From assembly GCA_965203055.1 (NCBI GenBank), contig OZ241863.1, positions 4,416,001-4,480,000 on the forward strand: 64,000 nt of DNA, in the 5' to 3' direction. This document shows, in pieces, positions 1-64,000 of this stretch. The notes beneath the pieces are model-generated. The model saw only the letters and a program-made list of their open reading frames with translations. It made no database searches and was not told the DNA's origin. This DNA is from Spirochaetia bacterium (GTDB lineage Bacteria > Spirochaetota > Spirochaetia > SZUA-6 > Bin103). Position numbers and translations under genes: made by a program. Every line of letters begins with the position of its first letter. Position 1 is the stretch's first letter.

Positions 1-774
1 CTGCCGGTGGACGGGGACCCCGGCGACGTGCGCTGGGTGTTCTGGGGCGCCAACACCGCCTACCTGGTGGGCGACTTCGACGGCCGCTACTTCACTCCGC
101 ACGGAGGCCCGCGCCGGCTGCAGCCGGCGGGCCAACACTATGCCGCGCAGACCTTCAGCGACCTGCCCGCGGCCGATGGGCGCCGGATCATGGTCGGCTG
201 GCTGCGCCAGCCGCTGCCGGGCATGCCGTTCTCGCAGTTCATGAGCGTCCCGCACACCCTCCACCTGCGCCGCGGCGCAGGCCGCGAGCCGGCGCTGGCC
301 ACGGCGCCGGTCGCCGAGTTGGAGACGCTGCGCGCCGCCGACTGGCAGGCGGATGACCGGCCGCTGCCGCCCGGCGCCGCGCTGGAGGCGGAGCTGACCG
401 GCGAGCTGCTGGACGTCGAGGCGGTGATCGAACCGGGCGCCGCGGACGCCGTCGGAATGGTGGTGCGCGGCGTCTCGGTATGGTACGACCGCCGTACCGG
501 GTGGCTGTTCAACGGCGTCCTCAGGGCATACCTGGGGCCGGGCCTGGCCGCGGTCACCTTCCGCGTACTGGCCGATCGGGCCTCGGTCGAGCTGTTTGCC
601 GGCGCCGGCGCCGCGCCGCCCGGCGGCCCGGCGCCGGTCATGCTGGCGGCCGGGGTGGTGCTGCTGCCGGCCGAACAGACGGTGCGCTTCTTTGCCGCCG
701 GCGGCGGCGGCGTGCTGCGCCGCGCCCGCGTCTCCCGGCTGCGTTCGGCCTGGCCGCAGCCGCCGGCCGTCTGA
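1..774 (+). CDS. Glycoside hydrolase family 32 (levanase/beta-fructofuranosidase-like), 3' part; starts upstream of the window
   Basis: Frame open from base 1; YLVGDFDG, HYAAQTF, RRIMVGW and MSVP motifs, plus C-terminal beta-sandwich LADRASVELF typical of GH32. Confidence 0.85.
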   Translation: MPVDGDPGDVRWVFWGANTAYLVGDFDGRYFTPHGGPRRLQPAGQHYAAQTFSDLPAADGRRIMVGWLRQPLPGMPFSQFMSVPHTLHLRRGAGREPALATAPVAELETLRAADWQADDRPLPPGAALEAELTGELLDVEAVIEPGAADAVGMVVRGVSVWYDRRTGWLFNGVLRAYLGPGLAAVTFRVLADRASVELFAGAGAAPPGGPAPVMLAAGVVLLPAEQTVRFFAAGGGGVLRRARVSRLRSAWPQPPAV

Positions 775-788
775 CCGGGGGCGCCGGC

Positions 789-2225
789 GTGCCCGCGGTC
801 CGCCCCAACGTCCTGTTCTTCTTCGCCGACGACCAGCGCTTCGATACCATCCGCGCGCTCGGCAATCCCGACATCGACACGCCCAACCTCGACTGGCTGG
901 TGCGCGAGGGCACCGCCTTCACCCGCGCGCACGTCATGGGCGGCAGCGTAGCCGCGGTGTGCATGCCGAGCCGCGCCATGCTGATGACCGGCCGCACCCT
1001 GTTTCGCCTGCACGACTCCGGCGCCGAGATCCCCGCCGCGCACGTCATGCTGCCGGAGCTGCTGCGGGAGGCCGGCTACGACACCTTCGGCACCGGCAAG
1101 TGGCACAACGGCGCCGCCGCCTTCGCGCGCTGCTTCAGCCATGGGGATCAGATCTTCTTCGGCGGCATGGACGATCACTGGAACGTGCCGGCGTGCCGCT
1201 TCGACCCCGCCGGGGTCTATCCCGAGCCGCGCCCGCATCCCTTCGATCCCGGCACCGGCGCGCCGGAAATGCAACTCAAGTCCTACGACCACGTGGCCGC
1301 CGGCGTCCACTCCTCGCAGCTCTTCGCCGACGCCACCGTCGAGTTCCTGCTGCAGCGCGCCGGCTCGGGCGCCCGCGCGCGGGCCGGCGGCGCCGGCTGC
1401 CGGCCGTTCTTCGCCTACCTGTCGTTCATGGCGCCGCACGATCCGCGCACCATGCCGCAGCGGTTCCTCACCAGGTACGACCCCGACCGCATCCCGCTGC
1501 CCGACGCCTTCCTGCCGGAACATCCCTTCGACATCGGCTGGCGCGGGCGCGACGAACTGCTGGAGAGCTATCCGCGCACCCCGGCCGCCATTCGCCGCCA
1601 CCTCGCCGAGTACTACGCCATGATCAGCCATCTGGATGCCGAGCTGGGACGGGTCATCGACGCCCTGCGCGCCACCGGCGAGCTGGCCAATACCATCATC
1701 GTGTTCGCCGGCGACAACGGCCTGGCCCTGGGGCAGCATGGCCTGATGGGCAAGCAGAGTACCTACGATCACAGCGTGCACGTGCCGCTGCTGATGGCGG
1801 GACCGGGGATTCCGCGCGCGGCGCGGCGTCCCGCGCTGTGCTATCTGCTCGATATCTATCCGACCCTGTGCGAGCTGCTCGGGGTTGCCGTACCGGAGTC
1901 GGTGGAGGGGCGCAGCCTGGGTCCGGCGCTGGCCGACCCCGGCGCCGCGGTGCGCGATCACCTGCACTTCGCCTATCAGGATCTGCATCGGGCGGTCACC
2001 GACGGGCGCTTCAAGCTGATCGAATACCTGGTCGGGGAGGCGCGCCATACCCAGCTCTTCGACCACGCCGGCGATCCGCGCGAGCTGCGCAACCTGGCCC
2101 ATGAACCGGCCCACGCGGACACGGTGCGGCGCCTGCGCTCCCGCCTGCGGGAGTGGCGCGAACTCTGGGACGATCCCGCGGACCACCTGTGGCGCACCCT
2201 CGACCAAGGAGGCAGTGATGGATAG
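789..2225 (+). CDS. Sulfatase (choline-sulfatase-like)
   Basis: GTG at 789, then RPNVLFFFADDQR, TPNLD, formylglycine motif CMPSRAMLMTGR, GKWH, PHDP, GDNG...HG..GK. Confidence 0.92.
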   Translation: MPAVRPNVLFFFADDQRFDTIRALGNPDIDTPNLDWLVREGTAFTRAHVMGGSVAAVCMPSRAMLMTGRTLFRLHDSGAEIPAAHVMLPELLREAGYDTFGTGKWHNGAAAFARCFSHGDQIFFGGMDDHWNVPACRFDPAGVYPEPRPHPFDPGTGAPEMQLKSYDHVAAGVHSSQLFADATVEFLLQRAGSGARARAGGAGCRPFFAYLSFMAPHDPRTMPQRFLTRYDPDRIPLPDAFLPEHPFDIGWRGRDELLESYPRTPAAIRRHLAEYYAMISHLDAELGRVIDALRATGELANTIIVFAGDNGLALGQHGLMGKQSTYDHSVHVPLLMAGPGIPRAARRPALCYLLDIYPTLCELLGVAVPESVEGRSLGPALADPGAAVRDHLHFAYQDLHRAVTDGRFKLIEYLVGEARHTQLFDHAGDPRELRNLAHEPAHADTVRRLRSRLREWRELWDDPADHLWRTLDQGGSDG

Positions 2226-2574
2226 AACGACCATCGTCCTGCTGTGCATCGGCTTCATCGTGGTGTGGATGGTGTTCAAGCACTTCACCCAGAAGAAGCC
2301 GCAGCAGCGGGCGGCGGCGAACGGCGCCGGGCAGGAGCAGCGCTTCGACCTGGACAAGTGGTTCGGGCGCGCCCAGGACCTGATCGGCGTGATGGACGGC
2401 GCCCAGCGTGAGGCGCGCGAGGAAGAGTGGCGGGCGCTGGACGGGGAGCGCCAGCTCGCCTTGGCGGACGAGTTCCTGCAGCGCACCGCCGGCGCTGCGG
2501 AGGCGGCCCGCCTCAACGTCGACGAACGGCGCCGGGTGGGGTGGGCCTACTTCGTCAGCCGCCTGGAGTCGTAG
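2218..2574 (+). CDS. Small hypothetical membrane-anchored protein
   Basis: AAGGAGG RBS before ATG 2218, overlapping the sulfatase stop; N-terminal hydrophobic helix IVLLCIGFIVVWMVF. Confidence 0.7.
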   Translation: MDRTTIVLLCIGFIVVWMVFKHFTQKKPQQRAAANGAGQEQRFDLDKWFGRAQDLIGVMDGAQREAREEEWRALDGERQLALADEFLQRTAGAAEAARLNVDERRRVGWAYFVSRLES

Positions 2575-2593
2575 CCGGGCGCCGGTTCCGCTT

Positions 2594-3460
2594 TTACGCT
2601 GACGCCAGCAGCGCGCCGCCGGCGCGCAGCCCCGCCTTCTCGCCCTCCTCGCTGCCGTTGAAGTGCTGGTCTTCCAGCTCGATGGCAATGCCGCCGCGGT
2701 AGCCGGCGGCGCGCAGCGCCGCGAACGCCGCGGTCCAACGCATCTCTCCGTGGCCGGGAATGGTGTAGCGCCAGTGGTTGTCGGCGAACCGCGCCGGCTT
2801 GGCGAGCGGCGGCTGGCGGATGCCGTACCGATACTGGGCTGCGGGCGAGATCTCGGTGTCCTTGCCATGGGCGTGGCGCACGTGGGCGGCGAACTCCTGC
2901 GCGAAGCGAACCGGATCGATACCGGTGGCGATCAGGTGCGACGGGTCGTAGTTGATGCCGATGGCCGCCGACTCGCAGCCGTCCAGGACTGCCTGGTACG
3001 ATTCCGGGGTCGTGGCTATGGCGCCCGGTCCCGGCCAGCCCTCGATCGCCAGACAGGACCCGGTATCCTCGAATACCGGCACCAGTTCGCGCAGCGAGGC
3101 CACGAAGCGCTCCAGGTTGTCGGCGCGCGGCAGCGACGCATCCTCGGGGATGGCGCAGATGTTGAAGATCCTGGCGCCGCCGGCGGCGGCGGCGCGCAGG
3201 TAATCGGCGGCGCGCCGGACGCCGGCGCGGCGGGTGTCCGCATCCGCGGAGGTGAGCTGCTCGCGCCCGATCAGGTCGGCGGCGCCGACGGCGAAGCCGG
3301 CGCCGGTGAGAAGCTGCGCGGTTTCGTCCGCATCCTCGTCCAGGTCCAGAAACTCGAAGCCGTTGGCGGTTGCCCAGCGGGCGACCGCCAGCAGGTCACT
3401 CTTCCAGGTGAGTTGCTTGACGTAGAAGCCGATAGGGAAGTTGCCGGTGCGGGTAGTCAT
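2594..3460 (-). CDS. Sugar phosphate isomerase/epimerase (xylose-isomerase-like TIM barrel)
   Basis: LAIEGWP, INYDPSH, HAHGKD, PGHG and AIELED metal-binding pattern. Confidence 0.88.
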   Translation of the reverse strand: MTTRTGNFPIGFYVKQLTWKSDLLAVARWATANGFEFLDLDEDADETAQLLTGAGFAVGAADLIGREQLTSADADTRRAGVRRAADYLRAAAAGGARIFNICAIPEDASLPRADNLERFVASLRELVPVFEDTGSCLAIEGWPGPGAIATTPESYQAVLDGCESAAIGINYDPSHLIATGIDPVRFAQEFAAHVRHAHGKDTEISPAAQYRYGIRQPPLAKPARFADNHWRYTIPGHGEMRWTAAFAALRAAGYRGGIAIELEDQHFNGSEEGEKAGLRAGGALLASA

Positions 3461-3553
3461 GGGGCGATTCTGATGGTACCGGCGCCGGATCTGTCAATCG
3501 GGTCGCCGGCCCGCGTCTTGCCGGCAACCGGGCCGGCTCCGTAGACTGTGGCC

Positions 3554-4618
3554 ATGCGTGTTTACGTCGGAACCTATACCCGCGATGAAACCGGCAGCGA
3601 AGGCATCTACCTGGCGGACCTCGACGTTGCCTCCGGCGAGCTGACCGTGCGGGGGGTGGCGGCGCGCGCCGACAACCCGTCGTTTCTGGCGTTGAACGCC
3701 GCGGGGAGCCACCTCTACGCGGTCAGCGAGGTGAGCGATGCCGGCGGCGCCCCGCAGGGCGCCGTTGCGGCCTACCGGGTGGCGGCCGACGGCGCGCTGA
3801 CCCTCCTGGGCCGGCAGCGCACCGGCGCCGCCGGCCCGTGTCACGTCGCGGTCGATCCGAGCGGTGAGCTGGTGTTCGCCGCCAACTACGCCGGCGGCGC
3901 GTTCACCATGTTCCGGTGCGCGCCCGACGGCGCCCTCGGCGAGCGCCTGGTGACGCTCCACCACGAGGGCCGCAGCGTCGATCCGGCGCGCCAACAGGAA
4001 CCCCATCCGCACTCGGCGAACCTGTCGCCGGACGGCGCCTTCCTGTACGTTCCCGACCTCGGCACCGACCGCATCGAGAGCTACCGCATCGACGCTGCCG
4101 CCGGCACCCTGACCGCCGCCGGCAGCACCGTCATGGCGCCCGGCTCGGGGCCGCGGCACTTCGCGTTCCACCCCCGGGGGCGGGTGGCGTACGCCATCAA
4201 CGAGCTCGCCTCCACCATTACCGCATTCGCCTGGGACGCCGCCGGCGGCGGGCTGACGGAACTGCACACGGTGTCCACGCTGCCGGACGGCTTCTCCGGC
4301 ACCAGTCACTGCGCCGACATCCACGCGCATCCCGACGGGCGCTTCGTGTACGGCTCCAACCGCGGCCACGACAGCATCGCCATCTTCGCCGTGGGCGGCG
4401 ACGGGCGGCTGGATCCGGTCGGCCACGAGTCGACTCAGGGGAGCACACCGCGCAACTTCACCCTCGATCCCTCCGGCGCGCTGCTGCTGGCCGCCAACCA
4501 GCGCAGCGACAGCATCGTGAGCTTTCGGGTCGACCCGGAGCGCGGCGCGCTGCGGCCCACCGGGCACCGCGCCGCGGTCCCCGCGCCGGTCTGTCTGGTT
4601 CCGGTCCCGGGCACCTGA
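3554..4618 (+). CDS. pgl: 6-phosphogluconolactonase (lactonase family beta-propeller)
   Basis: VYVGTYT, NPSFLA, PCHV, ANY, PHPHS, DLGTD, GSGPRH, SNRGHDSI, PRNF motifs. Confidence 0.9.
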   Translation: MRVYVGTYTRDETGSEGIYLADLDVASGELTVRGVAARADNPSFLALNAAGSHLYAVSEVSDAGGAPQGAVAAYRVAADGALTLLGRQRTGAAGPCHVAVDPSGELVFAANYAGGAFTMFRCAPDGALGERLVTLHHEGRSVDPARQQEPHPHSANLSPDGAFLYVPDLGTDRIESYRIDAAAGTLTAAGSTVMAPGSGPRHFAFHPRGRVAYAINELASTITAFAWDAAGGGLTELHTVSTLPDGFSGTSHCADIHAHPDGRFVYGSNRGHDSIAIFAVGGDGRLDPVGHESTQGSTPRNFTLDPSGALLLAANQRSDSIVSFRVDPERGALRPTGHRAAVPAPVCLVPVPGT

Positions 4619-4684
4619 CGCCGGCGCCGCGCGCCGGCTCCCGCTCAGGTGGCAACGCGCCCGGCGATGCCGTAAGCTCACGCC

Positions 4685-5143
4685 ATGCATCCTCCGAAAC
4701 CGGCCGCCGACGCGGGCTACCTGGAAGCGGCCGCGCGCATCATCTTCATGGGCGGCCTGAACCGCCGGGTGGTGGACGGCAAGTGGGCGGGCTTTCGCCA
4801 AGTGTTCTCCAACTTCGACCTGGCTGCGGTCGCCAAGCTGACGCCGGACGACGTCGACCGCATCGCCCAGGATGATCGGGTCATCAAGTACCGCGCCAAG
4901 CTGGCGGCGGTAGTGACCAACGCCCGCGCCATGGCCGCCATCGCCGCCGAACATGGTTCGTTCGCCGCCTACGTGGACGCGCTGTACTCGCAACAGGGAG
5001 CCGGCGGCGCATGCCGCGCGCTGGCCAAGGAATTCGCCTACGTATCCGAACAAGGCGCCCGCCATTGGCTCTACGCCACCGGCTACGACGTCGGCGAGGT
5101 CAGCGACAAGGTACGCGGCAAGTACGCGCCGTTCAGCGGCTAG
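4685..5143 (+). CDS. DNA-3-methyladenine glycosylase I-like protein (short form)
   Basis: F.GGL...V..KW.GF...F..FD...VA and VIKYRAKLAAVVTNARA pattern of the Tag family. Confidence 0.75.
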   Translation: MHPPKPAADAGYLEAAARIIFMGGLNRRVVDGKWAGFRQVFSNFDLAAVAKLTPDDVDRIAQDDRVIKYRAKLAAVVTNARAMAAIAAEHGSFAAYVDALYSQQGAGGACRALAKEFAYVSEQGARHWLYATGYDVGEVSDKVRGKYAPFSG

Positions 5144-5224
5144 CCGCGCGCCGATGCAGCCAACCGGACGCAGCAATCGTCGGGCCGCCCGGGGCGTTGT
5201 CGGGACCGCGCCGGGTAGCGCACA

Positions 5225-6397
5225 ATGGGCGTCATGTCAGTAGATGCCCTGGAATTGGCGCACCGGCTGGTAGCCATCGATTCGGTGAGCCGCCACAGCA
5301 ACGCCGCGATCAGCGACCTGTTGCACGGCGTGCTGGAGGGCGCCGGGTTCGAGGTGGAACGGCTGGAGTACGACGACCCGGCGGGGGTGCGCAAGGTCAA
5401 CCTGGTGGGCCGTCGCGGGCGCGGCAGCGGCGGCTTCGGGCTGTTTTCCCACAGCGACACGGTGCCCGGGGATAGCTGGGCGGCCGGCGCGTTCAGCCCG
5501 CGCTGCGCGGGCGGCCGCCTGATCGGCCTGGGCAGTTGCGACATGAAGGGCCCGCTGGCGGCCACCATCGAGGCCGCTGCGGCGGCGCCGGCGGACCGCC
5601 TGACGCGACCCGTCTACGTGGTGGTGACCGCGGATGAGGAGGTATCGGGACGCGGCGCGCTGCACGTGGCGGCCAACTCCCGCCTCTACCGCGGCGGTCC
5701 CACGCTCGGGGTGATTGCCGAGCCGACCCGGCTCACGCCGATCTACGCCCACAAGGGCAGCGCTCAGGCGGTGGTGACCGCCTGCGGGCGCGCGGCCCAC
5801 AGCAGCACCGGCAAAGGGGTCAACGCCACCTTCCTCATCGCGCCGTTCCTGGCCGAGATGGCGCAGTTGGCGCAGGAGATTCAGGCCGACGAGACGTTTC
5901 TCAACCCCGAGTTCTCGCCGCCCCACAACTGCCTCAACGTGACCATCGACGACGGCCGCGCGCGGCCCAACGTCACCGCCGCGCGCACCGTGTGCACGCT
6001 CGGCTTTCGCCCCATGCCCGACGACCGCAGCGCCGACCTGCTGGCCATCATCCGCGAGAAGGCGGAGCGCCGCGGCCTTGAGTTCGAGGGCCGCCTCGGG
6101 GCGGCGTTCCGGGTGCCGCCGGACAGCCGCGTGGTACGCCTCGCCCTGGAGGCCAGCGGCGCGGAGCGCGCCGCTACGGCGGCGTACGGAACCGACGCGT
6201 TCGCCTTCATGAACGATCTGGAACTGGTGGTGCTCGGTCCGGGCGACATCGCCCAGGCGCACACCGAGGGAGAGTGGATTGCGGTGTCGGAGCTGCGCCG
6301 CGCCGTGACCGTCTACCGCGCCATGATCGACGCCGCGTGCGGTCCCGCGGCCGAACCGGCGGATGCCGCGCCCGCGGCCGAGCCCGCGCCGGCGTGA
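5225..6397 (+). CDS. argE: M20 family metallohydrolase, acetylornithine deacetylase-like (start may be ATG 5234)
   Basis: SHSDTVP, GLGSCDMKG, ADEE, AEPT, G.AAHSS, YGTDA, GPGDIAQAHT.GE. Confidence 0.8.
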   Translation: MGVMSVDALELAHRLVAIDSVSRHSNAAISDLLHGVLEGAGFEVERLEYDDPAGVRKVNLVGRRGRGSGGFGLFSHSDTVPGDSWAAGAFSPRCAGGRLIGLGSCDMKGPLAATIEAAAAAPADRLTRPVYVVVTADEEVSGRGALHVAANSRLYRGGPTLGVIAEPTRLTPIYAHKGSAQAVVTACGRAAHSSTGKGVNATFLIAPFLAEMAQLAQEIQADETFLNPEFSPPHNCLNVTIDDGRARPNVTAARTVCTLGFRPMPDDRSADLLAIIREKAERRGLEFEGRLGAAFRVPPDSRVVRLALEASGAERAATAAYGTDAFAFMNDLELVVLGPGDIAQAHTEGEWIAVSELRRAVTVYRAMIDAACGPAAEPADAAPAAEPAPA

Positions 6398-6852
6398 CCG
6401 GCGGCGTGGCGCAGCGCGCGGCTGACCCGGCGGCGGACGCCGCCGGCCCGCTGTTCAGTCTGGAGATGAAGGTGCGCGACTATGAGTGCGACCTCCAGCA
6501 GATCGTCAACAACGCGGTCTACCAGCACTACTTCGAGCACACCCGCCACGAATTTCTGCTGCGCGTCGGCCTCGATTACGCGTCCCTGCACCACGCCGGC
6601 GTCGATCTGGTGGTGGTACGGGCGGAGCTGGACTACCACTACCCGTTGCGCAGCGGCGACCGCTTCCTGGTGACCCTGGACCTGGAACCGAAGGGGCCGA
6701 TTCGATTCCTGTTTCGGCAGGCCATCTTCCTCATCCCGGACCGGCGGCGTATAGTTACCGGCGTATTCCAGGGGGCGAGTCTTCGCCGCGGGCGTCCTGC
6801 CGCGGTGGCGGAAGTGACCGATGCCCTCTACAAAGCGAGCACACGTCTATGA
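6394..6852 (+). CDS. Acyl-CoA thioesterase (YbgC/FadM hotdog family)
   Basis: GTG overlapping the upstream TGA; VRDYECDLQQIVNNAVYQHYFEHTR motif. Confidence 0.88.
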   Translation: MTGGVAQRAADPAADAAGPLFSLEMKVRDYECDLQQIVNNAVYQHYFEHTRHEFLLRVGLDYASLHHAGVDLVVVRAELDYHYPLRSGDRFLVTLDLEPKGPIRFLFRQAIFLIPDRRRIVTGVFQGASLRRGRPAAVAEVTDALYKASTRL

Positions 6853-8204
6853 GCAAGAAGATCTTTTTCCTGGTTGGCGAGGACGAGTATCACTCCGCGC
6901 GCACCATACCGCCGTTCGCCCGGCGGGTGGCCGGCGAGCTGGGCCATGAGGCGGTACTCAGCGTGGGGGCCGAGGCCGACCCGCTCGACCTCACGGGGCT
7001 GGATGACGCCGCCCTGCTGGTGATCGCGGTGCGGTTCCGCAACCCGACTCCGGAGCAGCTCCGGCAGTTGCACGACTGGTTCGCCGCCGGGCGTCCCGCG
7101 GTAGGCATGCGCACCACCAGCCACGCCTTCAGCAACGCCCGCGGCTGGTGCCCCGACTACTTCGGCGGCCATTACATGAGCCACGCCCCCAACCAGCAGG
7201 GCCAGCTCGCCGCGGTGTACCCGGCGGCCGCTTCGCATCCGATCGTGCGCGATCTGCCCAAGGTTACCGAAATGGGCTACGGCGGCTCCTACAACGCCGT
7301 GCCGCTGGCCGACACCGCCACGCCGCTCATGTTCGGCAAGACCGGCGAGTTGCCGGCGGAGCCGGTGGCGTGGGTCAACCGCTACACCCCCGACTCGCGG
7401 GTGTTCTTTACCTCGCTGGGCAGCGCCGAGCACTTCGAGGTGGCGGCCTTTACCCAATTGCTGCGCAACGCCATCGCCTGGTGCCTGGGCGAAGAGGATG
7501 ATGCCGTTCCGGGAGACGACGCCGGCGCCGGCCCCGCGGCCCTGTTGCCGCCCCCGCCGCGGCGCCCGCCGCACAGCGCCAAAGTCCTGTTCACCGGCGC
7601 CCCGCTACGCGGGTGGCGGCATTGGGACCCGAGCCGCCAGCCGCCGGGGATGCGCCTCGACCCGCGCGCGGAGAGCTCCTCCGGCGGCCAGCGGTTCGAC
7701 GCCGCCCGCTGGCCGGCCACCGGCAACGTGCTGACCGCGGCGCCGGGAACTGGCGACGTCTACAGCGCGGCGCGGTTCGGCGCCCATCGCCTGCATCTCG
7801 ACTTTCAGCTTCCGCACGAGCCGGAGTGGGTGCCGGGAACGCTGCGCGGCACCGGCGGCGTGTTCGTCGCCGGGCGCTACGAAATCGAGCTGCGCGGGCC
7901 GGCGCCGGAGTCGGCGCCGGAATATCAGTGCGGCGCGCTGAACGGTCTCAAGGCGCCGGACGTGGCCGCCGCCGGGGCCGCGGGTACGTGGCAGGAGCTG
8001 GAAGTGGAGTTCACCCCGGAAGGGGACGGCGGGCGCATCTCGGTGTGGCTCAACGGCAGCCGCATCCACCATGACGTGGCGCTGACCGGGCCCACGCCGC
8101 GCGGCTTCACCGAGCTGCCGGAAGCGTGGCAGGGCAAGTGCCCGCTGCGCCTGCAGGCCGACGCCGCGCCGGTGCGGTTCGCCAACATCTGGGTTTCGGA
8201 GTAG
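6849..8204 (+). CDS. ThuA-like domain + DUF1080 (family 16 glycoside hydrolase-like) fusion protein
   Basis: ATGA overlap at 6849; N-terminal GEDEY...GMRTTSHAF...EPVAW...RVFFTSLG; C-terminal LHLDF, G.GGVF..GRYEI, CGAL, GTWQ, VWLNG..IH, LRLQ...VRFANIWV. Confidence 0.8.
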   Translation: MSKKIFFLVGEDEYHSARTIPPFARRVAGELGHEAVLSVGAEADPLDLTGLDDAALLVIAVRFRNPTPEQLRQLHDWFAAGRPAVGMRTTSHAFSNARGWCPDYFGGHYMSHAPNQQGQLAAVYPAAASHPIVRDLPKVTEMGYGGSYNAVPLADTATPLMFGKTGELPAEPVAWVNRYTPDSRVFFTSLGSAEHFEVAAFTQLLRNAIAWCLGEEDDAVPGDDAGAGPAALLPPPPRRPPHSAKVLFTGAPLRGWRHWDPSRQPPGMRLDPRAESSSGGQRFDAARWPATGNVLTAAPGTGDVYSAARFGAHRLHLDFQLPHEPEWVPGTLRGTGGVFVAGRYEIELRGPAPESAPEYQCGALNGLKAPDVAAAGAAGTWQELEVEFTPEGDGGRISVWLNGSRIHHDVALTGPTPRGFTELPEAWQGKCPLRLQADAAPVRFANIWVSE

Positions 8205-8225
8205 GCCTGCCCCAGCAGGCCGGCG

Positions 8226-9110
8226 TCAGGCGAGCGGAATCTGCTCGGCGACGGCTACCCGGCGAATGTAGTCGGCGCCCAGGTCGTATTCATGCTGGGT
8301 GGGCAGGTGCTCGATCATCAGCGGCACCACCTGCGGCAGCTCGTGCAGCGCGCGCAGGTAGGCGCGGTAGTCGATCGCGCCGAGCCCCGGGCGTACTTCG
8401 TGCAAGATCACGCTGACCTCTTCCTGCATGGCCAGGTCCTTGGCGTGGGCGGAAACGATGCGGTCGCCGAACAGGCGCACGCTCTCGCGCACCAGCGCGG
8501 CGTTTTCGTAGTAGTGCCGCGGGCAGTTCACGAGGTTCACCAGATCCATGTGCGCGGCGAACTGCGGGCGGTCGACGGCATCCAGCAGGCGGCGGATGTT
8601 GGCCGGTGAGTCGGCCACGCTGAAGGGATAGATCTCGTACACGAAGCGGGCGCGTTTGGGCTTGACCGTGTCGATCAGCCAACGCGCGTTGTCGACCGCC
8701 GCGGCGAACGCATCCGGGGTGAAGTTGAACGCGTCGTGGGAGCCTTGGCCGGGGCCGCCGGGTGAGCCGATGCAGGTGATGGCGCAGAGCGCGCCCACCT
8801 CGTCGGCGATGGCCAGGTACTCGGCCATGCGCTGCCGCTCGCGTCGCGCCTCGGCGGCGTCCGGGTGCAGCATGTTGCGCCAGCCGCCCACCTCCGCCAG
8901 CAGGATGCCTTCGCCGGCGAATGCGGTTCGTATGTCACGCAGCCGCTGCCGGTCGGCTACCGCCACCTGCGGGCAGTAGGCGGCGCCCAGGCCGCGGGCG
9001 CGATGCGCCCGCGCCAGGGCGTATACGTCGTCGACGGCCGAGCCATGCGCCGCGCCCACCGCCGCATCGCCTTCCCGATTGCCCATGATCACACTGCCAA
9101 GCCGCACCAT
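8226..9110 (-). CDS. Sugar phosphate isomerase/epimerase family protein
   Basis: LLAEVGGWRN, YEIYP, HMDLVN, SAHAKD, PGLG.IDY, LMIEHL. Confidence 0.85.
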   Translation of the reverse strand: MVRLGSVIMGNREGDAAVGAAHGSAVDDVYALARAHRARGLGAAYCPQVAVADRQRLRDIRTAFAGEGILLAEVGGWRNMLHPDAAEARRERQRMAEYLAIADEVGALCAITCIGSPGGPGQGSHDAFNFTPDAFAAAVDNARWLIDTVKPKRARFVYEIYPFSVADSPANIRRLLDAVDRPQFAAHMDLVNLVNCPRHYYENAALVRESVRLFGDRIVSAHAKDLAMQEEVSVILHEVRPGLGAIDYRAYLRALHELPQVVPLMIEHLPTQHEYDLGADYIRRVAVAEQIPLA

Positions 9111-9145
9111 AGCGCGGCGATGGTAGCCGGTGGCCGCCGGCCTGC

Positions 9146-10000
9146 CTACCGGGACGGCCGCGCCGACCGCCCGCGGGCGAGCGGCGCGTCGGGCGGCGCC
9201 TCGTCAACCGGCCGCCTGGTGCTCAGCACCACGCCGCCGACGTTGCGCAGGATGCGCTCCAGGCGTTGCGCTTCGCGGTCTACCAGGTCGGCGCGGGTGA
9301 GAATGTCGGTCAGGAACCGCTGCACGCTGCGCGCGCCGGCGCTGCTGAAGAACCCGACCTCGGCCAGGGCCTGGGTCAGCGGTTCGGCCATGCGCGCGAC
9401 GCGCTCGGCCCCGACGGAGCGCTGGCGCGGGCGCGCCCGGCGCGCCGCGCGGTCGTGTTTGTACACCTCGTAGGCTACCACCTGGACCGCGTGCGACAGG
9501 TTGAGCGACGGAAACCGAGGCGACGACGGGATGGCGACGGCTACCTGGCATGGCTCCATTTCGGCATCCGAGAGGCCGTTTTTCTCGTTGCCGAACACCA
9601 GCGCCGCGGGACCCGGCCGCCGCGCCGCCAACCGCTCCCCAAGTTGCTCGGCGGTCCAGATGCGGTATTTGCGCCGCTTGCCGTCGCGCCGGGTAACCGC
9701 CGCGGCGAGGGCGCAGTCCCGCACCGCTTCCGCCACGCTGCGGCACAGCACCGCGCGTTCCAGGAGATCGGCCGCGTGGACGGCGACGATCCGCGCCGCG
9801 CGCCAGTCGATCGCCTCCGCGCCCACCAGGTAGAGGGTTTCGATGCCCATGGTCTTGGCGGCGCGGCAGGCGGCGCCGACGTTGCGGCTCTCCTCGGGGC
9901 GCACCAGGACGACGCGCAGGCCGCGCCCCGGCGGCGCGGCCGTTGCCGGCGGCGCGGCGGCGGCGGGGAGCGCCGGCTGCGGTCTGCCGGCGGTGCTCAC
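9146..10000 (-). CDS. trmJ: SPOUT RNA methyltransferase, TrmJ/LasT family
   Basis: VVLVRPEESRNVGAACRAAKTMG, ALVFGNEKNGLS, SLNLSHAV; GTG start at 10000 just after the upstream stop. Confidence 0.82.
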   Translation of the reverse strand: MSTAGRPQPALPAAAAPPATAAPPGRGLRVVLVRPEESRNVGAACRAAKTMGIETLYLVGAEAIDWRAARIVAVHAADLLERAVLCRSVAEAVRDCALAAAVTRRDGKRRKYRIWTAEQLGERLAARRPGPAALVFGNEKNGLSDAEMEPCQVAVAIPSSPRFPSLNLSHAVQVVAYEVYKHDRAARRARPRQRSVGAERVARMAEPLTQALAEVGFFSSAGARSVQRFLTDILTRADLVDREAQRLERILRNVGGVVLSTRRPVDEAPPDAPLARGRSARPSR

Positions 10001-10004
10001 GCCG

Positions 10005-11039
10005 TCAACGCAACGCGGCCGCAAGCTGCTCGAACAGGTCGTCGTCCGGCTCGAACGACGCCAGGTCGACCGGCCGCCGCTGCAGGGCGCTGGCGTACAG
10101 CGCCAGCACGGTCTTGAATTCGTGCAGCGACTGATTGAGATTGGTGCCGGGAAGGGCCGCGTCATCCTCCAGCCAGCGCAGCGTGGCGCGGGTCAGTCCG
10201 GCTTGCGCCAGCAGGTTGTTCGGCGCCCACGAGTCGCCGGCGGTGCCGCGCTCGACGCCGCCGGGGCCGGCGATCTCCCAGTCGCCGAACTCCTCGTAGA
10301 GCACCCGCCCGCGTTCGGCGTACGCCGCCACCCGGACGTGCTGGTAGGTGGTGTCGGGGTCGCCGATCATCGGCGCCATGGGGCCGGCGAGCCACAGCCC
10401 GCGCACCCCGTTCTCGAACTGCAGGTAGCCGGCGCTGGTGTCCGGCGCCGGATGAGTCGGATCGCTGCCGCTCATGCCGCCGGCGGCGCCGAACACCGTC
10501 CGTACGCGCGCGTCGCGGTTGAGCGACATCAGGTAGTTGAGCGCGTGGGTGCCCTGATTGGAGATATTCATGCCGCACGAGGTCTCCAGGAACTTGACCG
10601 CGCCCAACCTGCCCGACTCCAGCGCCGCCCGGCAGCGGGTCAGATCGACGTGCCAGCGGAACTGGTGGCTGACCGTGAATCTGGTAGCGCAGCGGCGCTC
10701 CAACTCCACCAGCGACCGCCAGTCGCGGACGCCGGCCGCCAGCGGTTTCTCCACCACTGCGGCCGGCACGCCCAGGTCCGCTGCCAGGTGCATGAGCGGC
10801 GCCCGGTCCGCCGGTTGGGTGACCACGTGCACGAGGTCGGGCCGCTCCCGCTCGATCATCTGCGCCGCGTCGGCGTACGGGGTCAGCCCGAACTCCCGGG
10901 CGTGTCCGGCGCGCCGCTCCTCGAGCAGGTCGCAGCAGGCGGTCATGGCCGCGTCCGCCACGTGCTCGTAGGAGCGCACGTGCATGCGGCTGCGCCGCCC
11001 GCACCCGATCAGCGCGGCCTTGTAACGTGGGGTACTCAT
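10005..11039 (-). CDS. Gfo/Idh/MocA family oxidoreductase
   Basis: ALIGCG Rossmann start, VEKPLA, HQFR, QGTH. Confidence 0.88.
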   Translation of the reverse strand: MSTPRYKAALIGCGRRSRMHVRSYEHVADAAMTACCDLLEERRAGHAREFGLTPYADAAQMIERERPDLVHVVTQPADRAPLMHLAADLGVPAAVVEKPLAAGVRDWRSLVELERRCATRFTVSHQFRWHVDLTRCRAALESGRLGAVKFLETSCGMNISNQGTHALNYLMSLNRDARVRTVFGAAGGMSGSDPTHPAPDTSAGYLQFENGVRGLWLAGPMAPMIGDPDTTYQHVRVAAYAERGRVLYEEFGDWEIAGPGGVERGTAGDSWAPNNLLAQAGLTRATLRWLEDDAALPGTNLNQSLHEFKTVLALYASALQRRPVDLASFEPDDDLFEQLAAALR

Positions 11040-11167
11040 CTGGTCTCACCCTACCCCAAGCGCCGACCCGCTGCCACAGATCGCCCGTTCCCGTGACTCC
11101 CGTGCGCGGCTGCGAGCCGCGCGCCGCATATTGCGCCCCGCAACGACCGCAGGTATCGTCTCCCTTG

Positions 11168-12487
11168 ATGCTTGAACGGCTGGAGCTGGTCAACGTAGGC
11201 CCGGCGCACGAGATGGAGCTGGAACTGGCGCCGAGGATCAACCTGATCACCGGTGACAACGGGCTCGGCAAGAGCTTCCTGCTCGACGTTGCCTGGTGGG
11301 CCTTGACCCGCAAGTGGCCCCGCGACTTGAATCCTCGCCTGACCGCCGGCTACGCGGCGCGGCCAACGGACGTCAAGGCACCGGCAACGTTGCGCTTTAC
11401 GTTACGTACCGCGTCGGGCGGCAGTCGCAGCTACGAAAGCACCTACTCGGCGCTGGACGAAGGCTGGCCGGGGCGCCCCGGACGGCCATGGATTGCCGGG
11501 CTTGTCGTCTACGCGCACGCCGATGGCGGCTTTTCGGTGTGGGATCCGGCGCGGAACTACTGGCAGACACGAGCTGGCGTGGACGTTCAGGATCGGATTC
11601 CGGGCTACGTGTTTTCTCCGCAGGAGGTCTGGTCCGGACTCACGGTACCCGTCAACGGCAGCCCCACCAGAGTATGCAAGGGCCTGCTCGATGACTGGTC
11701 GAGCTGGATCAGAGAGCGGGGGACGGAAGCGGATCTGATGGCGCGGGTCCTTGGTACCATGACCGTCGAAGGAGAGCCGATAGCAGTCGGGAAGATTCGG
11801 CGCCTGTCGGTCGACGACACCCAGGATGTTCCGTCGATCAGCACGAAATACTCCGACGCGGTACCGATCGTCCATGCTTCCTCGGGAGTGCGCAGGATCG
11901 CGGCGTTGGCCTACATGCTGGTGTGGTCGTGGTGTGAACACCTCCGCGCTGCCGAGCAGCTCGGATTGGAGAGCACTCGCCAAGTCGTCCTCTTGTTCGA
12001 CGAAATCGAGGCGCATCTCCATCCGCGCTGGCAGCGGGCCGTGGTGCCCGCCGTACTCAAGGCGATGAACAAACTGTCCGCTGCCTGCCGACCGAGAATT
12101 CAACTCCTGGCAGCGACCCATTCACCCCTCGTACTGGCTTCGCTGGAGACATTCTTCGAGGCTGACAGTGACCGGCTGTTCCACCTTGATCTTCGCGATG
12201 AACAGGTGATTCTCCATGAGGAGCACTGGGTAAAGCAGGGAGATGTCGTCAATTGGCTGGTTTCGGATACGTTCGGGCTCCGGCAAGGCCGATCAGTCGA
12301 CGCGGAGCGCGCCATTGAAGCGGCCGAGGCGTTTATGCGCAACGACTCAGATGCGCTCCGCGGACTTGATGAGAACCTGCGGGACGAAAGGGACATCCAC
12401 CGGGAGCTGCAACGTGTACTGCCGGGGCACGATCCATTTTGGCCGCGGTGGGTGGTCCGTACCGAGGCCGAGCGTAGCGAGAAATGA
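11168..12487 (+). CDS. ABC-type (AAA_21/AAA_23-like) ATPase of the defence-associated class; no partner gene adjacent
   Basis: LERLELVNVGP, Walker A GDNGLGKS, signature ASSG, Walker B LLFDEIEAHLHPRWQ, ATHSP; codon usage less GC-biased than the neighbours. Confidence 0.85.
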   Translation: MLERLELVNVGPAHEMELELAPRINLITGDNGLGKSFLLDVAWWALTRKWPRDLNPRLTAGYAARPTDVKAPATLRFTLRTASGGSRSYESTYSALDEGWPGRPGRPWIAGLVVYAHADGGFSVWDPARNYWQTRAGVDVQDRIPGYVFSPQEVWSGLTVPVNGSPTRVCKGLLDDWSSWIRERGTEADLMARVLGTMTVEGEPIAVGKIRRLSVDDTQDVPSISTKYSDAVPIVHASSGVRRIAALAYMLVWSWCEHLRAAEQLGLESTRQVVLLFDEIEAHLHPRWQRAVVPAVLKAMNKLSAACRPRIQLLAATHSPLVLASLETFFEADSDRLFHLDLRDEQVILHEEHWVKQGDVVNWLVSDTFGLRQGRSVDAERAIEAAEAFMRNDSDALRGLDENLRDERDIHRELQRVLPGHDPFWPRWVVRTEAERSEK

Positions 12488-12544
12488 TCGCGGCGGCGAT
12501 AGAGAACGAGAGGGCCGGCGCTGGCCGGCGCAGGAGGGATTCCG

Positions 12545-13984
12545 GTGGGTGACGTGCGTGATCGGCTTACTGACGCCGAGCTGCAGCGATTCCTGGTCGA
12601 TGGCTACCTCAAGTTGCGGCTCGAGCTGCCGGCGGCGTTTCACCGCCGGGTCTACGACCGCATCGGCACCGTGCTGGAACGGAGTGGCAACCCGCACAAC
12701 AACATCCTGCCGGAGGTGCCGGAGCTGCGGCAGGTGTTCGGCCACCCGCAGGTGACCGGCGCGTTGGCCAGCATCCTGGGCAACGACTACTACCTGCACC
12801 TGCATCGCCACTGCCACGACCGCGCCCCCGGCGCCAAGCCGCAGCGCATACACCAGGACAGCCTCTACAACAGCCGCTACGCCGCGGACGGCAATCGCCG
12901 GCACCATCACGCGCGCTGGGCGATGGCGTTCTACTATCCGCAGGACACCGGCGCCGCGATGGGGCCAACCGCCGTCGTACCGCGCAGCCACTATCTGAAT
13001 GAGGCGCAGCGGGAGGAGGACGAGATTCACCTCACCGGTGAGGCGGGCACGGTGGTGATCGTGCACTACGACATCTGGCACCGCGCCACCGGCTACCTGA
13101 CCGGCGGCCCGACCCGCTACATGGTCAAGTTCCTGTTCACGCGGATGGCGGACCCGGCGCGGCCCAGTTGGCGGCACGAGCCGGCCGGCGCCGCGCCGCG
13201 CTGGCAGGCCAACGGCGCCGCGGCTGACGCCGGGCGTCCGGCGTTGCCTGCGGTATGGGACTATCAGTGGCGCTGGCATCTCGGCGCCGCCCGGCGCGCG
13301 CTACCGGCGGCGGCCAACGGCCGCCTGGGCGCGCTGGTGGATCGACTCGCGGCGGCCGACGAACCGGGGGCGCTGGACGCGGCGTATGCGCTGGGGCAGG
13401 GCGGAGCCGCCGCCGGCGCCGCTCTGGCCGAGGCGTTGCGGAGCGGCGACGAGCGGGTGCGGCGCAACGCCGCCTATGGCTTTGCGCCGCTGGGAGCCGC
13501 CGCGGTGTCCGCCCTCGGCGGCCTGCTGGAGGACGGCGCCGCCGCAGTGCGCGCCCGCGCCGCCGACGCACTGGGAGACGTCGGTGCGCCGGCCGGCGCC
13601 GCCGGGGCGGCGCTGAGCGCCGCCCTGAAAGATGAATCGGAGCTGGTACGGGGGCATGCCGCGGACGCACTGGGCACCGTGTACGCCGGCGCCGCAGCCG
13701 CGGCTGCAGCGCCGGCCGCGGCCGCGCTGGCTGCCGCGCTGGAGGACGAGAACGAGGTAGTGCGCCGCAACGCCGCCCTGTCGCTGGCGCGCGTTGCGCC
13801 GGGCGCAGGAGCGGCGGCCGACCAAGTGGCCGCGGCGCTCGCTGGGGCGCTCGACGACGCCAGCCACTACGTACGCGGCTATGCGGTGCTCGGCCTGCGC
13901 CGGTTGGGCACGCCGCGCGCGCATGGCGAGCTGCTCGGCTACCTGGAATCCGCGCGCTGGGACCCGTCGCAACTGCAAGCCTGA
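12545..13984 (+). CDS. Phytanoyl-CoA dioxygenase (PhyH) family protein with C-terminal HEAT repeats
   Basis: F..DGYL, HQD, GPT.VVPRSH, AGTV.I.HYDIWHR; repeated L.D....VR..AA.ALG units. Confidence 0.88.
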   Translation: MGDVRDRLTDAELQRFLVDGYLKLRLELPAAFHRRVYDRIGTVLERSGNPHNNILPEVPELRQVFGHPQVTGALASILGNDYYLHLHRHCHDRAPGAKPQRIHQDSLYNSRYAADGNRRHHHARWAMAFYYPQDTGAAMGPTAVVPRSHYLNEAQREEDEIHLTGEAGTVVIVHYDIWHRATGYLTGGPTRYMVKFLFTRMADPARPSWRHEPAGAAPRWQANGAAADAGRPALPAVWDYQWRWHLGAARRALPAAANGRLGALVDRLAAADEPGALDAAYALGQGGAAAGAALAEALRSGDERVRRNAAYGFAPLGAAAVSALGGLLEDGAAAVRARAADALGDVGAPAGAAGAALSAALKDESELVRGHAADALGTVYAGAAAAAAAPAAAALAAALEDENEVVRRNAALSLARVAPGAGAAADQVAAALAGALDDASHYVRGYAVLGLRRLGTPRAHGELLGYLESARWDPSQLQA

Positions 13985-14016
13985 AACGTTATTGATCGGC
14001 CGCTATGCTGAGGGCC

Positions 14017-14871
14017 ATGTCGTCGACTCTACTCAATGCCGCCCGGCGCGCGCAGTTCGCGGAGCAAGGCTACTTGGTGCTGCCGGAGGTCTTCGATGCG
14101 GCCGAGGTGGCGCGCATGCGCGGCGAGGCGGACCGCATCCTGGAACTGGTGATCAACTCCTCGCTGGCCCTGGGCCGCACCAGCGGGCGCCTTGATCTGG
14201 CGCAGGATGAAGCCGGCCGCCAGACGGTGCGCAAGATCCAGCCAATCAACGACCTTTCCCTCTACCTGAGCGAGGTGGCCGCGGACGAGCGTCTGCTCGG
14301 ACCGATGCGGCAGCTCATGGGTGACGAGCCGGTCCTGATGGAGGAGAAGCTCAACTACAAGGAGCCGCTGCCGGAGCCGCTGCCCGGCCTCCAGGCGGCG
14401 CGCGCCGCCACCCACTTCCCCGTGCATAGCGACTGGGCCCACTACCAGGCCCAGAGCTATCCGCAGACCATCATCTCGTCCGCGGTGTCGATGGATGACA
14501 GCACCCCGGAGTCGGGACCGTTGCGGGTATGGCCCGGCAGCCATACCGCGCACCTGGAACATGAGCGGCTCCCGGACCGCGAAATTCAGGTGCGCGCCGA
14601 CTTGATCGACCTGCAGGGCGGACAGGACCTCCTGGCGCCGGCGGGGTCGGTGATGTTGTTCCACGTGCTGCTCGTGCATTGTTCGCGCAGCAACCGCTCC
14701 GGGCGGCCGCGGCGGCTGATGATCTACAGTCACTTCCCGCAGTCCGCCGGCATCGGCTTCGACGTCCGCAACGGCCGCCGGCGGTTCACCGAGTCGCCGT
14801 TCGAGTGGGAGTACGCCGCCCGGCTGCTGCGCGGCGCAGCCGCCGCCCCATTTCAGGCCCCAGGGTTCTGA
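14017..14871 (+). CDS. Phytanoyl-CoA dioxygenase (PhyH) family protein
   Basis: F.EQGYL, HSD, DD.T.E.GPL.VWPGSH, AGSV.LFH...VH.S..NRS..PRR. Confidence 0.88.
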   Translation: MSSTLLNAARRAQFAEQGYLVLPEVFDAAEVARMRGEADRILELVINSSLALGRTSGRLDLAQDEAGRQTVRKIQPINDLSLYLSEVAADERLLGPMRQLMGDEPVLMEEKLNYKEPLPEPLPGLQAARAATHFPVHSDWAHYQAQSYPQTIISSAVSMDDSTPESGPLRVWPGSHTAHLEHERLPDREIQVRADLIDLQGGQDLLAPAGSVMLFHVLLVHCSRSNRSGRPRRLMIYSHFPQSAGIGFDVRNGRRRFTESPFEWEYAARLLRGAAAAPFQAPGF

Positions 14872-14877
14872 GATTCT

Positions 14878-17800
14878 CTACTCAGGTTCGAAGCCGTGGT
14901 CGGTGAAGTTGAGCGTGCGGCTGTTTTCGGTCACCGCGCGCACGGTGGCGTCGGGGGCGCCGGCCGGGAGTTTCGCTTCGATTTCCAGCGTCACGTCGAC
15001 CTGGGCCCCGTCCAGTCCGACGAGGAGGGCGATCACCTCTTCCGCGATCTTGCTGGCGTCGCGGCCGGCGCGCATCGAGTCGAGGGTCACGGCGCCGTGG
15101 AAGCGCGTCAGCGGCGGCGGTGGCGGTGGTGGCGGCGGCGTGGGGTTGGGGGCGTCGGGTGTGGGCTTTCGCACGGGATCGGTGGGAGCCGGTTCGGGCG
15201 GCGCTTCCGCGTCCAGTTGCTTGCGGGCGACCTCCGGTTTGACGAGCAGCCCCGGCTCATCGGCGTCGGGAATCTCGATCCGTTCCCCGGCGCGCAGCCC
15301 GCGGTAGCGCCCGGCGTCCTCGTCGAAGCTGTCGGCGAACGCGAACGAGTCCTGTTCCCAGGTGATGAGCGCCAGTCCGTCGGAGATGCAGCGCAGCAGC
15401 ACCTGCGGCTCCAGCAGTCGGGCCAGGTATGGATAGCGGACGTAGTCTTCGACGAGCTGGGCGACTGACACGTGATCGCCGCGCCACAGCGGCACGCGCT
15501 CCAGCTCCACGCGCAGGAGCGTGGGGCCGTAGCCGGCCAGGAGCCCGTCCTGGGCCTTGAGCCGGCCGGAGGCGCGCACCGCCAGCGGCTCTTCTCCCGT
15601 AAGGTTGAACGCGTTCCAGGTCAGCGCCGTCTGCGCGTTGGCCTGCGCCGGCAGCAGCAGCCAGCGGTAGGTCTCCGGGATGCGCGCCTGCACCGCGTCC
15701 GCCGCGGCGCCGCGTTGCGTTTCTGCCTGCCGCACCTGCTGCGGCGTCAGATTGAGGTCCTCCCGGTCGGCGATGATCGACTTCCAGGCCAGGAAGTCGC
15801 GCGCGCCCTCTTCCAGGTCCTGCAGGAGGTTTGCGTCGGCGGCAAGGAACACCAGGGTGTTGCGGTAGAGGCGCGGCGCGTTGCCGCGGAAATCCAGGAT
15901 CGCCTGCGCCTGCCGTTCGGCCGGGCTGCCGCCGCCCCGGCGGTAGGGATGGTCGGCGCCCAGAACGACCAGCCGCGCGTCCCGGTCGTCGGGTACGTCC
16001 TGCCCCGACTCCGGCAACGGGTGCACGCGGCTGAAGTCGCCGGGCTGGCGCAGCGCCGCGCGTACCCGCGCCGCGATCTCCATGTCCACCGGGTCGCGGT
16101 TGCGCCGCAACTGCGCGGCGCGGTCTTCCGCCAGCCGGGTGACCGTGGGCTGGGTGTCGTACCAGTAGCGCCCGTTGTCCTCGTAGAGATAGGTGGCGGC
16201 GGTCGCCAGCCGGCGCAGCGCGTCGCCGAACACCGTCGACGGCGCGCCCGGCAGCATGCAGCCCAGCTTTACCCGGCGGTCGTCTATCCCGCGATGCGCG
16301 GCGCCGGCGGTGGGAGCGGAACCGAGGAAGAGCGCCCGCGCCACCCGGCGGGCGGCCGCATGCCGGCCTAGACTGGGGTGCTCGGCGTCGGTTCGCAGCG
16401 GCAGCGAGTCGGCGCCGTCGACGTCGGTCTCGATGATCGGCGCCCAATTGTCGTCCAGGTAGCGCGTCAGCTCGGCCTGCACGCGCCCGTCGTCGAGCGC
16501 CAGGTCGCCCGGCAGAATCAGGGGGCTGCCGGCGCCCTGTTCCCACTGCTGGTGAATCACCGCCGCCATCAGCCGCAGCACGCCGCGCGTGCGCTGGAAC
16601 TTGGCCAGCGCCGACCAGTCGCTGTACAGCCGGGCGAAGATTTCCGGATGGATCGGGTAGGCCGCCTTGAGGCGCTGTTCGTAGGCGGCTTCTCGGCACT
16701 CGCCGGGAAACTCCTGCTGCTGCGCGCGGTACAGCTCGGAGAAGCCGCGCGCCACCACGTCGCGCGCCGTGAACTGAGCCGCCTGGAACGGCTGGAACAG
16801 GCGCCGCCGCACGATCTCGAAGCTCTCCTCGGCGGTGGCCGGCCGCCAAGCGGTGTCGAGGCGCCCGATCGCGTTGCTCAGCCGGCCGAGAGCCTCGCGG
16901 CCGCGCTGGCCGCCTACTTCCGCGTCATCCGCCGGCTCATGCGGCGCGCCGCCGGGTTCCGAGGCCGGCAGACTGATCACCAGCAGGCAGTTGGGGACCG
17001 CCCGGGCCGATTCGGTGAGGGTCTGAGCAAACGTGAACTGGGTCTCGAAGCTGCCGGCCGGGAGCTCGCCCTGATCGTGAAGCTGGCGCGCGTACGCCAC
17101 CCACTCGTCGATCAGGATCAGGCAGGGGCCGTACTCGACGAACAGCTCGCGCAGGCGGTCGCCGGGACTGGTGGCATGCCGGTCGTCGGCGGCGACGCGC
17201 GCGAACGCCTCGGCGCCGCCGAGCTGCCACGCCAGTTCGCCCCAGAAGGTGCGGACCGCGGTGCCGTCGTCCTTGATGGACGGGTTGCCCGGCGAGATGC
17301 GGTTGCCGACCAGTACCACGCGGCGCACCTCCGGCAGCGCGGTAACGCCGGCGGCCTGCCGTACGTCGTCCACGCCGGCCAGTTCGGAGGGGAGCGCGCC
17401 GGAGAACAGGTGGTAGAGGGCCAGCATCGAGTGGGTCTTGCCGCCCCCGAAGTTGGTCTGCAGTTGCACCACCGGGTTGCCGCCCGCGCCGGCCAGCCGC
17501 TGCACGGCGCCGGTCAGCAGCCAGCGCAGACTGTCGGTGAGGTAGGTACGGCGAAAGAACTCCACCGGTTCGCCGTATTCGGCGGTCCCCTCGCCGCGGT
17601 AGACCTGCCACAGATCGGCGGCGAACTCGGCCTGCTGGTAGCGCCCGCTGGCGACATCCTGATGCGGGACTACCACCTCGCGCCACGGCTTCAGCCCGGC
17701 GACCGCGCCGCCGGCGCCCGAGCTGCGGGCGGCGCGGCGCCGCTCGGAGCGCACCTGCTCCTGAAAGCGCAACCGCAGCAGCTCCTGCTTGAGGGCGTCG

Positions 17801-18177
17801 AGATCCCGGACCTGCGGCGCCGAAATGGAGGTGAGCAGCCGTTGCGCCGAGTCGAGGGCGCGGTAGGCGTCGTCGGTGGAAAACGGCTCCTGGTGCGCCC
17901 ACTTGTTGCGGTGGTCGCGCAGCTCGCTGACCAGGCTGCGGTCGGAGCGTCCGAGAATGGCGCGGAACACTTCGTTCCAGGTGTCCCACATCAGCCGCAG
18001 CATCAGCGCCGCGTCCCATTCGGAGGAGGGCCGCCGCAACGCCGGATCGTCGGCCAACTGCTGGCGGCGGTAGAGGTCGAGCTCGCGCACCGCCCGCTTG
18101 AGCTCGCGCTCGACGAACGGCCCGAGTCCCGTGCGCAACAGCTCCAGCCCCTTGCCGACTCGTTCGTGATTGGTCAT
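14878..18177 (-). CDS. DUF499 AAA+ ATPase with N-terminal Swt1-like HEPN domain
   Basis: RNKWAH (Rx4H) at N-terminus; LKPWREV..PH.DV, EFAADL, LQTNFGGGKTH, ILIDEWV, YPIHPE, FQRTRGVLR; poly-Pro linker before the C-terminal domain. Confidence 0.92.
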   Translation of the reverse strand: MTNHERVGKGLELLRTGLGPFVERELKRAVRELDLYRRQQLADDPALRRPSSEWDAALMLRLMWDTWNEVFRAILGRSDRSLVSELRDHRNKWAHQEPFSTDDAYRALDSAQRLLTSISAPQVRDLDALKQELLRLRFQEQVRSERRRAARSSGAGGAVAGLKPWREVVVPHQDVASGRYQQAEFAADLWQVYRGEGTAEYGEPVEFFRRTYLTDSLRWLLTGAVQRLAGAGGNPVVQLQTNFGGGKTHSMLALYHLFSGALPSELAGVDDVRQAAGVTALPEVRRVVLVGNRISPGNPSIKDDGTAVRTFWGELAWQLGGAEAFARVAADDRHATSPGDRLRELFVEYGPCLILIDEWVAYARQLHDQGELPAGSFETQFTFAQTLTESARAVPNCLLVISLPASEPGGAPHEPADDAEVGGQRGREALGRLSNAIGRLDTAWRPATAEESFEIVRRRLFQPFQAAQFTARDVVARGFSELYRAQQQEFPGECREAAYEQRLKAAYPIHPEIFARLYSDWSALAKFQRTRGVLRLMAAVIHQQWEQGAGSPLILPGDLALDDGRVQAELTRYLDDNWAPIIETDVDGADSLPLRTDAEHPSLGRHAAARRVARALFLGSAPTAGAAHRGIDDRRVKLGCMLPGAPSTVFGDALRRLATAATYLYEDNGRYWYDTQPTVTRLAEDRAAQLRRNRDPVDMEIAARVRAALRQPGDFSRVHPLPESGQDVPDDRDARLVVLGADHPYRRGGGSPAERQAQAILDFRGNAPRLYRNTLVFLAADANLLQDLEEGARDFLAWKSIIADREDLNLTPQQVRQAETQRGAAADAVQARIPETYRWLLLPAQANAQTALTWNAFNLTGEEPLAVRASGRLKAQDGLLAGYGPTLLRVELERVPLWRGDHVSVAQLVEDYVRYPYLARLLEPQVLLRCISDGLALITWEQDSFAFADSFDEDAGRYRGLRAGERIEIPDADEPGLLVKPEVARKQLDAEAPPEPAPTDPVRKPTPDAPNPTPPPPPPPPPLTRFHGAVTLDSMRAGRDASKIAEEVIALLVGLDGAQVDVTLEIEAKLPAGAPDATVRAVTENSRTLNFTDHGFEPE

Positions 18178-18550
18178 TGCGCTACCTCGTCCATGAAGCT
18201 CGACGCTTGCGCGCCGCGCAGGGTCGCCGGGCGCTCACTCCTGCCATGAGCAGGTAGAGTATAGCCTGAACCGCGCGGCGAAGGCGATTACGAGTCGAGG
18301 CACCCCGGCGCCCGTCCAGGCGCTCCTTGGTGTCAGGCGGGTTCGGTGCGGCTCATGGCGTGTCGATGTGATATGGTTTGCTGGCACTAGGAGTATGTTC
18401 GTATCGGGTGGATCCAGGCGCTTCCCTCCTCTGGGAGAAGATCAGCTCTCTGCTGCAGTCGCGGTGTTCTCATCCTTCAGTTACGTAGTTACGTCGCTGG
18501 GATGGGACTCTGCAGCCGGTCGTGCAATGCGCGTACTTCAGGAGCACTGA

Positions 18551-19966
18551 ATGAGTAGCGTCGAAGCCGTATTCGGATCCGAGCTGACGCACCTGAGTGA
18601 GGAAGAGGCAGCTCGCAGGTCCCGCCTCCGGTTCGTAAGAAGCAAGATCCAGCTCGGGGTGTTCGATGCATCTCGTAATCCCACCGGCCATGTGCTGACG
18701 GCCTGGGAGGCATGCCAAGCATATGGACTGAAGATTCTCGAAGAGGCCGTGGAGTATGGAAGCGCGATTCTGAATCATCCCGACGGTATGGAGCCGGTTC
18801 TGCGCCACCGCTTGGAGGAGCTTGGCCTCCAGCCTTCCGCGGTGGCTCGGGAGACCGGTCTTGAAGCCCAGGTCGTGGATCGGGCCGAGCGCCGGCGCGA
18901 TGACAACAGGATAGGGGATCTGGAGCGAATTGGATTCATCCTGGGACTTGACGAGCTGCAACTCGGATACCGGCCGACCGGCCCGGTGGATGCCGAACTA
19001 TCCGTCCGCCTCAAGACGTTGCGGCCACCGCAACCGAACGGCGCGCGCCGGCTGAGCCCGCGTGCGGTGCTCATATTCGCCCATGCCGCATCCGTGATTC
19101 GGGCCCAACACCGGTTGCAGCGCTGGCTCGGGCTCAAAGGCCGCCGGTTCAAAACGTCGAACCATTACGGGGCGCCCGGTTCGTCTCCGGCATACAAGGT
19201 CGGTTACGACTTGGCCGAGCATGCGCGACGCACTCTGAGTCTCGGCGACGAACCCGTAGATTCGATGAGACACTTGGTCGAAACCAAACTTGGAATCCCA
19301 GTGATCCAGACGGAGTTACCGGACGACATCGCTGGCGCGACGATCGCGGTAGACGATCCCGAACGCGGTGAGGTTCGGGGGATCGTGCTCAACACGATAG
19401 GGGCGAACGAGAACGTATGGGTAAGGCGCGCTACGCTGGCCCATGAATTGGGGCATCTTCTGTTCGATCCCATCCAACGTTTGGAACGAGTACGTGTAGA
19501 TACGTATCAATCGAACGAAGTCGATCCGCAGGTTGCTGCAACCGACTACGTCGAACAGCGCGCCAATGCGTTCGCGATTTCCTTTCTGGCGCCTATGGAG
19601 GCCGTGCGCGAAATGGCTCCCGCACCCGTCGAGGCGGACTCGGTGCGGAACGTCATGTCCACGTTTGGCATCAGCCATACTGCCGCCCGTTTTCACATAC
19701 GGAACTCTCATTATGGGCAGTACGACGTGCCGGAAGTCATGTATCCAGCGGCCCCTTCAGATGAACAGAAGGCGGCGGAAAACTTCGCTCTCGATTACTT
19801 CCCCATCCAAAGCACGCCGCCGTTGCGCCGCGGCAAATTCGTCGAGGCTGTGACGTCGTGCCTTGTCAAGGGATACATTTCCGAAGATACGGCAGCGAAG
19901 TACATGAATTGCAGCAGGACGGAATTACAAGATAACCTGCCGGCAATCATCGGATTATACGGCTGA
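18551..19966 (+). CDS. ImmA/IrrE family metallo-endopeptidase with XRE-like HTH
   Basis: HTH-like RLEELGLQPSAVARETGL; RRATLAHELGHLL (HExxH) and EQRANAFA.SFLAP. Confidence 0.85.
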   Translation: MSSVEAVFGSELTHLSEEEAARRSRLRFVRSKIQLGVFDASRNPTGHVLTAWEACQAYGLKILEEAVEYGSAILNHPDGMEPVLRHRLEELGLQPSAVARETGLEAQVVDRAERRRDDNRIGDLERIGFILGLDELQLGYRPTGPVDAELSVRLKTLRPPQPNGARRLSPRAVLIFAHAASVIRAQHRLQRWLGLKGRRFKTSNHYGAPGSSPAYKVGYDLAEHARRTLSLGDEPVDSMRHLVETKLGIPVIQTELPDDIAGATIAVDDPERGEVRGIVLNTIGANENVWVRRATLAHELGHLLFDPIQRLERVRVDTYQSNEVDPQVAATDYVEQRANAFAISFLAPMEAVREMAPAPVEADSVRNVMSTFGISHTAARFHIRNSHYGQYDVPEVMYPAAPSDEQKAAENFALDYFPIQSTPPLRRGKFVEAVTSCLVKGYISEDTAAKYMNCSRTELQDNLPAIIGLYG

Positions 19967-20001
19967 TCAATCGAGGGTTTTATCGAACTGGACTCCGATG
20001 G

Positions 20002-20166
20002 TCAATCGCTATCTATTCTGGAACATGACGATGCTTTCTCGAGACGCCACTCGTCCATATTTGCCCATCTGCTGCGCGCTGTTGCCGCTCCTTTGAGGGG
20101 AGGTCCGGCGGCGGATGGCTCGAACGGGTTGAATTCGAGCCCGAACTTATGAAGCATGTTGGGCAT
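20002..20166 (-). pseudogene. Probable truncated 5' remnant of an ATPase-like gene
   Basis: AGGAGG RBS and ATG overlapping the upstream gene end; MPNMLHKFGLEFNPFEPSAAG resembles the FGL..NPF N-terminus of P-loop ATPases, but the frame stops after 54 codons. Confidence 0.45.
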
Positions 20167-21328
20167 GGTGGAGCTCCCTCCTGTGGGGCGCACTCACGTC
20201 TTTGTGCACCCGTATGTGAGAGATGTATGGGCCGTTTTCATGTCGATAATAGCTTCGCAGCGCGAAATCTTCACGGTATAGTGAAGTCGCGTCGAGGCTG
20301 GCCAGGGTAGGGGAGGTAGGAATTAGCGCCGTGTGGTACGGCCATTCTCGCAAGAGCCAGTCGATCGCGGCGAACAGGGAGAGTCGCGGTTTGCGCTGCC
20401 CTTCACAGTAGCGCTTGATCAGGTCATGGATGGAGAACATGGTCCATTCGGCGGACGTTCTAAGCGAGAGTAACGCTTGGACCGTTTCCGCGACGGATGC
20501 GGCGGCAGGAGCGGATTGAGACAGGGGGAACATGGTAGTGCTTGCCCCGCTCAGAGAGCAGTATTCGTCGATGAGATGCAATTGGTCGCGAGCCCAATAG
20601 CGCAGCCCGTACATGATCGCAGTCTTGCTAACGCGTGACGAGTACTGCGTGGTTCGGCCGGTCGTCTTGTTGCGAATTACCACGGCGGTCGTTCCGTCGG
20701 ATGACCGGTGGTGCCACCACGTGACGGAGAGACTGTCGTGGCGAAAATCAGCCGCTGAAATCGGTACAGCATGCGACGGCATAAAATAGTCAAAAAATGA
20801 CGATCGGCAATCCTCGTTGCGCAGGACCAACCCGGCAAATCGGTCGCACGCGTCTGGGTGCAACGACTGGTCGCCATTGGGCGGATGGGGCAAGCGTAAC
20901 AGTTCGCGTACCTCGGGATCGTCGATATTCGCGCGCAGCGTTCGTCCTGCTCGTATGAGTATGCGCAGACGCAGCAGGGTATTCCGATAGTGGTAAAGGG
21001 TCGTGGGGGCTGGCCGGGGATTGCGCGGTGTGAGTGTAAGTCCCTTGGTCAGAACGAGATCGTTGATTTCCTTTACGGTGAGGCCGTGCGGATTGTCGGC
21101 TACCGCGCTCAGGATGCGGTGGAGCCCGGCGAAGGAGACGGAGCGCATCCAATAGGCGCCTTGCGGCGGTGTATCAGGCGGTGGCGCCCCGTCGATTCGG
21201 ATAGTGTCCGTTGGCGTCTGCACCGTGCCCACGCAGGGCCGAGGATACGACGTGAGGGCCGTCGTAGTCCAAGGGTTACGGAGGGGACCCCGTCCGCCGC
21301 GGCGCTCGCGTTGCGCGTGGCGGTTCAT
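20147..21328 (-). CDS. Hypothetical protein directly downstream of the DUF1156 methylase
   Basis: ~393-codon ORF with TGATG overlap with the methylase stop; lower GC; no family confidently recognised; true start may be further downstream. Confidence 0.7.
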   Translation of the reverse strand: MNRHAQRERRGGRGPLRNPWTTTALTSYPRPCVGTVQTPTDTIRIDGAPPPDTPPQGAYWMRSVSFAGLHRILSAVADNPHGLTVKEINDLVLTKGLTLTPRNPRPAPTTLYHYRNTLLRLRILIRAGRTLRANIDDPEVRELLRLPHPPNGDQSLHPDACDRFAGLVLRNEDCRSSFFDYFMPSHAVPISAADFRHDSLSVTWWHHRSSDGTTAVVIRNKTTGRTTQYSSRVSKTAIMYGLRYWARDQLHLIDEYCSLSGASTTMFPLSQSAPAAASVAETVQALLSLRTSAEWTMFSIHDLIKRYCEGQRKPRLSLFAAIDWLLREWPYHTALIPTSPTLASLDATSLYREDFALRSYYRHENGPYISHIRVHKDVSAPHRRELHHAQHAS

Positions 21329-24231
21329 CAATTACCAGGGTCTCCGGGGTCGGCGTTCAGTGACAGCTCGGTCTGGCGCAGCCGCGCCTCCGTCACGGCG
21401 AGCCTGCTGATTTCCGGCCAGCTCTTTACCAGCCCGTTGTAGTCCAGCGCCTCGGCGGCGCGCTTCCTGCGTTCGCTCACCGTGTACAGCCGGTAGCACA
21501 GCTCGCGGGCGAGGCCGGCGACGCCGCGGAGTCGGCGCAGCAGTGCGGCCGCGGCCATCTCCCCGCCCTGCCCCACGACGCGGATCAGATGGTGCACCGC
21601 CTCCCAGGCCGTGAGGCGGTCGTCTGTCGCCGGGTCCCAGTCCGCGGGCAACTCCTGCGGGCGCAGCAGGCGCACGCTCCCGGCCTGCGAATGGATGATG
21701 CCGGCCTGCACCATGCCGCTGACGCTGGTGTTCTTGGCGGTGGCCAGGGTCTCCGCGCTGCCGTACTCCCCGGCCTCGAAGCCATGCTGGTCGAACCACG
21801 CCAGCGCCCAGCGGCTATCGGTATCGAAGTCGCCCTCCTGCGCGGCCAGGATCTCGTCGAGCGTCTGATTGATGAGGGCGAGGGCCTCGCCCACGGTGAC
21901 GCGGTTGCCGTCGCCGTGCAACACCCTGGCGTAGCGGGTGAAGATCGCCATGCCGGGGCCGATGGCGGCCTGCGCGAGGTCAACGGGGGCGACGTTGCCG
22001 CGTTGCAGGTGTACGAGGGCCGGCGGCAGTTCCTCCTTCAGAGCGTCAATGAGCTCCCGGCGCGAGCCGAGCGGCGCATCGTCCGGCCGCCGCCGGCAGA
22101 CCAGGACGATGCTGGAGGCGAGCGCATTGGAAGCCATGCCTCTCATCCGGCGGCTGAGCTCCGTTCGCATCGGCCAAGTACCGCTGATTCCGAAGCCGGA
22201 GCTGATCACGGCTTCCAGAAACGTCTCCCAGCCGGTGCTGGAGACGCCGCGGTCGTCGCGGCTCTCCGCCTGCTTGAACGCGTAATAGATCGTCGTCGGA
22301 AACGCGGGATGCGTCTCCTGAGCCAAACGCTTCATCGCCTGTGTCATGCTGTTCATGAAGAACGCCTCGGCTTGCGCCGCGGTGCCGTGGCGAATAGGAG
22401 TCGCGACTATCTCCTCCACCTTCGGCACGGCGATCGTGGTGAAAATATCCGGTATAACCGAACGCAGCGAACGTCGCAGCCAGACATAGAAGAAGTCAGA
22501 AAGGTCTGCATAACCGATATTGTCGTAGTACGGTGGATCGGTGGAAATGATTTTCGCCGATAAAGAATCGCGAGCGCGAGCATCCTGTTGGTCGCTACGA
22601 CCGAGCAAACGCGACGACAGAGAGGCAATACTGGAACCGATCGAGGATATACCGCCTTCGAAGTTACCGCTCGATTCTGACAGGGGGTTACTCTCAGCGA
22701 AATCCCAGACCATGGGGATAGCCTGTCTACCGAACGTGTTGCGCGCATGTTCCCGCAGACTCGCCCATGCGCACACGGTGGAGTTTCGATCCGCAACCTT
22801 ATCCACGGCGAACGCCAGATACACCGACACAGCGTCGGCGTAGGCGATAGCTCCGTCATCCGCGGCATGAAGGGGCCGGCCGTCGTCGAGAAGGCCGGCG
22901 GCGACGGCGTGTTGCCGTATGCGGTCGCGCGTCGCTGCTACCAAGTCGGAGAAGGTATTGAGCGCGACGAGCTGCCGGGACGTAAACAGGTCGCCCCAGG
23001 TCTTCATGCCGTAGCCGCCCACGCGAAACCCGAGTGCCTGCTGGAAGAACTCCAAATCCGGCGTCCAGTCTGGACAAGCGTCAAGTGCGACGGCTTCATG
23101 CTCGACAGTCGGCGCGACATATGTCCGACCACGATCGCCCTCCGCAACGATCGCCAGCAGCCGCGCGCCCATGCGGCCGGCCATGCCTTCGGCCTTGATG
23201 TAGTCCGGCGGGATCGGCACGCCCGACACCAGGCAGCGGAAGTTGGCGCCGCGCGCCAGCTTGGTGCCGGCCTTGGCCGCAGCCGCGTCGGGCGGCGCGC
23301 CGACCTTGACCGTGAAGCGGTAGCGGTAACCGTCCGCGCCGATCACCGGTTCGACGTACGCTTCCTTGCCCTGCTTGGTGGACAGCATGAAGGTGGAGAC
23401 CAGCGGCACCTCCACCTGCGCGAACGCCGGGTTGGGGCTCTTGACCGTGCGCGCCCACAGCCACGCGATCACCGTCAGCTCACGCCCGGCGTAGGGCAAC
23501 AGATCGGGGCGTTCCCGCACCATCTCGTCGGTTACCGCGACCTTGGGATAGAGATGGCCGATGCGCCGCTCCGCCTCCTCCCGCATCCAGCGCCCATAGC
23601 AGCGCACGTCCTCCGCCAAGCCGCGCGCGCCGGTCCACGTCGCGCCCAGCAGTTCCCCTTCCGACCGCGCTTCAGGGTGCACCGGGGGGCGCCCGGCGAA
23701 CTTCGGCGGGAGCTCGATCATCGCCTTGTTGATCAGCACGGCCACCGGGTTCAGGTCGCTGGCGTGCGCCTCCAGGCCGAGCCGCTGCGCTTCCAGCGGC
23801 AGCGCGCCGCCGCCGGCGAACGGGTCGTGAAACGGCGGCAGGCGCTCCGGGTCGAGCAGCTCGGCCGCGCGCGGATGATCGGCGTGGTCGGCGCAGGCGC
23901 GCCGCCAGCATGCGCGGATTTCGTCGCGCGCCGCCTGCAGCACCTCCTCGTTGGTGGTGTTCTCCCACTTGACCAGCGCTTCGATCAGATCGAATAGCCG
24001 CTGCCGCTCCCGGTCCTGCTCCTGCTCGGTGGGGAAGAGCTCCGGGTGGCTGGAGGGATCGTCGACCAGTTGCGCGAAGATGACGGCGCGGGCGGCCGCC
24101 AGCGGGCGCCGCGCCCACCACAGATGCAGGGTGCTGGGGTGGCCGTGGCGGATCGACTTCTCGCGCGCCGCGGCGGCGTTGATGGCGTCCAACGGCAGCG
24201 CCACCTCGATCAGCTTCTTGCGGACGGTCAT
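21328..24231 (-). CDS. DUF1156 domain adenine-specific DNA methyltransferase
   Basis: [24 protein letters not shown] motif DPFAGGG, catalytic [14 protein letters not shown]. Confidence 0.93.
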
Positions 24232-24375
24232 GCTACCGCGGGAACGGCGGCTCCATCCATCGGTGCAACTCGTCGTTCGCCTTCTCCCGATTCGCCTGCG
24301 CCGTCACCCGCCGCCTGAGGCATAGACATCGCTGCCATCGCCTTCCATGATACGCTATCATCTGACAAGGCGGCC

Positions 24376-24656
24376 ATGGCGCTGACATTCGAGTGGGATG
24401 ATGCCAAAGCCCGGGCCAACGTGCGCAAGCACGGTGTACGGTTCGAGGAGGCGGCCACCGCATTTGGCGACGTCCTATCCGTCACCGTTGCCGACCCGGA
24501 TCACTCGCTTGATGAGGATCGGTTCATACTATTGGGTATGACCCAGCAGGATCGGCTGTGGTCGTTGCGCACACCGAACGCGGCGCCACTATTCGGCTGA
24601 TCAACGCTCGACTGGCGACAGCCAAGGAACGGAAGGGATATGAGGAAGGAACCTGA
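24376..24656 (+). pseudogene. brnT: BrnT (DUF497) toxin with 1-nt deletion frameshift
   Basis: FEWDDAKARANVRKHGV.FEEA...DPDHS.DEDRF..LG; after CTG-TG at 24556-24560 the conserved tail VVAHTERGATIRLINARLATAKERKGYEEGT* continues in another frame to TGA 24654-24656. Confidence 0.85.
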
Positions 24657-24855
24657 GCTGGAAGGCGGTGACGAATTGCGGGATGAGTACGACTTTTCGC
24701 AGGGAGTGCGCGGCAAGTACGCCGGCCGGTATTCTGACGGTGCAAACGTCGTCATCCTCGATCCGGACATCGCCAAGGTGTTTCGCACCTCGGAGGCCGT
24801 AAACAACGCGCTGCGAGCGCTGGTGGACGCGGCGAACCGGACGGTTGGCTCGTAG
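24640..24855 (+). CDS. brnA: BrnA-like antitoxin
   Basis: DELRDEYDFSQGVRGKY...V.LDPD.AKVF..SEAVN.ALR pattern; overlaps the toxin end. Confidence 0.8.
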   Translation: MRKEPELEGGDELRDEYDFSQGVRGKYAGRYSDGANVVILDPDIAKVFRTSEAVNNALRALVDAANRTVGS

Positions 24856-24894
24856 CGGGTACTGCGACCGTTGCGCTCGGCGCACGGACGTACT

Positions 24895-26130
24895 TCACAG
24901 CACCTTCCACCAGGGGGCGGCGAGCACGCCGGGGGCCAGCCATTCGAGCGTGGTGCCGGTGTGCAGCAGCAGTCCGGCCCGGGCCTGCTCGCCGTATTCG
25001 GCCCGGAAGGTGCGCAGATGCGCCGCCGCGCCGAGCCGCGGGCGGCTGGTCGCCTTGACCTCGACCGGCAGCAGACGAGCGCCGGTCTCGATCACGAAGT
25101 CCACCTCCTCGCCGCCCGCGGTCCGCCAGTAGAGTACCTCGGCGCGGTCGAGGCGCGCGTCGCGCCAGGCCAGCAGGTCCTGCAGCACCAGGTTTTCCAG
25201 ATACGCGCCGGGAACTTCGCCGGCGCCGGAGCCGGCGCCGGCCACGTGCAGAGCCAGCCCGGTATCGGCCCAGTAGAGCCGGGGCGCCTTGATCAGCCGC
25301 TTGGTGCGGTTCACCGCGTAGGCCGGTACCCGCACCAGGAGATAGGAGGTCTCGAGCAGGTTGAGATAGCGGTGAACGGTCGGCTGCGGCAGCGCCGTGT
25401 CGCGCCCCAGTTCGGTCTGGTTGACGAGCTGGCCGAGCCGCAGCGCGGCAGCGCGCACCAGGCGCCGGAAGTCCGGCAGCGCAGCGATGGAGGAGAGCGA
25501 CTGCAGGTCGCGTTCGAGATAGGTGGTCACGTAGCCGTCGAACCACACCGCCCGCTCGCGTGCGGTCTCCATGCGCAAGGCCGGCACCGGAAAGCCGCCG
25601 CGGCGGGCCAGCTCGCGCCAATCGTCCGGCTCGCCGGGCTGCGCGGCCACCAGGTCGGGCCACTCCGCGTCCGGCGTTGCCAGCAACTCTTCCCAGATGC
25701 CGCAGCGGCCGAGTCCCCGCAGTTCGCGCCGCGTCATCGGCCACAGAGTGAGATAGCTCGCGCGGCCGGCGAGCGACTCCGCCACGCGGCGCATGAGGAG
25801 CAGGTTCGCCGAGCCGCTGAGCAGGAACTGCCCCGGCCGGCGTCGGCGGTCGATGGCCCGCTTGATGGCCAGCAGCAGCTCGGGGGCGCGCTGCACCTCG
25901 TCCAGGGTGACCGGCTCGGCCCCGCCCACGAGCGCCTCCGGGTCGCGCCGCGCCGCGTCCAGCACGTCCAGGTCGTCCAGCGACAGGAACCGCCGCCGGC
26001 CCGGCGTGAGGTCCTGCGCCAGCGTGCTCTTGCCGGTCTGCCGCGCCCCGGTCACCACCACCGCGGGCATTACGTTCAGGCGGTCGCGCAGGCTGCCGGC
26101 GACGTGCCGGGGAAGCGTACCGGTATTCAT
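24895..26130 (-). CDS. ATP-binding protein, AAA_14 + DUF4143 family
   Basis: GARQTGKST, LDEVQRAP, LSGSA, ESLAGR, GGFP, K.P.LY..DTGL, YWRT..G.EVDFV, VEVK; start at ATG 26130 (alternative 26148). Confidence 0.92.
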   Translation of the reverse strand: MNTGTLPRHVAGSLRDRLNVMPAVVVTGARQTGKSTLAQDLTPGRRRFLSLDDLDVLDAARRDPEALVGGAEPVTLDEVQRAPELLLAIKRAIDRRRRPGQFLLSGSANLLLMRRVAESLAGRASYLTLWPMTRRELRGLGRCGIWEELLATPDAEWPDLVAAQPGEPDDWRELARRGGFPVPALRMETARERAVWFDGYVTTYLERDLQSLSSIAALPDFRRLVRAAALRLGQLVNQTELGRDTALPQPTVHRYLNLLETSYLLVRVPAYAVNRTKRLIKAPRLYWADTGLALHVAGAGSGAGEVPGAYLENLVLQDLLAWRDARLDRAEVLYWRTAGGEEVDFVIETGARLLPVEVKATSRPRLGAAAHLRTFRAEYGEQARAGLLLHTGTTLEWLAPGVLAAPWWKVL

Positions 26131-26161
26131 GCCGTGAATGATAATCATTCACGGCATGAAT
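26125..26161. promoter_or_regulatory. Perfect 18-bp-arm inverted repeat over the start of the DUF4143 ATPase gene
   Basis: ATTCATGCCGTGAATGAT-A-ATCATTCACGGCATGAAT; TATAGT -10-like hexamer immediately upstream on the minus strand. Confidence 0.75.
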
Positions 26162-26303
26162 GACTATAGATCGTACGGAGTGCCGTGTACGGCCCGGTCC
26201 GTAGCCGGGTAGACAGCCGGCTGATGAGAATTGTACTGTACTGTTGAAGCGCGACGCACGAGGTGTGATGTGAGCAGAAGGCACGGTAAAGCCGTGTCCA
26301 CTA

Positions 26304-27029
26304 TTGACCATGATTGACGAGAGTAATGCGATTCGTAAAGTGTCGGAGAAGTGGGGTTTTGGAATGGCGCCACCAAAGACGAATATTCATATGGATCGCA
26401 TTGCGGCGTGTAATCTTTGTCTAGAGATACTGTGTTCGAGAACACTCCGGGAATCGGAACCACAAACCTTACAGTCCCTAAGTACGGTAAAGGGTCTGTT
26501 CAATCGTATCGTTCGAGAAGACCAATGGGATTGGTTCACCGTTTCTGCGCAACTAGGATACCCATCGCGTCAATTGTCAAGGGTAATAGCGAACGAAATA
26601 GCATTGCTCCGGAGCGCGATAGCGAATAATAACCATGTCACGTTCAATCGCACATGTGCCCGTTTGTGTCGTATACCGACACGAGTTTGCCTATCGAGAT
26701 TCCTCGGTAAGGCAAGCGTCTACAGGAAGCCCGGAGCCGGATGGATATATGTGCTTTCGACGAGAGAGTTACGCGACTTGCTGAAAATAGGGATGACTAC
26801 TCGGGGAGTGGAGCACCGAGCTCGAGAGATCAATCGGGCAACAGGTGTGGCAATTCCTTTTGGAGTGAGGCGTTGTTGGCTTGTGTCTGATCCCACGAAG
26901 GCTGAAAGAATTATTCATCGACGCCTTCACAGATTCCGTCTTCGGGATGACAGGGAGTTTTTTCGGGTATCGTTCATAGAAGCGGTGCAGATAATAGATG
27001 CGGTGATGCGCGAGGAGTCACTTGAATAG
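26304..27029 (+). CDS. GIY-YIG nuclease family protein (T5orf172/MUG113-like C-terminal domain)
   Basis: GWIYVLS...LLKIGMTTR.VE.RA.EI..ATGV..PF...E..IH..L..FR....REFF; markedly lower GC. Confidence 0.85.
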   Translation: MTMIDESNAIRKVSEKWGFGMAPPKTNIHMDRIAACNLCLEILCSRTLRESEPQTLQSLSTVKGLFNRIVREDQWDWFTVSAQLGYPSRQLSRVIANEIALLRSAIANNNHVTFNRTCARLCRIPTRVCLSRFLGKASVYRKPGAGWIYVLSTRELRDLLKIGMTTRGVEHRAREINRATGVAIPFGVRRCWLVSDPTKAERIIHRRLHRFRLRDDREFFRVSFIEAVQIIDAVMREESLE

Positions 27030-27147
27030 GAACTTTGGACGCTCTGGTTGAGTTGAGCAACGTAGCCGGCCAACAGTATAGCACGAAGCGCGCTCCTAGT
27101 AGTCGGCCTTATGAGTCTCCATCGAGCGCCTGATCGTCCGCGGGCGA

Positions 27148-27693
27148 CTACATGCCCCACACGGTGACCGGTCGGCCGGCGGCGGATTCGGTGCGGCGGA
27201 ACACCTTGTCGTTCCACGACCTGCCGGCGGTGCGGTCGAACAGCACCAAGTGGCCTTCGGCGGCCGCGTAGCGGTCCATGTAGGCGCGCGTCTGCGCCAG
27301 CCCGGTGCGGATGGTTTCGTCCCGACTGCGGCGCACCAGCTTGCACTCGATCACCATCCGGCGCGTGCGTTCCAGAGGCGCGCCGGCCGGCCAGACGATC
27401 AGCAGGTCGGTGCGCATCCGTCCCAGCCCGTACTCGCGCTCCACCCGGCCGCCCGGAGTTGACCACGCGCTGCAGGAACGCCTGCAGCAGCAACTGCGGT
27501 CCCGCCTCCCGATACTGGAACCGCTCGATCCAGTGCTCGGAATGCTCGCGAAAGAAGGTCTGAAACGCAACCAGCAGGTCGGCGAGCCGCAGCTCCCCGC
27601 TTCGTCTACGTACCAGGCGGGGGCGTGCGTAAGGCCGGCCTGCGTGGTCCAGGCAAGGTCGCGCGGGGTCACCTCCCGGTAGATCGGATTGGC
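27148..27693 (-). pseudogene. 5'-truncated fragment of an ATP-binding/PD-(D/E)XK protein with two compensating frameshifts
   Basis: Reconstructed ANPIYREV.PR...WY...LL..FQ.FFREHSE.W.ERFQY.EAGPQLLLQAFLQRVVN.GGRVEREYGLGR.RTDL...IECK...VWGM*; -1 near 27596 and +1 near 27453. Confidence 0.8.
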
Positions 27694-27713
27694 CTCCTTA
27701 CGTCTCTCTTACG

Positions 27714-29261
27714 TCAGCCGGCGGCCACCTCGAAGGCCGTCACGTTGCGCGTCTCGCGGCTGAACTCCACCCCGATCAGGTGGATCGGCTCCCCCCGACC
27801 GCGGTACTTGGCCGCGTAGCCGCGCTCCCGCAACTGCGCCAGCGCTCCCCCCGGCGGCGCCGTCTCCACCACCTTGAACTCGAACAGATACACGTGCCCG
27901 CCGGTCCGCACCGCCATGTCCAGCCGCCCGACCGCGCTCGACTCCTCCACCACGATGTCGTACCCCAGTGCCGCGAAGTAGGAATAGAACACGCTCGCGT
28001 AGTACCCCTCGTAGCGCGCGATGTCGTTGTTGGTGTGCCATTCATACGGGATGCCGGCGAAGAAGGCGTGGAACAACTCCCGCAGGCCGGCGCAGTCGTG
28101 CGCTTCCAGCAGGCGCGCCAGACGGATGCTGTTCGCGGTCTGCCGTCTGGTGTCCTGCACCAGCCGGCGCAGCAGCACCCGGTTCAGGCTCTGCCGCACT
28201 TCCCGGTTCGGATAGCCCAGCCGATACAGCGGCAACCCGCCCAGCTCTTCCTCCCCCGTGATCGTCAGGTAGCCGGTCTGGAACAGCAGCGCCTCGGTGC
28301 CGATGTGCTCCACGTCGAACGCCGACAGCAGGTCGTCGGTGCCGACCATCTCCTGCAGCGAGACCGACGACACCCGCCGCTCGAACAGCGTGTCGACCAG
28401 GAACGCCGGCGTGCCGGTCTCGAACCAGTGGGCGGCGAACTTGCGGCGGCGCAGCAGCAGCAGCACGTCGAAGGGGTTGTAGACCGATTCCTCGCCCAGC
28501 CAGCGATAGCCGTTGTACCAGTCGCGCACCCGTTCCCGGTCCAGTCCGTCGAGCTCCGGGGCGAACACGGTGTCCAGGTCACCCTCGGTATAGCCGCAGA
28601 TCGAGGAGAAGGCTGGGTCCAGCGTGATGTCGGTGAGGTTGTTGAGATCGGAGAACAGGTTGACCTTGGAGAACTTGCTCACCCCGGTCAGGAACGTGAA
28701 CCGCAGGTGCGCGTCGCAGTCCTTGATCACGCCGTACACGCCGCGCAGGTAGTCGCGGTTGGCGCGCGCCACTGGCGGCGTGTCCAGCGCTTCCAGGATC
28801 GGCTTGTCGTACTCGTCCACCAACACCGCGACCCGTTGCCCGCTGCGTTCGTGCAGCGACCTGATCAGATAGCCGAACCGCTCCGGCGCGGTGTCGTAGC
28901 GGGGGCGCACGCCGGCCGCCTGCTCCAGGCCGTCCAACTGCGTGGCCAGGTTGGCGTGCAGCTGGCCCGGCTCCTTGAAGTGGCCGCCGGCAAAGCTCAA
29001 CCGCACCACCGGATGTCGTTCCGACCAGTTCCAGCCGGCGTGGACGTGGAGCCCGGCGAACAGCGGCTCGTTGCCTTCGAACAGTTCCTTCAGCGTGTCC
29101 AGGAACAGGCTCTTGCCGAACCGCCGCGGGCGCGACAGGAAGTAGTGCGTACCTTCGTCGAGCAGCCGTTCGATGAAGGCGGTCTTGTCCACGTAGTAGC
29201 AGTTCTCCTCCCGCAGCTTGCGGAAGGTCTGGATGCCGATCGGCAGGCGGCGCTTGGTCAT
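27714..29261 (-). CDS. AAA-ATPase-like + PD-(D/E)XK (PDDEXK_9) nuclease domain protein
   Basis: RLPIGIQTF, YYVDKT, LSRPRRFGKSL, LVDEYDKP, TGVSKF, WYNGY, YNPF, GRLDM...LFEFK. Confidence 0.93.
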   Translation of the reverse strand: MTKRRLPIGIQTFRKLREENCYYVDKTAFIERLLDEGTHYFLSRPRRFGKSLFLDTLKELFEGNEPLFAGLHVHAGWNWSERHPVVRLSFAGGHFKEPGQLHANLATQLDGLEQAAGVRPRYDTAPERFGYLIRSLHERSGQRVAVLVDEYDKPILEALDTPPVARANRDYLRGVYGVIKDCDAHLRFTFLTGVSKFSKVNLFSDLNNLTDITLDPAFSSICGYTEGDLDTVFAPELDGLDRERVRDWYNGYRWLGEESVYNPFDVLLLLRRRKFAAHWFETGTPAFLVDTLFERRVSSVSLQEMVGTDDLLSAFDVEHIGTEALLFQTGYLTITGEEELGGLPLYRLGYPNREVRQSLNRVLLRRLVQDTRRQTANSIRLARLLEAHDCAGLRELFHAFFAGIPYEWHTNNDIARYEGYYASVFYSYFAALGYDIVVEESSAVGRLDMAVRTGGHVYLFEFKVVETAPPGGALAQLRERGYAAKYRGRGEPIHLIGVEFSRETRNVTAFEVAAG

Positions 29262-29300
29262 CGGCTCAATCGTACCACGTCAGCCGCGCGCGGTGGGGGC

Positions 29301-32300
29301 TCAGCACGGCGGCTCGGCGCGGGCAAGAAGGTCCTTGAAGGAGTAGTTGACGCTGGTGACGCCGAAGTCAGGCTCGCGGCGGAACGGGCGGCGCACGTAG
29401 TGCACCCGGTGGCCGCCGTCGTCCAGGAACTCGACGATCGCCAGGCGGTAGTCTTCCGGCTGATTCAGCGAGTAGAGCACCTCGTTGCGGGTGACCGTGA
29501 TGGCGTCCGCGCCGCGCACCCGGCCCTTGACCTCGATGAAGCGCAGCCGGCCGCTGTCGGGAACGCGGCTCTCCAGGTCGTAGCCGAGGCGTTCCGTTTC
29601 CCGGTCGGTCGGCTCGTAGCCGAGCGCCCGTTCGGCCTCCATGACGATGGCGCGCGCCCGCGCCGCGGACTCCTGCGTGTCACCGGCGGCCCGCGCCGGC
29701 GCGGCGGATGCTCCGCCCATGGCCGCCAGCAGACCGCGCGGCGCCACCAGCACGCCGCCGAGCATCACCGGCGGCAGCGGCGCCAGGCGCGCCTCCAACC
29801 GCAGCTCCCGCAGCCGCCGCCGCAGCCGCGTCTGCAGCGCGTCCGCCCGGCGGCGCGCCTCTCCGGAGTTCAGCTTGGCGCCGGGGCGGCCCGCCAGTTC
29901 CTGCTCCCGAAGCTGGGAGGCGCGGTGGTCCCAATGCGCGATCTCCTTGGTCAGGCGCTCCTTGACCGCGGCCTCGGTCTTGGCGATGAGGCCGAGGCGG
30001 GCCGCGCGCACCTCCTGCAGATGGCCGGGCACCGCGCGCGTAACCGCGTGTTCTTGCGCCTGCCGCTCCAGGCCGCCGCTGATCCACGCGCACTCCGGGC
30101 GTGCCAAGATCGCCGCGGCGCCCGGCTCCCCGTCCGCCAGCGGGCGGTAGTCGAGGTAGGGAGCGTAGTGCAGGTGGCGCGGCGCCGCGCCCGCGCTCAA
30201 CTCGACGTAGAGCAGGCGCTTGGACACCACCCGGCGTTCGCCGGTGCGGGTGCGGCGGGCGTCTTGAATCGCGTGCTCCAGATAGAACAGCACCCGCGGC
30301 GCGGTCCCGGAATCGCGCTCGTCGACCAGCACCGCGCCGCGCTTCAGCAGGTGGCGATGGCGCTCCAGCGTCAGGTCGAGCACCGCGTCGAGCAGCGGGT
30401 GACCGGGACACAGGAACGCGGCCGGCGGCTGCCCCGGCGGAGCCAGCAGGCCCTTCTCGAAGGCGGCGCGTTCATAGCGCGCCAGGACCGGCTCACCGGC
30501 CCCGAGCAGGCGGTCGCGGGCACGAACCGCGCCCGGCACGTGCGTAATCTCGTAGCGCCGCGGCTCGCGTTGGCGCAACGACCCGCCCAGCCGCGCGAAC
30601 GCCGCGCGAAAGAACGACTCGACGTAGTGCGGCTGCAGGCGCCGCGCCGCGGCCCGCTCCAGCTCCTCCCGCACCCGCTGCACGCGCGCAGCGTCCATGG
30701 CGTCCGGGGCCAGCGCCCGTTCCGCCAACAGCTCCTGCAGCCGGGCGCGGTCCAGGGCGGAGTCGAGCGCCGTGGTCAGCCGCGCCCGTACCTCCGGTTG
30801 CTCGCCGTAGCGGACCGCCTCCAACAGCAGGCCGCGCAGCGGGCGCCCGGCGAACTGCAACTTGCCGAGCACGTCGAACACCTGCCCGCCAAGGGCGGCG
30901 CGCGCCTGGTCCAGCTTCTCCAGCAGCCGCCGGTAGACGTCGCCTTCGCGGGTCTCCTCGGCCACCAGGTTCCACAGGTGGCACACCTCGGTCTGGCCGA
31001 TCCGGTGGATGCGCCCGAAGCGCTGCTCCAGGCGGTTCGGGTTCCACGGCAGGTCGTAATTCACCATCAGGTGGGCGCGCTGCAGGTTGATGCCCTCACC
31101 GGCCGCGTCCGTGGCCACCAGGATCGACACGCCGCGATCGTGGCGAAACGCCTCCTGCGCCGCGCGGCGCGCCTCCCGCGCCAGGCCGCCGTGAATCACC
31201 GTCACGGCCTCCTCGCGCCCGAGCAGCGTAGTGATGCGTCCGTGCAGATAGGCCAGCGTGTCGCGGTGCTCGGTGAAGATGACCAGCTTCGGCGGCGCTC
31301 GGCGCGTGGCGCCCGGCCCCAGTTCCGCGAGCAGGCCGGCGAGCTGCCGCCACTTGGCGTCGCGGCCGCTGCGCCGCACCCGTAGCGCGACCTCCTCCAC
31401 GTGTCGCAAGGTGCCGATCTCGGCCCTCAGTTCCGCTACCGAGCGGGCGGCCGTCGCCTGGTCGAGGATCGCCTCCGCGGTCTCCTCGAACTCGTCCGCC
31501 GGCAGGTCTTCCAGGTTCTCCAGGTCTTCCAGCTCGTCAGGTTCGAGCTCGACTCCGGGCGCGGGAGAGAGGCGGAAAGCGTGGCGGGCGGGGTTGCCGC
31601 TGCCGCGGCGCTGCAGCTCCAGTTCGCGCAGGCGGCTCTGCAGGCGCCGGCGGCGCCTGAGCAACGACTGGTAGATCGCCTCCGGCGACGAGGCGAGGCG
31701 GCGCTGCAACAGCGTCAGGGCAAAGCCCACGGCGCCGGCGCGGCGGTTGTTCCGCAACGCCTCGGCGCGGTTGAACTCCTCGCGCACGTAGCTGGTCACC
31801 GCCTGATAGAGATGCGCTTCCAGGCCGGACAGCCGGTAGGGGATGGTATGGGCGGCGCGCTCGGGAAACAGCGGCGTGCCGTCGAACTTGAGCAGCCGTT
31901 CCTTCACCATGCGCCGCATCAGGTCCGAAACGTCGGCGGCCTGCGCGCTGCCGCGGAACCGGCCCTCGAAGCGGTCGCCGTCCAGCAGCGCCATGAAGAG
32001 CTGAAAGTCCTCCTCCTTGCCGTTGTGGGGGGTGGCGGTCAGCAGCAGGAAGTGGCGGGTCAGCCGTCCCAGCGCCTGCCCCAGGCGGTAGCGCTTCGTG
32101 TAGCGCACCTCGCCGCCGCTGAAGGTGGCCGCCATCTTGTGCGCCTCGTCGCAGACGATCAGGTCCCAGCGGCCGTCGGGCGCCTGCAGCTTCTGCTGCA
32201 GCGCGTCGTCGCGCGCCAGCTTGTCGAGCCGCGCGATGGCGAGGTCGGTCTCCAGGAACCAGTTGCCGGTGCGCGCCGCGGCCAGCTTGTCGTTGGTGAG

Positions 32301-32840
32301 GATGTCGAACCCCAGGTGGAAGCGGCGGTACAACTCGTCCTGCCACTGTTCGGCCAGGCTGCCGGGGCACACCACCAGACAGCGCTGCAGGTCGCCGCGC
32401 GCGAGCAGCTCCTTCATCAGCAGGCCGGTCATGATCGTCTTGCCGGCGCCGGGGTCGTCGGCCAGCAGGAAGCGCAGCGGCTGGCGCGGCAGCATCGCCT
32501 CGTACACCGCGGTGATCTGATGCGGCAGCGGCTCCACCAGCGAGGTGTGCACCGCCAGCGTGGGATCGAACAGGTGCGCGAGGCGGATGCGCAACGCCTC
32601 CGACACCAGCCGGAACAGCTCGCCGTCGCCGTCGAAGCTCCACGCACGGCCCTGCGCGGCGCTCGCCAGGCGCGCTTCGTCTTCCCGGTAGAGGAGCTCG
32701 CTGCCCAACTCGCCGTCCGCGCCGCGGTAGGTCAGCTCCAGCGCCTGCGCCCCGAACCAGCGCGCGCTCACCACCGTGACCGGGGCCTCGGCCAGGATGC
32801 CGCGCACGCTGGCGCCGGCCTGCAGGTCCTCCAGCTTCAC
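29301..32840 (-). CDS. SNF2-family helicase with C-terminal DUF3883 (PD-(D/E)XK-like) domain
   Basis: LLADDPGAGKT, DEAH, LTATPHNG, TDAAGEGINLQ, YDLPWNP..LEQRFGRIHRIGQ; C-terminal GYDLES...RFIEVKGR. Confidence 0.93.
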   Translation of the reverse strand: MKLEDLQAGASVRGILAEAPVTVVSARWFGAQALELTYRGADGELGSELLYREDEARLASAAQGRAWSFDGDGELFRLVSEALRIRLAHLFDPTLAVHTSLVEPLPHQITAVYEAMLPRQPLRFLLADDPGAGKTIMTGLLMKELLARGDLQRCLVVCPGSLAEQWQDELYRRFHLGFDILTNDKLAAARTGNWFLETDLAIARLDKLARDDALQQKLQAPDGRWDLIVCDEAHKMAATFSGGEVRYTKRYRLGQALGRLTRHFLLLTATPHNGKEEDFQLFMALLDGDRFEGRFRGSAQAADVSDLMRRMVKERLLKFDGTPLFPERAAHTIPYRLSGLEAHLYQAVTSYVREEFNRAEALRNNRRAGAVGFALTLLQRRLASSPEAIYQSLLRRRRRLQSRLRELELQRRGSGNPARHAFRLSPAPGVELEPDELEDLENLEDLPADEFEETAEAILDQATAARSVAELRAEIGTLRHVEEVALRVRRSGRDAKWRQLAGLLAELGPGATRRAPPKLVIFTEHRDTLAYLHGRITTLLGREEAVTVIHGGLAREARRAAQEAFRHDRGVSILVATDAAGEGINLQRAHLMVNYDLPWNPNRLEQRFGRIHRIGQTEVCHLWNLVAEETREGDVYRRLLEKLDQARAALGGQVFDVLGKLQFAGRPLRGLLLEAVRYGEQPEVRARLTTALDSALDRARLQELLAERALAPDAMDAARVQRVREELERAAARRLQPHYVESFFRAAFARLGGSLRQREPRRYEITHVPGAVRARDRLLGAGEPVLARYERAAFEKGLLAPPGQPPAAFLCPGHPLLDAVLDLTLERHRHLLKRGAVLVDERDSGTAPRVLFYLEHAIQDARRTRTGERRVVSKRLLYVELSAGAAPRHLHYAPYLDYRPLADGEPGAAAILARPECAWISGGLERQAQEHAVTRAVPGHLQEVRAARLGLIAKTEAAVKERLTKEIAHWDHRASQLREQELAGRPGAKLNSGEARRRADALQTRLRRRLRELRLEARLAPLPPVMLGGVLVAPRGLLAAMGGASAAPARAAGDTQESAARARAIVMEAERALGYEPTDRETERLGYDLESRVPDSGRLRFIEVKGRVRGADAITVTRNEVLYSLNQPEDYRLAIVEFLDDGGHRVHYVRRPFRREPDFGVTSVNYSFKDLLARAEPPC

Positions 32841-32935
32841 GGCCGCGATGATAGCAGAACCTGGCAGGACCCACCCCGCGCCCGGACGCTCCGGTAAACC
32901 TGCCCTGCCTGCCGGCGGGCGGGCGGAAACACCGT

Positions 32936-32994
32936 TTGACGCCGCCGCCGCGGCGCACTATATTTCGGCAAATGCGACCGGAAAAGTCGTATTT
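32936..32994 (+). promoter_or_regulatory. Sigma70-type promoter plus Rrf2/IscR-like operator of the suf operon
   Basis: TTGACG(32936)-17 bp-TATATT(32959), followed by the inverted repeat AAATGCGAC-N7-GTCGTATTT (32970-32994). Confidence 0.75.
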
Positions 32995-33006
32995 TCAGAG
33001 TCGGCG

Positions 33007-33486
33007 ATGGTGAAGATCAGCCGCAAGGTGGAGTATGCATTGATGGCGCTGCAGCACATGCGCGGGCAGCGGTCGGGACAGATGGTGTCGGCCAAGGACC
33101 TGTGCGCCGCCTACCAGGTGGCGTTTCCCATTCTGTCCAAGGTGCTGCAGAACCTCGCCGCGGCCGGGGTGCTGCGCTCCGCCCAGGGCGCTCACGGCGG
33201 CTACCAGATTGCGCGCCCGCTTGCGGAGGTCACCTTCGGAGAGCTGTCGGAAGCGGTGGTGGGGCCGCTGCAGTTCTCCTACTGCCTGCACCGCGACCGG
33301 GTGCGCTGCCAGCTCGCCGAGTGCTGCAACGTGATCTCCCCCGTCGTCCGGCTGAGCAAGCGCATCGAGGAGTTGTTCTACAACATGAGTTTGGAAGAGT
33401 TGCTGCACGCCGAGGAACCGCAGGAGGCGGCGATTCGCGCCCGCCACAACGCCGCGGCCCCGGCGGAGGAACTGGTATGGAAATAG
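33007..33486 (+). CDS. Rrf2 family transcriptional regulator (IscR/SufR-like)
   Basis: [17 protein letters not shown]...G.L.S..G..GGY; Cys cluster [16 protein letters not shown]; heads the suf operon. Confidence 0.9.
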
Positions 33487-34966
33487 CGGCCCACGACGCC
33501 GGCCGCGGCACGGCGCTCACCAGGGAGCAGGCGGAACGCGAGCTCTCCGGCCGCGTCTACGAGCACGGCTTCTACACCGACGTCGCCGCCGACCAGGCGC
33601 CCAAGGGCTTGAACGAGGATATCGTTCGCCTGATTTCGCGCAAGAAGGATGAGCCGCGGTTCATGCTCGACTTCCGGCTCAAGGCATTGCGCCGCTGGCG
33701 CGAGATGGAGGACCCGTGGTGGCGCCCGGTGGACCATCCCCCCATCGACTATCAGGCGATCCGCTACTACTCCGCGCCCAAGGCGGCCGGCGCCAAGCCG
33801 GGCCCCGCCTCGCTGGACGAGGTCGATCCCGAGATCCTGCGTACCTTCGAGCGCCTCGGGGTGCCGCTGAGCGAGCAGAAGCGGGTCATGGGCGTGGCGG
33901 TGGACGCGGTGTTCGACTCGGTGTCGGTGGGCACCACCAACCAGGAGCAACTGCGCGAGCTGGGCATCGTGTTCTGCTCCATCAGCGAAGCGCTGCGGGA
34001 GCATCCCGACCTGGTGCGGCGCTACCTCGGCTCGGTGGTGCCGGCCGCGGACAACTTCTACAGCGCCCTGAATTCGGCGGTGTTCACCGACGGGTCGTTC
34101 TGCTACATCCCGCCGGGAGTGAAGTGTCCCATCGACCTGTCCACCTACTTCCGCATCAACGCCGCCGAAACCGGGCAATTCGAGCGCACTCTGATCGTGG
34201 CCGACCGCGGCAGCTCGGTGAACTACGTCGAGGGCTGCACCGCGCCGATGCGCGATGAAAACCAGCTCCACGCCGCGGTAGTGGAGATCGTGGCGCTGGA
34301 CGATGCGGTGGTGAACTACTCCACGGTGCAGAACTGGTACGGCGGCGACGCAGCCGGCAACGGCGGCATCTACAACTTCGTCACCAAGCGCGGCAAGGCG
34401 GCGGGCCGCAACTCCAAGATCTCCTGGACCCAGGTGGAGGCCGGCGCGGCGATTACCTGGAAGTATCCCAGCGTGATCCTGCTCGGCGACGGTTCGGTGG
34501 GCGAGTTCTACTCGGTGGCGTTGACCAATAACCGCATGCAGGCGGACACCGGCACCAAGATGATCCACGTTGGCCGCAACACCACCAGCACCATCGTCTC
34601 CAAGGGAATCTCCGCCGACCATTCCCGCAACGCCTACCGCGGCCAGGTGCGCATTCAGCCCGGCGCCGCCGGCGCCCGCAACTTCACCCAATGCGACTCG
34701 ATGTTGGTGGGCAACGAGTGCCAGGCCAACACGTACCCGTCGATCGAAGTGCGCAACGATACCGCCACCGTCGAGCACGAGGCGTCCACCTCGCGGATCG
34801 GGGCGGAGCAACTGTTCTACCTGGCGACCCGCGGGCTGGACATGGAGGCGGCAATCGCGCTGCTGATCAACGGCTTCTGCAAAGAGGTGTTCAAGCAACT
34901 GCCGCTGGAGTTTTCGGTGGAGGCGGTCAAGCTGCTGGAGATGAAACTGGAGGGCAGTGTCGGCTG

Positions 34967-34967
<1 letters not shown>
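33477..34967 (+). CDS. sufB: Fe-S cluster assembly protein SufB
   Basis: [59 protein letters not shown] end. Confidence 0.97.
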
Positions 34968-35755
<788 letters not shown>

Positions 35756-35791
35756 CGCCAGCGCCGTAGCCGAGCGCCCGCCGGCTGCGCG

Positions 35792-38700
35792 CTAACCGCA
35801 AGCGCGAAGTTCTTCAAGCCACGGAAGCACCGCGGTGCGGTCGAAAACGTCCCAATGCGTCTGGTTGCCGTAGTCATTCAGGCACTTGCCGCACGAGCTG
35901 GCACAACCGGCTCGACAGTCGAGGACGCGAATCGCCTCGTCAAGCAGCCGCTCGGTGGAGATCCCCTGCTGTTCCGTGGAGCCTAGCCGTCGCACGAAAC
36001 CGGCGCCGCCCGCTACGGTGTCGTAGAGGACCACGACCGGGTGCCCCCGGTCTATCTGAAACGTTGCCGCAAGATCGCGAGAATCGGTTTGCAACAGGCG
36101 CAGCCCGGCCAGCCTAAACGCTTCCGCCAGGGTACGTGCGAATTCAGCCGCCGGCGTCGCCGGCATCGGTTTTCGGAACGTGAAGGCACGTACGTCGGTC
36201 TCGAATACGTGGCCAAGGTCAACCGGATTCCTCAAGGTGACCTGCGGGCAGTTTTCTCCGGTTCTTGGATTCTTGTGGCGCGACTTGATGGGCTTGCCGT
36301 AGCGGGAATCGAGAGGTGCGGACTCGGCGTGCTCGCACGTCGGACAGCGAAGATAACCTCCCCCGCGCATGCCTCGATTGACGACGAAGAGCCTCCCATG
36401 CGGAGCGCCGCCGCCATCCCTTGGGAACGCAGCGGCATAGAACGTGTGCAACAGCGGCACATCGGTCTCATGGTAGGCCCCGGCAGGCGGCCGGGTCAAC
36501 AACCGCGCTTCGTCGGCTGGCCGCTGTCGAACCCGTGTCGATCCGGGATCTCTGCCGGCACGTTCGGCATACGCAGTCAGAAACCCTTTCGGCTCGATGA
36601 ACGATCCCTGATGGTGGCCAGTCCACTGGTGATGGCACTGCGGGCAGGTCGGAGGAAGCAGGTTGCGGTCGTCGGCGAGTGCAACGTGTCTGCAGCTTTC
36701 GCAGACGCGATACCAGCGCTTCGGCATGAACGATTGTGGATAGCGGATGATGCCGGCGCTGGTCCAGATGCGACCGCCTGCGACCACTTCGGCTCCCGGC
36801 GCGTATTCGGAAATAGCCAGCAGCGCAGCGCGGTCGAGTTGCAGTCCGGTATCCGGGGCGCCGTACGGACTGGCTGGTCGGCCTTTGCTCGTCGAAATCT
36901 CGAGGCGGCAGGTGTGCACCGGAAAGCTGTAGGTGGGAATGACCGCTTGCCGGGAGAGCATGTCCACGAGAAACTGCGCCAACAAGTTCTTCTGTTGGCG
37001 CTGCATGGCGGCGGCCACGTTATACTGCCGATCATCGCCCGCCTGCTTCAGGCGATCTTGCAGCGTCTGCCAGCGGTTCGCAATTTCATTCACGAAGTCG
37101 GACCAGCGTCCCGCGGCACACCGATAGAGATCACATCCGCCCAACCCGGTTGACTGGATGGATCGGGGGATGGTCATTACCAACGATTCAGCCTCGGCAT
37201 ACGCAGCTTGCCCAACGTCAGACGTGGACCATGACCCAAAGGCAGATATGTGACTGCGCACCTCGTCCGCACCGAGATCATGGCCAAGGATGTCGTGCAG
37301 GCGCGGCGCTGCCGATCGGTCGGTGCCCGCCAAACACTCCCGGAAAAACCCCGCAAGTACGATCGACATTTGATGCCGACGGAAGAAGTCGGCGTTGTCC
37401 AGGGCAATGTACGGTACTGCAACGCGCCCGGACAAGTACTCGTCGAACGATTGATACTGTTCCTGATCGTAGTTGCCATTGCGGGCTATCGTCAAAGCGA
37501 CCGGAGCCGCCTGGGCGCGCCGTCCGGCGCGTCCCGCGCGTTGCTGATAGTTGCCGATCCCGGGCGGGACGTTACGGCACAAAGTCGCTTCGAGATCACC
37601 CAGATCGACGCCCAGCTCCATCGTGGTGGTGCAGCTCAGCAGGTTGACGTCTCCGTTGCGGAACTCCTCCTCAAGTTCTTCCCGTAATTGAACGCCAATC
37701 GCCGCGGTGTGTTCCCGCGCGATTGCGTTCATCGAACGTCCGGCGTCACGGCCGTCCAGATAGAGGCGCGCATAGTGGTTGTGCTGCTCCAGAGCGTCGC
37801 GTGCGTCGTTCGCGACTTCGTGCAGGGAACCCTCACACTTCCAGGAGGGGCAGATTGAGCGGACTGAGCGAAACGTCCGCGCGCCGCACACGCGGCATTC
37901 GTACAGTGGCCGCCGGCGGCCATCCTCGATGTGGAGCGTAACCAGATCCAGCGCATAGCCTGGACCGTGGCGCACGAGGAGCCTGGTTTTCTTCGCATGG
38001 TCGAAGAATGCCTTGAGTACGGCGAACGTAAGATCTCGGTTCATCCCAAGTCGCTTCAGTACCCACGAGAAGCGATTGTCATGCTGCTCAGCGGGAAGGA
38101 TTGGTCGCGGAAATGATTTTCGTCGCTGCGGTCTGTCGAGACTGACGCAGCGATTTTCTTGATTCTGACGGCCCCAGATCTTGTCGTCAGTCAGATCCAG
38201 GGTCCCGTCTGAATCGTGAATGGCTCGATCACGTCGTATCAGATCCAGTGCGAGAGCGGCGAAGTCAGTTGCCAAGGCGGTGTCCAGCTCCGGAGCGAGC
38301 TTTGCGACGGCTGCCGCAACGGCGGCCAGCGCGCGGCCGGCGTAACTCACGTGGGCAAGGCCAAGGCTCTCCAGGGACACTCGCGCCATCCCGGCAGTGC
38401 AGAACTCCGCTACAGTATGAGCAGCCAGGAGCCCGCGGGCTGAGTCTCGGCTGCGTTTGTCGCCGCGGAACTGCTTGAGCGCCGTCTGACCTTCTGGCCG
38501 CAGGCGTCGCCATACTCGGTCCGCGAGATCCGCGAATCCGGGCGCATCGTCTCCTGCGGAGCCGGATATGGAGCCGGCAATTCCAGCCCGCACCGCAAGG
38601 TCCAGGCTCGTCCGCTCGAAGAAGGGGGCGAAGAACGCCGCGTCCTGGCGATTGTCGGCGAAGGCGAGCACCTTCCGTCCCGCCATCGGGCGAGGGTATT

Positions 38701-40693
38701 CGTCGGGCTCCGGCTCGGGCAGAGCTTCGAGAAGCACCTGAGCGGCGACTGCGGAAACTGCTTCGTCGCCGGGATGCAGTGGTGAAATCGCTTCCGGATG
38801 GCGCGCGGATCGAGAGCCACAGGCAACGCAGGAGCGGAGGTACCAACGCCGTTCTTCCTGGTCTTCCTTCAGATCACAGCGGATGACCGCGACCCGACCT
38901 GCGGCCCCCTGTGCGGTAATCCGTCCGTTGGCGGCATCGACCCATTCGACCGTTCCGGCGTTGGGACTCTCGTCGTCGCTGTCCACCCCGATCTCTACTG
39001 CCTCAGGGCTGGCAAGAGACTTGATGCGAAACACATAACGGTCGGCGCCGGGAGTGGGCTTACCCGTCGCGACGTCCCCGGCCCGTGAACCTTCGAAATA
39101 GGGTTCGCCACAGTTGCGGCACGCGAGGATGTGATAGTACGGGACGTTATTCGGGTCGTCATGCGACCGCTTCAACTGCAGATCGGACCATCCTTCTTGG
39201 GTTGTCGCGTTCAGCCGTAAGCAGCCGCCCTGAGTGCTGCTGCCTGCCAGATGATAGCGTGCCGGGAGAATGGGAAATGTCTCGGCGTCGGGTCGTGCGA
39301 ACACGGCAGTCGCAATCAAGCCGTGCAGTGCCCTGTTCCGCTCTCCGGGGTCAGCCGAAGGGAACACGGCGTGGGCAATTTCAGTAAACTCCTTCAAGCC
39401 GTGCTCGAGATCGGCTGCTACCCGGTGCACCTCCTTCATCCGCGCCAAGTGCCGGGTGAGGGTACGCCCGATCGGCCCCTCCTCGGGCAGGAGGAACGGC
39501 GTTGCGCCTCGCGTACGGCAGACTTCGTTCCAAGCGCGTATCGAAGGAGCCCGAGCCTCTTGTGCTCTCAAGCGGGCGACGATCTCTCCGACCGCAATCC
39601 AGGTCGCGGGATCCACGGACTTGTCCGGTGTCTGTCCGAGCAGCGTGTGTGGCTGCCGCCGCCCGGTGATCAGGTCGTCGGAATCGAATGGTTCGCCGAA
39701 CAGATCGGAAGCAAACCGAGCCAATTCGGTTCTCCGCGTGGGATCGAGCGTGGCGCTGGTACCTATCGCCTGTATCGTTCCCGGCTCCAACCCGAGCCGG
39801 CGCTTGAGCTTGCGGATCAGAAAGGCGACTTCGATTGCCTGTGCGCCGGCGTAGGTGTGAATCTCATCCAGGACTAGAAACCGGAGTCGTGATCCGCTGA
39901 ACAAGGGAGCGTTGCGCGGCAACAGCAGCAGGTGCTCCAGCATTGCGTAGTTGGTGATAAGGATATGTGGCGGCTGTCTCAACATCTCGCTGCGGGAGAG
40001 TCGCCACGATTCCGGGATCGAATCGCCCTCCTCCAGATCGAGAACGCGCATCAGGGCATCGTTGCGGATGAGTCGGTCCTGTTCCTGCTCTCTCGTTGCC
40101 GATGATCTCACCTGACCGGTGAAGCGGCCAAACGTAATCCCCGGATCACCGAGCTGGCGCAGCAGCAGCGGCGCAATACGGAAGTAGAGCTGGTCGTTGG
40201 CAAGCGCATTCAGAGGATATACCAGGATGGCGCGAACTCCAGGCGTGTCAAGGTCACCGTCGCGCAGGAGCCGGTCAATGATCGGGTAGAGAAAGCACTC
40301 GGTCTTCCCGGATCCGGTCCCGGTAGCAACAATTACGTTCCGATGATTGGCGGCTCGACGAAGCGCAGTGTCCTGGTGTCTGTGGAGAGCACGGCAAAAT
40401 ACACTTGGAGCCGTGCTTTCGAGAAGCCGCCAACGGCTGCCACAGACACCCGATTCAACGAATTGAGCGAGTGATCCGCCCTTCTCGAAGTCTGGGAGAC
40501 TCTCGACGAACGGCCCCTTCATCAAGGCGTCATCCTCGGCAATCTTATCCCGCACTGCACGCGCCAACTGGGGAGCTCTGGTCGGAGAAATTGGGACCGC
40601 GGTAGCAAGGTATCGCGCCAGCGTGGAGCGCAGTCGGTCGCGGAGTTGAATCGGATCAATATCGGCCGCTACGGTATCGGACGACTGTGCCAT
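35792..40693 (-). CDS. Large DEAD/DEAH SF2 helicase with Zn fingers and C-terminal DUF1998 (DruE/MrfA-like)
   Basis: GGAGG RBS; ATGTGSGKT, YPLNALA.DQ, TNYAMLE, LDEIH, SAT, TTTMELGVDLG, QRAGRAGRR; several CxxC pairs; YDTVAGGAGF...C...C..SC..CL. Confidence 0.92.
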   Translation of the reverse strand: MAQSSDTVAADIDPIQLRDRLRSTLARYLATAVPISPTRAPQLARAVRDKIAEDDALMKGPFVESLPDFEKGGSLAQFVESGVCGSRWRLLESTAPSVFCRALHRHQDTALRRAANHRNVIVATGTGSGKTECFLYPIIDRLLRDGDLDTPGVRAILVYPLNALANDQLYFRIAPLLLRQLGDPGITFGRFTGQVRSSATREQEQDRLIRNDALMRVLDLEEGDSIPESWRLSRSEMLRQPPHILITNYAMLEHLLLLPRNAPLFSGSRLRFLVLDEIHTYAGAQAIEVAFLIRKLKRRLGLEPGTIQAIGTSATLDPTRRTELARFASDLFGEPFDSDDLITGRRQPHTLLGQTPDKSVDPATWIAVGEIVARLRAQEARAPSIRAWNEVCRTRGATPFLLPEEGPIGRTLTRHLARMKEVHRVAADLEHGLKEFTEIAHAVFPSADPGERNRALHGLIATAVFARPDAETFPILPARYHLAGSSTQGGCLRLNATTQEGWSDLQLKRSHDDPNNVPYYHILACRNCGEPYFEGSRAGDVATGKPTPGADRYVFRIKSLASPEAVEIGVDSDDESPNAGTVEWVDAANGRITAQGAAGRVAVIRCDLKEDQEERRWYLRSCVACGSRSARHPEAISPLHPGDEAVSAVAAQVLLEALPEPEPDEYPRPMAGRKVLAFADNRQDAAFFAPFFERTSLDLAVRAGIAGSISGSAGDDAPGFADLADRVWRRLRPEGQTALKQFRGDKRSRDSARGLLAAHTVAEFCTAGMARVSLESLGLAHVSYAGRALAAVAAAVAKLAPELDTALATDFAALALDLIRRDRAIHDSDGTLDLTDDKIWGRQNQENRCVSLDRPQRRKSFPRPILPAEQHDNRFSWVLKRLGMNRDLTFAVLKAFFDHAKKTRLLVRHGPGYALDLVTLHIEDGRRRPLYECRVCGARTFRSVRSICPSWKCEGSLHEVANDARDALEQHNHYARLYLDGRDAGRSMNAIAREHTAAIGVQLREELEEEFRNGDVNLLSCTTTMELGVDLGDLEATLCRNVPPGIGNYQQRAGRAGRRAQAAPVALTIARNGNYDQEQYQSFDEYLSGRVAVPYIALDNADFFRRHQMSIVLAGFFRECLAGTDRSAAPRLHDILGHDLGADEVRSHISAFGSWSTSDVGQAAYAEAESLVMTIPRSIQSTGLGGCDLYRCAAGRWSDFVNEIANRWQTLQDRLKQAGDDRQYNVAAAMQRQQKNLLAQFLVDMLSRQAVIPTYSFPVHTCRLEISTSKGRPASPYGAPDTGLQLDRAALLAISEYAPGAEVVAGGRIWTSAGIIRYPQSFMPKRWYRVCESCRHVALADDRNLLPPTCPQCHHQWTGHHQGSFIEPKGFLTAYAERAGRDPGSTRVRQRPADEARLLTRPPAGAYHETDVPLLHTFYAAAFPRDGGGAPHGRLFVVNRGMRGGGYLRCPTCEHAESAPLDSRYGKPIKSRHKNPRTGENCPQVTLRNPVDLGHVFETDVRAFTFRKPMPATPAAEFARTLAEAFRLAGLRLLQTDSRDLAATFQIDRGHPVVVLYDTVAGGAGFVRRLGSTEQQGISTERLLDEAIRVLDCRAGCASSCGKCLNDYGNQTHWDVFDRTAVLPWLEELRACG

Positions 40694-43390
40694 GTCTACC
40701 TCCCTGATCAGATAGTTCCTTACCCGGAGGGGCCGCCCGAGTACGCCGCTCTCTCCGCAGAGCCAAGCGCTGAGAATACCGCGATAACAATACTCGTGGT
40801 TATCCGTGAGCCGCCATACCTGCTCAGTACGTCGCTGACTCCTGCCGCCTCCATCACGGCGCGAACCGGATCGCTGGCGACTATCCCGGTACCAGGAGAG
40901 GCGGGCTCCAGCAGCACTGTGGTATCGCTGTATGAGCCCTTCATGGCGTGAGAGATTGTGTTTCCACGGCGGGGCACGGGTATCATCCTGCGTCGTGCGC
41001 GCTCGATACTCTTGCGGACAGCGTCGTTAGTGTCGTCCGACCTTCCGAATCCGTAACCGACGCGTCCCCCGCGATCGCCAACTACGACCAACGTGAATAT
41101 CACATACCGCGGACTGCCACTCGCGGTCTCCGTGGTGCGCCTCCAATCCACCAGCTTCGCAAGCCATCTGTCATCTTCGATGTTGCCCGAGGAAAGGATG
41201 TTGCCGCCGCGAAGCGCTGGGGGCGCCAGCAGTGAGCGTGCCTCGCGTCGTCTTGCAACGACAGGAGTCGCCACCGAACCGGATCTAATCCGCACCAAGT
41301 CAATCGCGTCCTGCGGATGACTTCGTGGACGTAGTCGAATAACGTTGTGCCTTCCGGGTTCGGCCAACGACGCGAAGGGCCTGCGCCATAGTCCAAGCTT
41401 ATCGAAGGGGTTCGGGATGATGTGACCCTTGAAGTCGATATCGGTCGGCTGTTCGGGACAGCGTACGATGATATGCGAAGCAGATTTATCTTGAGGGACG
41501 TCCAGTTCCGTACCAAGCAGCAAGGGATATTCCTTCCCCGTACTAGTGCGGACGAATATGGAGATTCCTGGAGGCGGGAATGTGAACGAGACAACTCTCC
41601 GGTCAACTGAGAAGGCAAGTATAGCGCGCAGATATCGCGCATCCTTTTGCAAGCTAAGCCGTCCGTCAGCCGTCCTTGTCAAGTGCTTAAGATGTGTCTT
41701 TGCAAGGTTTTCCGGAATCGATTCCGCATCGAACACAGCTTGGTCACGCAAGCCTCTGAGACTTGGCCAGTACCAGAATCCGTACCGATTCAGCGCCCGA
41801 TTCTGACTCTTGACGTGTAACGAAATCCTTACCTTACCGAACGGTCCGCGTGTGGGGAGGTTCAGTGGTGCAACAAGGTCTCCGCTGGGCCGTATGTGTA
41901 CGGGAATACGTGATATGAAGTGCATGCCGTATTCCAATTTGATCTCGAGGTTGTCGCTCAGGCCACTCACGTCTCCCCTCAGAACAACGGTACGGGGTTC
42001 TGCCAGAAGCAATCCGTCGGCGTGGCGTGCGACTCTGCAGCCGTCGACTTCCAGGTGAAGGCGGGGATCAACCTGAGCATTTAAGCAGGCGTCTCCTTGA
42101 GAAATGCACAAATCCTTCGAGCTCTCAGGATACAAGACGTACGCGTTCTGGCCAAGTTGATATGCGTCCTCTCCGTTGACCCGAAATAGCCGCATCGACA
42201 CCAGAGAGATCGAACCGGCGGGAATGCGCGGTACGCTGCGTGCTTGATGATTCAGCACTCCTTTGAGCCTGCCGGAGTCGCCATCGAACAGGAGAATGTC
42301 GGCTTGTGGATCTTTGAACAGCGGCAGGGACTGCCAGTTATTTCGCTCAGTGCTAGCCTGCCAGCGAACGCAACGCGGCCAGGGAGGTGACAAGACTGTG
42401 CCCTCTTGTGGATTCAAGGGTCTCGGCGGCTGGCTGGAATTGATGTCGACTTCAAGCGATTGCCCACGAGGCGCGGCTTCAATGCACAGCTCGCCGTCGC
42501 GGAACGTCAAGCAGGGTGGACGAGGCGCCGGACCATGTCCCCCGCTCAGTTCTTTGATTTCGTGGAGGACCCGGCGTTCGAAGTCGGTTGTGGGTTGGTC
42601 CCATTCTCGGAGTCGAACGTAGACGGTAGCGTGATAGCCGGTCGAATCCTCGCCAAGTATTTTGCGCAGCCTTGTCAAGTGTGTCGGAACGTGCTCCATC
42701 GCCTGCTCTTCCCATGACTTGACTTCAGCGGTGTCCTCGCAATCCGGCAGACCGGATTTTCGTTCGACACGCAGGAACGCGTCCACAAGCGGCCTGATCT
42801 GGCTGTGGGGAACACCAGCCTGAAACAGATAGTCGCCAATCAAGTCCTGCGTGCCGGGATACTTCGGCGGGAGTATGAGGCCATGTTCATTGCAGGCGCG
42901 TCGAAATCGATCATTGAAAGAGTCGCGGCGGTTCGTCGAGATCTCCATGCCGAGTCGGTGGGAGATCGGACCATAGCTCGCGTGGTCGGTATCCGGGCCG
43001 TATTGCTCCGCAAGAGTGGTTGCGACGGCCCAGACTGCGAGGAGGGGGTATTGTACGGTCACGTAATCAAGGAAGTTATCTGTTACTCCCCCGATTTCGG
43101 CTACTAGCGCGTGCTCGACGTCGCTGCGCATCGGCTCCGGTATGTCGTGGTGACCGATGAAGGGCGATCCATGTTCCCGTGCCAAGTGCCTTCGCAGTCT
43201 CTGTTCGGCTCCGGCGAGGGCCGCCATCCGCATCTCGTAGCTGGTTGGCATCGGTGGTATTGACTGTCCCGACCATGAGCCACTGGCGTCGTGGCCAAGT
43301 GACATTACCATAGTATTGATCGCTTTCCGGCGCAACCGGCGGTCAGCCGCCGCAGGCGGCAGATGTCCCGGTGTGCGCCGCACTGGTTGT
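35796..43390. other. Lower-GC two-gene insert splitting the suf operon
   Basis: Antisense orientation and weaker GC3 bias than the flanking suf genes; lies between sufC and sufD; no integrase or transposase inside. Confidence 0.75.
40720..43311 (-). CDS. Large helicase-partner protein (DruH-like position) with a C-terminal diverged ribosomal protein uS5 domain; start uncertain (43383, 43311 or 43251)
   Basis: Single open frame immediately upstream of the helicase; last ~140 aa align by eye with uS5 (VVVGD..GRVGYGFG...A.RKS.E.ARR.M...T..H..KG.....V.L.PASPGTGI.A...RAV.EAAGV.DVL...GS). Confidence 0.85.
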   Translation of the reverse strand: MVMSLGHDASGSWSGQSIPPMPTSYEMRMAALAGAEQRLRRHLAREHGSPFIGHHDIPEPMRSDVEHALVAEIGGVTDNFLDYVTVQYPLLAVWAVATTLAEQYGPDTDHASYGPISHRLGMEISTNRRDSFNDRFRRACNEHGLILPPKYPGTQDLIGDYLFQAGVPHSQIRPLVDAFLRVERKSGLPDCEDTAEVKSWEEQAMEHVPTHLTRLRKILGEDSTGYHATVYVRLREWDQPTTDFERRVLHEIKELSGGHGPAPRPPCLTFRDGELCIEAAPRGQSLEVDINSSQPPRPLNPQEGTVLSPPWPRCVRWQASTERNNWQSLPLFKDPQADILLFDGDSGRLKGVLNHQARSVPRIPAGSISLVSMRLFRVNGEDAYQLGQNAYVLYPESSKDLCISQGDACLNAQVDPRLHLEVDGCRVARHADGLLLAEPRTVVLRGDVSGLSDNLEIKLEYGMHFISRIPVHIRPSGDLVAPLNLPTRGPFGKVRISLHVKSQNRALNRYGFWYWPSLRGLRDQAVFDAESIPENLAKTHLKHLTRTADGRLSLQKDARYLRAILAFSVDRRVVSFTFPPPGISIFVRTSTGKEYPLLLGTELDVPQDKSASHIIVRCPEQPTDIDFKGHIIPNPFDKLGLWRRPFASLAEPGRHNVIRLRPRSHPQDAIDLVRIRSGSVATPVVARRREARSLLAPPALRGGNILSSGNIEDDRWLAKLVDWRRTTETASGSPRYVIFTLVVVGDRGGRVGYGFGRSDDTNDAVRKSIERARRRMIPVPRRGNTISHAMKGSYSDTTVLLEPASPGTGIVASDPVRAVMEAAGVSDVLSRYGGSRITTSIVIAVFSALGSAERAAYSGGPSG

Positions 43391-43392
43391 TC

Positions 43393-43449
43393 TTGACCGC
43401 ACGGCGGGCGCGCGCGTATGTTCTAAATAAGACTTGGCAAGTCCTATTT
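43393..43449 (+). promoter_or_regulatory. Second sigma70-type promoter plus Rrf2/IscR-like operator upstream of sufD
   Basis: TTGACC(43393)-18 bp-TATGTT(43417), followed by AAATAAGAC-N7-GTCCTATTT (43425-43449), the same architecture as 32970-32994. Confidence 0.75.
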
Positions 43450-43568
43450 CGTACGGTACACGGTGGGTCAGGCAGAGGCATGGAGATGACAGTCCGCAGC
43501 AGGGGTTTACGCACCGATAAGGCGCGCCGCGTCGCCGCAGGCGGCGCCGGTAACGGAGTGGGGCGCTG

Positions 43569-45017
43569 ATGGCGGCAAGGAGCGCCGCGTCCGAACAAGG
43601 CGCGGCCGAACGCCCGGCGGTTCCCCATAACGGGAACGTTGCGCCCTACGTGGAGCAGTTCCGGCGGCTGTACCGGGAGCAGGGCGCCGGGCTGGCGGTG
43701 GACGCCGCCGACTCGGCGACACGGACCGAGGCGCTGGAGGAGCTGAGCGCCTTCGGCTTCCCGCTACGCCGCGACGAGGAGTGGGCGCACACGCCGGTGC
43801 GGACGGTGGTAGAAACGGCTTACCGGCTGGGCGGGGGGGCAGCCGCGGCGAAAGTGTCTGCCGGCGGCGTCGCCGTGGCACTGGTCGAGGAGGACCCGAT
43901 CGCGTTGCTCACGGTGAACGGCGTGGTAAGCAACGGCCGGCTGGGGAACGGCCTGCCCGCGGCCGGCGTAAGTATCGGCAGTGAAAGGAGCCTGGCTGCA
44001 ACGGCTAGTATCGGTACGGGCGGGGGCATTGTCCGATCCGACGGCGCCGCAACGGTAAACACTTTCACCCGGCCCACCGGCGATGCGTTCACCAAGTTGG
44101 CGCGCGTATTCGGCAACCGGGTAGACCTGGGGTTGGATGCCGATGCGAGCGCAGCGCCGGTTCATCTGGTGCACCTCACCGAAGCCGGGGTGTTGAGCGC
44201 GCCGCGGGTGCGGCTGCAGGTCGCGGCCGGCGCGCGGGTGACGCTGGTGGAGACGTTTGCCGCGGCGAACGGCGAGCCGGAGGCGGGCGCGCCCTCCCTG
44301 ACCTGCGGTGATACGGAGATTTACCTCGGCGCCGGGGCGGAGCTGACCTACGTGCGGGTGCAGGCCGCGGCGGAAGGCGCCTTCGATCTTGGCAGCACCA
44401 CGGTGGTGCAGGAGCGGGACAGCGAGCTGCGCGCGCTGAGCGTGGCGGCTGGCGCGCGGCTGGCGCGCCATACCCTCAACGTGCTGGCGGCCGGGCCGGG
44501 CACCTCCAGCCGGCTGGGCGGGGCCGGCGTGGCCGGCGGCGGCGGTGCGGGGAACGCCCCGGCCGCTACGCCGCAGGTGATCGACAACCACATCTACCTG
44601 GAGCACGCCGCGCCGAGCTGCACCAGCCGCCAGTTGTACAAGATGGTGCTGGGCGGCGGCGGCCACGGCGTGTTCTCCGGGCGCATCCTGGTACGTCCGG
44701 CCGCGCAGCAGACCGACGCGTTCCAGCTCAACCAGAACCTGCTGCTGGACGATGCGGTGGTCGACACCAAGCCGCAGCTCGAGATCGGCGCGGACGACGT
44801 GCGCTGCACCCACGGCGCCACTACCGGGCGCCTGAACGAGGACCAGATGTTCTACCTGCAGACCCGCGGCGTGCCCCGGGCCGCGGCCGGGCAGATGCTG
44901 GCGCGCGGTTTCCTGGACGAGGTGGTGGGCGAGCTGCCGGCTGAGGCGCTGCGCCCGCGCCTGCTGGCGCTGCTGCACCGCCGCCTGGACCGCCTCGCGT
45001 GGAACGCGCCGGCATGA
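43569..45017 (+). CDS. sufD: Fe-S cluster assembly protein SufD
   Basis: GFP..RDEEW..T, H....C.S.QLYK.VL....GVF.G.I.V...AQQTDA.Q.N.NLLL, TKPQLEI.ADDVRCTHGAT.G. Confidence 0.95.
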   Translation: MAARSAASEQGAAERPAVPHNGNVAPYVEQFRRLYREQGAGLAVDAADSATRTEALEELSAFGFPLRRDEEWAHTPVRTVVETAYRLGGGAAAAKVSAGGVAVALVEEDPIALLTVNGVVSNGRLGNGLPAAGVSIGSERSLAATASIGTGGGIVRSDGAATVNTFTRPTGDAFTKLARVFGNRVDLGLDADASAAPVHLVHLTEAGVLSAPRVRLQVAAGARVTLVETFAAANGEPEAGAPSLTCGDTEIYLGAGAELTYVRVQAAAEGAFDLGSTTVVQERDSELRALSVAAGARLARHTLNVLAAGPGTSSRLGGAGVAGGGGAGNAPAATPQVIDNHIYLEHAAPSCTSRQLYKMVLGGGGHGVFSGRILVRPAAQQTDAFQLNQNLLLDDAVVDTKPQLEIGADDVRCTHGATTGRLNEDQMFYLQTRGVPRAAAGQMLARGFLDEVVGELPAEALRPRLLALLHRRLDRLAWNAPA

Positions 45018-46267
45018 GCGCCGCCACCCGCGCGCCGGCGGCGGCCCCGGCGCTGGACGTCGCCGCCATCCGCGCCCAGTTCCCGGTGCTCGCCCGGCAG
45101 GTGCACGGCAAGCCGCTGGCCTACCTCGACAACGCCGCCACCACGCTGAAGCCGCAGGCAGTGATCGAGCGCCTGCACCGGCACTACGCGGCCGAGACCG
45201 CCAACATCCACCGCGGCGTCCACTACCTGAGCGAGCAGGCCACCGCCGCCTACGAGCAGACCCGGGAGCGGGTACGGGCGTTTCTCGGCGCCGCCGAGCC
45301 GGAGGAGATCATCTTCACCAGCGGCACCACCGACTCGATCAACCAGGTGGCGCTGGCCTGGGGCGGCGCCAACCTGGGCCCCGGCGACGAGGTGGTGATC
45401 ACCTGGATGGAGCACCACTCCAACATCGTGCCGTGGCAGATGCTGGCCGAGCGCACCGGCGCGGTGTTGCGCGTGGCGCCGATTTCCGACCGCGGCGAGT
45501 TGCAGTGGGAGTCTCTGCTGGAGCTGCTCGGGCCGCGCACCAGGCTGCTGGCGGCGGTGCACGTGTCCAACTCGCTGGGCACGATCAACCCGGCCACGGA
45601 GCTGGTGCGGGCCGGCCACGCGGTGGGCGCGCGGGTGCTGCTGGACGGCGCCCAGGCCGCGGCGCACCTGCCGGTCGACGTGAGGGAACTGGACGTGGAC
45701 TTCTACTGCTGCTCCGGGCACAAGCTGTTCGGCCCGACCGGCACCGGCGTGCTGTACGGCAAGCGCGAACTGCTGGAGGCGATGCCGCCGGTGCGCGGCG
45801 GCGGCGAGATGATCAAGTCGGTCACCTTCGCCAAGACCACGTACGCCGACCTGCCGAACCGGCTGGAACCGGGCACCCCGCACATCGCCGGCGTGATCGG
45901 GCTGGGCGCGGCGCTGGAGTGGATCTCGAACCTCGGTCTGGAGCGCATCCGCCGCCACGAGGAGGAGTTGCTGGCGGAAGCCGAGGCCGCGCTGCGCGCG
46001 ATCGAAGGGGTGCGCATCATCGGCAACGCGGCGCGCAAGTCGGCGATCCTCTCCTTCACCGTGGGCGACGTGCATGCCCACGACGTCGGCACCATCGCCG
46101 ACCGCGAGGGAGTGGCGCTGCGTACCGGCCACCACTGCACCCAGCCGGTAATGGAGCGGTTCGGGGTGCCCGCCACCGCGCGCGCGGCGTTCTCGGTATA
46201 CAACGACCGTTCCGACGTGGCGGCGCTGGCGCGCGCGGTCGACAAGGTGCGCGAGGTGTTCGGATGA
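45014..46267 (+). CDS. sufS: Cysteine desulfurase SufS
   Basis: YLDNAATT, NIHRG, MEHHSN, DGAQ, SGHK.FGPTG, RTGHHC. Confidence 0.97.
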   Translation: MSAATRAPAAAPALDVAAIRAQFPVLARQVHGKPLAYLDNAATTLKPQAVIERLHRHYAAETANIHRGVHYLSEQATAAYEQTRERVRAFLGAAEPEEIIFTSGTTDSINQVALAWGGANLGPGDEVVITWMEHHSNIVPWQMLAERTGAVLRVAPISDRGELQWESLLELLGPRTRLLAAVHVSNSLGTINPATELVRAGHAVGARVLLDGAQAAAHLPVDVRELDVDFYCCSGHKLFGPTGTGVLYGKRELLEAMPPVRGGGEMIKSVTFAKTTYADLPNRLEPGTPHIAGVIGLGAALEWISNLGLERIRRHEEELLAEAEAALRAIEGVRIIGNAARKSAILSFTVGDVHAHDVGTIADREGVALRTGHHCTQPVMERFGVPATARAAFSVYNDRSDVAALARAVDKVREVFG

Positions 46268-46758
46268 GCATTCCGGCCAGCGAGCTGTATCAGCAGGTGA
46301 TCCTCGATCATAACCGCACTCCGCGCAACTGGGGCGCGCTGGAGCAGCACACCCACCACGCCGAGGGGCACAACCCCCTGTGCGGCGACCGCTACGTGGT
46401 GGCGGTCAGGCTGGCTGCCGACGGCACCATCGCCGACCTCCGCTTCCAGGGTTCGGGGTGCGCCATTTCCAAGGCCTCGGCAAGCATGATGACCGACGCG
46501 GTGAAGGGCCGCCCGCGGGCCGTTGCGGAACGGCTCGTGGAGCAGTTCCGCGGGCTGGTGACCGGCGCCCTGGACCCGGCGCGCGACCCGCACCAGCTCG
46601 GCAAGCTCAAGGTGTTCAGCGGCGTCCGCCAGTTTCCCGCGCGGGTGAAGTGCGCCCTGCTGCCTTGGCACACGCTGCGCAGCGCTCTCGACGGTCATGG
46701 CCGGGCCACCACCGAGGCCGCGCCGGACTCTTCCACAAAACGAACCAAGGAGCAGTGA
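46264..46758 (+). CDS. sufU: SUF system NifU-family protein SufU
   Basis: LYQQVILDH, NPLCGD, GCAISKAS, PARVKCA.L.W. Confidence 0.95.
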   Translation: MSIPASELYQQVILDHNRTPRNWGALEQHTHHAEGHNPLCGDRYVVAVRLAADGTIADLRFQGSGCAISKASASMMTDAVKGRPRAVAERLVEQFRGLVTGALDPARDPHQLGKLKVFSGVRQFPARVKCALLPWHTLRSALDGHGRATTEAAPDSSTKRTKEQ

Positions 46759-46759
46759 C

Positions 46760-47332
46760 ATGGGCGTGGCGATTCTGACCCAATTCACCCCCAACCCGAA
46801 CGCGATGAAGTTCATCCTCAACCGCGACGTGAAGTCCACCGGCAAGGTGACCTTCCGCAGCACCGAGGAGGCGGCCGGCATCACGCTGGTCGAGGCGCTG
46901 TTCTCCCTCGTCGTGGTCGAGCAGGTGCACCTGTTCGAGAACGTGGTCACGGTGACCAAGGTCGAGCAGGCGCCGTGGGAGGACGTCGCCGACTGGGTCA
47001 AGGAGGTGCTGGGCAACCACGTCGAGGAGCACGACCCCGACTTCGAGGTGGATGCCGCCGGCAGCGGCGGGCCGGTGAGCCACGTGCGCGCCGACCAGCC
47101 GCCCGAAGTGCAGCGGATCGAGGAGGTGCTGGACCGTACCGTGCGCCCCTATCTGCAGGGCGACGGCGGCGACCTGGACGTGCTGGCCTTCGAGAACAAC
47201 CGCGTGGTGGTGAACTACGTCGGCGCCTGCGGCACCTGCCCGGCATCGGTGTCGGGTACCCTGCAGGCCGTCCAGAGCGTGCTGCGCGACGAAGTAAACC
47301 CCGAAATCGAAGTAGTATCCGCCGCCGGCTGA
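46760..47332 (+). CDS. NifU/Nfu family Fe-S carrier (Nfu_N + NifU domains)
   Basis: TPNPNAMKF, VRPYLQGDGGD, GACGTCP. Confidence 0.92.
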   Translation: MGVAILTQFTPNPNAMKFILNRDVKSTGKVTFRSTEEAAGITLVEALFSLVVVEQVHLFENVVTVTKVEQAPWEDVADWVKEVLGNHVEEHDPDFEVDAAGSGGPVSHVRADQPPEVQRIEEVLDRTVRPYLQGDGGDLDVLAFENNRVVVNYVGACGTCPASVSGTLQAVQSVLRDEVNPEIEVVSAAG

Positions 47333-47413
47333 GCGACTGAGCCGGCCAACGGCGGCTTCGAGAACTGAGCGCAATACGGGGGCTGGTTCGAGCACGGCAA
47401 GACACGGTGAGAG

Positions 47414-48550
47414 ATGAGTACACCGGCGATATTTGGGCGGCTGGATGAGGCGGGGATAGCCGTACGCTTGGCGAGTTATTCGGCGTTGGACCGGTACTTC
47501 GCCGGACCGGGGCGGAACGGCGCCGCGGGCGTGCTGTACGTCACCGCCGATGCCACGCTGGCCGAGCTGGCGCGGGTGTTCGACGAGTTGCAGTTTGGCG
47601 GTTACCCGCTGGCCGACGCGGTCGCCGTGCATGCGGGGACCCGGCTGTGCGTGCGCTGCAGCGACAGCGCGGAGTCGAACGGCTATCCCTTCACCGTGCT
47701 GGACCTGCAGTTCGACCCGCGGCGCGAGGTGTTCCTCGATCCGCGCGGGGTGTACGGCGACCTGCGCAAGGAGGCATTGGTGGCGCGCGCCAGCGGCTTG
47801 GCGTGGTGGCAGGTGATCGCCGAGGCGGCGCAGGCCGTTTCCCGCTATCACTTTACCGCCGACCTGGAGCGCGCGTTGCTGCCGGGGCCGGCGCCGCCGG
47901 TGCCGGCGGCCTATCAGCGCCACCTGCTGGAGGGGATTCTGACCAGCGCCGCGCCGGCCAAGGGGCTGCGGTTGCTGCATGAGAGCGGCATCGTGGCCAG
48001 TTGGTGGCCGGAGCTGGCGGCGCTGGCGGCGGTCCCGCACACCAAGGACTACCACCCGGAAGGAGACGTCTGGGAGCACACCCTGGCTACCTTCGCCCAC
48101 CGCAAGGAACCCGACCTGGTGCTGTCGCTGGGGCTGCTGCTGCACGACGCCGGCAAACCGCGCGCGGTGCCGCAGGGCGACAAGCGCTTCTTCGCCCACG
48201 CCGAGATCGGCGCCGGGGTGGCCCGGCGCTTCCTGCGCCGGCTGGGGTTCGCGCCCGACCTCGTCGCCGCGGTGGAGTTTCTGGGGCGCAACCACATGCT
48301 GCCGGCCGCCCTCGGCCGGGTGCGCGCGGAGCATGCCGAGGAGCTGATGGAGTCGCCCCTGTTCCCGCGCCTGCTGGAGCTGTACCGCGCCGACATGCTG
48401 GCCACCTTCGCCAGCCCGGAGCCCTACTACCAGGCCTGCCGCCTCTACCAGCGCCACCTGCGCGGGCGCCCGCTCCCGCAGCGCACCGCCGCCGCGTCGC
48501 GCCGGCGCGGCCCCCGTCCCCGCCCGCGCGCCCGCCGCTTCCGGGGATGA
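47414..48550 (+). CDS. HD-domain protein related to CCA-adding enzyme/poly(A) polymerase, with a degenerate head domain
   Basis: FTV, DP.G...DL, PEL..L..V....YHPEGDVWEHT, LLHDAGK, F.AHA..GA, NHM; no clear DxD catalytic motif. Confidence 0.75.
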   Translation: MSTPAIFGRLDEAGIAVRLASYSALDRYFAGPGRNGAAGVLYVTADATLAELARVFDELQFGGYPLADAVAVHAGTRLCVRCSDSAESNGYPFTVLDLQFDPRREVFLDPRGVYGDLRKEALVARASGLAWWQVIAEAAQAVSRYHFTADLERALLPGPAPPVPAAYQRHLLEGILTSAAPAKGLRLLHESGIVASWWPELAALAAVPHTKDYHPEGDVWEHTLATFAHRKEPDLVLSLGLLLHDAGKPRAVPQGDKRFFAHAEIGAGVARRFLRRLGFAPDLVAAVEFLGRNHMLPAALGRVRAEHAEELMESPLFPRLLELYRADMLATFASPEPYYQACRLYQRHLRGRPLPQRTAAASRRRGPRPRPRARRFRG

Positions 48551-48674
48551 TCTGCCGTAGTGGCGAGCTGCGGCGGTCGGCTGCTGCCTCCGCGCCCGGC
48601 CGACTACCCGGCGCCGCCGGGCGGGAGCTGGATGGTGCGTCCTCCGCCCGGGTGGGCAGCTTGGCCGGTGCGCC

Positions 48675-50030
48675 TCACCGGCCGGCGGGCGCGGCGGAAC
48701 TTCGTTCCAGGATGAAGGCGCGCAGCTCCGGGAAGCTCGGCGCCAGCGGCGTGGCCTGCTTGGGCCGCTCCAGGAGTTCTTGCAGCGGCGCCGGTACGGG
48801 CGGCGTGACGCCGGTAGCGCGACGCACCGTTTCCGGAAACTTGCCGGCATCGGCGGTAGCCAGCACCACGACCGGGGCGCGCTCGCCGCCGGGAGCCGCG
48901 GCCGCGCGCAGCCGGCGGGCGGCGGCAATGCCCACCGCGGTGTGCGGGTCCACCAGCCGCCCGTCATCCTCGTACACCTGCCGGATGGTGGCCAAGGTCT
49001 CGGCGTCGCTCACCGCGCAGCCCCGCAGTCCGGCCTGGAGCGCCGCCGGATCGTTGTTCCAGCGCGCCCGGATGCGCTCGAAGTTGGATGGTTCGCCGAC
49101 GTCCATGGCGTTGGACAGCGTCGCGAAGCTGGCATGGGGGCGCCACGCGCCGGTCTGCAAGTACTGCGGCACCACGTCGTTGCGATTGGTGGCGGCCCAG
49201 AAGCCGGCGACCGGCAGCCCCCACTGCGCGGCGTATACCCCCGCGGTCAGGTTGCCGAAGTTGCCGCTGGGAACGCAGAAGCGGGGCCGGCCGCGGGCGC
49301 GCAGCCGCAGGCCGGCGAAGACGTAGTAGAACGCCTGCGGCAGCAGGCGGCCGAGATTGATCGAGTTGGCCGCGCACAGCCGCGCCGCCGCCACCAGCGC
49401 GGAATCGGCCAGGGCGCGCTTCACCAGCCGCTGGCAATCGTCGAACGAGCCGGCGACCTCCAGGGCGTGAACGTTGTCCCCCAGGGCGGTGAGCTGCTGC
49501 TCCTGCAGGCGGCTGATACGGCCGGACGGATAGAGCAGCACCACCTCGACGCCGGCGCGCCGCCAGAACGCGCGCGCCACCGCGCCGCCGGTGTCGCCGG
49601 AAGTGGCCACCAGCACCACGGCCCGGGTGCCGCCGGAGTCCCCGCCCAGTCCCTGCTCCAGCAGGGTTGCCAGGAAGGCGGCGCCGAAGTCCTTGAACGC
49701 GCAGGTCGGGCCGTGAAACAGCTCCAGCAGGGCGATGTCGTCGCTGAGCCAGCTCACCGCCGGGGCAAAGGGAAACGCGGTCTGGGCCAGCGCGCGCGCC
49801 GCGCCCGCGGGCCCGGCGCCGCGCCCGGCCAGCTCCTCGGCGAACAGCGCCGCGCCAAGCGCCGCCGCCACCTCTACGAACGGCGCCTGATCCGGGAGGG
49901 CGGCGATCTCCCGCCGCAGGTCCGGCGCCGGCGCCGGCTGGTAGAGGCCGCCATCGGGCGGCAGTCCGGCCAGCAGCGAGGCGCTGAACGACAGCCGCGC
50001 CGCGGCGTTGCGGGTAGAGCAGACCTGCAC
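48675..50030 (-). CDS. thrC: Threonine synthase
   Basis: GLPPDGGLY, ELFHGPT.AFKDFG, ATSGDTG, ANSIN.GR, VPSGNFGN, DPHTA. Confidence 0.96.
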   Translation of the reverse strand: MQVCSTRNAAARLSFSASLLAGLPPDGGLYQPAPAPDLRREIAALPDQAPFVEVAAALGAALFAEELAGRGAGPAGAARALAQTAFPFAPAVSWLSDDIALLELFHGPTCAFKDFGAAFLATLLEQGLGGDSGGTRAVVLVATSGDTGGAVARAFWRRAGVEVVLLYPSGRISRLQEQQLTALGDNVHALEVAGSFDDCQRLVKRALADSALVAAARLCAANSINLGRLLPQAFYYVFAGLRLRARGRPRFCVPSGNFGNLTAGVYAAQWGLPVAGFWAATNRNDVVPQYLQTGAWRPHASFATLSNAMDVGEPSNFERIRARWNNDPAALQAGLRGCAVSDAETLATIRQVYEDDGRLVDPHTAVGIAAARRLRAAAAPGGERAPVVVLATADAGKFPETVRRATGVTPPVPAPLQELLERPKQATPLAPSFPELRAFILERSSAAPAGR

Positions 50031-50063
50031 GCTAGCGGCGTTCCTCGCGCCGGCGGCGCTCCC

Positions 50064-51008
50064 TCAGCACTGCGCCACCACCCGCGGCCCCGCGCTATTG
50101 ATCTCCGACACGTACACCGCGGCGTCGAGCCCCGCCGCGGCGAATGCCTGCTGCATCGCCGCCCCCGCGGCCGCGGCCTGCGCCGCGCTCGCCGCCAGCG
50201 CGAATACCGCCGGCCCGGCGCCCGAAATGGAGCAGCCGATGGCGCCGCCGCCGAGCGCCGCCTCCTTCACCGTGCGGAAGCCGGGAATCAGCACCGCGCG
50301 CACCGGCTCCGCCACCACGTCGCACAGCGAGCGGCCCATCAGCGCCAGATCGCCGGTGTACAGCGATGCCACCAGCGCCGCCAGATTGCCCCACTGGGCG
50401 ACTGCGTCGGTCAACGGGATGCGCTTGCGCAGGATGCGCCGCGCCGCTTCGGTGGGAATCTCCACGTCGGGACTGAGCAGCGCTGCGGCGAGCCCGTCCG
50501 GTACCGGCAGCCGCACCACGTCCAGCGGGTCGCTGCTGCGGATCAGGACGAATCCGCCCAGCAGCGCGGGCGCGGCGTTGTCGGCATGCCCTGCGCCCGC
50601 CGCCACCCGTTCCGCCGCCAGGGCGCAGGGCAGCAGTTCCTCGGCCGCCAGCGGTTCGCCCGCCAACCGGTTCACCGCGCACAGGGCGGCCGCGGCGCTG
50701 GCCGCGGAGCTGCCCAGGCCGGAAGCCAGCGGCATCCCCTTGTGCAGCACCAGCTCGACCCCGAACGGCTGGCCGAGGCGCTCCAGCAAGGCTTGCGCCG
50801 CCACCACCGCGGTATTGGCGCTGCCACGCGGCAGGCGCCCGCCGTCGCCGGTAACGCCGCGCAGCGTCACGCCGCGGCCCGCGCTGCGGCGCGCCTCCAC
50901 GGTATCGCCCGGATGGGCCACGGCGAAGCCCAGCACGTCGAACCCGGAGGCCACGTTGGCGACCGTGGCGGGGGCGAACGCCCGCACCGCCCGCGGCAGC
51001 GGCTTCAT
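50064..51008 (-). CDS. thrB: Homoserine kinase
   Basis: APATVAN...GFDVLG, PLASGLGSSAAS, HADNAAP, SISGAGP. Confidence 0.96.
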   Translation of the reverse strand: MKPLPRAVRAFAPATVANVASGFDVLGFAVAHPGDTVEARRSAGRGVTLRGVTGDGGRLPRGSANTAVVAAQALLERLGQPFGVELVLHKGMPLASGLGSSAASAAAALCAVNRLAGEPLAAEELLPCALAAERVAAGAGHADNAAPALLGGFVLIRSSDPLDVVRLPVPDGLAAALLSPDVEIPTEAARRILRKRIPLTDAVAQWGNLAALVASLYTGDLALMGRSLCDVVAEPVRAVLIPGFRTVKEAALGGGAIGCSISGAGPAVFALAASAAQAAAAGAAMQQAFAAAGLDAAVYVSEINSAGPRVVAQC

Positions 51009-52390
51009 GGATCGAGAAACGCCGCATGGATCACCTGCAGCGCGCGGCGTTCGTCGCCGGCCTCCAGCACTAGCGAGATGTTGCGTTCCGAGGAGCCCTG
51101 GGCGATGGCCAGCACATTGATGTGATGGGCGCCGAGCGCGGCGAACAACTTCCCGGCGATGCCCGGGGTGCCGCGCATGTTTTCGCCGATGATGGCCACG
51201 ATGGCAAGGTTCCGGCGCAGGTCGAAGGTGTCGATGCGCCTCGTTTCCAGCTCCAGCGCCAGCTCCGAGCGCAGCGCGGCCAGGGCGGTATCGGCCTCCG
51301 CAGCGTCCAGCACCAGGCAGATGCTGTGTTCCGAAGACGCCTGGGAAATCATCATCACGTTGACCGCGGCCCGCGCCAGGGCCCCCAGCACGCGCGCCGC
51401 GGTGCCGCGGGCGCCCAGCATGCCGCCGCCCTCCACGTTGATCAGGGCGATGGAGTCGACCGACGCAATGCCGGTAATGGCCCGTTCCGAGCCGCTCGGC
51501 TGATCGGTCACGCGGGTGCCGGGCCGGCGCGGGCGCAAGGTGTTCCTGATGTGGATCGGAATGGCGCGCTCCACCACCGGCACCATGGTGTAGGGATGGA
51601 TCACGCGCGCGCCGAAGTAGGACATCTCCATCGCTTCCTGGTAGCTGAGCTGGCTGATCACGAACGCCGCCGGAACGTAGCGCGGGTCGGCGCTCATGAC
51701 GCCGTCGACGTCGGTCCAGATCTCCAGTTCGTCGGCGTGCAGCGCGGCGGCGATGAGCGACGCGGTGTAGTCGGACCCGTCCCGTCCCAGGGTAGTGGTC
51801 ACCCCTTCCGCGGTGGCGCCGATGAAGCCGGGGACCACGCAGGCGGTCCGCGCCAGCGGCTGCAGTGCCTCGCGGACCCGTCCGTAGGTGGCTTCGAACT
51901 GCACCGCGGCGTTGCCGTGGCGGGAGTCGGTGAGGATCAACTCGCGCGCATCCACCAGGCGCGTCTCCATGCCCCGGTCGGCCAGCAGCCGGCTGGCAAT
52001 GGCCGTCATCAACCGCTCGCCGAAGCTCATCACCAGATCCAGGGTGCGCGGCGAACACTCCCGCAGCAGGCTCACGCCGTGCAGTACCTCGTCCAGCTCC
52101 GCCAACAGGAGCTGCAGCGTGGTCAGGATCGTTGCCTGGGCGCGCGGCGGACACAGGTCGCGGACCACCCCCACGTGCCGGGCGCGGATCGCTTCCACCG
52201 CCGCGCGCGGGTCGCTGCCGCCGGCCGCGGCCTGCGCCGCGTCGATCAGCACGTCGGTGGTGCCTCCCATGGCGGAGAACACCGCCACGCCGCCAGCCGC
52301 CAGCCGCTCCTGCGCAACGTGCATGGCCTGCTGCAGGCGCTCGCTGTCGGCCAGCGAACTGCCGCCGAATTTCACTACCCTGCCGCTCAC
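51005..52390 (-). CDS. Aspartate kinase (ThrA-type kinase + two ACT domains, no fused homoserine dehydrogenase)
   Basis: VKFGGSS, TTLGRDGSDY, WTDVDGV.SADP, ISQASSEHSI, AIAQGSSERNIS. Confidence 0.92.
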   Translation of the reverse strand: MSGRVVKFGGSSLADSERLQQAMHVAQERLAAGGVAVFSAMGGTTDVLIDAAQAAAGGSDPRAAVEAIRARHVGVVRDLCPPRAQATILTTLQLLLAELDEVLHGVSLLRECSPRTLDLVMSFGERLMTAIASRLLADRGMETRLVDARELILTDSRHGNAAVQFEATYGRVREALQPLARTACVVPGFIGATAEGVTTTLGRDGSDYTASLIAAALHADELEIWTDVDGVMSADPRYVPAAFVISQLSYQEAMEMSYFGARVIHPYTMVPVVERAIPIHIRNTLRPRRPGTRVTDQPSGSERAITGIASVDSIALINVEGGGMLGARGTAARVLGALARAAVNVMMISQASSEHSICLVLDAAEADTALAALRSELALELETRRIDTFDLRRNLAIVAIIGENMRGTPGIAGKLFAALGAHHINVLAIAQGSSERNISLVLEAGDERRALQVIHAAFLDP

Positions 52391-52447
52391 CGCGTCCCTT
52401 CGCCCGCGTACCGTACCCAATGCCGCCGTGAGGAGTCTTGCCGGCGG

Positions 52448-53497
52448 CTAATCGTGGTAGTAACGCCGATACCAGGCGACGAAGTGCTTCACGCCCTCGC
52501 GCAGCGGTGTCTCCGGCATGAAGCCGATCTCCTCGCGCAACGCCGTGCAATCGGCCCAGGTCTGCTTTACGTCACCCGGTTGCAGCGGAACTTTCTTCAC
52601 CTGGGCCTTCGTCCCCAGCTCTTCCTCCAGGGTGGTCACGAAATCGCCGAGGGATACCGGCGAGCCGTTGCCGACGTTGTATACCCGCGCCGGAGCGGGA
52701 GACACCGACGACTGGCGCCCGTCCCACGCGGCATCGCCCCGCGGCGGGCGCTCTCCCACGCGCAGCACCGCCTTGACCACGTCGTCCACGTAGGTGTAGT
52801 CGCGCCGCATGTCGCCGTAGTTGAACAGCTCGATCGGCGCGCCGCTCAGGATCGCTTTGGTGAAGCTGAACAGGGCCATGTCCGGCCGGCCCCAGGGGCC
52901 GTAGACGGTAAAGAAGCGCAGGCCGGTGGTGGGTATGGCGAACAGATGCGAGTAGCTGTGCGCCATCAGCTCGTTGGAACGTTTCGAGGCGGCGTACAGG
53001 CTGACCGGATGATCTGCGGCGCCGGCCTCGCCGAATGGTTGCAACCGGTCCAGACCGTAGACCGAGCTGGACGAAGCGTATACCAGATGGCCGACGGGGT
53101 GCCGGCGGGCCGCTTCCAGAATGCTGAGAAAGCCATTGACGTTGCTCGCCAGGTACGCCCACGGATCCGACAGCGAGTGCCTGACTCCTGCCTGCGCGGC
53201 CAGGTGGTATACCAGTTCGAACTTCTCGTCGGAGAAGAGGGAAAGAACGCGCTCCGCGGCCCCCAGATCGAGCCGCAGAAACCGCAGGCTCGCCCCATTC
53301 GCCGGCCTCGTCCCGCCGGTCCGGCTGCCTGGTTCCTCGGCGGCGATGCCAAGCTCGCGCAGTCGGTCAAGCTTCAACCGTACGTCGTAATGACCTTTGA
53401 GATTGTCGATTCCCACCACGTCGTGTCCCTGCTCGACCAGCCGCCGGGCCACGTGGTACCCGATGAAGCCGGCCACGCCGGTGACGAGGATCTTCAT
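52448..53497 (-). CDS. NAD-dependent epimerase (UDP-glucuronate 4-epimerase-like)
   Basis: VTGVAGFIG, HLAAQAGVR, YASSSSVYG, YAASK, RFFTVYGPWGRPDMA. Confidence 0.92.
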   Translation of the reverse strand: MKILVTGVAGFIGYHVARRLVEQGHDVVGIDNLKGHYDVRLKLDRLRELGIAAEEPGSRTGGTRPANGASLRFLRLDLGAAERVLSLFSDEKFELVYHLAAQAGVRHSLSDPWAYLASNVNGFLSILEAARRHPVGHLVYASSSSVYGLDRLQPFGEAGAADHPVSLYAASKRSNELMAHSYSHLFAIPTTGLRFFTVYGPWGRPDMALFSFTKAILSGAPIELFNYGDMRRDYTYVDDVVKAVLRVGERPPRGDAAWDGRQSSVSPAPARVYNVGNGSPVSLGDFVTTLEEELGTKAQVKKVPLQPGDVKQTWADCTALREEIGFMPETPLREGVKHFVAWYRRYYHD

Positions 53498-53709
53498 GCC
53501 GGCAATATCGTCCTTACTACCGCCATGAAGCAAGCTTACCGGTCATGCGCGTTCAAGGGCCGCCGCGCCGGGAGGACGCCTGAAGGATGACGCGTACCGA
53601 ACCCGGCGGTCCGGAGGGCCACCGCGTGAGGATGGGCGCGCCGCGCTGATGGCCGCCAGACGGCGGCGCCCGTCGAGGCGGTCCCGGCGCGGCTCGTGGC
53701 GAAGGCAGC

Positions 53710-53737
53710 GCTACTCATAGTCTGTAGACTCAAAGGC
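53710..53737 (+). promoter_or_regulatory. C-box operator of an R-M controller protein
   Basis: GCTACTCATAGTC-TGTA-GACTCAAAGGC, matching the paired GACT-N3-AGTC C-box architecture of PvuII-type systems, ~30 bp upstream of the C gene. Confidence 0.8.
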
Positions 53738-53768
53738 GTCTTGCCAATTGTAGTGAGCTCGTTCTCAG

Positions 53769-54014
53769 ATGGGTGACAGAAAGCTCCGGCGGCCAAGTCG
53801 AGAATTGACACAGATACTTGCATCCAACATACGATCATTGAGAAGGCAAAAGAATCTGTCACAGGAAGAACTCGCTGACACCTGCAACCTGCATCGTACC
53901 TACGTCGGATCAGTGGAGCGAGGAGAGCGCAACGTTACGCTAAGTACCCTGGAAACCCTCGCCCAAGCGCTGAGCGTAACAGTACTCGATCTACTGACCA
54001 AGAAGAACGTTTAA
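53769..54014 (+). CDS. XRE HTH controller (C) protein of an R-M system
   Basis: NIRSLR..KNLSQEELA..CNLHRTYVGSVERGERNVTL; directly upstream of the endonuclease. Confidence 0.9.
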   Translation: MGDRKLRRPSRELTQILASNIRSLRRQKNLSQEELADTCNLHRTYVGSVERGERNVTLSTLETLAQALSVTVLDLLTKKNV

Positions 54015-54017
54015 GAT

Positions 54018-55064
54018 ATGGCATACCGAGATTCCGTACCACATCGTTACTATCACGCGATAAGAGACAGTAAGTTAACGATATATGATCCCATTGACGT
54101 GGGAGACCCGGGTCTTTGGATTCCCACCAACGAACTGGGACGGTTACTTGACCAGACGCTGGGAGGACTCTCCCTTACAGGACTTCCCCCAAGAACCCGA
54201 TCCAAGTACGTGAAAGAATGCATTTGCAAGGCGCTTGGCTATCCGATTCCGAAGAGTTTCCGTAAGACAAAGCCACGTTTTCCGTGTCAACGTTTTGACG
54301 TCTACGTTCAGAAATCAAGCAATCTTCAGATCTGGAATGAAGAGTTGGAGCTGACGCGGCGCTACGTGATCGTGTGTGTTGCAAAGAACGACGTAGTGAC
54401 AGCAGTCAAGGTTGTCACTGGATCGGATTTGATGCTTCTCGACACGACCGGAACTCGCACTCAGAAATACCAGGCACGGATGATTTCAGGAGCAGACCAA
54501 GTTGAACTTGCCGCCGGCGATACCGACGTCCTTCGAAAAGTAGTCCAACCTCGCGTCATCGCAGGCCCCGATTCCAGTCCCCTCGAGCGTCCTCGGAAGG
54601 GACAGATTATGCCAATCGACGAGATCTTCGATAGATTGCGGTCCATGGTCGGCTTGAGCTTTGACTACCTCGGGTCTGATCAAGAACGTAACCGCGGCGG
54701 TGCTCTGCATGCTCTCGTATGCCAGCGTCTCGGTTATGACGATTTTCAAGACGATGGTCAATTTCCCGATCTTCCTCATCAGCTACTAGAAATCAAGTTG
54801 CAGACGTCGCGTACCATCGATCTGGGATTGGTACTTCCGAGCAGCGCCGATGCCCTCGATATGCCGATGATCGACGATATACGGATCCGTATATGTGACG
54901 TCAGATATGCCCTATTCTTCGCGGTCAAGGAGAACGACAGAGTCGTTCTTACCCATCTGGTTATGACAACAGGAGAGCGGTTCTTTGATCGGTTTCCATT
55001 GTTCAAGGGCAATCTATTGAATACGAAGATGCAGATACTGCTACCGGTCGACTTCTTCGGGTAA
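54018..55064 (+). CDS. Type II restriction endonuclease (possibly XmnI-like)
   Basis: Follows the C gene; PD...E.K motif FPDLPHQLLEIKLQ; convergent with a methyltransferase; lower GC. Confidence 0.78.
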   Translation: MAYRDSVPHRYYHAIRDSKLTIYDPIDVGDPGLWIPTNELGRLLDQTLGGLSLTGLPPRTRSKYVKECICKALGYPIPKSFRKTKPRFPCQRFDVYVQKSSNLQIWNEELELTRRYVIVCVAKNDVVTAVKVVTGSDLMLLDTTGTRTQKYQARMISGADQVELAAGDTDVLRKVVQPRVIAGPDSSPLERPRKGQIMPIDEIFDRLRSMVGLSFDYLGSDQERNRGGALHALVCQRLGYDDFQDDGQFPDLPHQLLEIKLQTSRTIDLGLVLPSSADALDMPMIDDIRIRICDVRYALFFAVKENDRVVLTHLVMTTGERFFDRFPLFKGNLLNTKMQILLPVDFFG

Positions 55065-56798
55065 GCCGAACGAATTCCAGACCAGGGAGTTCAGTTCGTC
55101 GCGTAGCTTTTTCTCATCAGGCGACGGGATACTGTGATATAGCGACTTGGACTTGGAGATGATCTCCATTCCGGTAGTAGTAGTAGGATCCGGCAATGGA
55201 AAGTTTTCGACGTACTGCGTCATGAATCTGCGTCGGCCCGCGTATAGTTTGTTGTGAAAGCGGTAGTCGTAGAAGCGCGCAACGAAGGTGGAGTTGCCGA
55301 CGGCGGCGGCGAGCCACAAGAGGTCATATCTCGTCGGATCGTCGGCGGCCATCCAGTAACAGTCACCGTTCACGACCGAACCGTTGAGGTCGATCCAGAA
55401 CGTCGGGTCGTCGGTGATGTCGCGGAACACCAGCTTGGGTCTTTGCCACGCTTCCGGACTCTGAGGCACCCAGATTTCATACCATTGGCGGCCGGCCGCT
55501 TTGAGGTAATGGCGGTCTTGGAGGGTCGAGCGATGAGTCTCGAGGTAGGCGCGACTACGGGGATACCGTGTCAGATCGACAGCCTTGCGCCTTCCGTCGA
55601 CAGTCTTGTGAGGATACAATATCTGGTGAGCGGAAGCATGAGGCTTGAAGTGCCGGGCGGTGTGGTGAGTGATGAGAGGACGCAGGAGCTCGGGCCGTTG
55701 CGAGTCGGGGAATTCGTGCCAATCGCTGCGTATGAACACCCGGTCGGCGCATGTCTTGACCCCGACGCGGATCTTTCCGATTTCTCGAAATCTGGACCAA
55801 GTGTGCGCGGATACCGTTGCCAGCCATTCGTCAACGTCGGGTGTAGCAAGTCGCCAAACGCCGCCGGCCGCGCCGGCAGTGTCGAGCGTGCCGTGTCTGA
55901 CCTGAAACGATCGTCCATCCTCGGTACCGACGAGGCCCTCCAGAGCGACAGCGGTAAGGGGATCGGAGACCTGCCGAGTGGCAGGGCGTGATGTTTCATA
56001 GATGGACGTGAAGGGAGTATCGGTTATACCGTGAGTTTTCTTGCCTTGCAGAATCAAGACAGCAGGAAGGACGGCGGCGTCGAATAACTTGGTGTCGCCC
56101 AAGTCCCAGGCCCGATGGATATTCAGCCGCTCGAGAAGCGCTCGCCGCACCGTGGAGCCTGATCGAACAGTCATAAAGCGGTTGGAGATGATGAGGCCGG
56201 CGATTCCATTCGGATGCAACGCATGCGAAATGGCGATGATGAACGCATAGTAGAGATCGTGGCGCCCGGTCAAGCCAAACTGTCGAGCAAGGATACGGGC
56301 GTTTCGAGCTCCCATTATCTGAGTCCTGACGTACGGTGGATTAGCGATTATTACGTCGTATTGTGATGGACCTGGTTCACAAAACAGGTTGGTTTGGTTG
56401 TCGATGAGGAAGTTTTCGAGGACGAAAGAAAGGAAATCCGTGTGACGTAAATCAAGTGATATTCCGGGGAATATCCGTAGCCTGTCGTGCGCCAGTTCGA
56501 GAGCGCGCAGGTCGGTCTCGAATCCGCAGACTTCGACGTTGGAGATGGAGAGACGTTGCAGGTGTTGCAGCAAGCTCACCAGGAGTTCACCGTGGCCGAC
56601 GGCAGGATCGAGGAGCCGCAGCGGATTGCCGCCGGATCGTACGAGGCCGGTCCGGACGATCTGGCGGGCAACGAAATCGGCGAGCACGCTCGGAGTGTAA
56701 GTAACGCCGTCCGATTTTCCGCGGCCGACGTGATCGTAGCGGAGAGAACGGTTCACGTCAGTACCGACTTGCGGAGGGGTGGCCGGCTCGGCGTTCAT
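55041..56798 (-). CDS. Gamma-class N6-adenine DNA methyltransferase (Eco57I/TaqI-like, possibly M.XmnI-like)
   Basis: TYTP, LLDPAVGHG (motif I) before IIANPPY (motif IV), DLY..F; C-terminal TRD with KLVFRDI. Confidence 0.9.
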   Translation of the reverse strand: MNAEPATPPQVGTDVNRSLRYDHVGRGKSDGVTYTPSVLADFVARQIVRTGLVRSGGNPLRLLDPAVGHGELLVSLLQHLQRLSISNVEVCGFETDLRALELAHDRLRIFPGISLDLRHTDFLSFVLENFLIDNQTNLFCEPGPSQYDVIIANPPYVRTQIMGARNARILARQFGLTGRHDLYYAFIIAISHALHPNGIAGLIISNRFMTVRSGSTVRRALLERLNIHRAWDLGDTKLFDAAVLPAVLILQGKKTHGITDTPFTSIYETSRPATRQVSDPLTAVALEGLVGTEDGRSFQVRHGTLDTAGAAGGVWRLATPDVDEWLATVSAHTWSRFREIGKIRVGVKTCADRVFIRSDWHEFPDSQRPELLRPLITHHTARHFKPHASAHQILYPHKTVDGRRKAVDLTRYPRSRAYLETHRSTLQDRHYLKAAGRQWYEIWVPQSPEAWQRPKLVFRDITDDPTFWIDLNGSVVNGDCYWMAADDPTRYDLLWLAAAVGNSTFVARFYDYRFHNKLYAGRRRFMTQYVENFPLPDPTTTTGMEIISKSKSLYHSIPSPDEKKLRDELNSLVWNSFGLPEEVDR

Positions 56799-57673
56799 TG
56801 CGCGGCGCCTCTACCGCCGGCTTTGAGCTCGGCGAGTTCTTCCGTAAGCCAGTCGTGGAAGGCCTTGACTGCCGGCCGGCCGCGCAGATGCGAGGGTGTC
56901 AGCAGCCAATAGGAATCTTTGCTCGGCATGCTCTCGGCGATGGGGCGCACCAAGTGTCCCTCCTTCAGATCGCGATGGGCAAGCAGGGTGTCGGTGATGG
57001 CCACGCCGAGGCCGATGCGCGCGGCTTCGAAGATCAACGTCTGGCTGAACCGCGGGCCGGCGTCGGCGTCGATGCCATTGATGCCCACGGCCTTGAGGAA
57101 GGTGGACCAATCCACCCAACCCCAACCCTCCCGGAGCCATTCGTAGTGCAGGAGGGTAGCTTCGGCCAAGCTGAAGTTTTTCGCGACCTCCTCGTTGCAT
57201 ACGGGAAAGAACTCCACGTCGGTCAGCTTCTCGGCGTTCGGGCCGTCGAACCGCCCCCACTCGATGGTCAGCGCTGTGTCGGGCGACGTCTTCGCGGTGA
57301 CGATGTCGTGGACGACGACGTTGATGCCGGGCAGATTGCCCAGGCCCGGCATCAGCCACGCCACCGCGAAGATCGGCGGGACCCGGACGATGATGGTCTC
57401 GCGGTCCGAAGAGCGGCGCAGTGGTTCGACCGTCTCCTGGATCTGCGCGAACGCGGGATCCAGTCCCTTCCACAGGTGCTCGCCGGTGCTGGTGAGGCGC
57501 ACTCCGCGTCCTTCCCGGCTGAAGAGCGGTTGGCCGAAATCGCGTTCGAGCGCCCGTATCTGGCGGCTGACCGCGCTGGGAGTGACGAACAGCGCATGCG
57601 CCGCGGCCGTCACCGAGCCAAGCCGGGCGACCGTCACGAAGGCGTGCATGGCGTTGAGCGAGGGCAAGCCCAT
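56795..57673 (-). CDS. LysR family transcriptional regulator (GcvA-like)
   Basis: LPSLNA..AF..VAR.GS...AA..L.VTPSAVSRQIR.LE...G..LF.R. Confidence 0.92.
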   Translation of the reverse strand: MGLPSLNAMHAFVTVARLGSVTAAAHALFVTPSAVSRQIRALERDFGQPLFSREGRGVRLTSTGEHLWKGLDPAFAQIQETVEPLRRSSDRETIIVRVPPIFAVAWLMPGLGNLPGINVVVHDIVTAKTSPDTALTIEWGRFDGPNAEKLTDVEFFPVCNEEVAKNFSLAEATLLHYEWLREGWGWVDWSTFLKAVGINGIDADAGPRFSQTLIFEAARIGLGVAITDTLLAHRDLKEGHLVRPIAESMPSKDSYWLLTPSHLRGRPAVKAFHDWLTEELAELKAGGRGAAQ

Positions 57674-57851
57674 CAGCGTTCGATCCGTGAGTTTTTGGAA
57701 TACCGTGTCATCGTAGAAATCAGTTGACCGCCGTTTTGCAGTCCCTTACCTCAAAGGCACTGCTGGGCGAGATGGCGCTGGCGCGCGTCCCCTACCCGTA
57801 ACTTACCGCAGTAACAACGAAATAACCAAATAGACGCAAGACAAGTAGATC

Positions 57852-60800
57852 ATGGGGATGAAGCGGCAGTGCGTGAGCAGGATAACCGTTGGCGCGCTCC
57901 TTGCCAGAGGGGGCAGCGGCCGGGAGAGGGGTAACCTGACCCTGACCCTGGCGGCGCTGGCGCTGCTGCTGTCCGCCCTGCCGGCCGCGGGGCAGACCGG
58001 CGTGACCTCCGATCCGGTGGTGAGCGGCCTGCGCATCACCTCCAGCCCGGCTTCCGGCGGCGCCTACCGGGCCGGCGAGACGATCACCGCGGAGGTGACC
58101 TTCGACCAGACGCTGGCGGTCACCGGAACGCCGCGCCTCGCCATCGCCGTGGGGGCCGCCACGCGCCAGGCGTCGGGCAGCCACACGGCTGGCGAGAGCA
58201 GGATTTCGTTCAGCTACACCGCGGCGACCGACGACAAGGATACCGACGGCATCTCCATCGCCGCCGGCGCGCTGACGCTGAACGGCGCCACCATCCGCAA
58301 CGCCAAGGGGGAGGACGCGCGGCTCGGGCTCGGCGCCCACGCCGTCGCCGCGCAGCCCGGCCACAAGGTCTCCGCCCCGCCGCGGGTGACCGGGGTGCGT
58401 CTGCTCACGACCAACTTGCGGTGCTGCTGGGGCGTCCGGCCGGCCGGCTGGGAGGATCCCCGGCAGACCGACGAGAACCTGTACCCGCCGAGCCTGGTGC
58501 TGGCCGAGGTCACGTTCGACCAACCGGTGGCCGTCAGCGGCACGCCGCAGGTGGCGCTCACCATCGGCGCCAACACCCGCCAAGCGACCTGGAACGCGTT
58601 TCTCAGCCGGCTCGTCCACCCCACCGCGAATGCGCACGGCGCCGAGGACATCGACGTCATGGCGTTCTACTACGAGCTGCAGGCGTCGGACTTCGACGGC
58701 GACGGCATCGGCGCCGCCGCCGACGCGCTGGCGCTGAACGGCGGGACGATCCGCGACGCCGAGGGTGAAGACGCGGCGCTTGGCCTCGGCAGCCACGCCA
58801 TCGCCAATCAGGCGAGCCTGCGGGTGGCGGACACCGCGCCCTCCTTCGCCGCCGCGGAAGACCGGCGCTACCTCCTGAACCTGCGGGCCAACGACCGGCT
58901 GCCGGCGGCGACCGGCGACGGCGCGCTGACCTACGCGCTGACCGGGCCGGGCGCGGCCACGACGCTGTCCCTGCCCCGGGGCCTGTCGTGGAACGCCGCC
59001 GCGCGCACCATCTCCGGCACGCCGGCCGGCGCGGCCGCCGCGGCCCCCTACACGCTCACCGCCACCGACGTCGACGGCGACACCGGGACGCTGACCTTCG
59101 CCCTCTCGGTGGTGACGGATCCGGTGGTGAGCGGCGTGAGCGTCACCTCCAGCCCGGCCGCCGGCGACGCCTACGCCGCCGGCGAGACGATCACGGTCGA
59201 CGTGACCTTCGACCAGCCGGTGACGGTGACCGGCGCGCCGGAGCTGGCGCTCACCATCGGCAGCAAGCTCCGGCAGGCGACGGGAAGCCCTGCTGCCAAC
59301 CGGCGCACGGTTTCGTTCAGCTACCCGGTGGCGACCGGCGACCGCGATACGGACGGCATCTCCATCACCGGCAGCGCGCTGACGATCGCCGGCGCGACCA
59401 TCCGCAACGCCAAGGGCGAGAACGCGCGCCTCGGGCTGGGCGGCCACGCCGTCGCCGGCGCCGCCGGCCACAAGGTCTCGACGCCGCCCCGCGTCGCGCA
59501 GGTGAACCTCCACACGACCGACATGAAGTGCTGCTGGAGCCGGCATGACCCCGGCTGGGCGGACCCGCGGCAGACGGAGCGCAACCGCTTCGCCCCCGCC
59601 GTGGTGTGGGCGGCGGTGACGTTCGACCAGGCGCTGGTGTTCGCCGGCACCGGCCGGCCGAGCCTGGCGCTCACCATCGGCGGCGCGACCCGGCAGGCGG
59701 CCTTCGACCGCTACCTGAGCCGCCAGACCGCGCGGATGCTGGGCAAGAGCAACAGCCAGGTGCTCGCATTCTTCTACACCCTGCAGCCGTCGGACTTCGA
59801 CGGGGACGGCATCGGCGTGGCGGCCGGCGCGCTGACGCTGCCGGCGGGCACGACCTTGCGCGACGCGCAGGGCGAGGCGGCCGTGCTCGGCCTTGGCACC
59901 CACGCCATCGCCAACGACCCGAACTATCGGGTGGCGGACACCTCGCCCTCCTTCGGCTCGGCGGCGGTCCAGCCGCAGCACTGGGTGGCCGGGGCCGTGT
60001 CGTCGCTCACCCTGCCGGCGGCGGCCGGGGACGGCGCCGTCTCCCATGCGCTCACCCCGGCGCAACGGCCGTCCTGGTTGAAGTTCGATGCCGCGACCCG
60101 CGTGCTGTCCGGCACGCCCCCGGCGGCCGCGGCGGCCGCGGCGCGCACCGGCTACACCTGGACCGCGACCGACGTCGACGGCGACTCGACGGCGTTGACC
60201 TTCACCCTCACCGTGGCCGCGGCCAACGCGCCGAAGGTCGCGGAGGTCAAGCTCCTCTCCAGCCCGGCGGCGCATGCCATGTACGCGCCGGGCAGCGCGA
60301 TCGAGGTGGGGGTCAAGTTCGACAAGTCGGTGAGCGTGAGGGGTACGCCGACCCTGGCGTTGGACGTCGGCGGCGCGGCGCGGCAGGCAAACTACACCGC
60401 GCTGCGGAACGGCTACCTGGTGTTCTCCTACACCGTGCGGCAGGCGGACTACGACACCGACGGCGTGAGCATCGGCGCGGGCGCGCTGGCGGCGCCCGCC
60501 CGCGGCGGCATCTTCGACAAGGCCAACGCCGCGGTGGCGGCGCTGGGTCTCGGCTCCCACACCATCGCCAACGCCAGCGGCCACAAGGTGGGCAGTCCGC
60601 CGCGGGTCACCGGCGTGAGCATCCATTCCACGCCGCCGCAGGCGGGCACCTATACCAGGGGCGCGACGGTCACGGTCCAGGTCGACTTCGACCAGACGGT
60701 GACGGTGACGGGAACGCCGCAACTGGCATTGACGATCGGCGGCGCGACCCGGCAGGCGAGCGCCATGGCGGAGAGCGGCGCGGGCGTGAGCCGCTCCCGG

Positions 60801-63800
60801 GTGCGCTTCTCCTACACGGTGGCGGCGGCCGATGCGGACCCCGACGGCCTGGGCGTCGCCGCCGCGGCGCTGACCCTGAACCGCGGGGCGATCCGCGACC
60901 TCGACGGCCAGGACGCCGTGCCCGGTCTGGGCAGCCACGCGCGGACCGCCTTCGCCAACGCCAAGGTGGACGGGAGCAGGACCGGCCTCTGGCCGGACTT
61001 CGGCTCGGCGGCCAGCCCCGCGCTCTCCCTGATTGCGGGAACGACGGCGACTCACGCGCTGCCGACCGCGGCCGGCGGCGATACGCCGCTGCGCTACACC
61101 GTTTCGCCCGGGCTGCCCGCCGGGCTGAGCGTGAACGCCTCCACCGCGGTCCTCTCCGGCGCGCCCAGGACCGAGAGCCCGCAAACCGATTACACGCTGA
61201 CGGCGACCGACGCCAACGGCGACGCCGCGACGCTGGCCTTCACCCTCAAGGTGTTGGGCAGCCGGCCGGTGGTAAGCGGCGTGTCGATCGCCTCCACGCC
61301 GCTTGCCGGGGACACCTACGGCGCCAGCGAGGTGATCCTGGTCGACGTGACCTTCGAGCGCACCGGCACCGGCGCGATGACGGTGCGCGGCGCGCCGCGG
61401 CTGGCGATCGCCGTCGGCGCCGCCGCGCGGCAGGCGTCGTTCCTCTCCGTCTCCGGCGCGACGCTGCGGTTCCGCTACACGGCGCAGGCCGAGGACCGGG
61501 ACACGGACGGCATTGCCGTCGCCGCGGACGCGCTGGCGCTCAACGGCGGTCTGATCCGCGACGCCGCGAGCAACAACGCGATCCTGGGCCTTGGCCGCCA
61601 TGCCCTTGCCGCGGCGCCGGCGCACAAGGTGGACGGCAGCGCCGGCCGCGCCCCGGCGGTGGCCGGAGTGCGGATGATCTCGGCGCCGGCGAGCGGCAAC
61701 ACCTACACGCTGGGCGAGACCATCGAGGTGGCGGTGCGCTTCGACCAGGCGGTCGGCGTCTCCGGGATGCCGAACCTGGCGCTGACCCTCGGCTCGGCCA
61801 CCGCGCGGGCGGCCTGGAACCGTACCGGGGCGAGCCCGACCACGCAGATCTTCCGCCACGTGGTGCAGGCGGCGGACCGGGACGCCGACGGCCTCTCCAT
61901 CGGCGCGAGCGCGCTGGCGCTGGGCGGCGGCACGATCCGCAACCTCCGCGGCAGGGACGCGGCGCTCGGCCTCGGCAGCCACGCGCTGGGCAATCAGAGG
62001 GCGCACAAGGTGGACGGATCGAAGAATCCGGCCCCGCTGGTGACCGGCGTCTCCCTCCGCTCCTTCCAGCGGGACGGCTGGTACGACCACGGCGAGGTCG
62101 TCGAGGCGCGGGTGACGTTCAACAAGGCGGTGGCGGTGACCGGCAGCCCGCAACTGGCGATCGCCATCGGCGCCACCACGCGGCAGGCGTCCTTGCACGC
62201 CGCGAGCGGCGCCCGCGTGGACTTCCGCTACACGGTGCAGGACGGCGACCACGACACCGACGGCCTCTCCATCGGCGCGGGCGCGCTGGCGCTCAATGGC
62301 GGGACGATCCGCAACAACGGGGTGGACGCGGCGCTCGGCCTCGGCAGCCACGCGCTGGGCAGTCAGGCGGCGCACAAGGTGGACGGCCGCATGGCCAAGG
62401 TGACGGGCGTCACCATCGAAACCACTCCGGCCGGCAGCGCCGGCTACGGCGCGGGCGAAGAGATCCGGGTACGGGTCGATTTCGACCTGGCGCTCGGCAA
62501 CTATCAAGGCTCCAGGCTGGCGCTGACCATCGGCGACGACACGCGCCAGGCCACCTTCGCCTACGCCCGCAGAAGCATCGGCATGCCGTTGGGCAACCTG
62601 AACCGGTTGCACTACACCTACACGGTCCGGGCGACGGACCGGGACGCGGACGGCCTCTCCATCGCGGCGAACGCGCTGAGCGGAACCATCCGGCGGCGGG
62701 ACGGCAACCCGGCGCGGACGGACCTCGGCAGCCACGCGCGGGGCGCCCAGGCGGCGCACAAGGTGACCGGCGCGGTGGTGACGCCCCGTGTGACCAGTAT
62801 TTCCATCAACGGTCCGCTGAACGGCGTCACCTTCGGGCTCGGGGAAAAGATCATGGTGACGCTCCAGTTCAACGCGCCGGTCGCCGCGTCGCGGGGGGCG
62901 CATCTGGCGCTGACCGTGGGCAACGCCACGCACCGGCTGAACGCCCGCGGCGTGGGCCCCCGTGTCTACAAGTCGAATTACGGATTCCAATACGTGGTAC
63001 AGGCGTCCGACCGGGACGCGGACGGCATCGGCATCGCCGCCGACGGGTTGACGCTTCCCCAGGGCGGAACCCTGCGCAGCGCGGTGGGGGTGGACGCGGC
63101 GCTCGGCCTCCCCGCGGCGCCGGTGCGCAAAGTGGACGGCAGCCACAACCCGCCGGCGAAGGGGATTCAGGTGCTCCGTGGCCAGGCGCGCCACGACACC
63201 TTCCTCGCGGGCGAGTCCTTCGACGTCGTGGTCTTCTGGACCAAGCCGGTGACGATCACCGGCACGCCGACCCTGGCGATGCAGGTGGGCAGCGTCACGC
63301 GCCGCCTCAGGCTGGTGCGCGGCGGCGGGACGGAGGCCTTCTTCCGGTACACGGTGCGGCATGACGACCGCGACCCGGACGGCGTGAGCATCGCGGCCGA
63401 CGCGCTGCGCCTGGAGGGCGCCAGCATCACGGGGCCGGGCGGCAAGGCGGCGCAGCTCCGCCTCACCAAGTCGATCGTGAACGACGCTTCCTTCAAGGTC
63501 GGCAGCGCCGCGCGGCCGACGCCGACCTTCGGCGCGGCGGTGGTGCCGGCCCGGGACTGGACGGTGGGCGTGCCGGTGAACTTCACGCTGCCGCCGGCGA
63601 CCGACGGGAGCGGTACGCTACGCTACGCGCTGCTCGGGCCGTCCGTGACGCCCGGCCAATACCGGACCGCCTATCTGTGGCTGCCGCCCGGGCTGCGCTA
63701 TACCGCCCCGGCCAACCACACGCTGAGCGGCGGCACGATCAGCGGCACGATCAGCGGCCACACGCCCACCGACAATGACATGAACGGCCGCACTTGGCGG

Positions 63801-64000
63801 CTGACGGCCACGGACGCCGACGCCGACACGGCGACCCTGGACTTCCTCGCCCGGATCGTTCCCGACCGGACGCCGAGCTTCGGCGACGCGGCCATCGACG
63901 ATCAGGCGTGGATCGAGAACGCGGCGGTCACCGCCTTCGACCTGCCGGAGGCGACCGGCGGCAACGGCGACCTCACCTACACGCTGGCGCCGGCGCTGCC
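57852..64000 (+). CDS. Giant secreted Ig-like repeat surface protein; runs off the window end (>2040 codons, not in the ORF track)
   Basis: ATG 57852, signal-peptide-like LTLAALALLLSALPAAG|Q; same frame at the window end (ATGGNGDLTYTLAPAL); about 12 copies of a ~120-aa Y..GE.I.V.V.FD...V.G.P.L.L.IG...R.A...F.YTV...D.D.DG.SI...AL unit, interspersed with He_PIG-like units (LP.GL...SG.P...YTLTATD.DGD). Confidence 0.88.
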   Translation, partial: MGMKRQCVSRITVGALLARGGSGRERGNLTLTLAALALLLSALPAAGQTGVTSDPVVSGLRITSSPASGGAYRAGETITAEVTFDQTLAVTGTPRLAIAVGAATRQASGSHTAGESRISFSYTAATDDKDTDGISIAAGALTLNGATIRNAKGEDARLGLGAHAVAAQPGHKVSAPPRVTGVRLLTTNLRCCWGVRPAGWEDPRQTDENLYPPSLVLAEVTFDQPVAVSGTPQVALTIGANTRQATWNAFLSRLVHPTANAHGAEDIDVMAFYYELQASDFDGDGIGAAADALALNGGTIRDAEGEDAALGLGSHAIANQASLRVADTAPSFAAAEDRRYLLNLRANDRLPAATGDGALTYALTGPGAATTLSLPRGLSWNAAARTISGTPAGAAAAAPYTLTATDVDGDTGTLTFALSVVTDPVVSGVSVTSSPAAGDAYAAGETITVDVTFDQPVTVTGAPELALTIGSKLRQATGSPAANRRTVSFSYPVATGDRDTDGISITGSALTIAGATIRNAKGENARLGLGGHAVAGAAGHKVSTPPRVAQVNLHTTDMKCCWSRHDPGWADPRQTERNRFAPAVVWAAVTFDQALVFAGTGRPSLALTIGGATRQAAFDRYLSRQTARMLGKSNSQVLAFFYTLQPSDFDGDGIGVAAGALTLPAGTTLRDAQGEAAVLGLGTHAIANDPNYRVADTSPSFGSAAVQPQHWVAGAVSSLTLPAAAGDGAVSHALTPAQRPSWLKFDAATRVLSGTPPAAAAAAARTGYTWTATDVDGDSTALTFTLTVAAANAPKVAEVKLLSSPAAHAMYAPGSAIEVGVKFDKSVSVRGTPTLALDVGGAARQANYTALRNGYLVFSYTVRQADYDTDGVSIGAGALAAPARGGIFDKANAAVAALGLGSHTIANASGHKVGSPPRVTGVSIHSTPPQAGTYTRGATVTVQVDFDQTVTVTGTPQLALTIGGATRQASAMAESGAGVSRSRVRFSYTVAAADADPDGLGVAAAALTLNRGAIRDLDGQDAVPGLGSHARTAFANAKVDGSRTGLWPDFGSAASPALSLIAGTTATHALPTAAGGDTPLRYTVSPGLPAGLSVNASTAVLSGAPRTESPQTDYTLTATDANGDAATLAFTLKVLGSRPVVSGVSIASTPLAGDTYGASEVILVDVTFERTGTGAMTVRGAPRLAIAVGAAARQASFLSVSGATLRFRYTAQAEDRDTDGIAVAADALALNGGLIRDAASNNAILGLGRHALAAAPAHKVDGSAGRAPAVAGVRMISAPASGNTYTLGETIEVAVRFDQAVGVSGMPNLALTLGSATARAAWNRTGASPTTQIFRHVVQAADRDADGLSIGASALALGGGTIRNLRGRDAALGLGSHALGNQRAHKVDGSKNPAPLVTGVSLRSFQRDGWYDHGEVVEARVTFNKAVAVTGSPQLAIAIGATTRQASLHAASGARVDFRYTVQDGDHDTDGLSIGAGALALNGGTIRNNGVDAALGLGSHALGSQAAHKVDGRMAKVTGVTIETTPAGSAGYGAGEEIRVRVDFDLALGNYQGSRLALTIGDDTRQATFAYARRSIGMPLGNLNRLHYTYTVRATDRDADGLSIAANALSGTIRRRDGNPARTDLGSHARGAQAAHKVTGAVVTPRVTSISINGPLNGVTFGLGEKIMVTLQFNAPVAASRGAHLALTVGNATHRLNARGVGPRVYKSNYGFQYVVQASDRDADGIGIAADGLTLPQGGTLRSAVGVDAALGLPAAPVRKVDGSHNPPAKGIQVLRGQARHDTFLAGESFDVVVFWTKPVTITGTPTLAMQVGSVTRRLRLVRGGGTEAFFRYTVRHDDRDPDGVSIAADALRLEGASITGPGGKAAQLRLTKSIVNDASFKVGSAARPTPTFGAAVVPARDWTVGVPVNFTLPPATDGSGTLRYALLGPSVTPGQYRTAYLWLPPGLRYTAPANHTLSGGTISGTISGHTPTDNDMNGRTWRLTATDADADTATLDFLARIVPDRTPSFGDAAIDDQAWIENAAVTAFDLPEATGGNGDLTYTLAPAL
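58011..60225 (+). repeat. Tandem duplication of a ~1107-bp (369-aa) three-domain block inside the giant ORF
   Basis: GATCCGGTGGTGAGCGGC at 58011 and 59118; TGCTGCTGG at 58422 and 59529 (both offsets 1107). Confidence 0.8.

Follow-up and report, generated by a model that had tools for sequence, protein, structure and literature searches.

The window, a 64,000-nucleotide stretch of DNA from a Spirochaetia bacterium, holds two minus-strand genes lodged between sufC and sufD, which raises the question of what kind of system they form. An initial annotation, made from the letters of the sequence, had read the pair as a divergent Druantia type III-like anti-phage module made up of a large partner and a DUF1998 helicase. 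Druantia III ranks among the most common defense systems of bacteria, and the first descriptions of its mechanism came in preprints from 2026. We found that the helicase is a DruE and that the two-gene layout stands, whereas the partner lies outside the DruH families by sequence. We are strongly inclined to view the locus as a Druantia III-like system whose partner is fused to ribosomal protein uS5. Both open reading frames are intact and co-oriented, and the locus is laid out as follows (window coordinates):

35756..35791, unstranded: left junction, 36 nt, from the sufC stop to the helicase stop (sequence)
35792..40693, minus strand: druE-like helicase gene of compact type (1633 aa), lacking a C-terminal nuclease extension (ORF, PADLOC, Pfam DEAD/Helicase_C/MZB, homologue lengths)
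40694..40719, minus strand: intergenic spacer, 26 nt, with a GGGAGG ribosome-binding site (sequence read)
40720..43311, minus strand: partner gene (ORF), start uncertain between 43251 and 43383
43384..43568, unstranded: right junction, from the longest-ORF start of the partner to the sufD start (AT-richer)

Reading the sequence directly, we placed the partner stop codon, TAA, at 40720-40722 and the helicase ATG at 40693, with GGGAGG inside the 26-nt gap, so that the spacing and ribosome-binding site described in the initial annotation were borne out. Three partner starts are available, namely, GTG at 43383 (the longest ORF), ATG at 43311 (the one chosen in the initial annotation), and ATG at 43251, and the protein is accordingly 843 to 887 aa long. 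We favored ATG 43251 because the N termini of homologues (MPT/MST...YEMR) fit the later ATG better. The pair is also poorer in GC than its surroundings, as had been claimed, with 0.58 in the partner and 0.62 in the helicase against 0.72 in sufD plus sufS; GC3 is 0.63 to 0.69 in the pair versus 0.88 to 0.95 in sufD and sufS. The flanking genes, an Rrf2 regulator, sufB, and sufC (ending at 35755) on one side and sufD (starting at 43569), sufS, and NifU on the other, are on the plus strand, and the pair is therefore an antisense insertion within the operon. A defense island containing HmaA/B/C, PtuA (Septu), PDC-S01, and PDC-S57 within 25 kb adjoins the pair, and this setting, together with the low GC content and two genes in DruH-DruE order, agrees with the defense context proposed earlier. 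We found neither a tRNA nor flanking repeats, direct or inverted, at the insert ends. A sigma-70-like match is present on the plus strand of the right junction (43393-43422), and promoter or terminator matches around the insert did not exceed chance (for promoters, three found versus 2.2 expected). How expression of sufDS persists when 7.8 kb of antisense sequence separate sufC from sufD is a question that the locus raises.

The domains of the helicase are the following:

39734..40390, minus strand: RecA1/DEAD domain, residues ~102-320 (Pfam DEAD, ResIII; Walker A GSGKT, DEIH)
37517..37699, minus strand: C-terminal part of RecA2, Helicase_C, residues 999-1059, motif VI (Pfam; invariant columns)
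35879..36103, minus strand: MZB/DUF1998 zinc-binding domain, residues 1531-1605 (Pfam PF09369, 2.7e-08; four Cys at 1593-1604)

A PADLOC run confirmed that the helicase is of the Druantia type: it matched the DruE profile HMMs, with E values of 6e-167 for DruE1, 1.6e-163 for DruE3, and 1e-102 or better for DruE2 and DruE4. It also has the SF2 motifs and the C-terminal MZB/DUF1998 four-Cys domain by which a DruE is recognized. Motifs GSGKT (127-131), DEIH (276-279), and QxxGRxGR (1050-1058) are invariant in 26 aligned DruE relatives, and so is each of five Cys clusters, among them the MZB/DUF1998 set at 1593/1597/1601/1604, in line with the complete motif set reported at first sight. Among solved helicases, it matched 9tu7_Y (5.6e-65) and 9wae_A, which are 2108 aa and 1970 aa long.

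The same annotation had remarked that the helicase stops soon after DUF1998 with no nuclease tail. Indeed, the protein ends 28 residues past the MZB match, its DruE3 profile match reaches only position 1674 of 2055, and it lacks the two C-terminal PLD-like nuclease domains that characterize III-A. The further suggestion that the gene had been clipped was contradicted by its relatives. The seven closest cluster representatives (65 to 81% identity) measure 1619 to 1646 aa, and longer relatives of ~1980 aa are collinear up to about residue 1640 and then continue for ~340 aa. In a neighbor-joining tree of close relatives (Biopython, without support values), short DruE forms appear at several positions, and a single clade within a short-DruE clade contains the three DruE proteins paired with S5 partners.

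For the partner, we obtained an AlphaFold2 model with a mean pLDDT of 82.8. Counting residues from ATG 43251, it divides into four parts:

42544..43251, minus strand: N-terminal all-alpha domain, residues 1-236 (AlphaFold2, 12 helices; YLFQAGVP and DxTGYHA motifs)
41284..42513, minus strand: all-beta array, residues 247-656, Ig/FnIII-like sandwiches (AlphaFold2 strands, pLDDT above 90)
41170..41283, minus strand: variable, probably disordered linker, residues 657-694 (pLDDT below 50; low family conservation)
40753..41169, minus strand: uS5-like module, Ribosomal_S5 N-domain plus S5_C, residues ~695-833 (Pfam, NCBIfam, PDB alignment)

Helices are confined to residues 1-236 and strands to 247-656 in the two large domains of the model. 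Modeled alone, the N-domain was predicted with high confidence (pLDDT 95.3, pTM 0.91), and it had no PDB fold match at an E value of ≤0.001 (best E, 0.21). Within the beta array, an FWYWP module occupies about residues 400 to 560, and relatives of this module were found. Foldseek matched the model to multi-Ig/FnIII proteins, namely, S-layer SbsC and the leptin-receptor ectodomain, and uS5 chains dominated the fold search with the full model, in which the uS5 part itself has low confidence (pLDDT mostly below 50). The predicted order of an alpha-helical N-domain followed by tandem Ig-like domains is that of DruH, for which cryo-EM preprints of May 2026 describe an N-terminal helical domain and Ig-like domains. 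According to two cryo-EM studies (May 2026 preprints), DruH's C-terminal domain contacts the DruE stalk and, with Ig5, binds ssDNA. No such C-terminal alpha-helical domain was found in the partner, in which residue 656 is followed by the linker and the uS5 module.

The partner had also been thought DruH-like by sequence, and in this respect, the proposal failed. None of the PADLOC DruH models matched the partner, 20 of its relatives, or a neighboring protein of a Ralstonia DruE, whereas the control, E. coli YjiT, matched 12 DruH3 models. Profile-profile comparison with DruH III-A gave an hhalign probability of 0.2, and neither the same comparison restricted to the N-domain (E, 0.09) nor a sequence-against-profile comparison was significant. 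YjiT_N and YjiT_2nd (PF27201, PF27205) occurred in 0 of 10 partner homologues, and NCBIfam returned nothing beyond rpsE models. Searches by sequence, profile, or fold found no DruH chain in the PDB (released up to 2026-04-08) on which the partner could be superposed. An Atlas feature search connected the partner with YjiT_N/YjiT_2nd clusters at 0.83, under the tool threshold of 0.9, which we treat as a lead only. Three short motifs do appear in the same order in the partner and in DruH III-A (LRxxL...SPFIxH; YLxQAGV/FSEGGLPF; DxTGYHA/DDxTGT). In the initial annotation, the YLFQAGVP segment had been likened to a GGLP-type motif of DruH; the segment is there, only its Gly (G146) and two other columns are invariant across a 45-sequence family alignment, and FxEGGLPF is invariant in 25 DruH III-A sequences, but the kinship that the resemblance was taken to imply fails the DruH sequence tests. 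We therefore use “DruH-class” for the partner as a provisional label, taken solely from its position, size, and predicted architecture.

The last ~140 aa of the partner are a complete uS5 module with both Pfam domains, Ribosomal_S5 at 52.0 bits (7.3e-14; gathering score, 27.1) and Ribosomal_S5_C at 60.3 bits (1.3e-16; gathering score, 21.5). This C terminus had gone unnoticed in the initial annotation, and nothing else at the locus is as unusual. PDB uS5 chains aligned to it without gaps over 134 aa, with a best E value of 5.4e-31 and ~42% identity as counted from the printed alignment. NCBIfam rpsE_bact matched at 5.8e-36 with 123.7 bits, under the equivalog cut-off of 164.05; rather than a stand-alone uS5 of ~160 to 220 aa with an equivalog score, the module is the C-terminal seventh of an 843- to 887-aa protein. 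The basic hairpin KVVKGGRRF of the aligned PDB chains is replaced by ETASGSPRY, so at least one canonical rRNA-contact loop is altered.

All 10 homologous 90% clusters carry the module, with a net charge of +6 to +14 and a pI of 9.9 to 11.6 in each. Among these homologues, it is 38 to 50% identical, compared with 62 to 76% for the N-terminal part. In the wider family, the module is rare (4 of 150 listed representatives), and the other C termini seen in partners of short DruE proteins comprise one Arg-rich tail and one duplicated internal module, a diversity that fits an exchangeable C-terminal head. Judging by its charge, the module may bind nucleic acid, an assignment that we hold to be possible rather than probable. 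A complex prediction with alignments for DruE residues 330-1090 and partner residues 690-863 gave a score of 0.01 (mark, 0.32), a result that bears on binding in neither direction. The combination of ribosomal protein S5 with a helicase partner was not found in the literature searched, which contained nothing relevant on uS5 or ribosomal protein S5 in anti-phage defense; the string “ribosom” is absent from the main texts of Bell et al., the forked-DNA preprint, and Himpich et al. A single literature match to “uS5” turned out to be a superscript artefact.

Searching with the N-terminal 671 aa of the partner, we recovered 265 family representatives at an E value of ≤1e-3 and 163 at ≤1e-10. The top matches were collinear across query residues ~10 to 660, 88 of 150 listed representatives were 1000 to 1199 aa long, and relatives of ~1090 aa had ~430 further residues where the partner has the linker and uS5. 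On a Ralstonia megaplasmid, a 1142-aa family member (E, 1e-13) overlaps the start of a 1968-aa DruE. Elsewhere, partner clusters were linked to DruE clusters on 13 contigs by exact coincidence of contig size, which is not gene adjacency. By this measure, a DruE on the same contig was found for 3 of 10 S5-type and 6 of 10 non-S5 partner clusters looked up, and the other seven and four, respectively, had no counterpart among the DruE matches listed. No partner was identified for DruE clusters P0015, P0016, P0018, and P0020. A rule by which long partners go with long DruE proteins and short with short held for the 13 contig matches and was broken by Mycobacterium smegmatis, in which a 1132-aa DruH accompanies a 1667-aa DruE. 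Since PADLOC 2.0.0 misses this family of 265 representatives, such systems are probably under-called.

How, then, is the pair best explained? Taken as a whole, the account that we consider somewhat more probable than its competitors combined is that of a horizontally acquired two-gene module of the Druantia III kind, compact and III-B-like, in which the partner C terminus was swapped for uS5. DruE would be an SF2/YprA-family 3′-to-5′ DNA helicase, equipped with MZB zinc modules but lacking a PLD nuclease tail, loading at ssDNA/dsDNA junctions and unwinding phage DNA. The upstream gene would encode its DruH-class partner, with a predicted all-alpha N-domain and Ig-like array, in a sequence family apart from the E. 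coli-type DruH, and together with DruE, this protein may recognize or process phage replication intermediates. Because the DruE has no nuclease, the partner is likely to be the effector or toxic component, with DruE as its regulator, by analogy with the PLD-less system of M. smegmatis. In the small clade that includes the window, the usual C-terminal ~430 aa would have given way to a captured and diverged copy of uS5, a basic module that could act as an exchangeable nucleic-acid-binding head in place of the C-terminal region.

Were the pair merely a divergent canonical Druantia type III system (druH-druE), possibly with a truncated helicase, then the DruE HMM matches, the two-gene order, and the three short motifs in DruH III-A order would all be accounted for. 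We regard this as improbable in view of the contrast between the partner, its 20 relatives, and the Ralstonia neighbor (0 PADLOC DruH matches) and YjiT (12), the hhalign and N-domain values given above, the presence of uS5 where DruH has its C-terminal helical domain, and a helicase that is full length for its clade; membership of the partner in the III-A family is already contradicted by the sequence tests. Less credible again is the notion that recombination with rpsE gave rise to a dead, decaying fusion. In its favor, relics of the family occur elsewhere: a genome scan for partner relatives yielded only six Spirochaetia MAG loci, each a 177- to 180-aa fragment in a housekeeping setting, and no full-length partner locus, and a plasmid search with the partner yielded only IS-disrupted Sinorhizobium fragments. 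Here, however, neither ORF is broken and no helicase motif is missing, the fusion persists in 10 clusters of 55 to 93% identity on different contigs with its basic charge conserved, and three S5-type partners were matched with a full-length DruE by contig-size coincidence.

Two further readings concern the uS5 module itself. It could be an integrated decoy that mimics host uS5, so that a phage factor attacking uS5 to seize translation would trip the DruH-like/DruE pair. A recent capture of the whole ribosomal protein, with both subdomains present and without gaps at ~42% identity, speaks for this, as does a C-terminal position that varies in the short-DruE clade in the way expected of a sensor head; faster evolution of the module would fit an arms race, but relaxed ribosomal constraint would predict it just as well. 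An effective mimic would be expected to preserve the uS5 surface, yet the conserved basic hairpin has changed. No phage factor directed at uS5 is known to us, and the literature searched yielded none; the published DruH work, in the portions accessible to us, describes nucleic-acid cues with no mention of ribosomes. We consider a decoy unlikely. Slightly less likely still is that the module anchors the partner to 16S rRNA or to 30S assembly intermediates, such that the system watches translation or RNA and not DNA alone. Both uS5 subdomains are present and strongly basic in 10 of 10 homologues, but the rpsE score falls under the cut-off, the hairpin loop is altered and varies among family members, a module attached to the C terminus of a ~700-aa body would probably be difficult to accommodate at the uS5 site, and published accounts present the solved DruE relatives as DNA helicases.

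On the preferred reading of a compact Druantia III-like module with an exchangeable head, the nuclease-less relatives, whose partners can end in an entire ribosomal protein, in an Arg-rich tail, or in a duplicated internal module, amount to a natural experiment on what such a head does, be it the choice of nucleic acid, docking, or sensing. The capture of a bona fide ribosomal protein by an immune gene was unmatched in the literature searched. Should the decoy reading prove true after all, phage attack on the ribosome would trip a DNA-helicase-based defense, linking translation surveillance to Druantia, and the module would parallel, in bacteria, the integrated decoys found in plant NLRs.

Set beside known proteins, the module shares with bacterial uS5 (rpsE) both Pfam domains and the gapless alignment, and it differs in being fused to a ~700-aa putative defense protein, in scoring under the equivalog cut-off, in its altered basic hairpin, and in its quick divergence. 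The only S5-related defense label in the literature searched is the “ribosomal protein S5 domain 2-type fold” of Lon_C in BrxL (BREX), which denotes a fold-superfamily resemblance and not a uS5 homologue with both subdomains. Compared with III-A systems (E. coli and Pseudomonas aeruginosa; the YjiT, STY4851/ECs_5259 family), the pair has the same DruE core and the same plan of a helical N-domain with an Ig-like array in its predicted partner, but that partner has no detectable sequence homology to DruH and no DruH C-terminal helical domain, and the helicase lacks the two PLD domains of III-A DruE. Among experimentally tested systems whose DruE lacks a nuclease, the nearest is that of M. smegmatis (MSMEG_1253/1254), in which the DruE and DruH were protective and DruH alone was toxic unless DruE was present (Li & He 2026, PMC13316683). 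There, too, DruE has only DEAD, Helicase_C, and DUF1998 domains and a single upstream partner, which is different in being 1132 aa long and in having no mention of a ribosomal domain. The III-like branch is most often without a nuclease (Bell et al. 2025, PMC12458937), and III-B is defined by a PLD-less compact DruE with one DruH (Bell et al. 2025, PMC12458937; Himpich et al. 2026, bioRxiv 10.64898/2026.05.13.724758). The locus, too, has just a PLD-less compact DruE and a single partner, two genes in all, and by this gene count and helicase type, III-B would be its closest state, with the III-B representative GIH50614.1 lying outside our tree. Both have the partner upstream and a DruE with RecA1/RecA2, zinc modules, and MZB but no nuclease tail; what sets the present pair apart is that the published III-B partners, in the parts of those reports accessible to us, have no annotated domains, whereas the partner described here ends in a uS5 module.

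The gene pair inserted in the suf operon is a Druantia III-B-like system, with a compact DruE helicase and one partner, whose partner family lies outside the coverage of PADLOC and which in this clade has captured a ribosomal protein as a C-terminal module. A gap of 26 nt separates the two genes, and the helicase ATG is preceded by GGGAGG:

35792..40693, minus strand, helicase ORF (1633 aa)
40720..43383, minus strand, partner ORF (887 aa from the first GTG)

The partner start may be this GTG, the ATG at 43311 chosen in the initial annotation (863 aa) or the ATG at 43251 (843 aa), to which the N termini of homologues (MPT/MST-YEMR) correspond. In Pfam searches, the plus-strand genes flanking the pair encoded an Rrf2 regulator, SufB and, up to position 35755, SufC on the left, and SufD (from 43569), SufS and a NifU protein on the right; hence the antisense 7.8-kb insert sits between sufC and sufD, with only 36 nt between the sufC and helicase stop codons. 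The GC content of the pair is 0.58 and 0.62 (GC3 of 0.63 to 0.69), compared with 0.72 (GC3 of 0.88 to 0.95) for sufD/sufS and 68% for the whole window. The spacing and ribosome-binding site of the co-oriented genes, their lower GC and their antisense placement within the suf operon, all described in the initial annotation, were thus confirmed. Neither terminal repeats nor a tRNA were found at the insert ends. The insert separates sufDS from the sufBC promoter. Transcription of sufD may be driven by a sigma-70-like sequence on that strand, the plus strand (TTGACC-18-TATGTT, 43393-43422, within 43384-43568), although this is a pattern match only, of a kind not above chance in this region. An HD-domain protein encoded directly after the suf/NifU genes (47414-48550) had no match in a PADLOC search.

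The helicase was identified as DruE by PADLOC (DruE1, 6e-167; DruE3, 1.6e-163), the check that had been suggested for it, and contains the Pfam domains DEAD, Helicase_C and MZB/DUF1998 (residues 1531 to 1605). The complete SF2 motifs, CxxC pairs and four-Cys DUF1998 end read from the sequence are not only present but invariant in an alignment of 26 relatives; this applies to Walker A, DEIH and motif VI, to the Cys sets 525/528, 622/625, 933/936/948/953, 1331/1334/1350/1353 and 1450/1453/1482, and to the MZB set 1593/1597/1601/1604. A homologue search scored 8000 candidates, 5405 of them with an E value of ≤1e-50. Among the matches listed, the seven closest cluster representatives are 1619 to 1646 aa long (65 to 81% identity), while the next tier measures approximately 1970 to 1990 aa (55 to 58% identity); BLAST showed that these long forms are collinear with the helicase to about residue 1640 and then continue for some 340 residues. 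The suspicion that the gene had been clipped is therefore ruled out, since the closest relatives are equally long and the extension is confined to the long forms. In a neighbor-joining tree (1591 columns, no support values), short DruE forms fall in several positions. According to Bell et al. (PMC12458937), the nuclease domain is most often absent from the "Type III-like" branch, and Li & He (PMC13316683) describe protection of Mycobacterium smegmatis by a 1667-aa DruE with a 1132-aa DruH; these nuclease-less proteins agree with a compact DruE as a natural form.

The partner gave no PADLOC match, nor did any of 20 relatives, while full-length YjiT from an E. coli chromosome, used as a positive control, matched 12 DruH3 models with E values down to 0. 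An exhaustive HMMER search with partner residues 1 to 671 recovered a family of 265 representatives at an E value of ≤1e-3 (163 at ≤1e-10 and 69 at ≤1e-30); 88 of the 150 listed are 1000 to 1199 aa long, and the top matches are collinear with query residues ~10 to 660. Comparison of the family profile (45 members) with a profile of E. coli-type (III-A) DruH (25 sequences) yielded an hhalign probability of 0.2, and the N domains alone aligned in register with an E value of 0.09. The proposal that the partner is a DruH was thus not borne out by sequence. The comparison with a GGLP-type motif fared better in part: three short motifs occur in the same order in the partner family and DruH III-A (LRxxL...SPFIxH versus LxRRGLxxPDxRPLYEYH, YLxQAGV versus FSEGGLPF, and DxTGYHA versus DDxTGT), but this likeness carries no statistical evidence of homology. 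An AlphaFold2 model built with a 45-row alignment (mean pLDDT, 82.8; pTM, 0.76) predicts 12 helices in residues 1 to 236 and an all-beta array in residues 247 to 656, both with a pLDDT above 90, followed by a disordered linker (residues 659 to 694). The N domain modeled alone (pLDDT, 95.3) had no fold match at an E value of ≤0.001 in PDB copies among whose chains no DruH was found, and the beta array resembled multi-Ig/FnIII proteins in a fold search.

Adjacency of the partner and DruE genes in the window has a counterpart on a Ralstonia solanacearum megaplasmid, where a 1142-aa family member (E value to the partner, 1e-13) overlaps the start of a 1968-aa DruE by 4 nt; this DruE (DruE1, 2.4e-175) matches the DruE3 profile to position 1991 of 2055. 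Metagenomic homologues were linked by contigs of exactly equal size, which does not prove a shared contig or adjacency. By this measure, partners carrying the ribosomal protein S5-like module (S5-type) are linked to the window's DruE cluster (contig size, 4,557,819) and to DruE clusters P0013 (514,669) and P0014 (19,902), the 681-aa partner P0179 to DruE P0017 (12,928), the 982-aa partner cluster P0180 to DruE cluster P0019 on five contigs, and partners P0183, P0184, P0191 and P0192 (1088 to 1107 aa) to DruE of ~1980 aa (P0029, P0023, P0059 and P0070). At least one size-linked DruE was found for 3/10 S5-type and 6/10 other partner clusters; the DruE lists compared (120 representatives, longest contig each, plus members of six clusters) are incomplete, so that misses are expected. 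The three DruE size-linked to S5-type partners form one clade among other short DruE in the neighbor-joining tree without support values.

Over its last ~140 residues, the partner scores 52.0 bits with Ribosomal_S5 and 60.3 bits with Ribosomal_S5_C, both above the Pfam gathering scores, and matches NCBIfam rpsE_bact over model positions 3 to 140 of 156 (5.8e-36; 123.7 bits, below the 164.05 cutoff). Alignment to PDB chains is gapless over 134 residues (best, 8fmw_E, 5.4e-31), with ~42% identity counted from the printed alignment; the basic hairpin KVVKGGRRF of these chains reads ETASGSPRY in the window's module. Both S5 domains are present in all 10 clusters from a word-based search (55 to 93% identity). 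Of the 150 family representatives listed, a local HMM of the module detected it in no more than 4; hence the module is a replacement that arose recently, in a small clade. Across the five S5-type members that are more distant, identity is 62 to 76% in the N-terminal part and 38 to 50% in the module. All 10 modules are strongly basic (net charge, +6 to +14; pI, 9.9 to 11.6), and the N-terminal part is near neutral. No paper that connects uS5 or ribosomal protein S5 with antiphage defense came up in our literature search, and "ribosom" is absent from the main texts of Bell et al., the forked-DNA preprint and Himpich et al. (bioRxiv 10.64898/2026.05.13.724758).

Sequence comparison suggests that the C-terminal head is exchangeable among short-DruE systems. 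P0179, the partner of another short DruE by size linkage, ends in an Arg-rich tail, and the C terminus of P0180 is a second copy of an internal ~160-aa FWYWP module (residues 819 to 978, similar to 405 to 561 of P0181). In six high-GC Spirochaetia MAGs (L001 9977-10510; same place in L002 to L006), a 177- to 180-aa ORF consists of this module alone (48% identity to the copy in the window's partner, 2e-38), in a version that most resembles the copy at the C terminus of P0180. It lies between GDSL lipase and aldo-keto reductase genes in locally lower GC, with no DruE nearby, and represents either the remnant of a P0180-type partner gene or a domain domesticated to stand alone. A weakly matching partner-family fragment (25% identity over 184 aa) occurs on plasmid pMl2 of Sinorhizobium medicae (8596-10035), where it is surrounded by IS21 and IS66 elements and adjoins SIR2 and TIR genes; it resembles a degraded copy within a further defense region.

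We favor the view that the uS5 module is one such exchangeable head that binds nucleic acid, based on its conserved positive charge and the Arg-rich tail of the sister lineage. That its ribosomal protein likeness serves as a decoy is unlikely, and tethering of the partner to the ribosome is less probable still.

Within 25 kb upstream of the pair, PADLOC and Pfam identified other defense genes, including a complete Hma system (14878-32840, minus strand) with genes interleaved in its region:

11027-12487, PtuA (Septu) ATPase (7e-165)
14878-18177, minus strand, HmaC (E = 0)
18551-19966, M78 peptidase resembling CapP/RmrA, interleaved
21328-24231, minus strand, HmaB (E = 0)
24895-26148, PDC-S01, interleaved
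26304-27029, PDC-S57/T5orf172, interleaved
27714-29261, AAA-ATPase_like+PDDEXK_9 protein, interleaved
29301-32840, minus strand, HmaA (E = 0)

Given the nearby Hma, PtuA and PDC genes, the window's own locus lies in a defense island, the setting that the initial annotation's reading demanded of homologues. Ahead of its PADLOC match, which begins only at residue 162, the HmaC homologue has a Swt1-like HEPN domain at the N terminus (residues 9 to 119; Pfam, 9.1e-34) that may be an added RNase module. No obvious PtuB follows PtuA; the next genes encode a PhyH-dioxygenase+HEAT-repeat protein (12545-13984) and then a PhyH protein (14005-14871).

The reading as Druantia type III-like holds for the DruE, the two-gene arrangement and the defense island; the partner matched DruH in no sequence test. 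In E. coli K-12 MG1655, yjiT (505 aa) and pseudogene yjiV, adjoining mcrBC (L009 12415-16856), look like truncated remains of a III-A druH-druE pair; other E. coli strains encode a 1096-aa YjiT followed by a DEAD/DEAH helicase, and yjiT DNA occurs in 630/5426 complete genomes. As described in the 2026 III-A studies, DruH's C-terminal domain contacts the DruE stalk and, with Ig5, binds single-stranded DNA. By analogy with these and the M. smegmatis studies, DruE would load on single-stranded DNA at junctions and unwind it 3′ to 5′, the partner would sense or process phage replication intermediates, and in nuclease-less systems the partner would probably be the toxic or effector component, restrained by DruE. 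Li & He report that M. smegmatis DruH alone is toxic and is neutralized by DruE, and map the interface on DruH to R410 and E651. That interface is mid-protein, in a region that, if the proteins are homologous, is kept in the window's partner.
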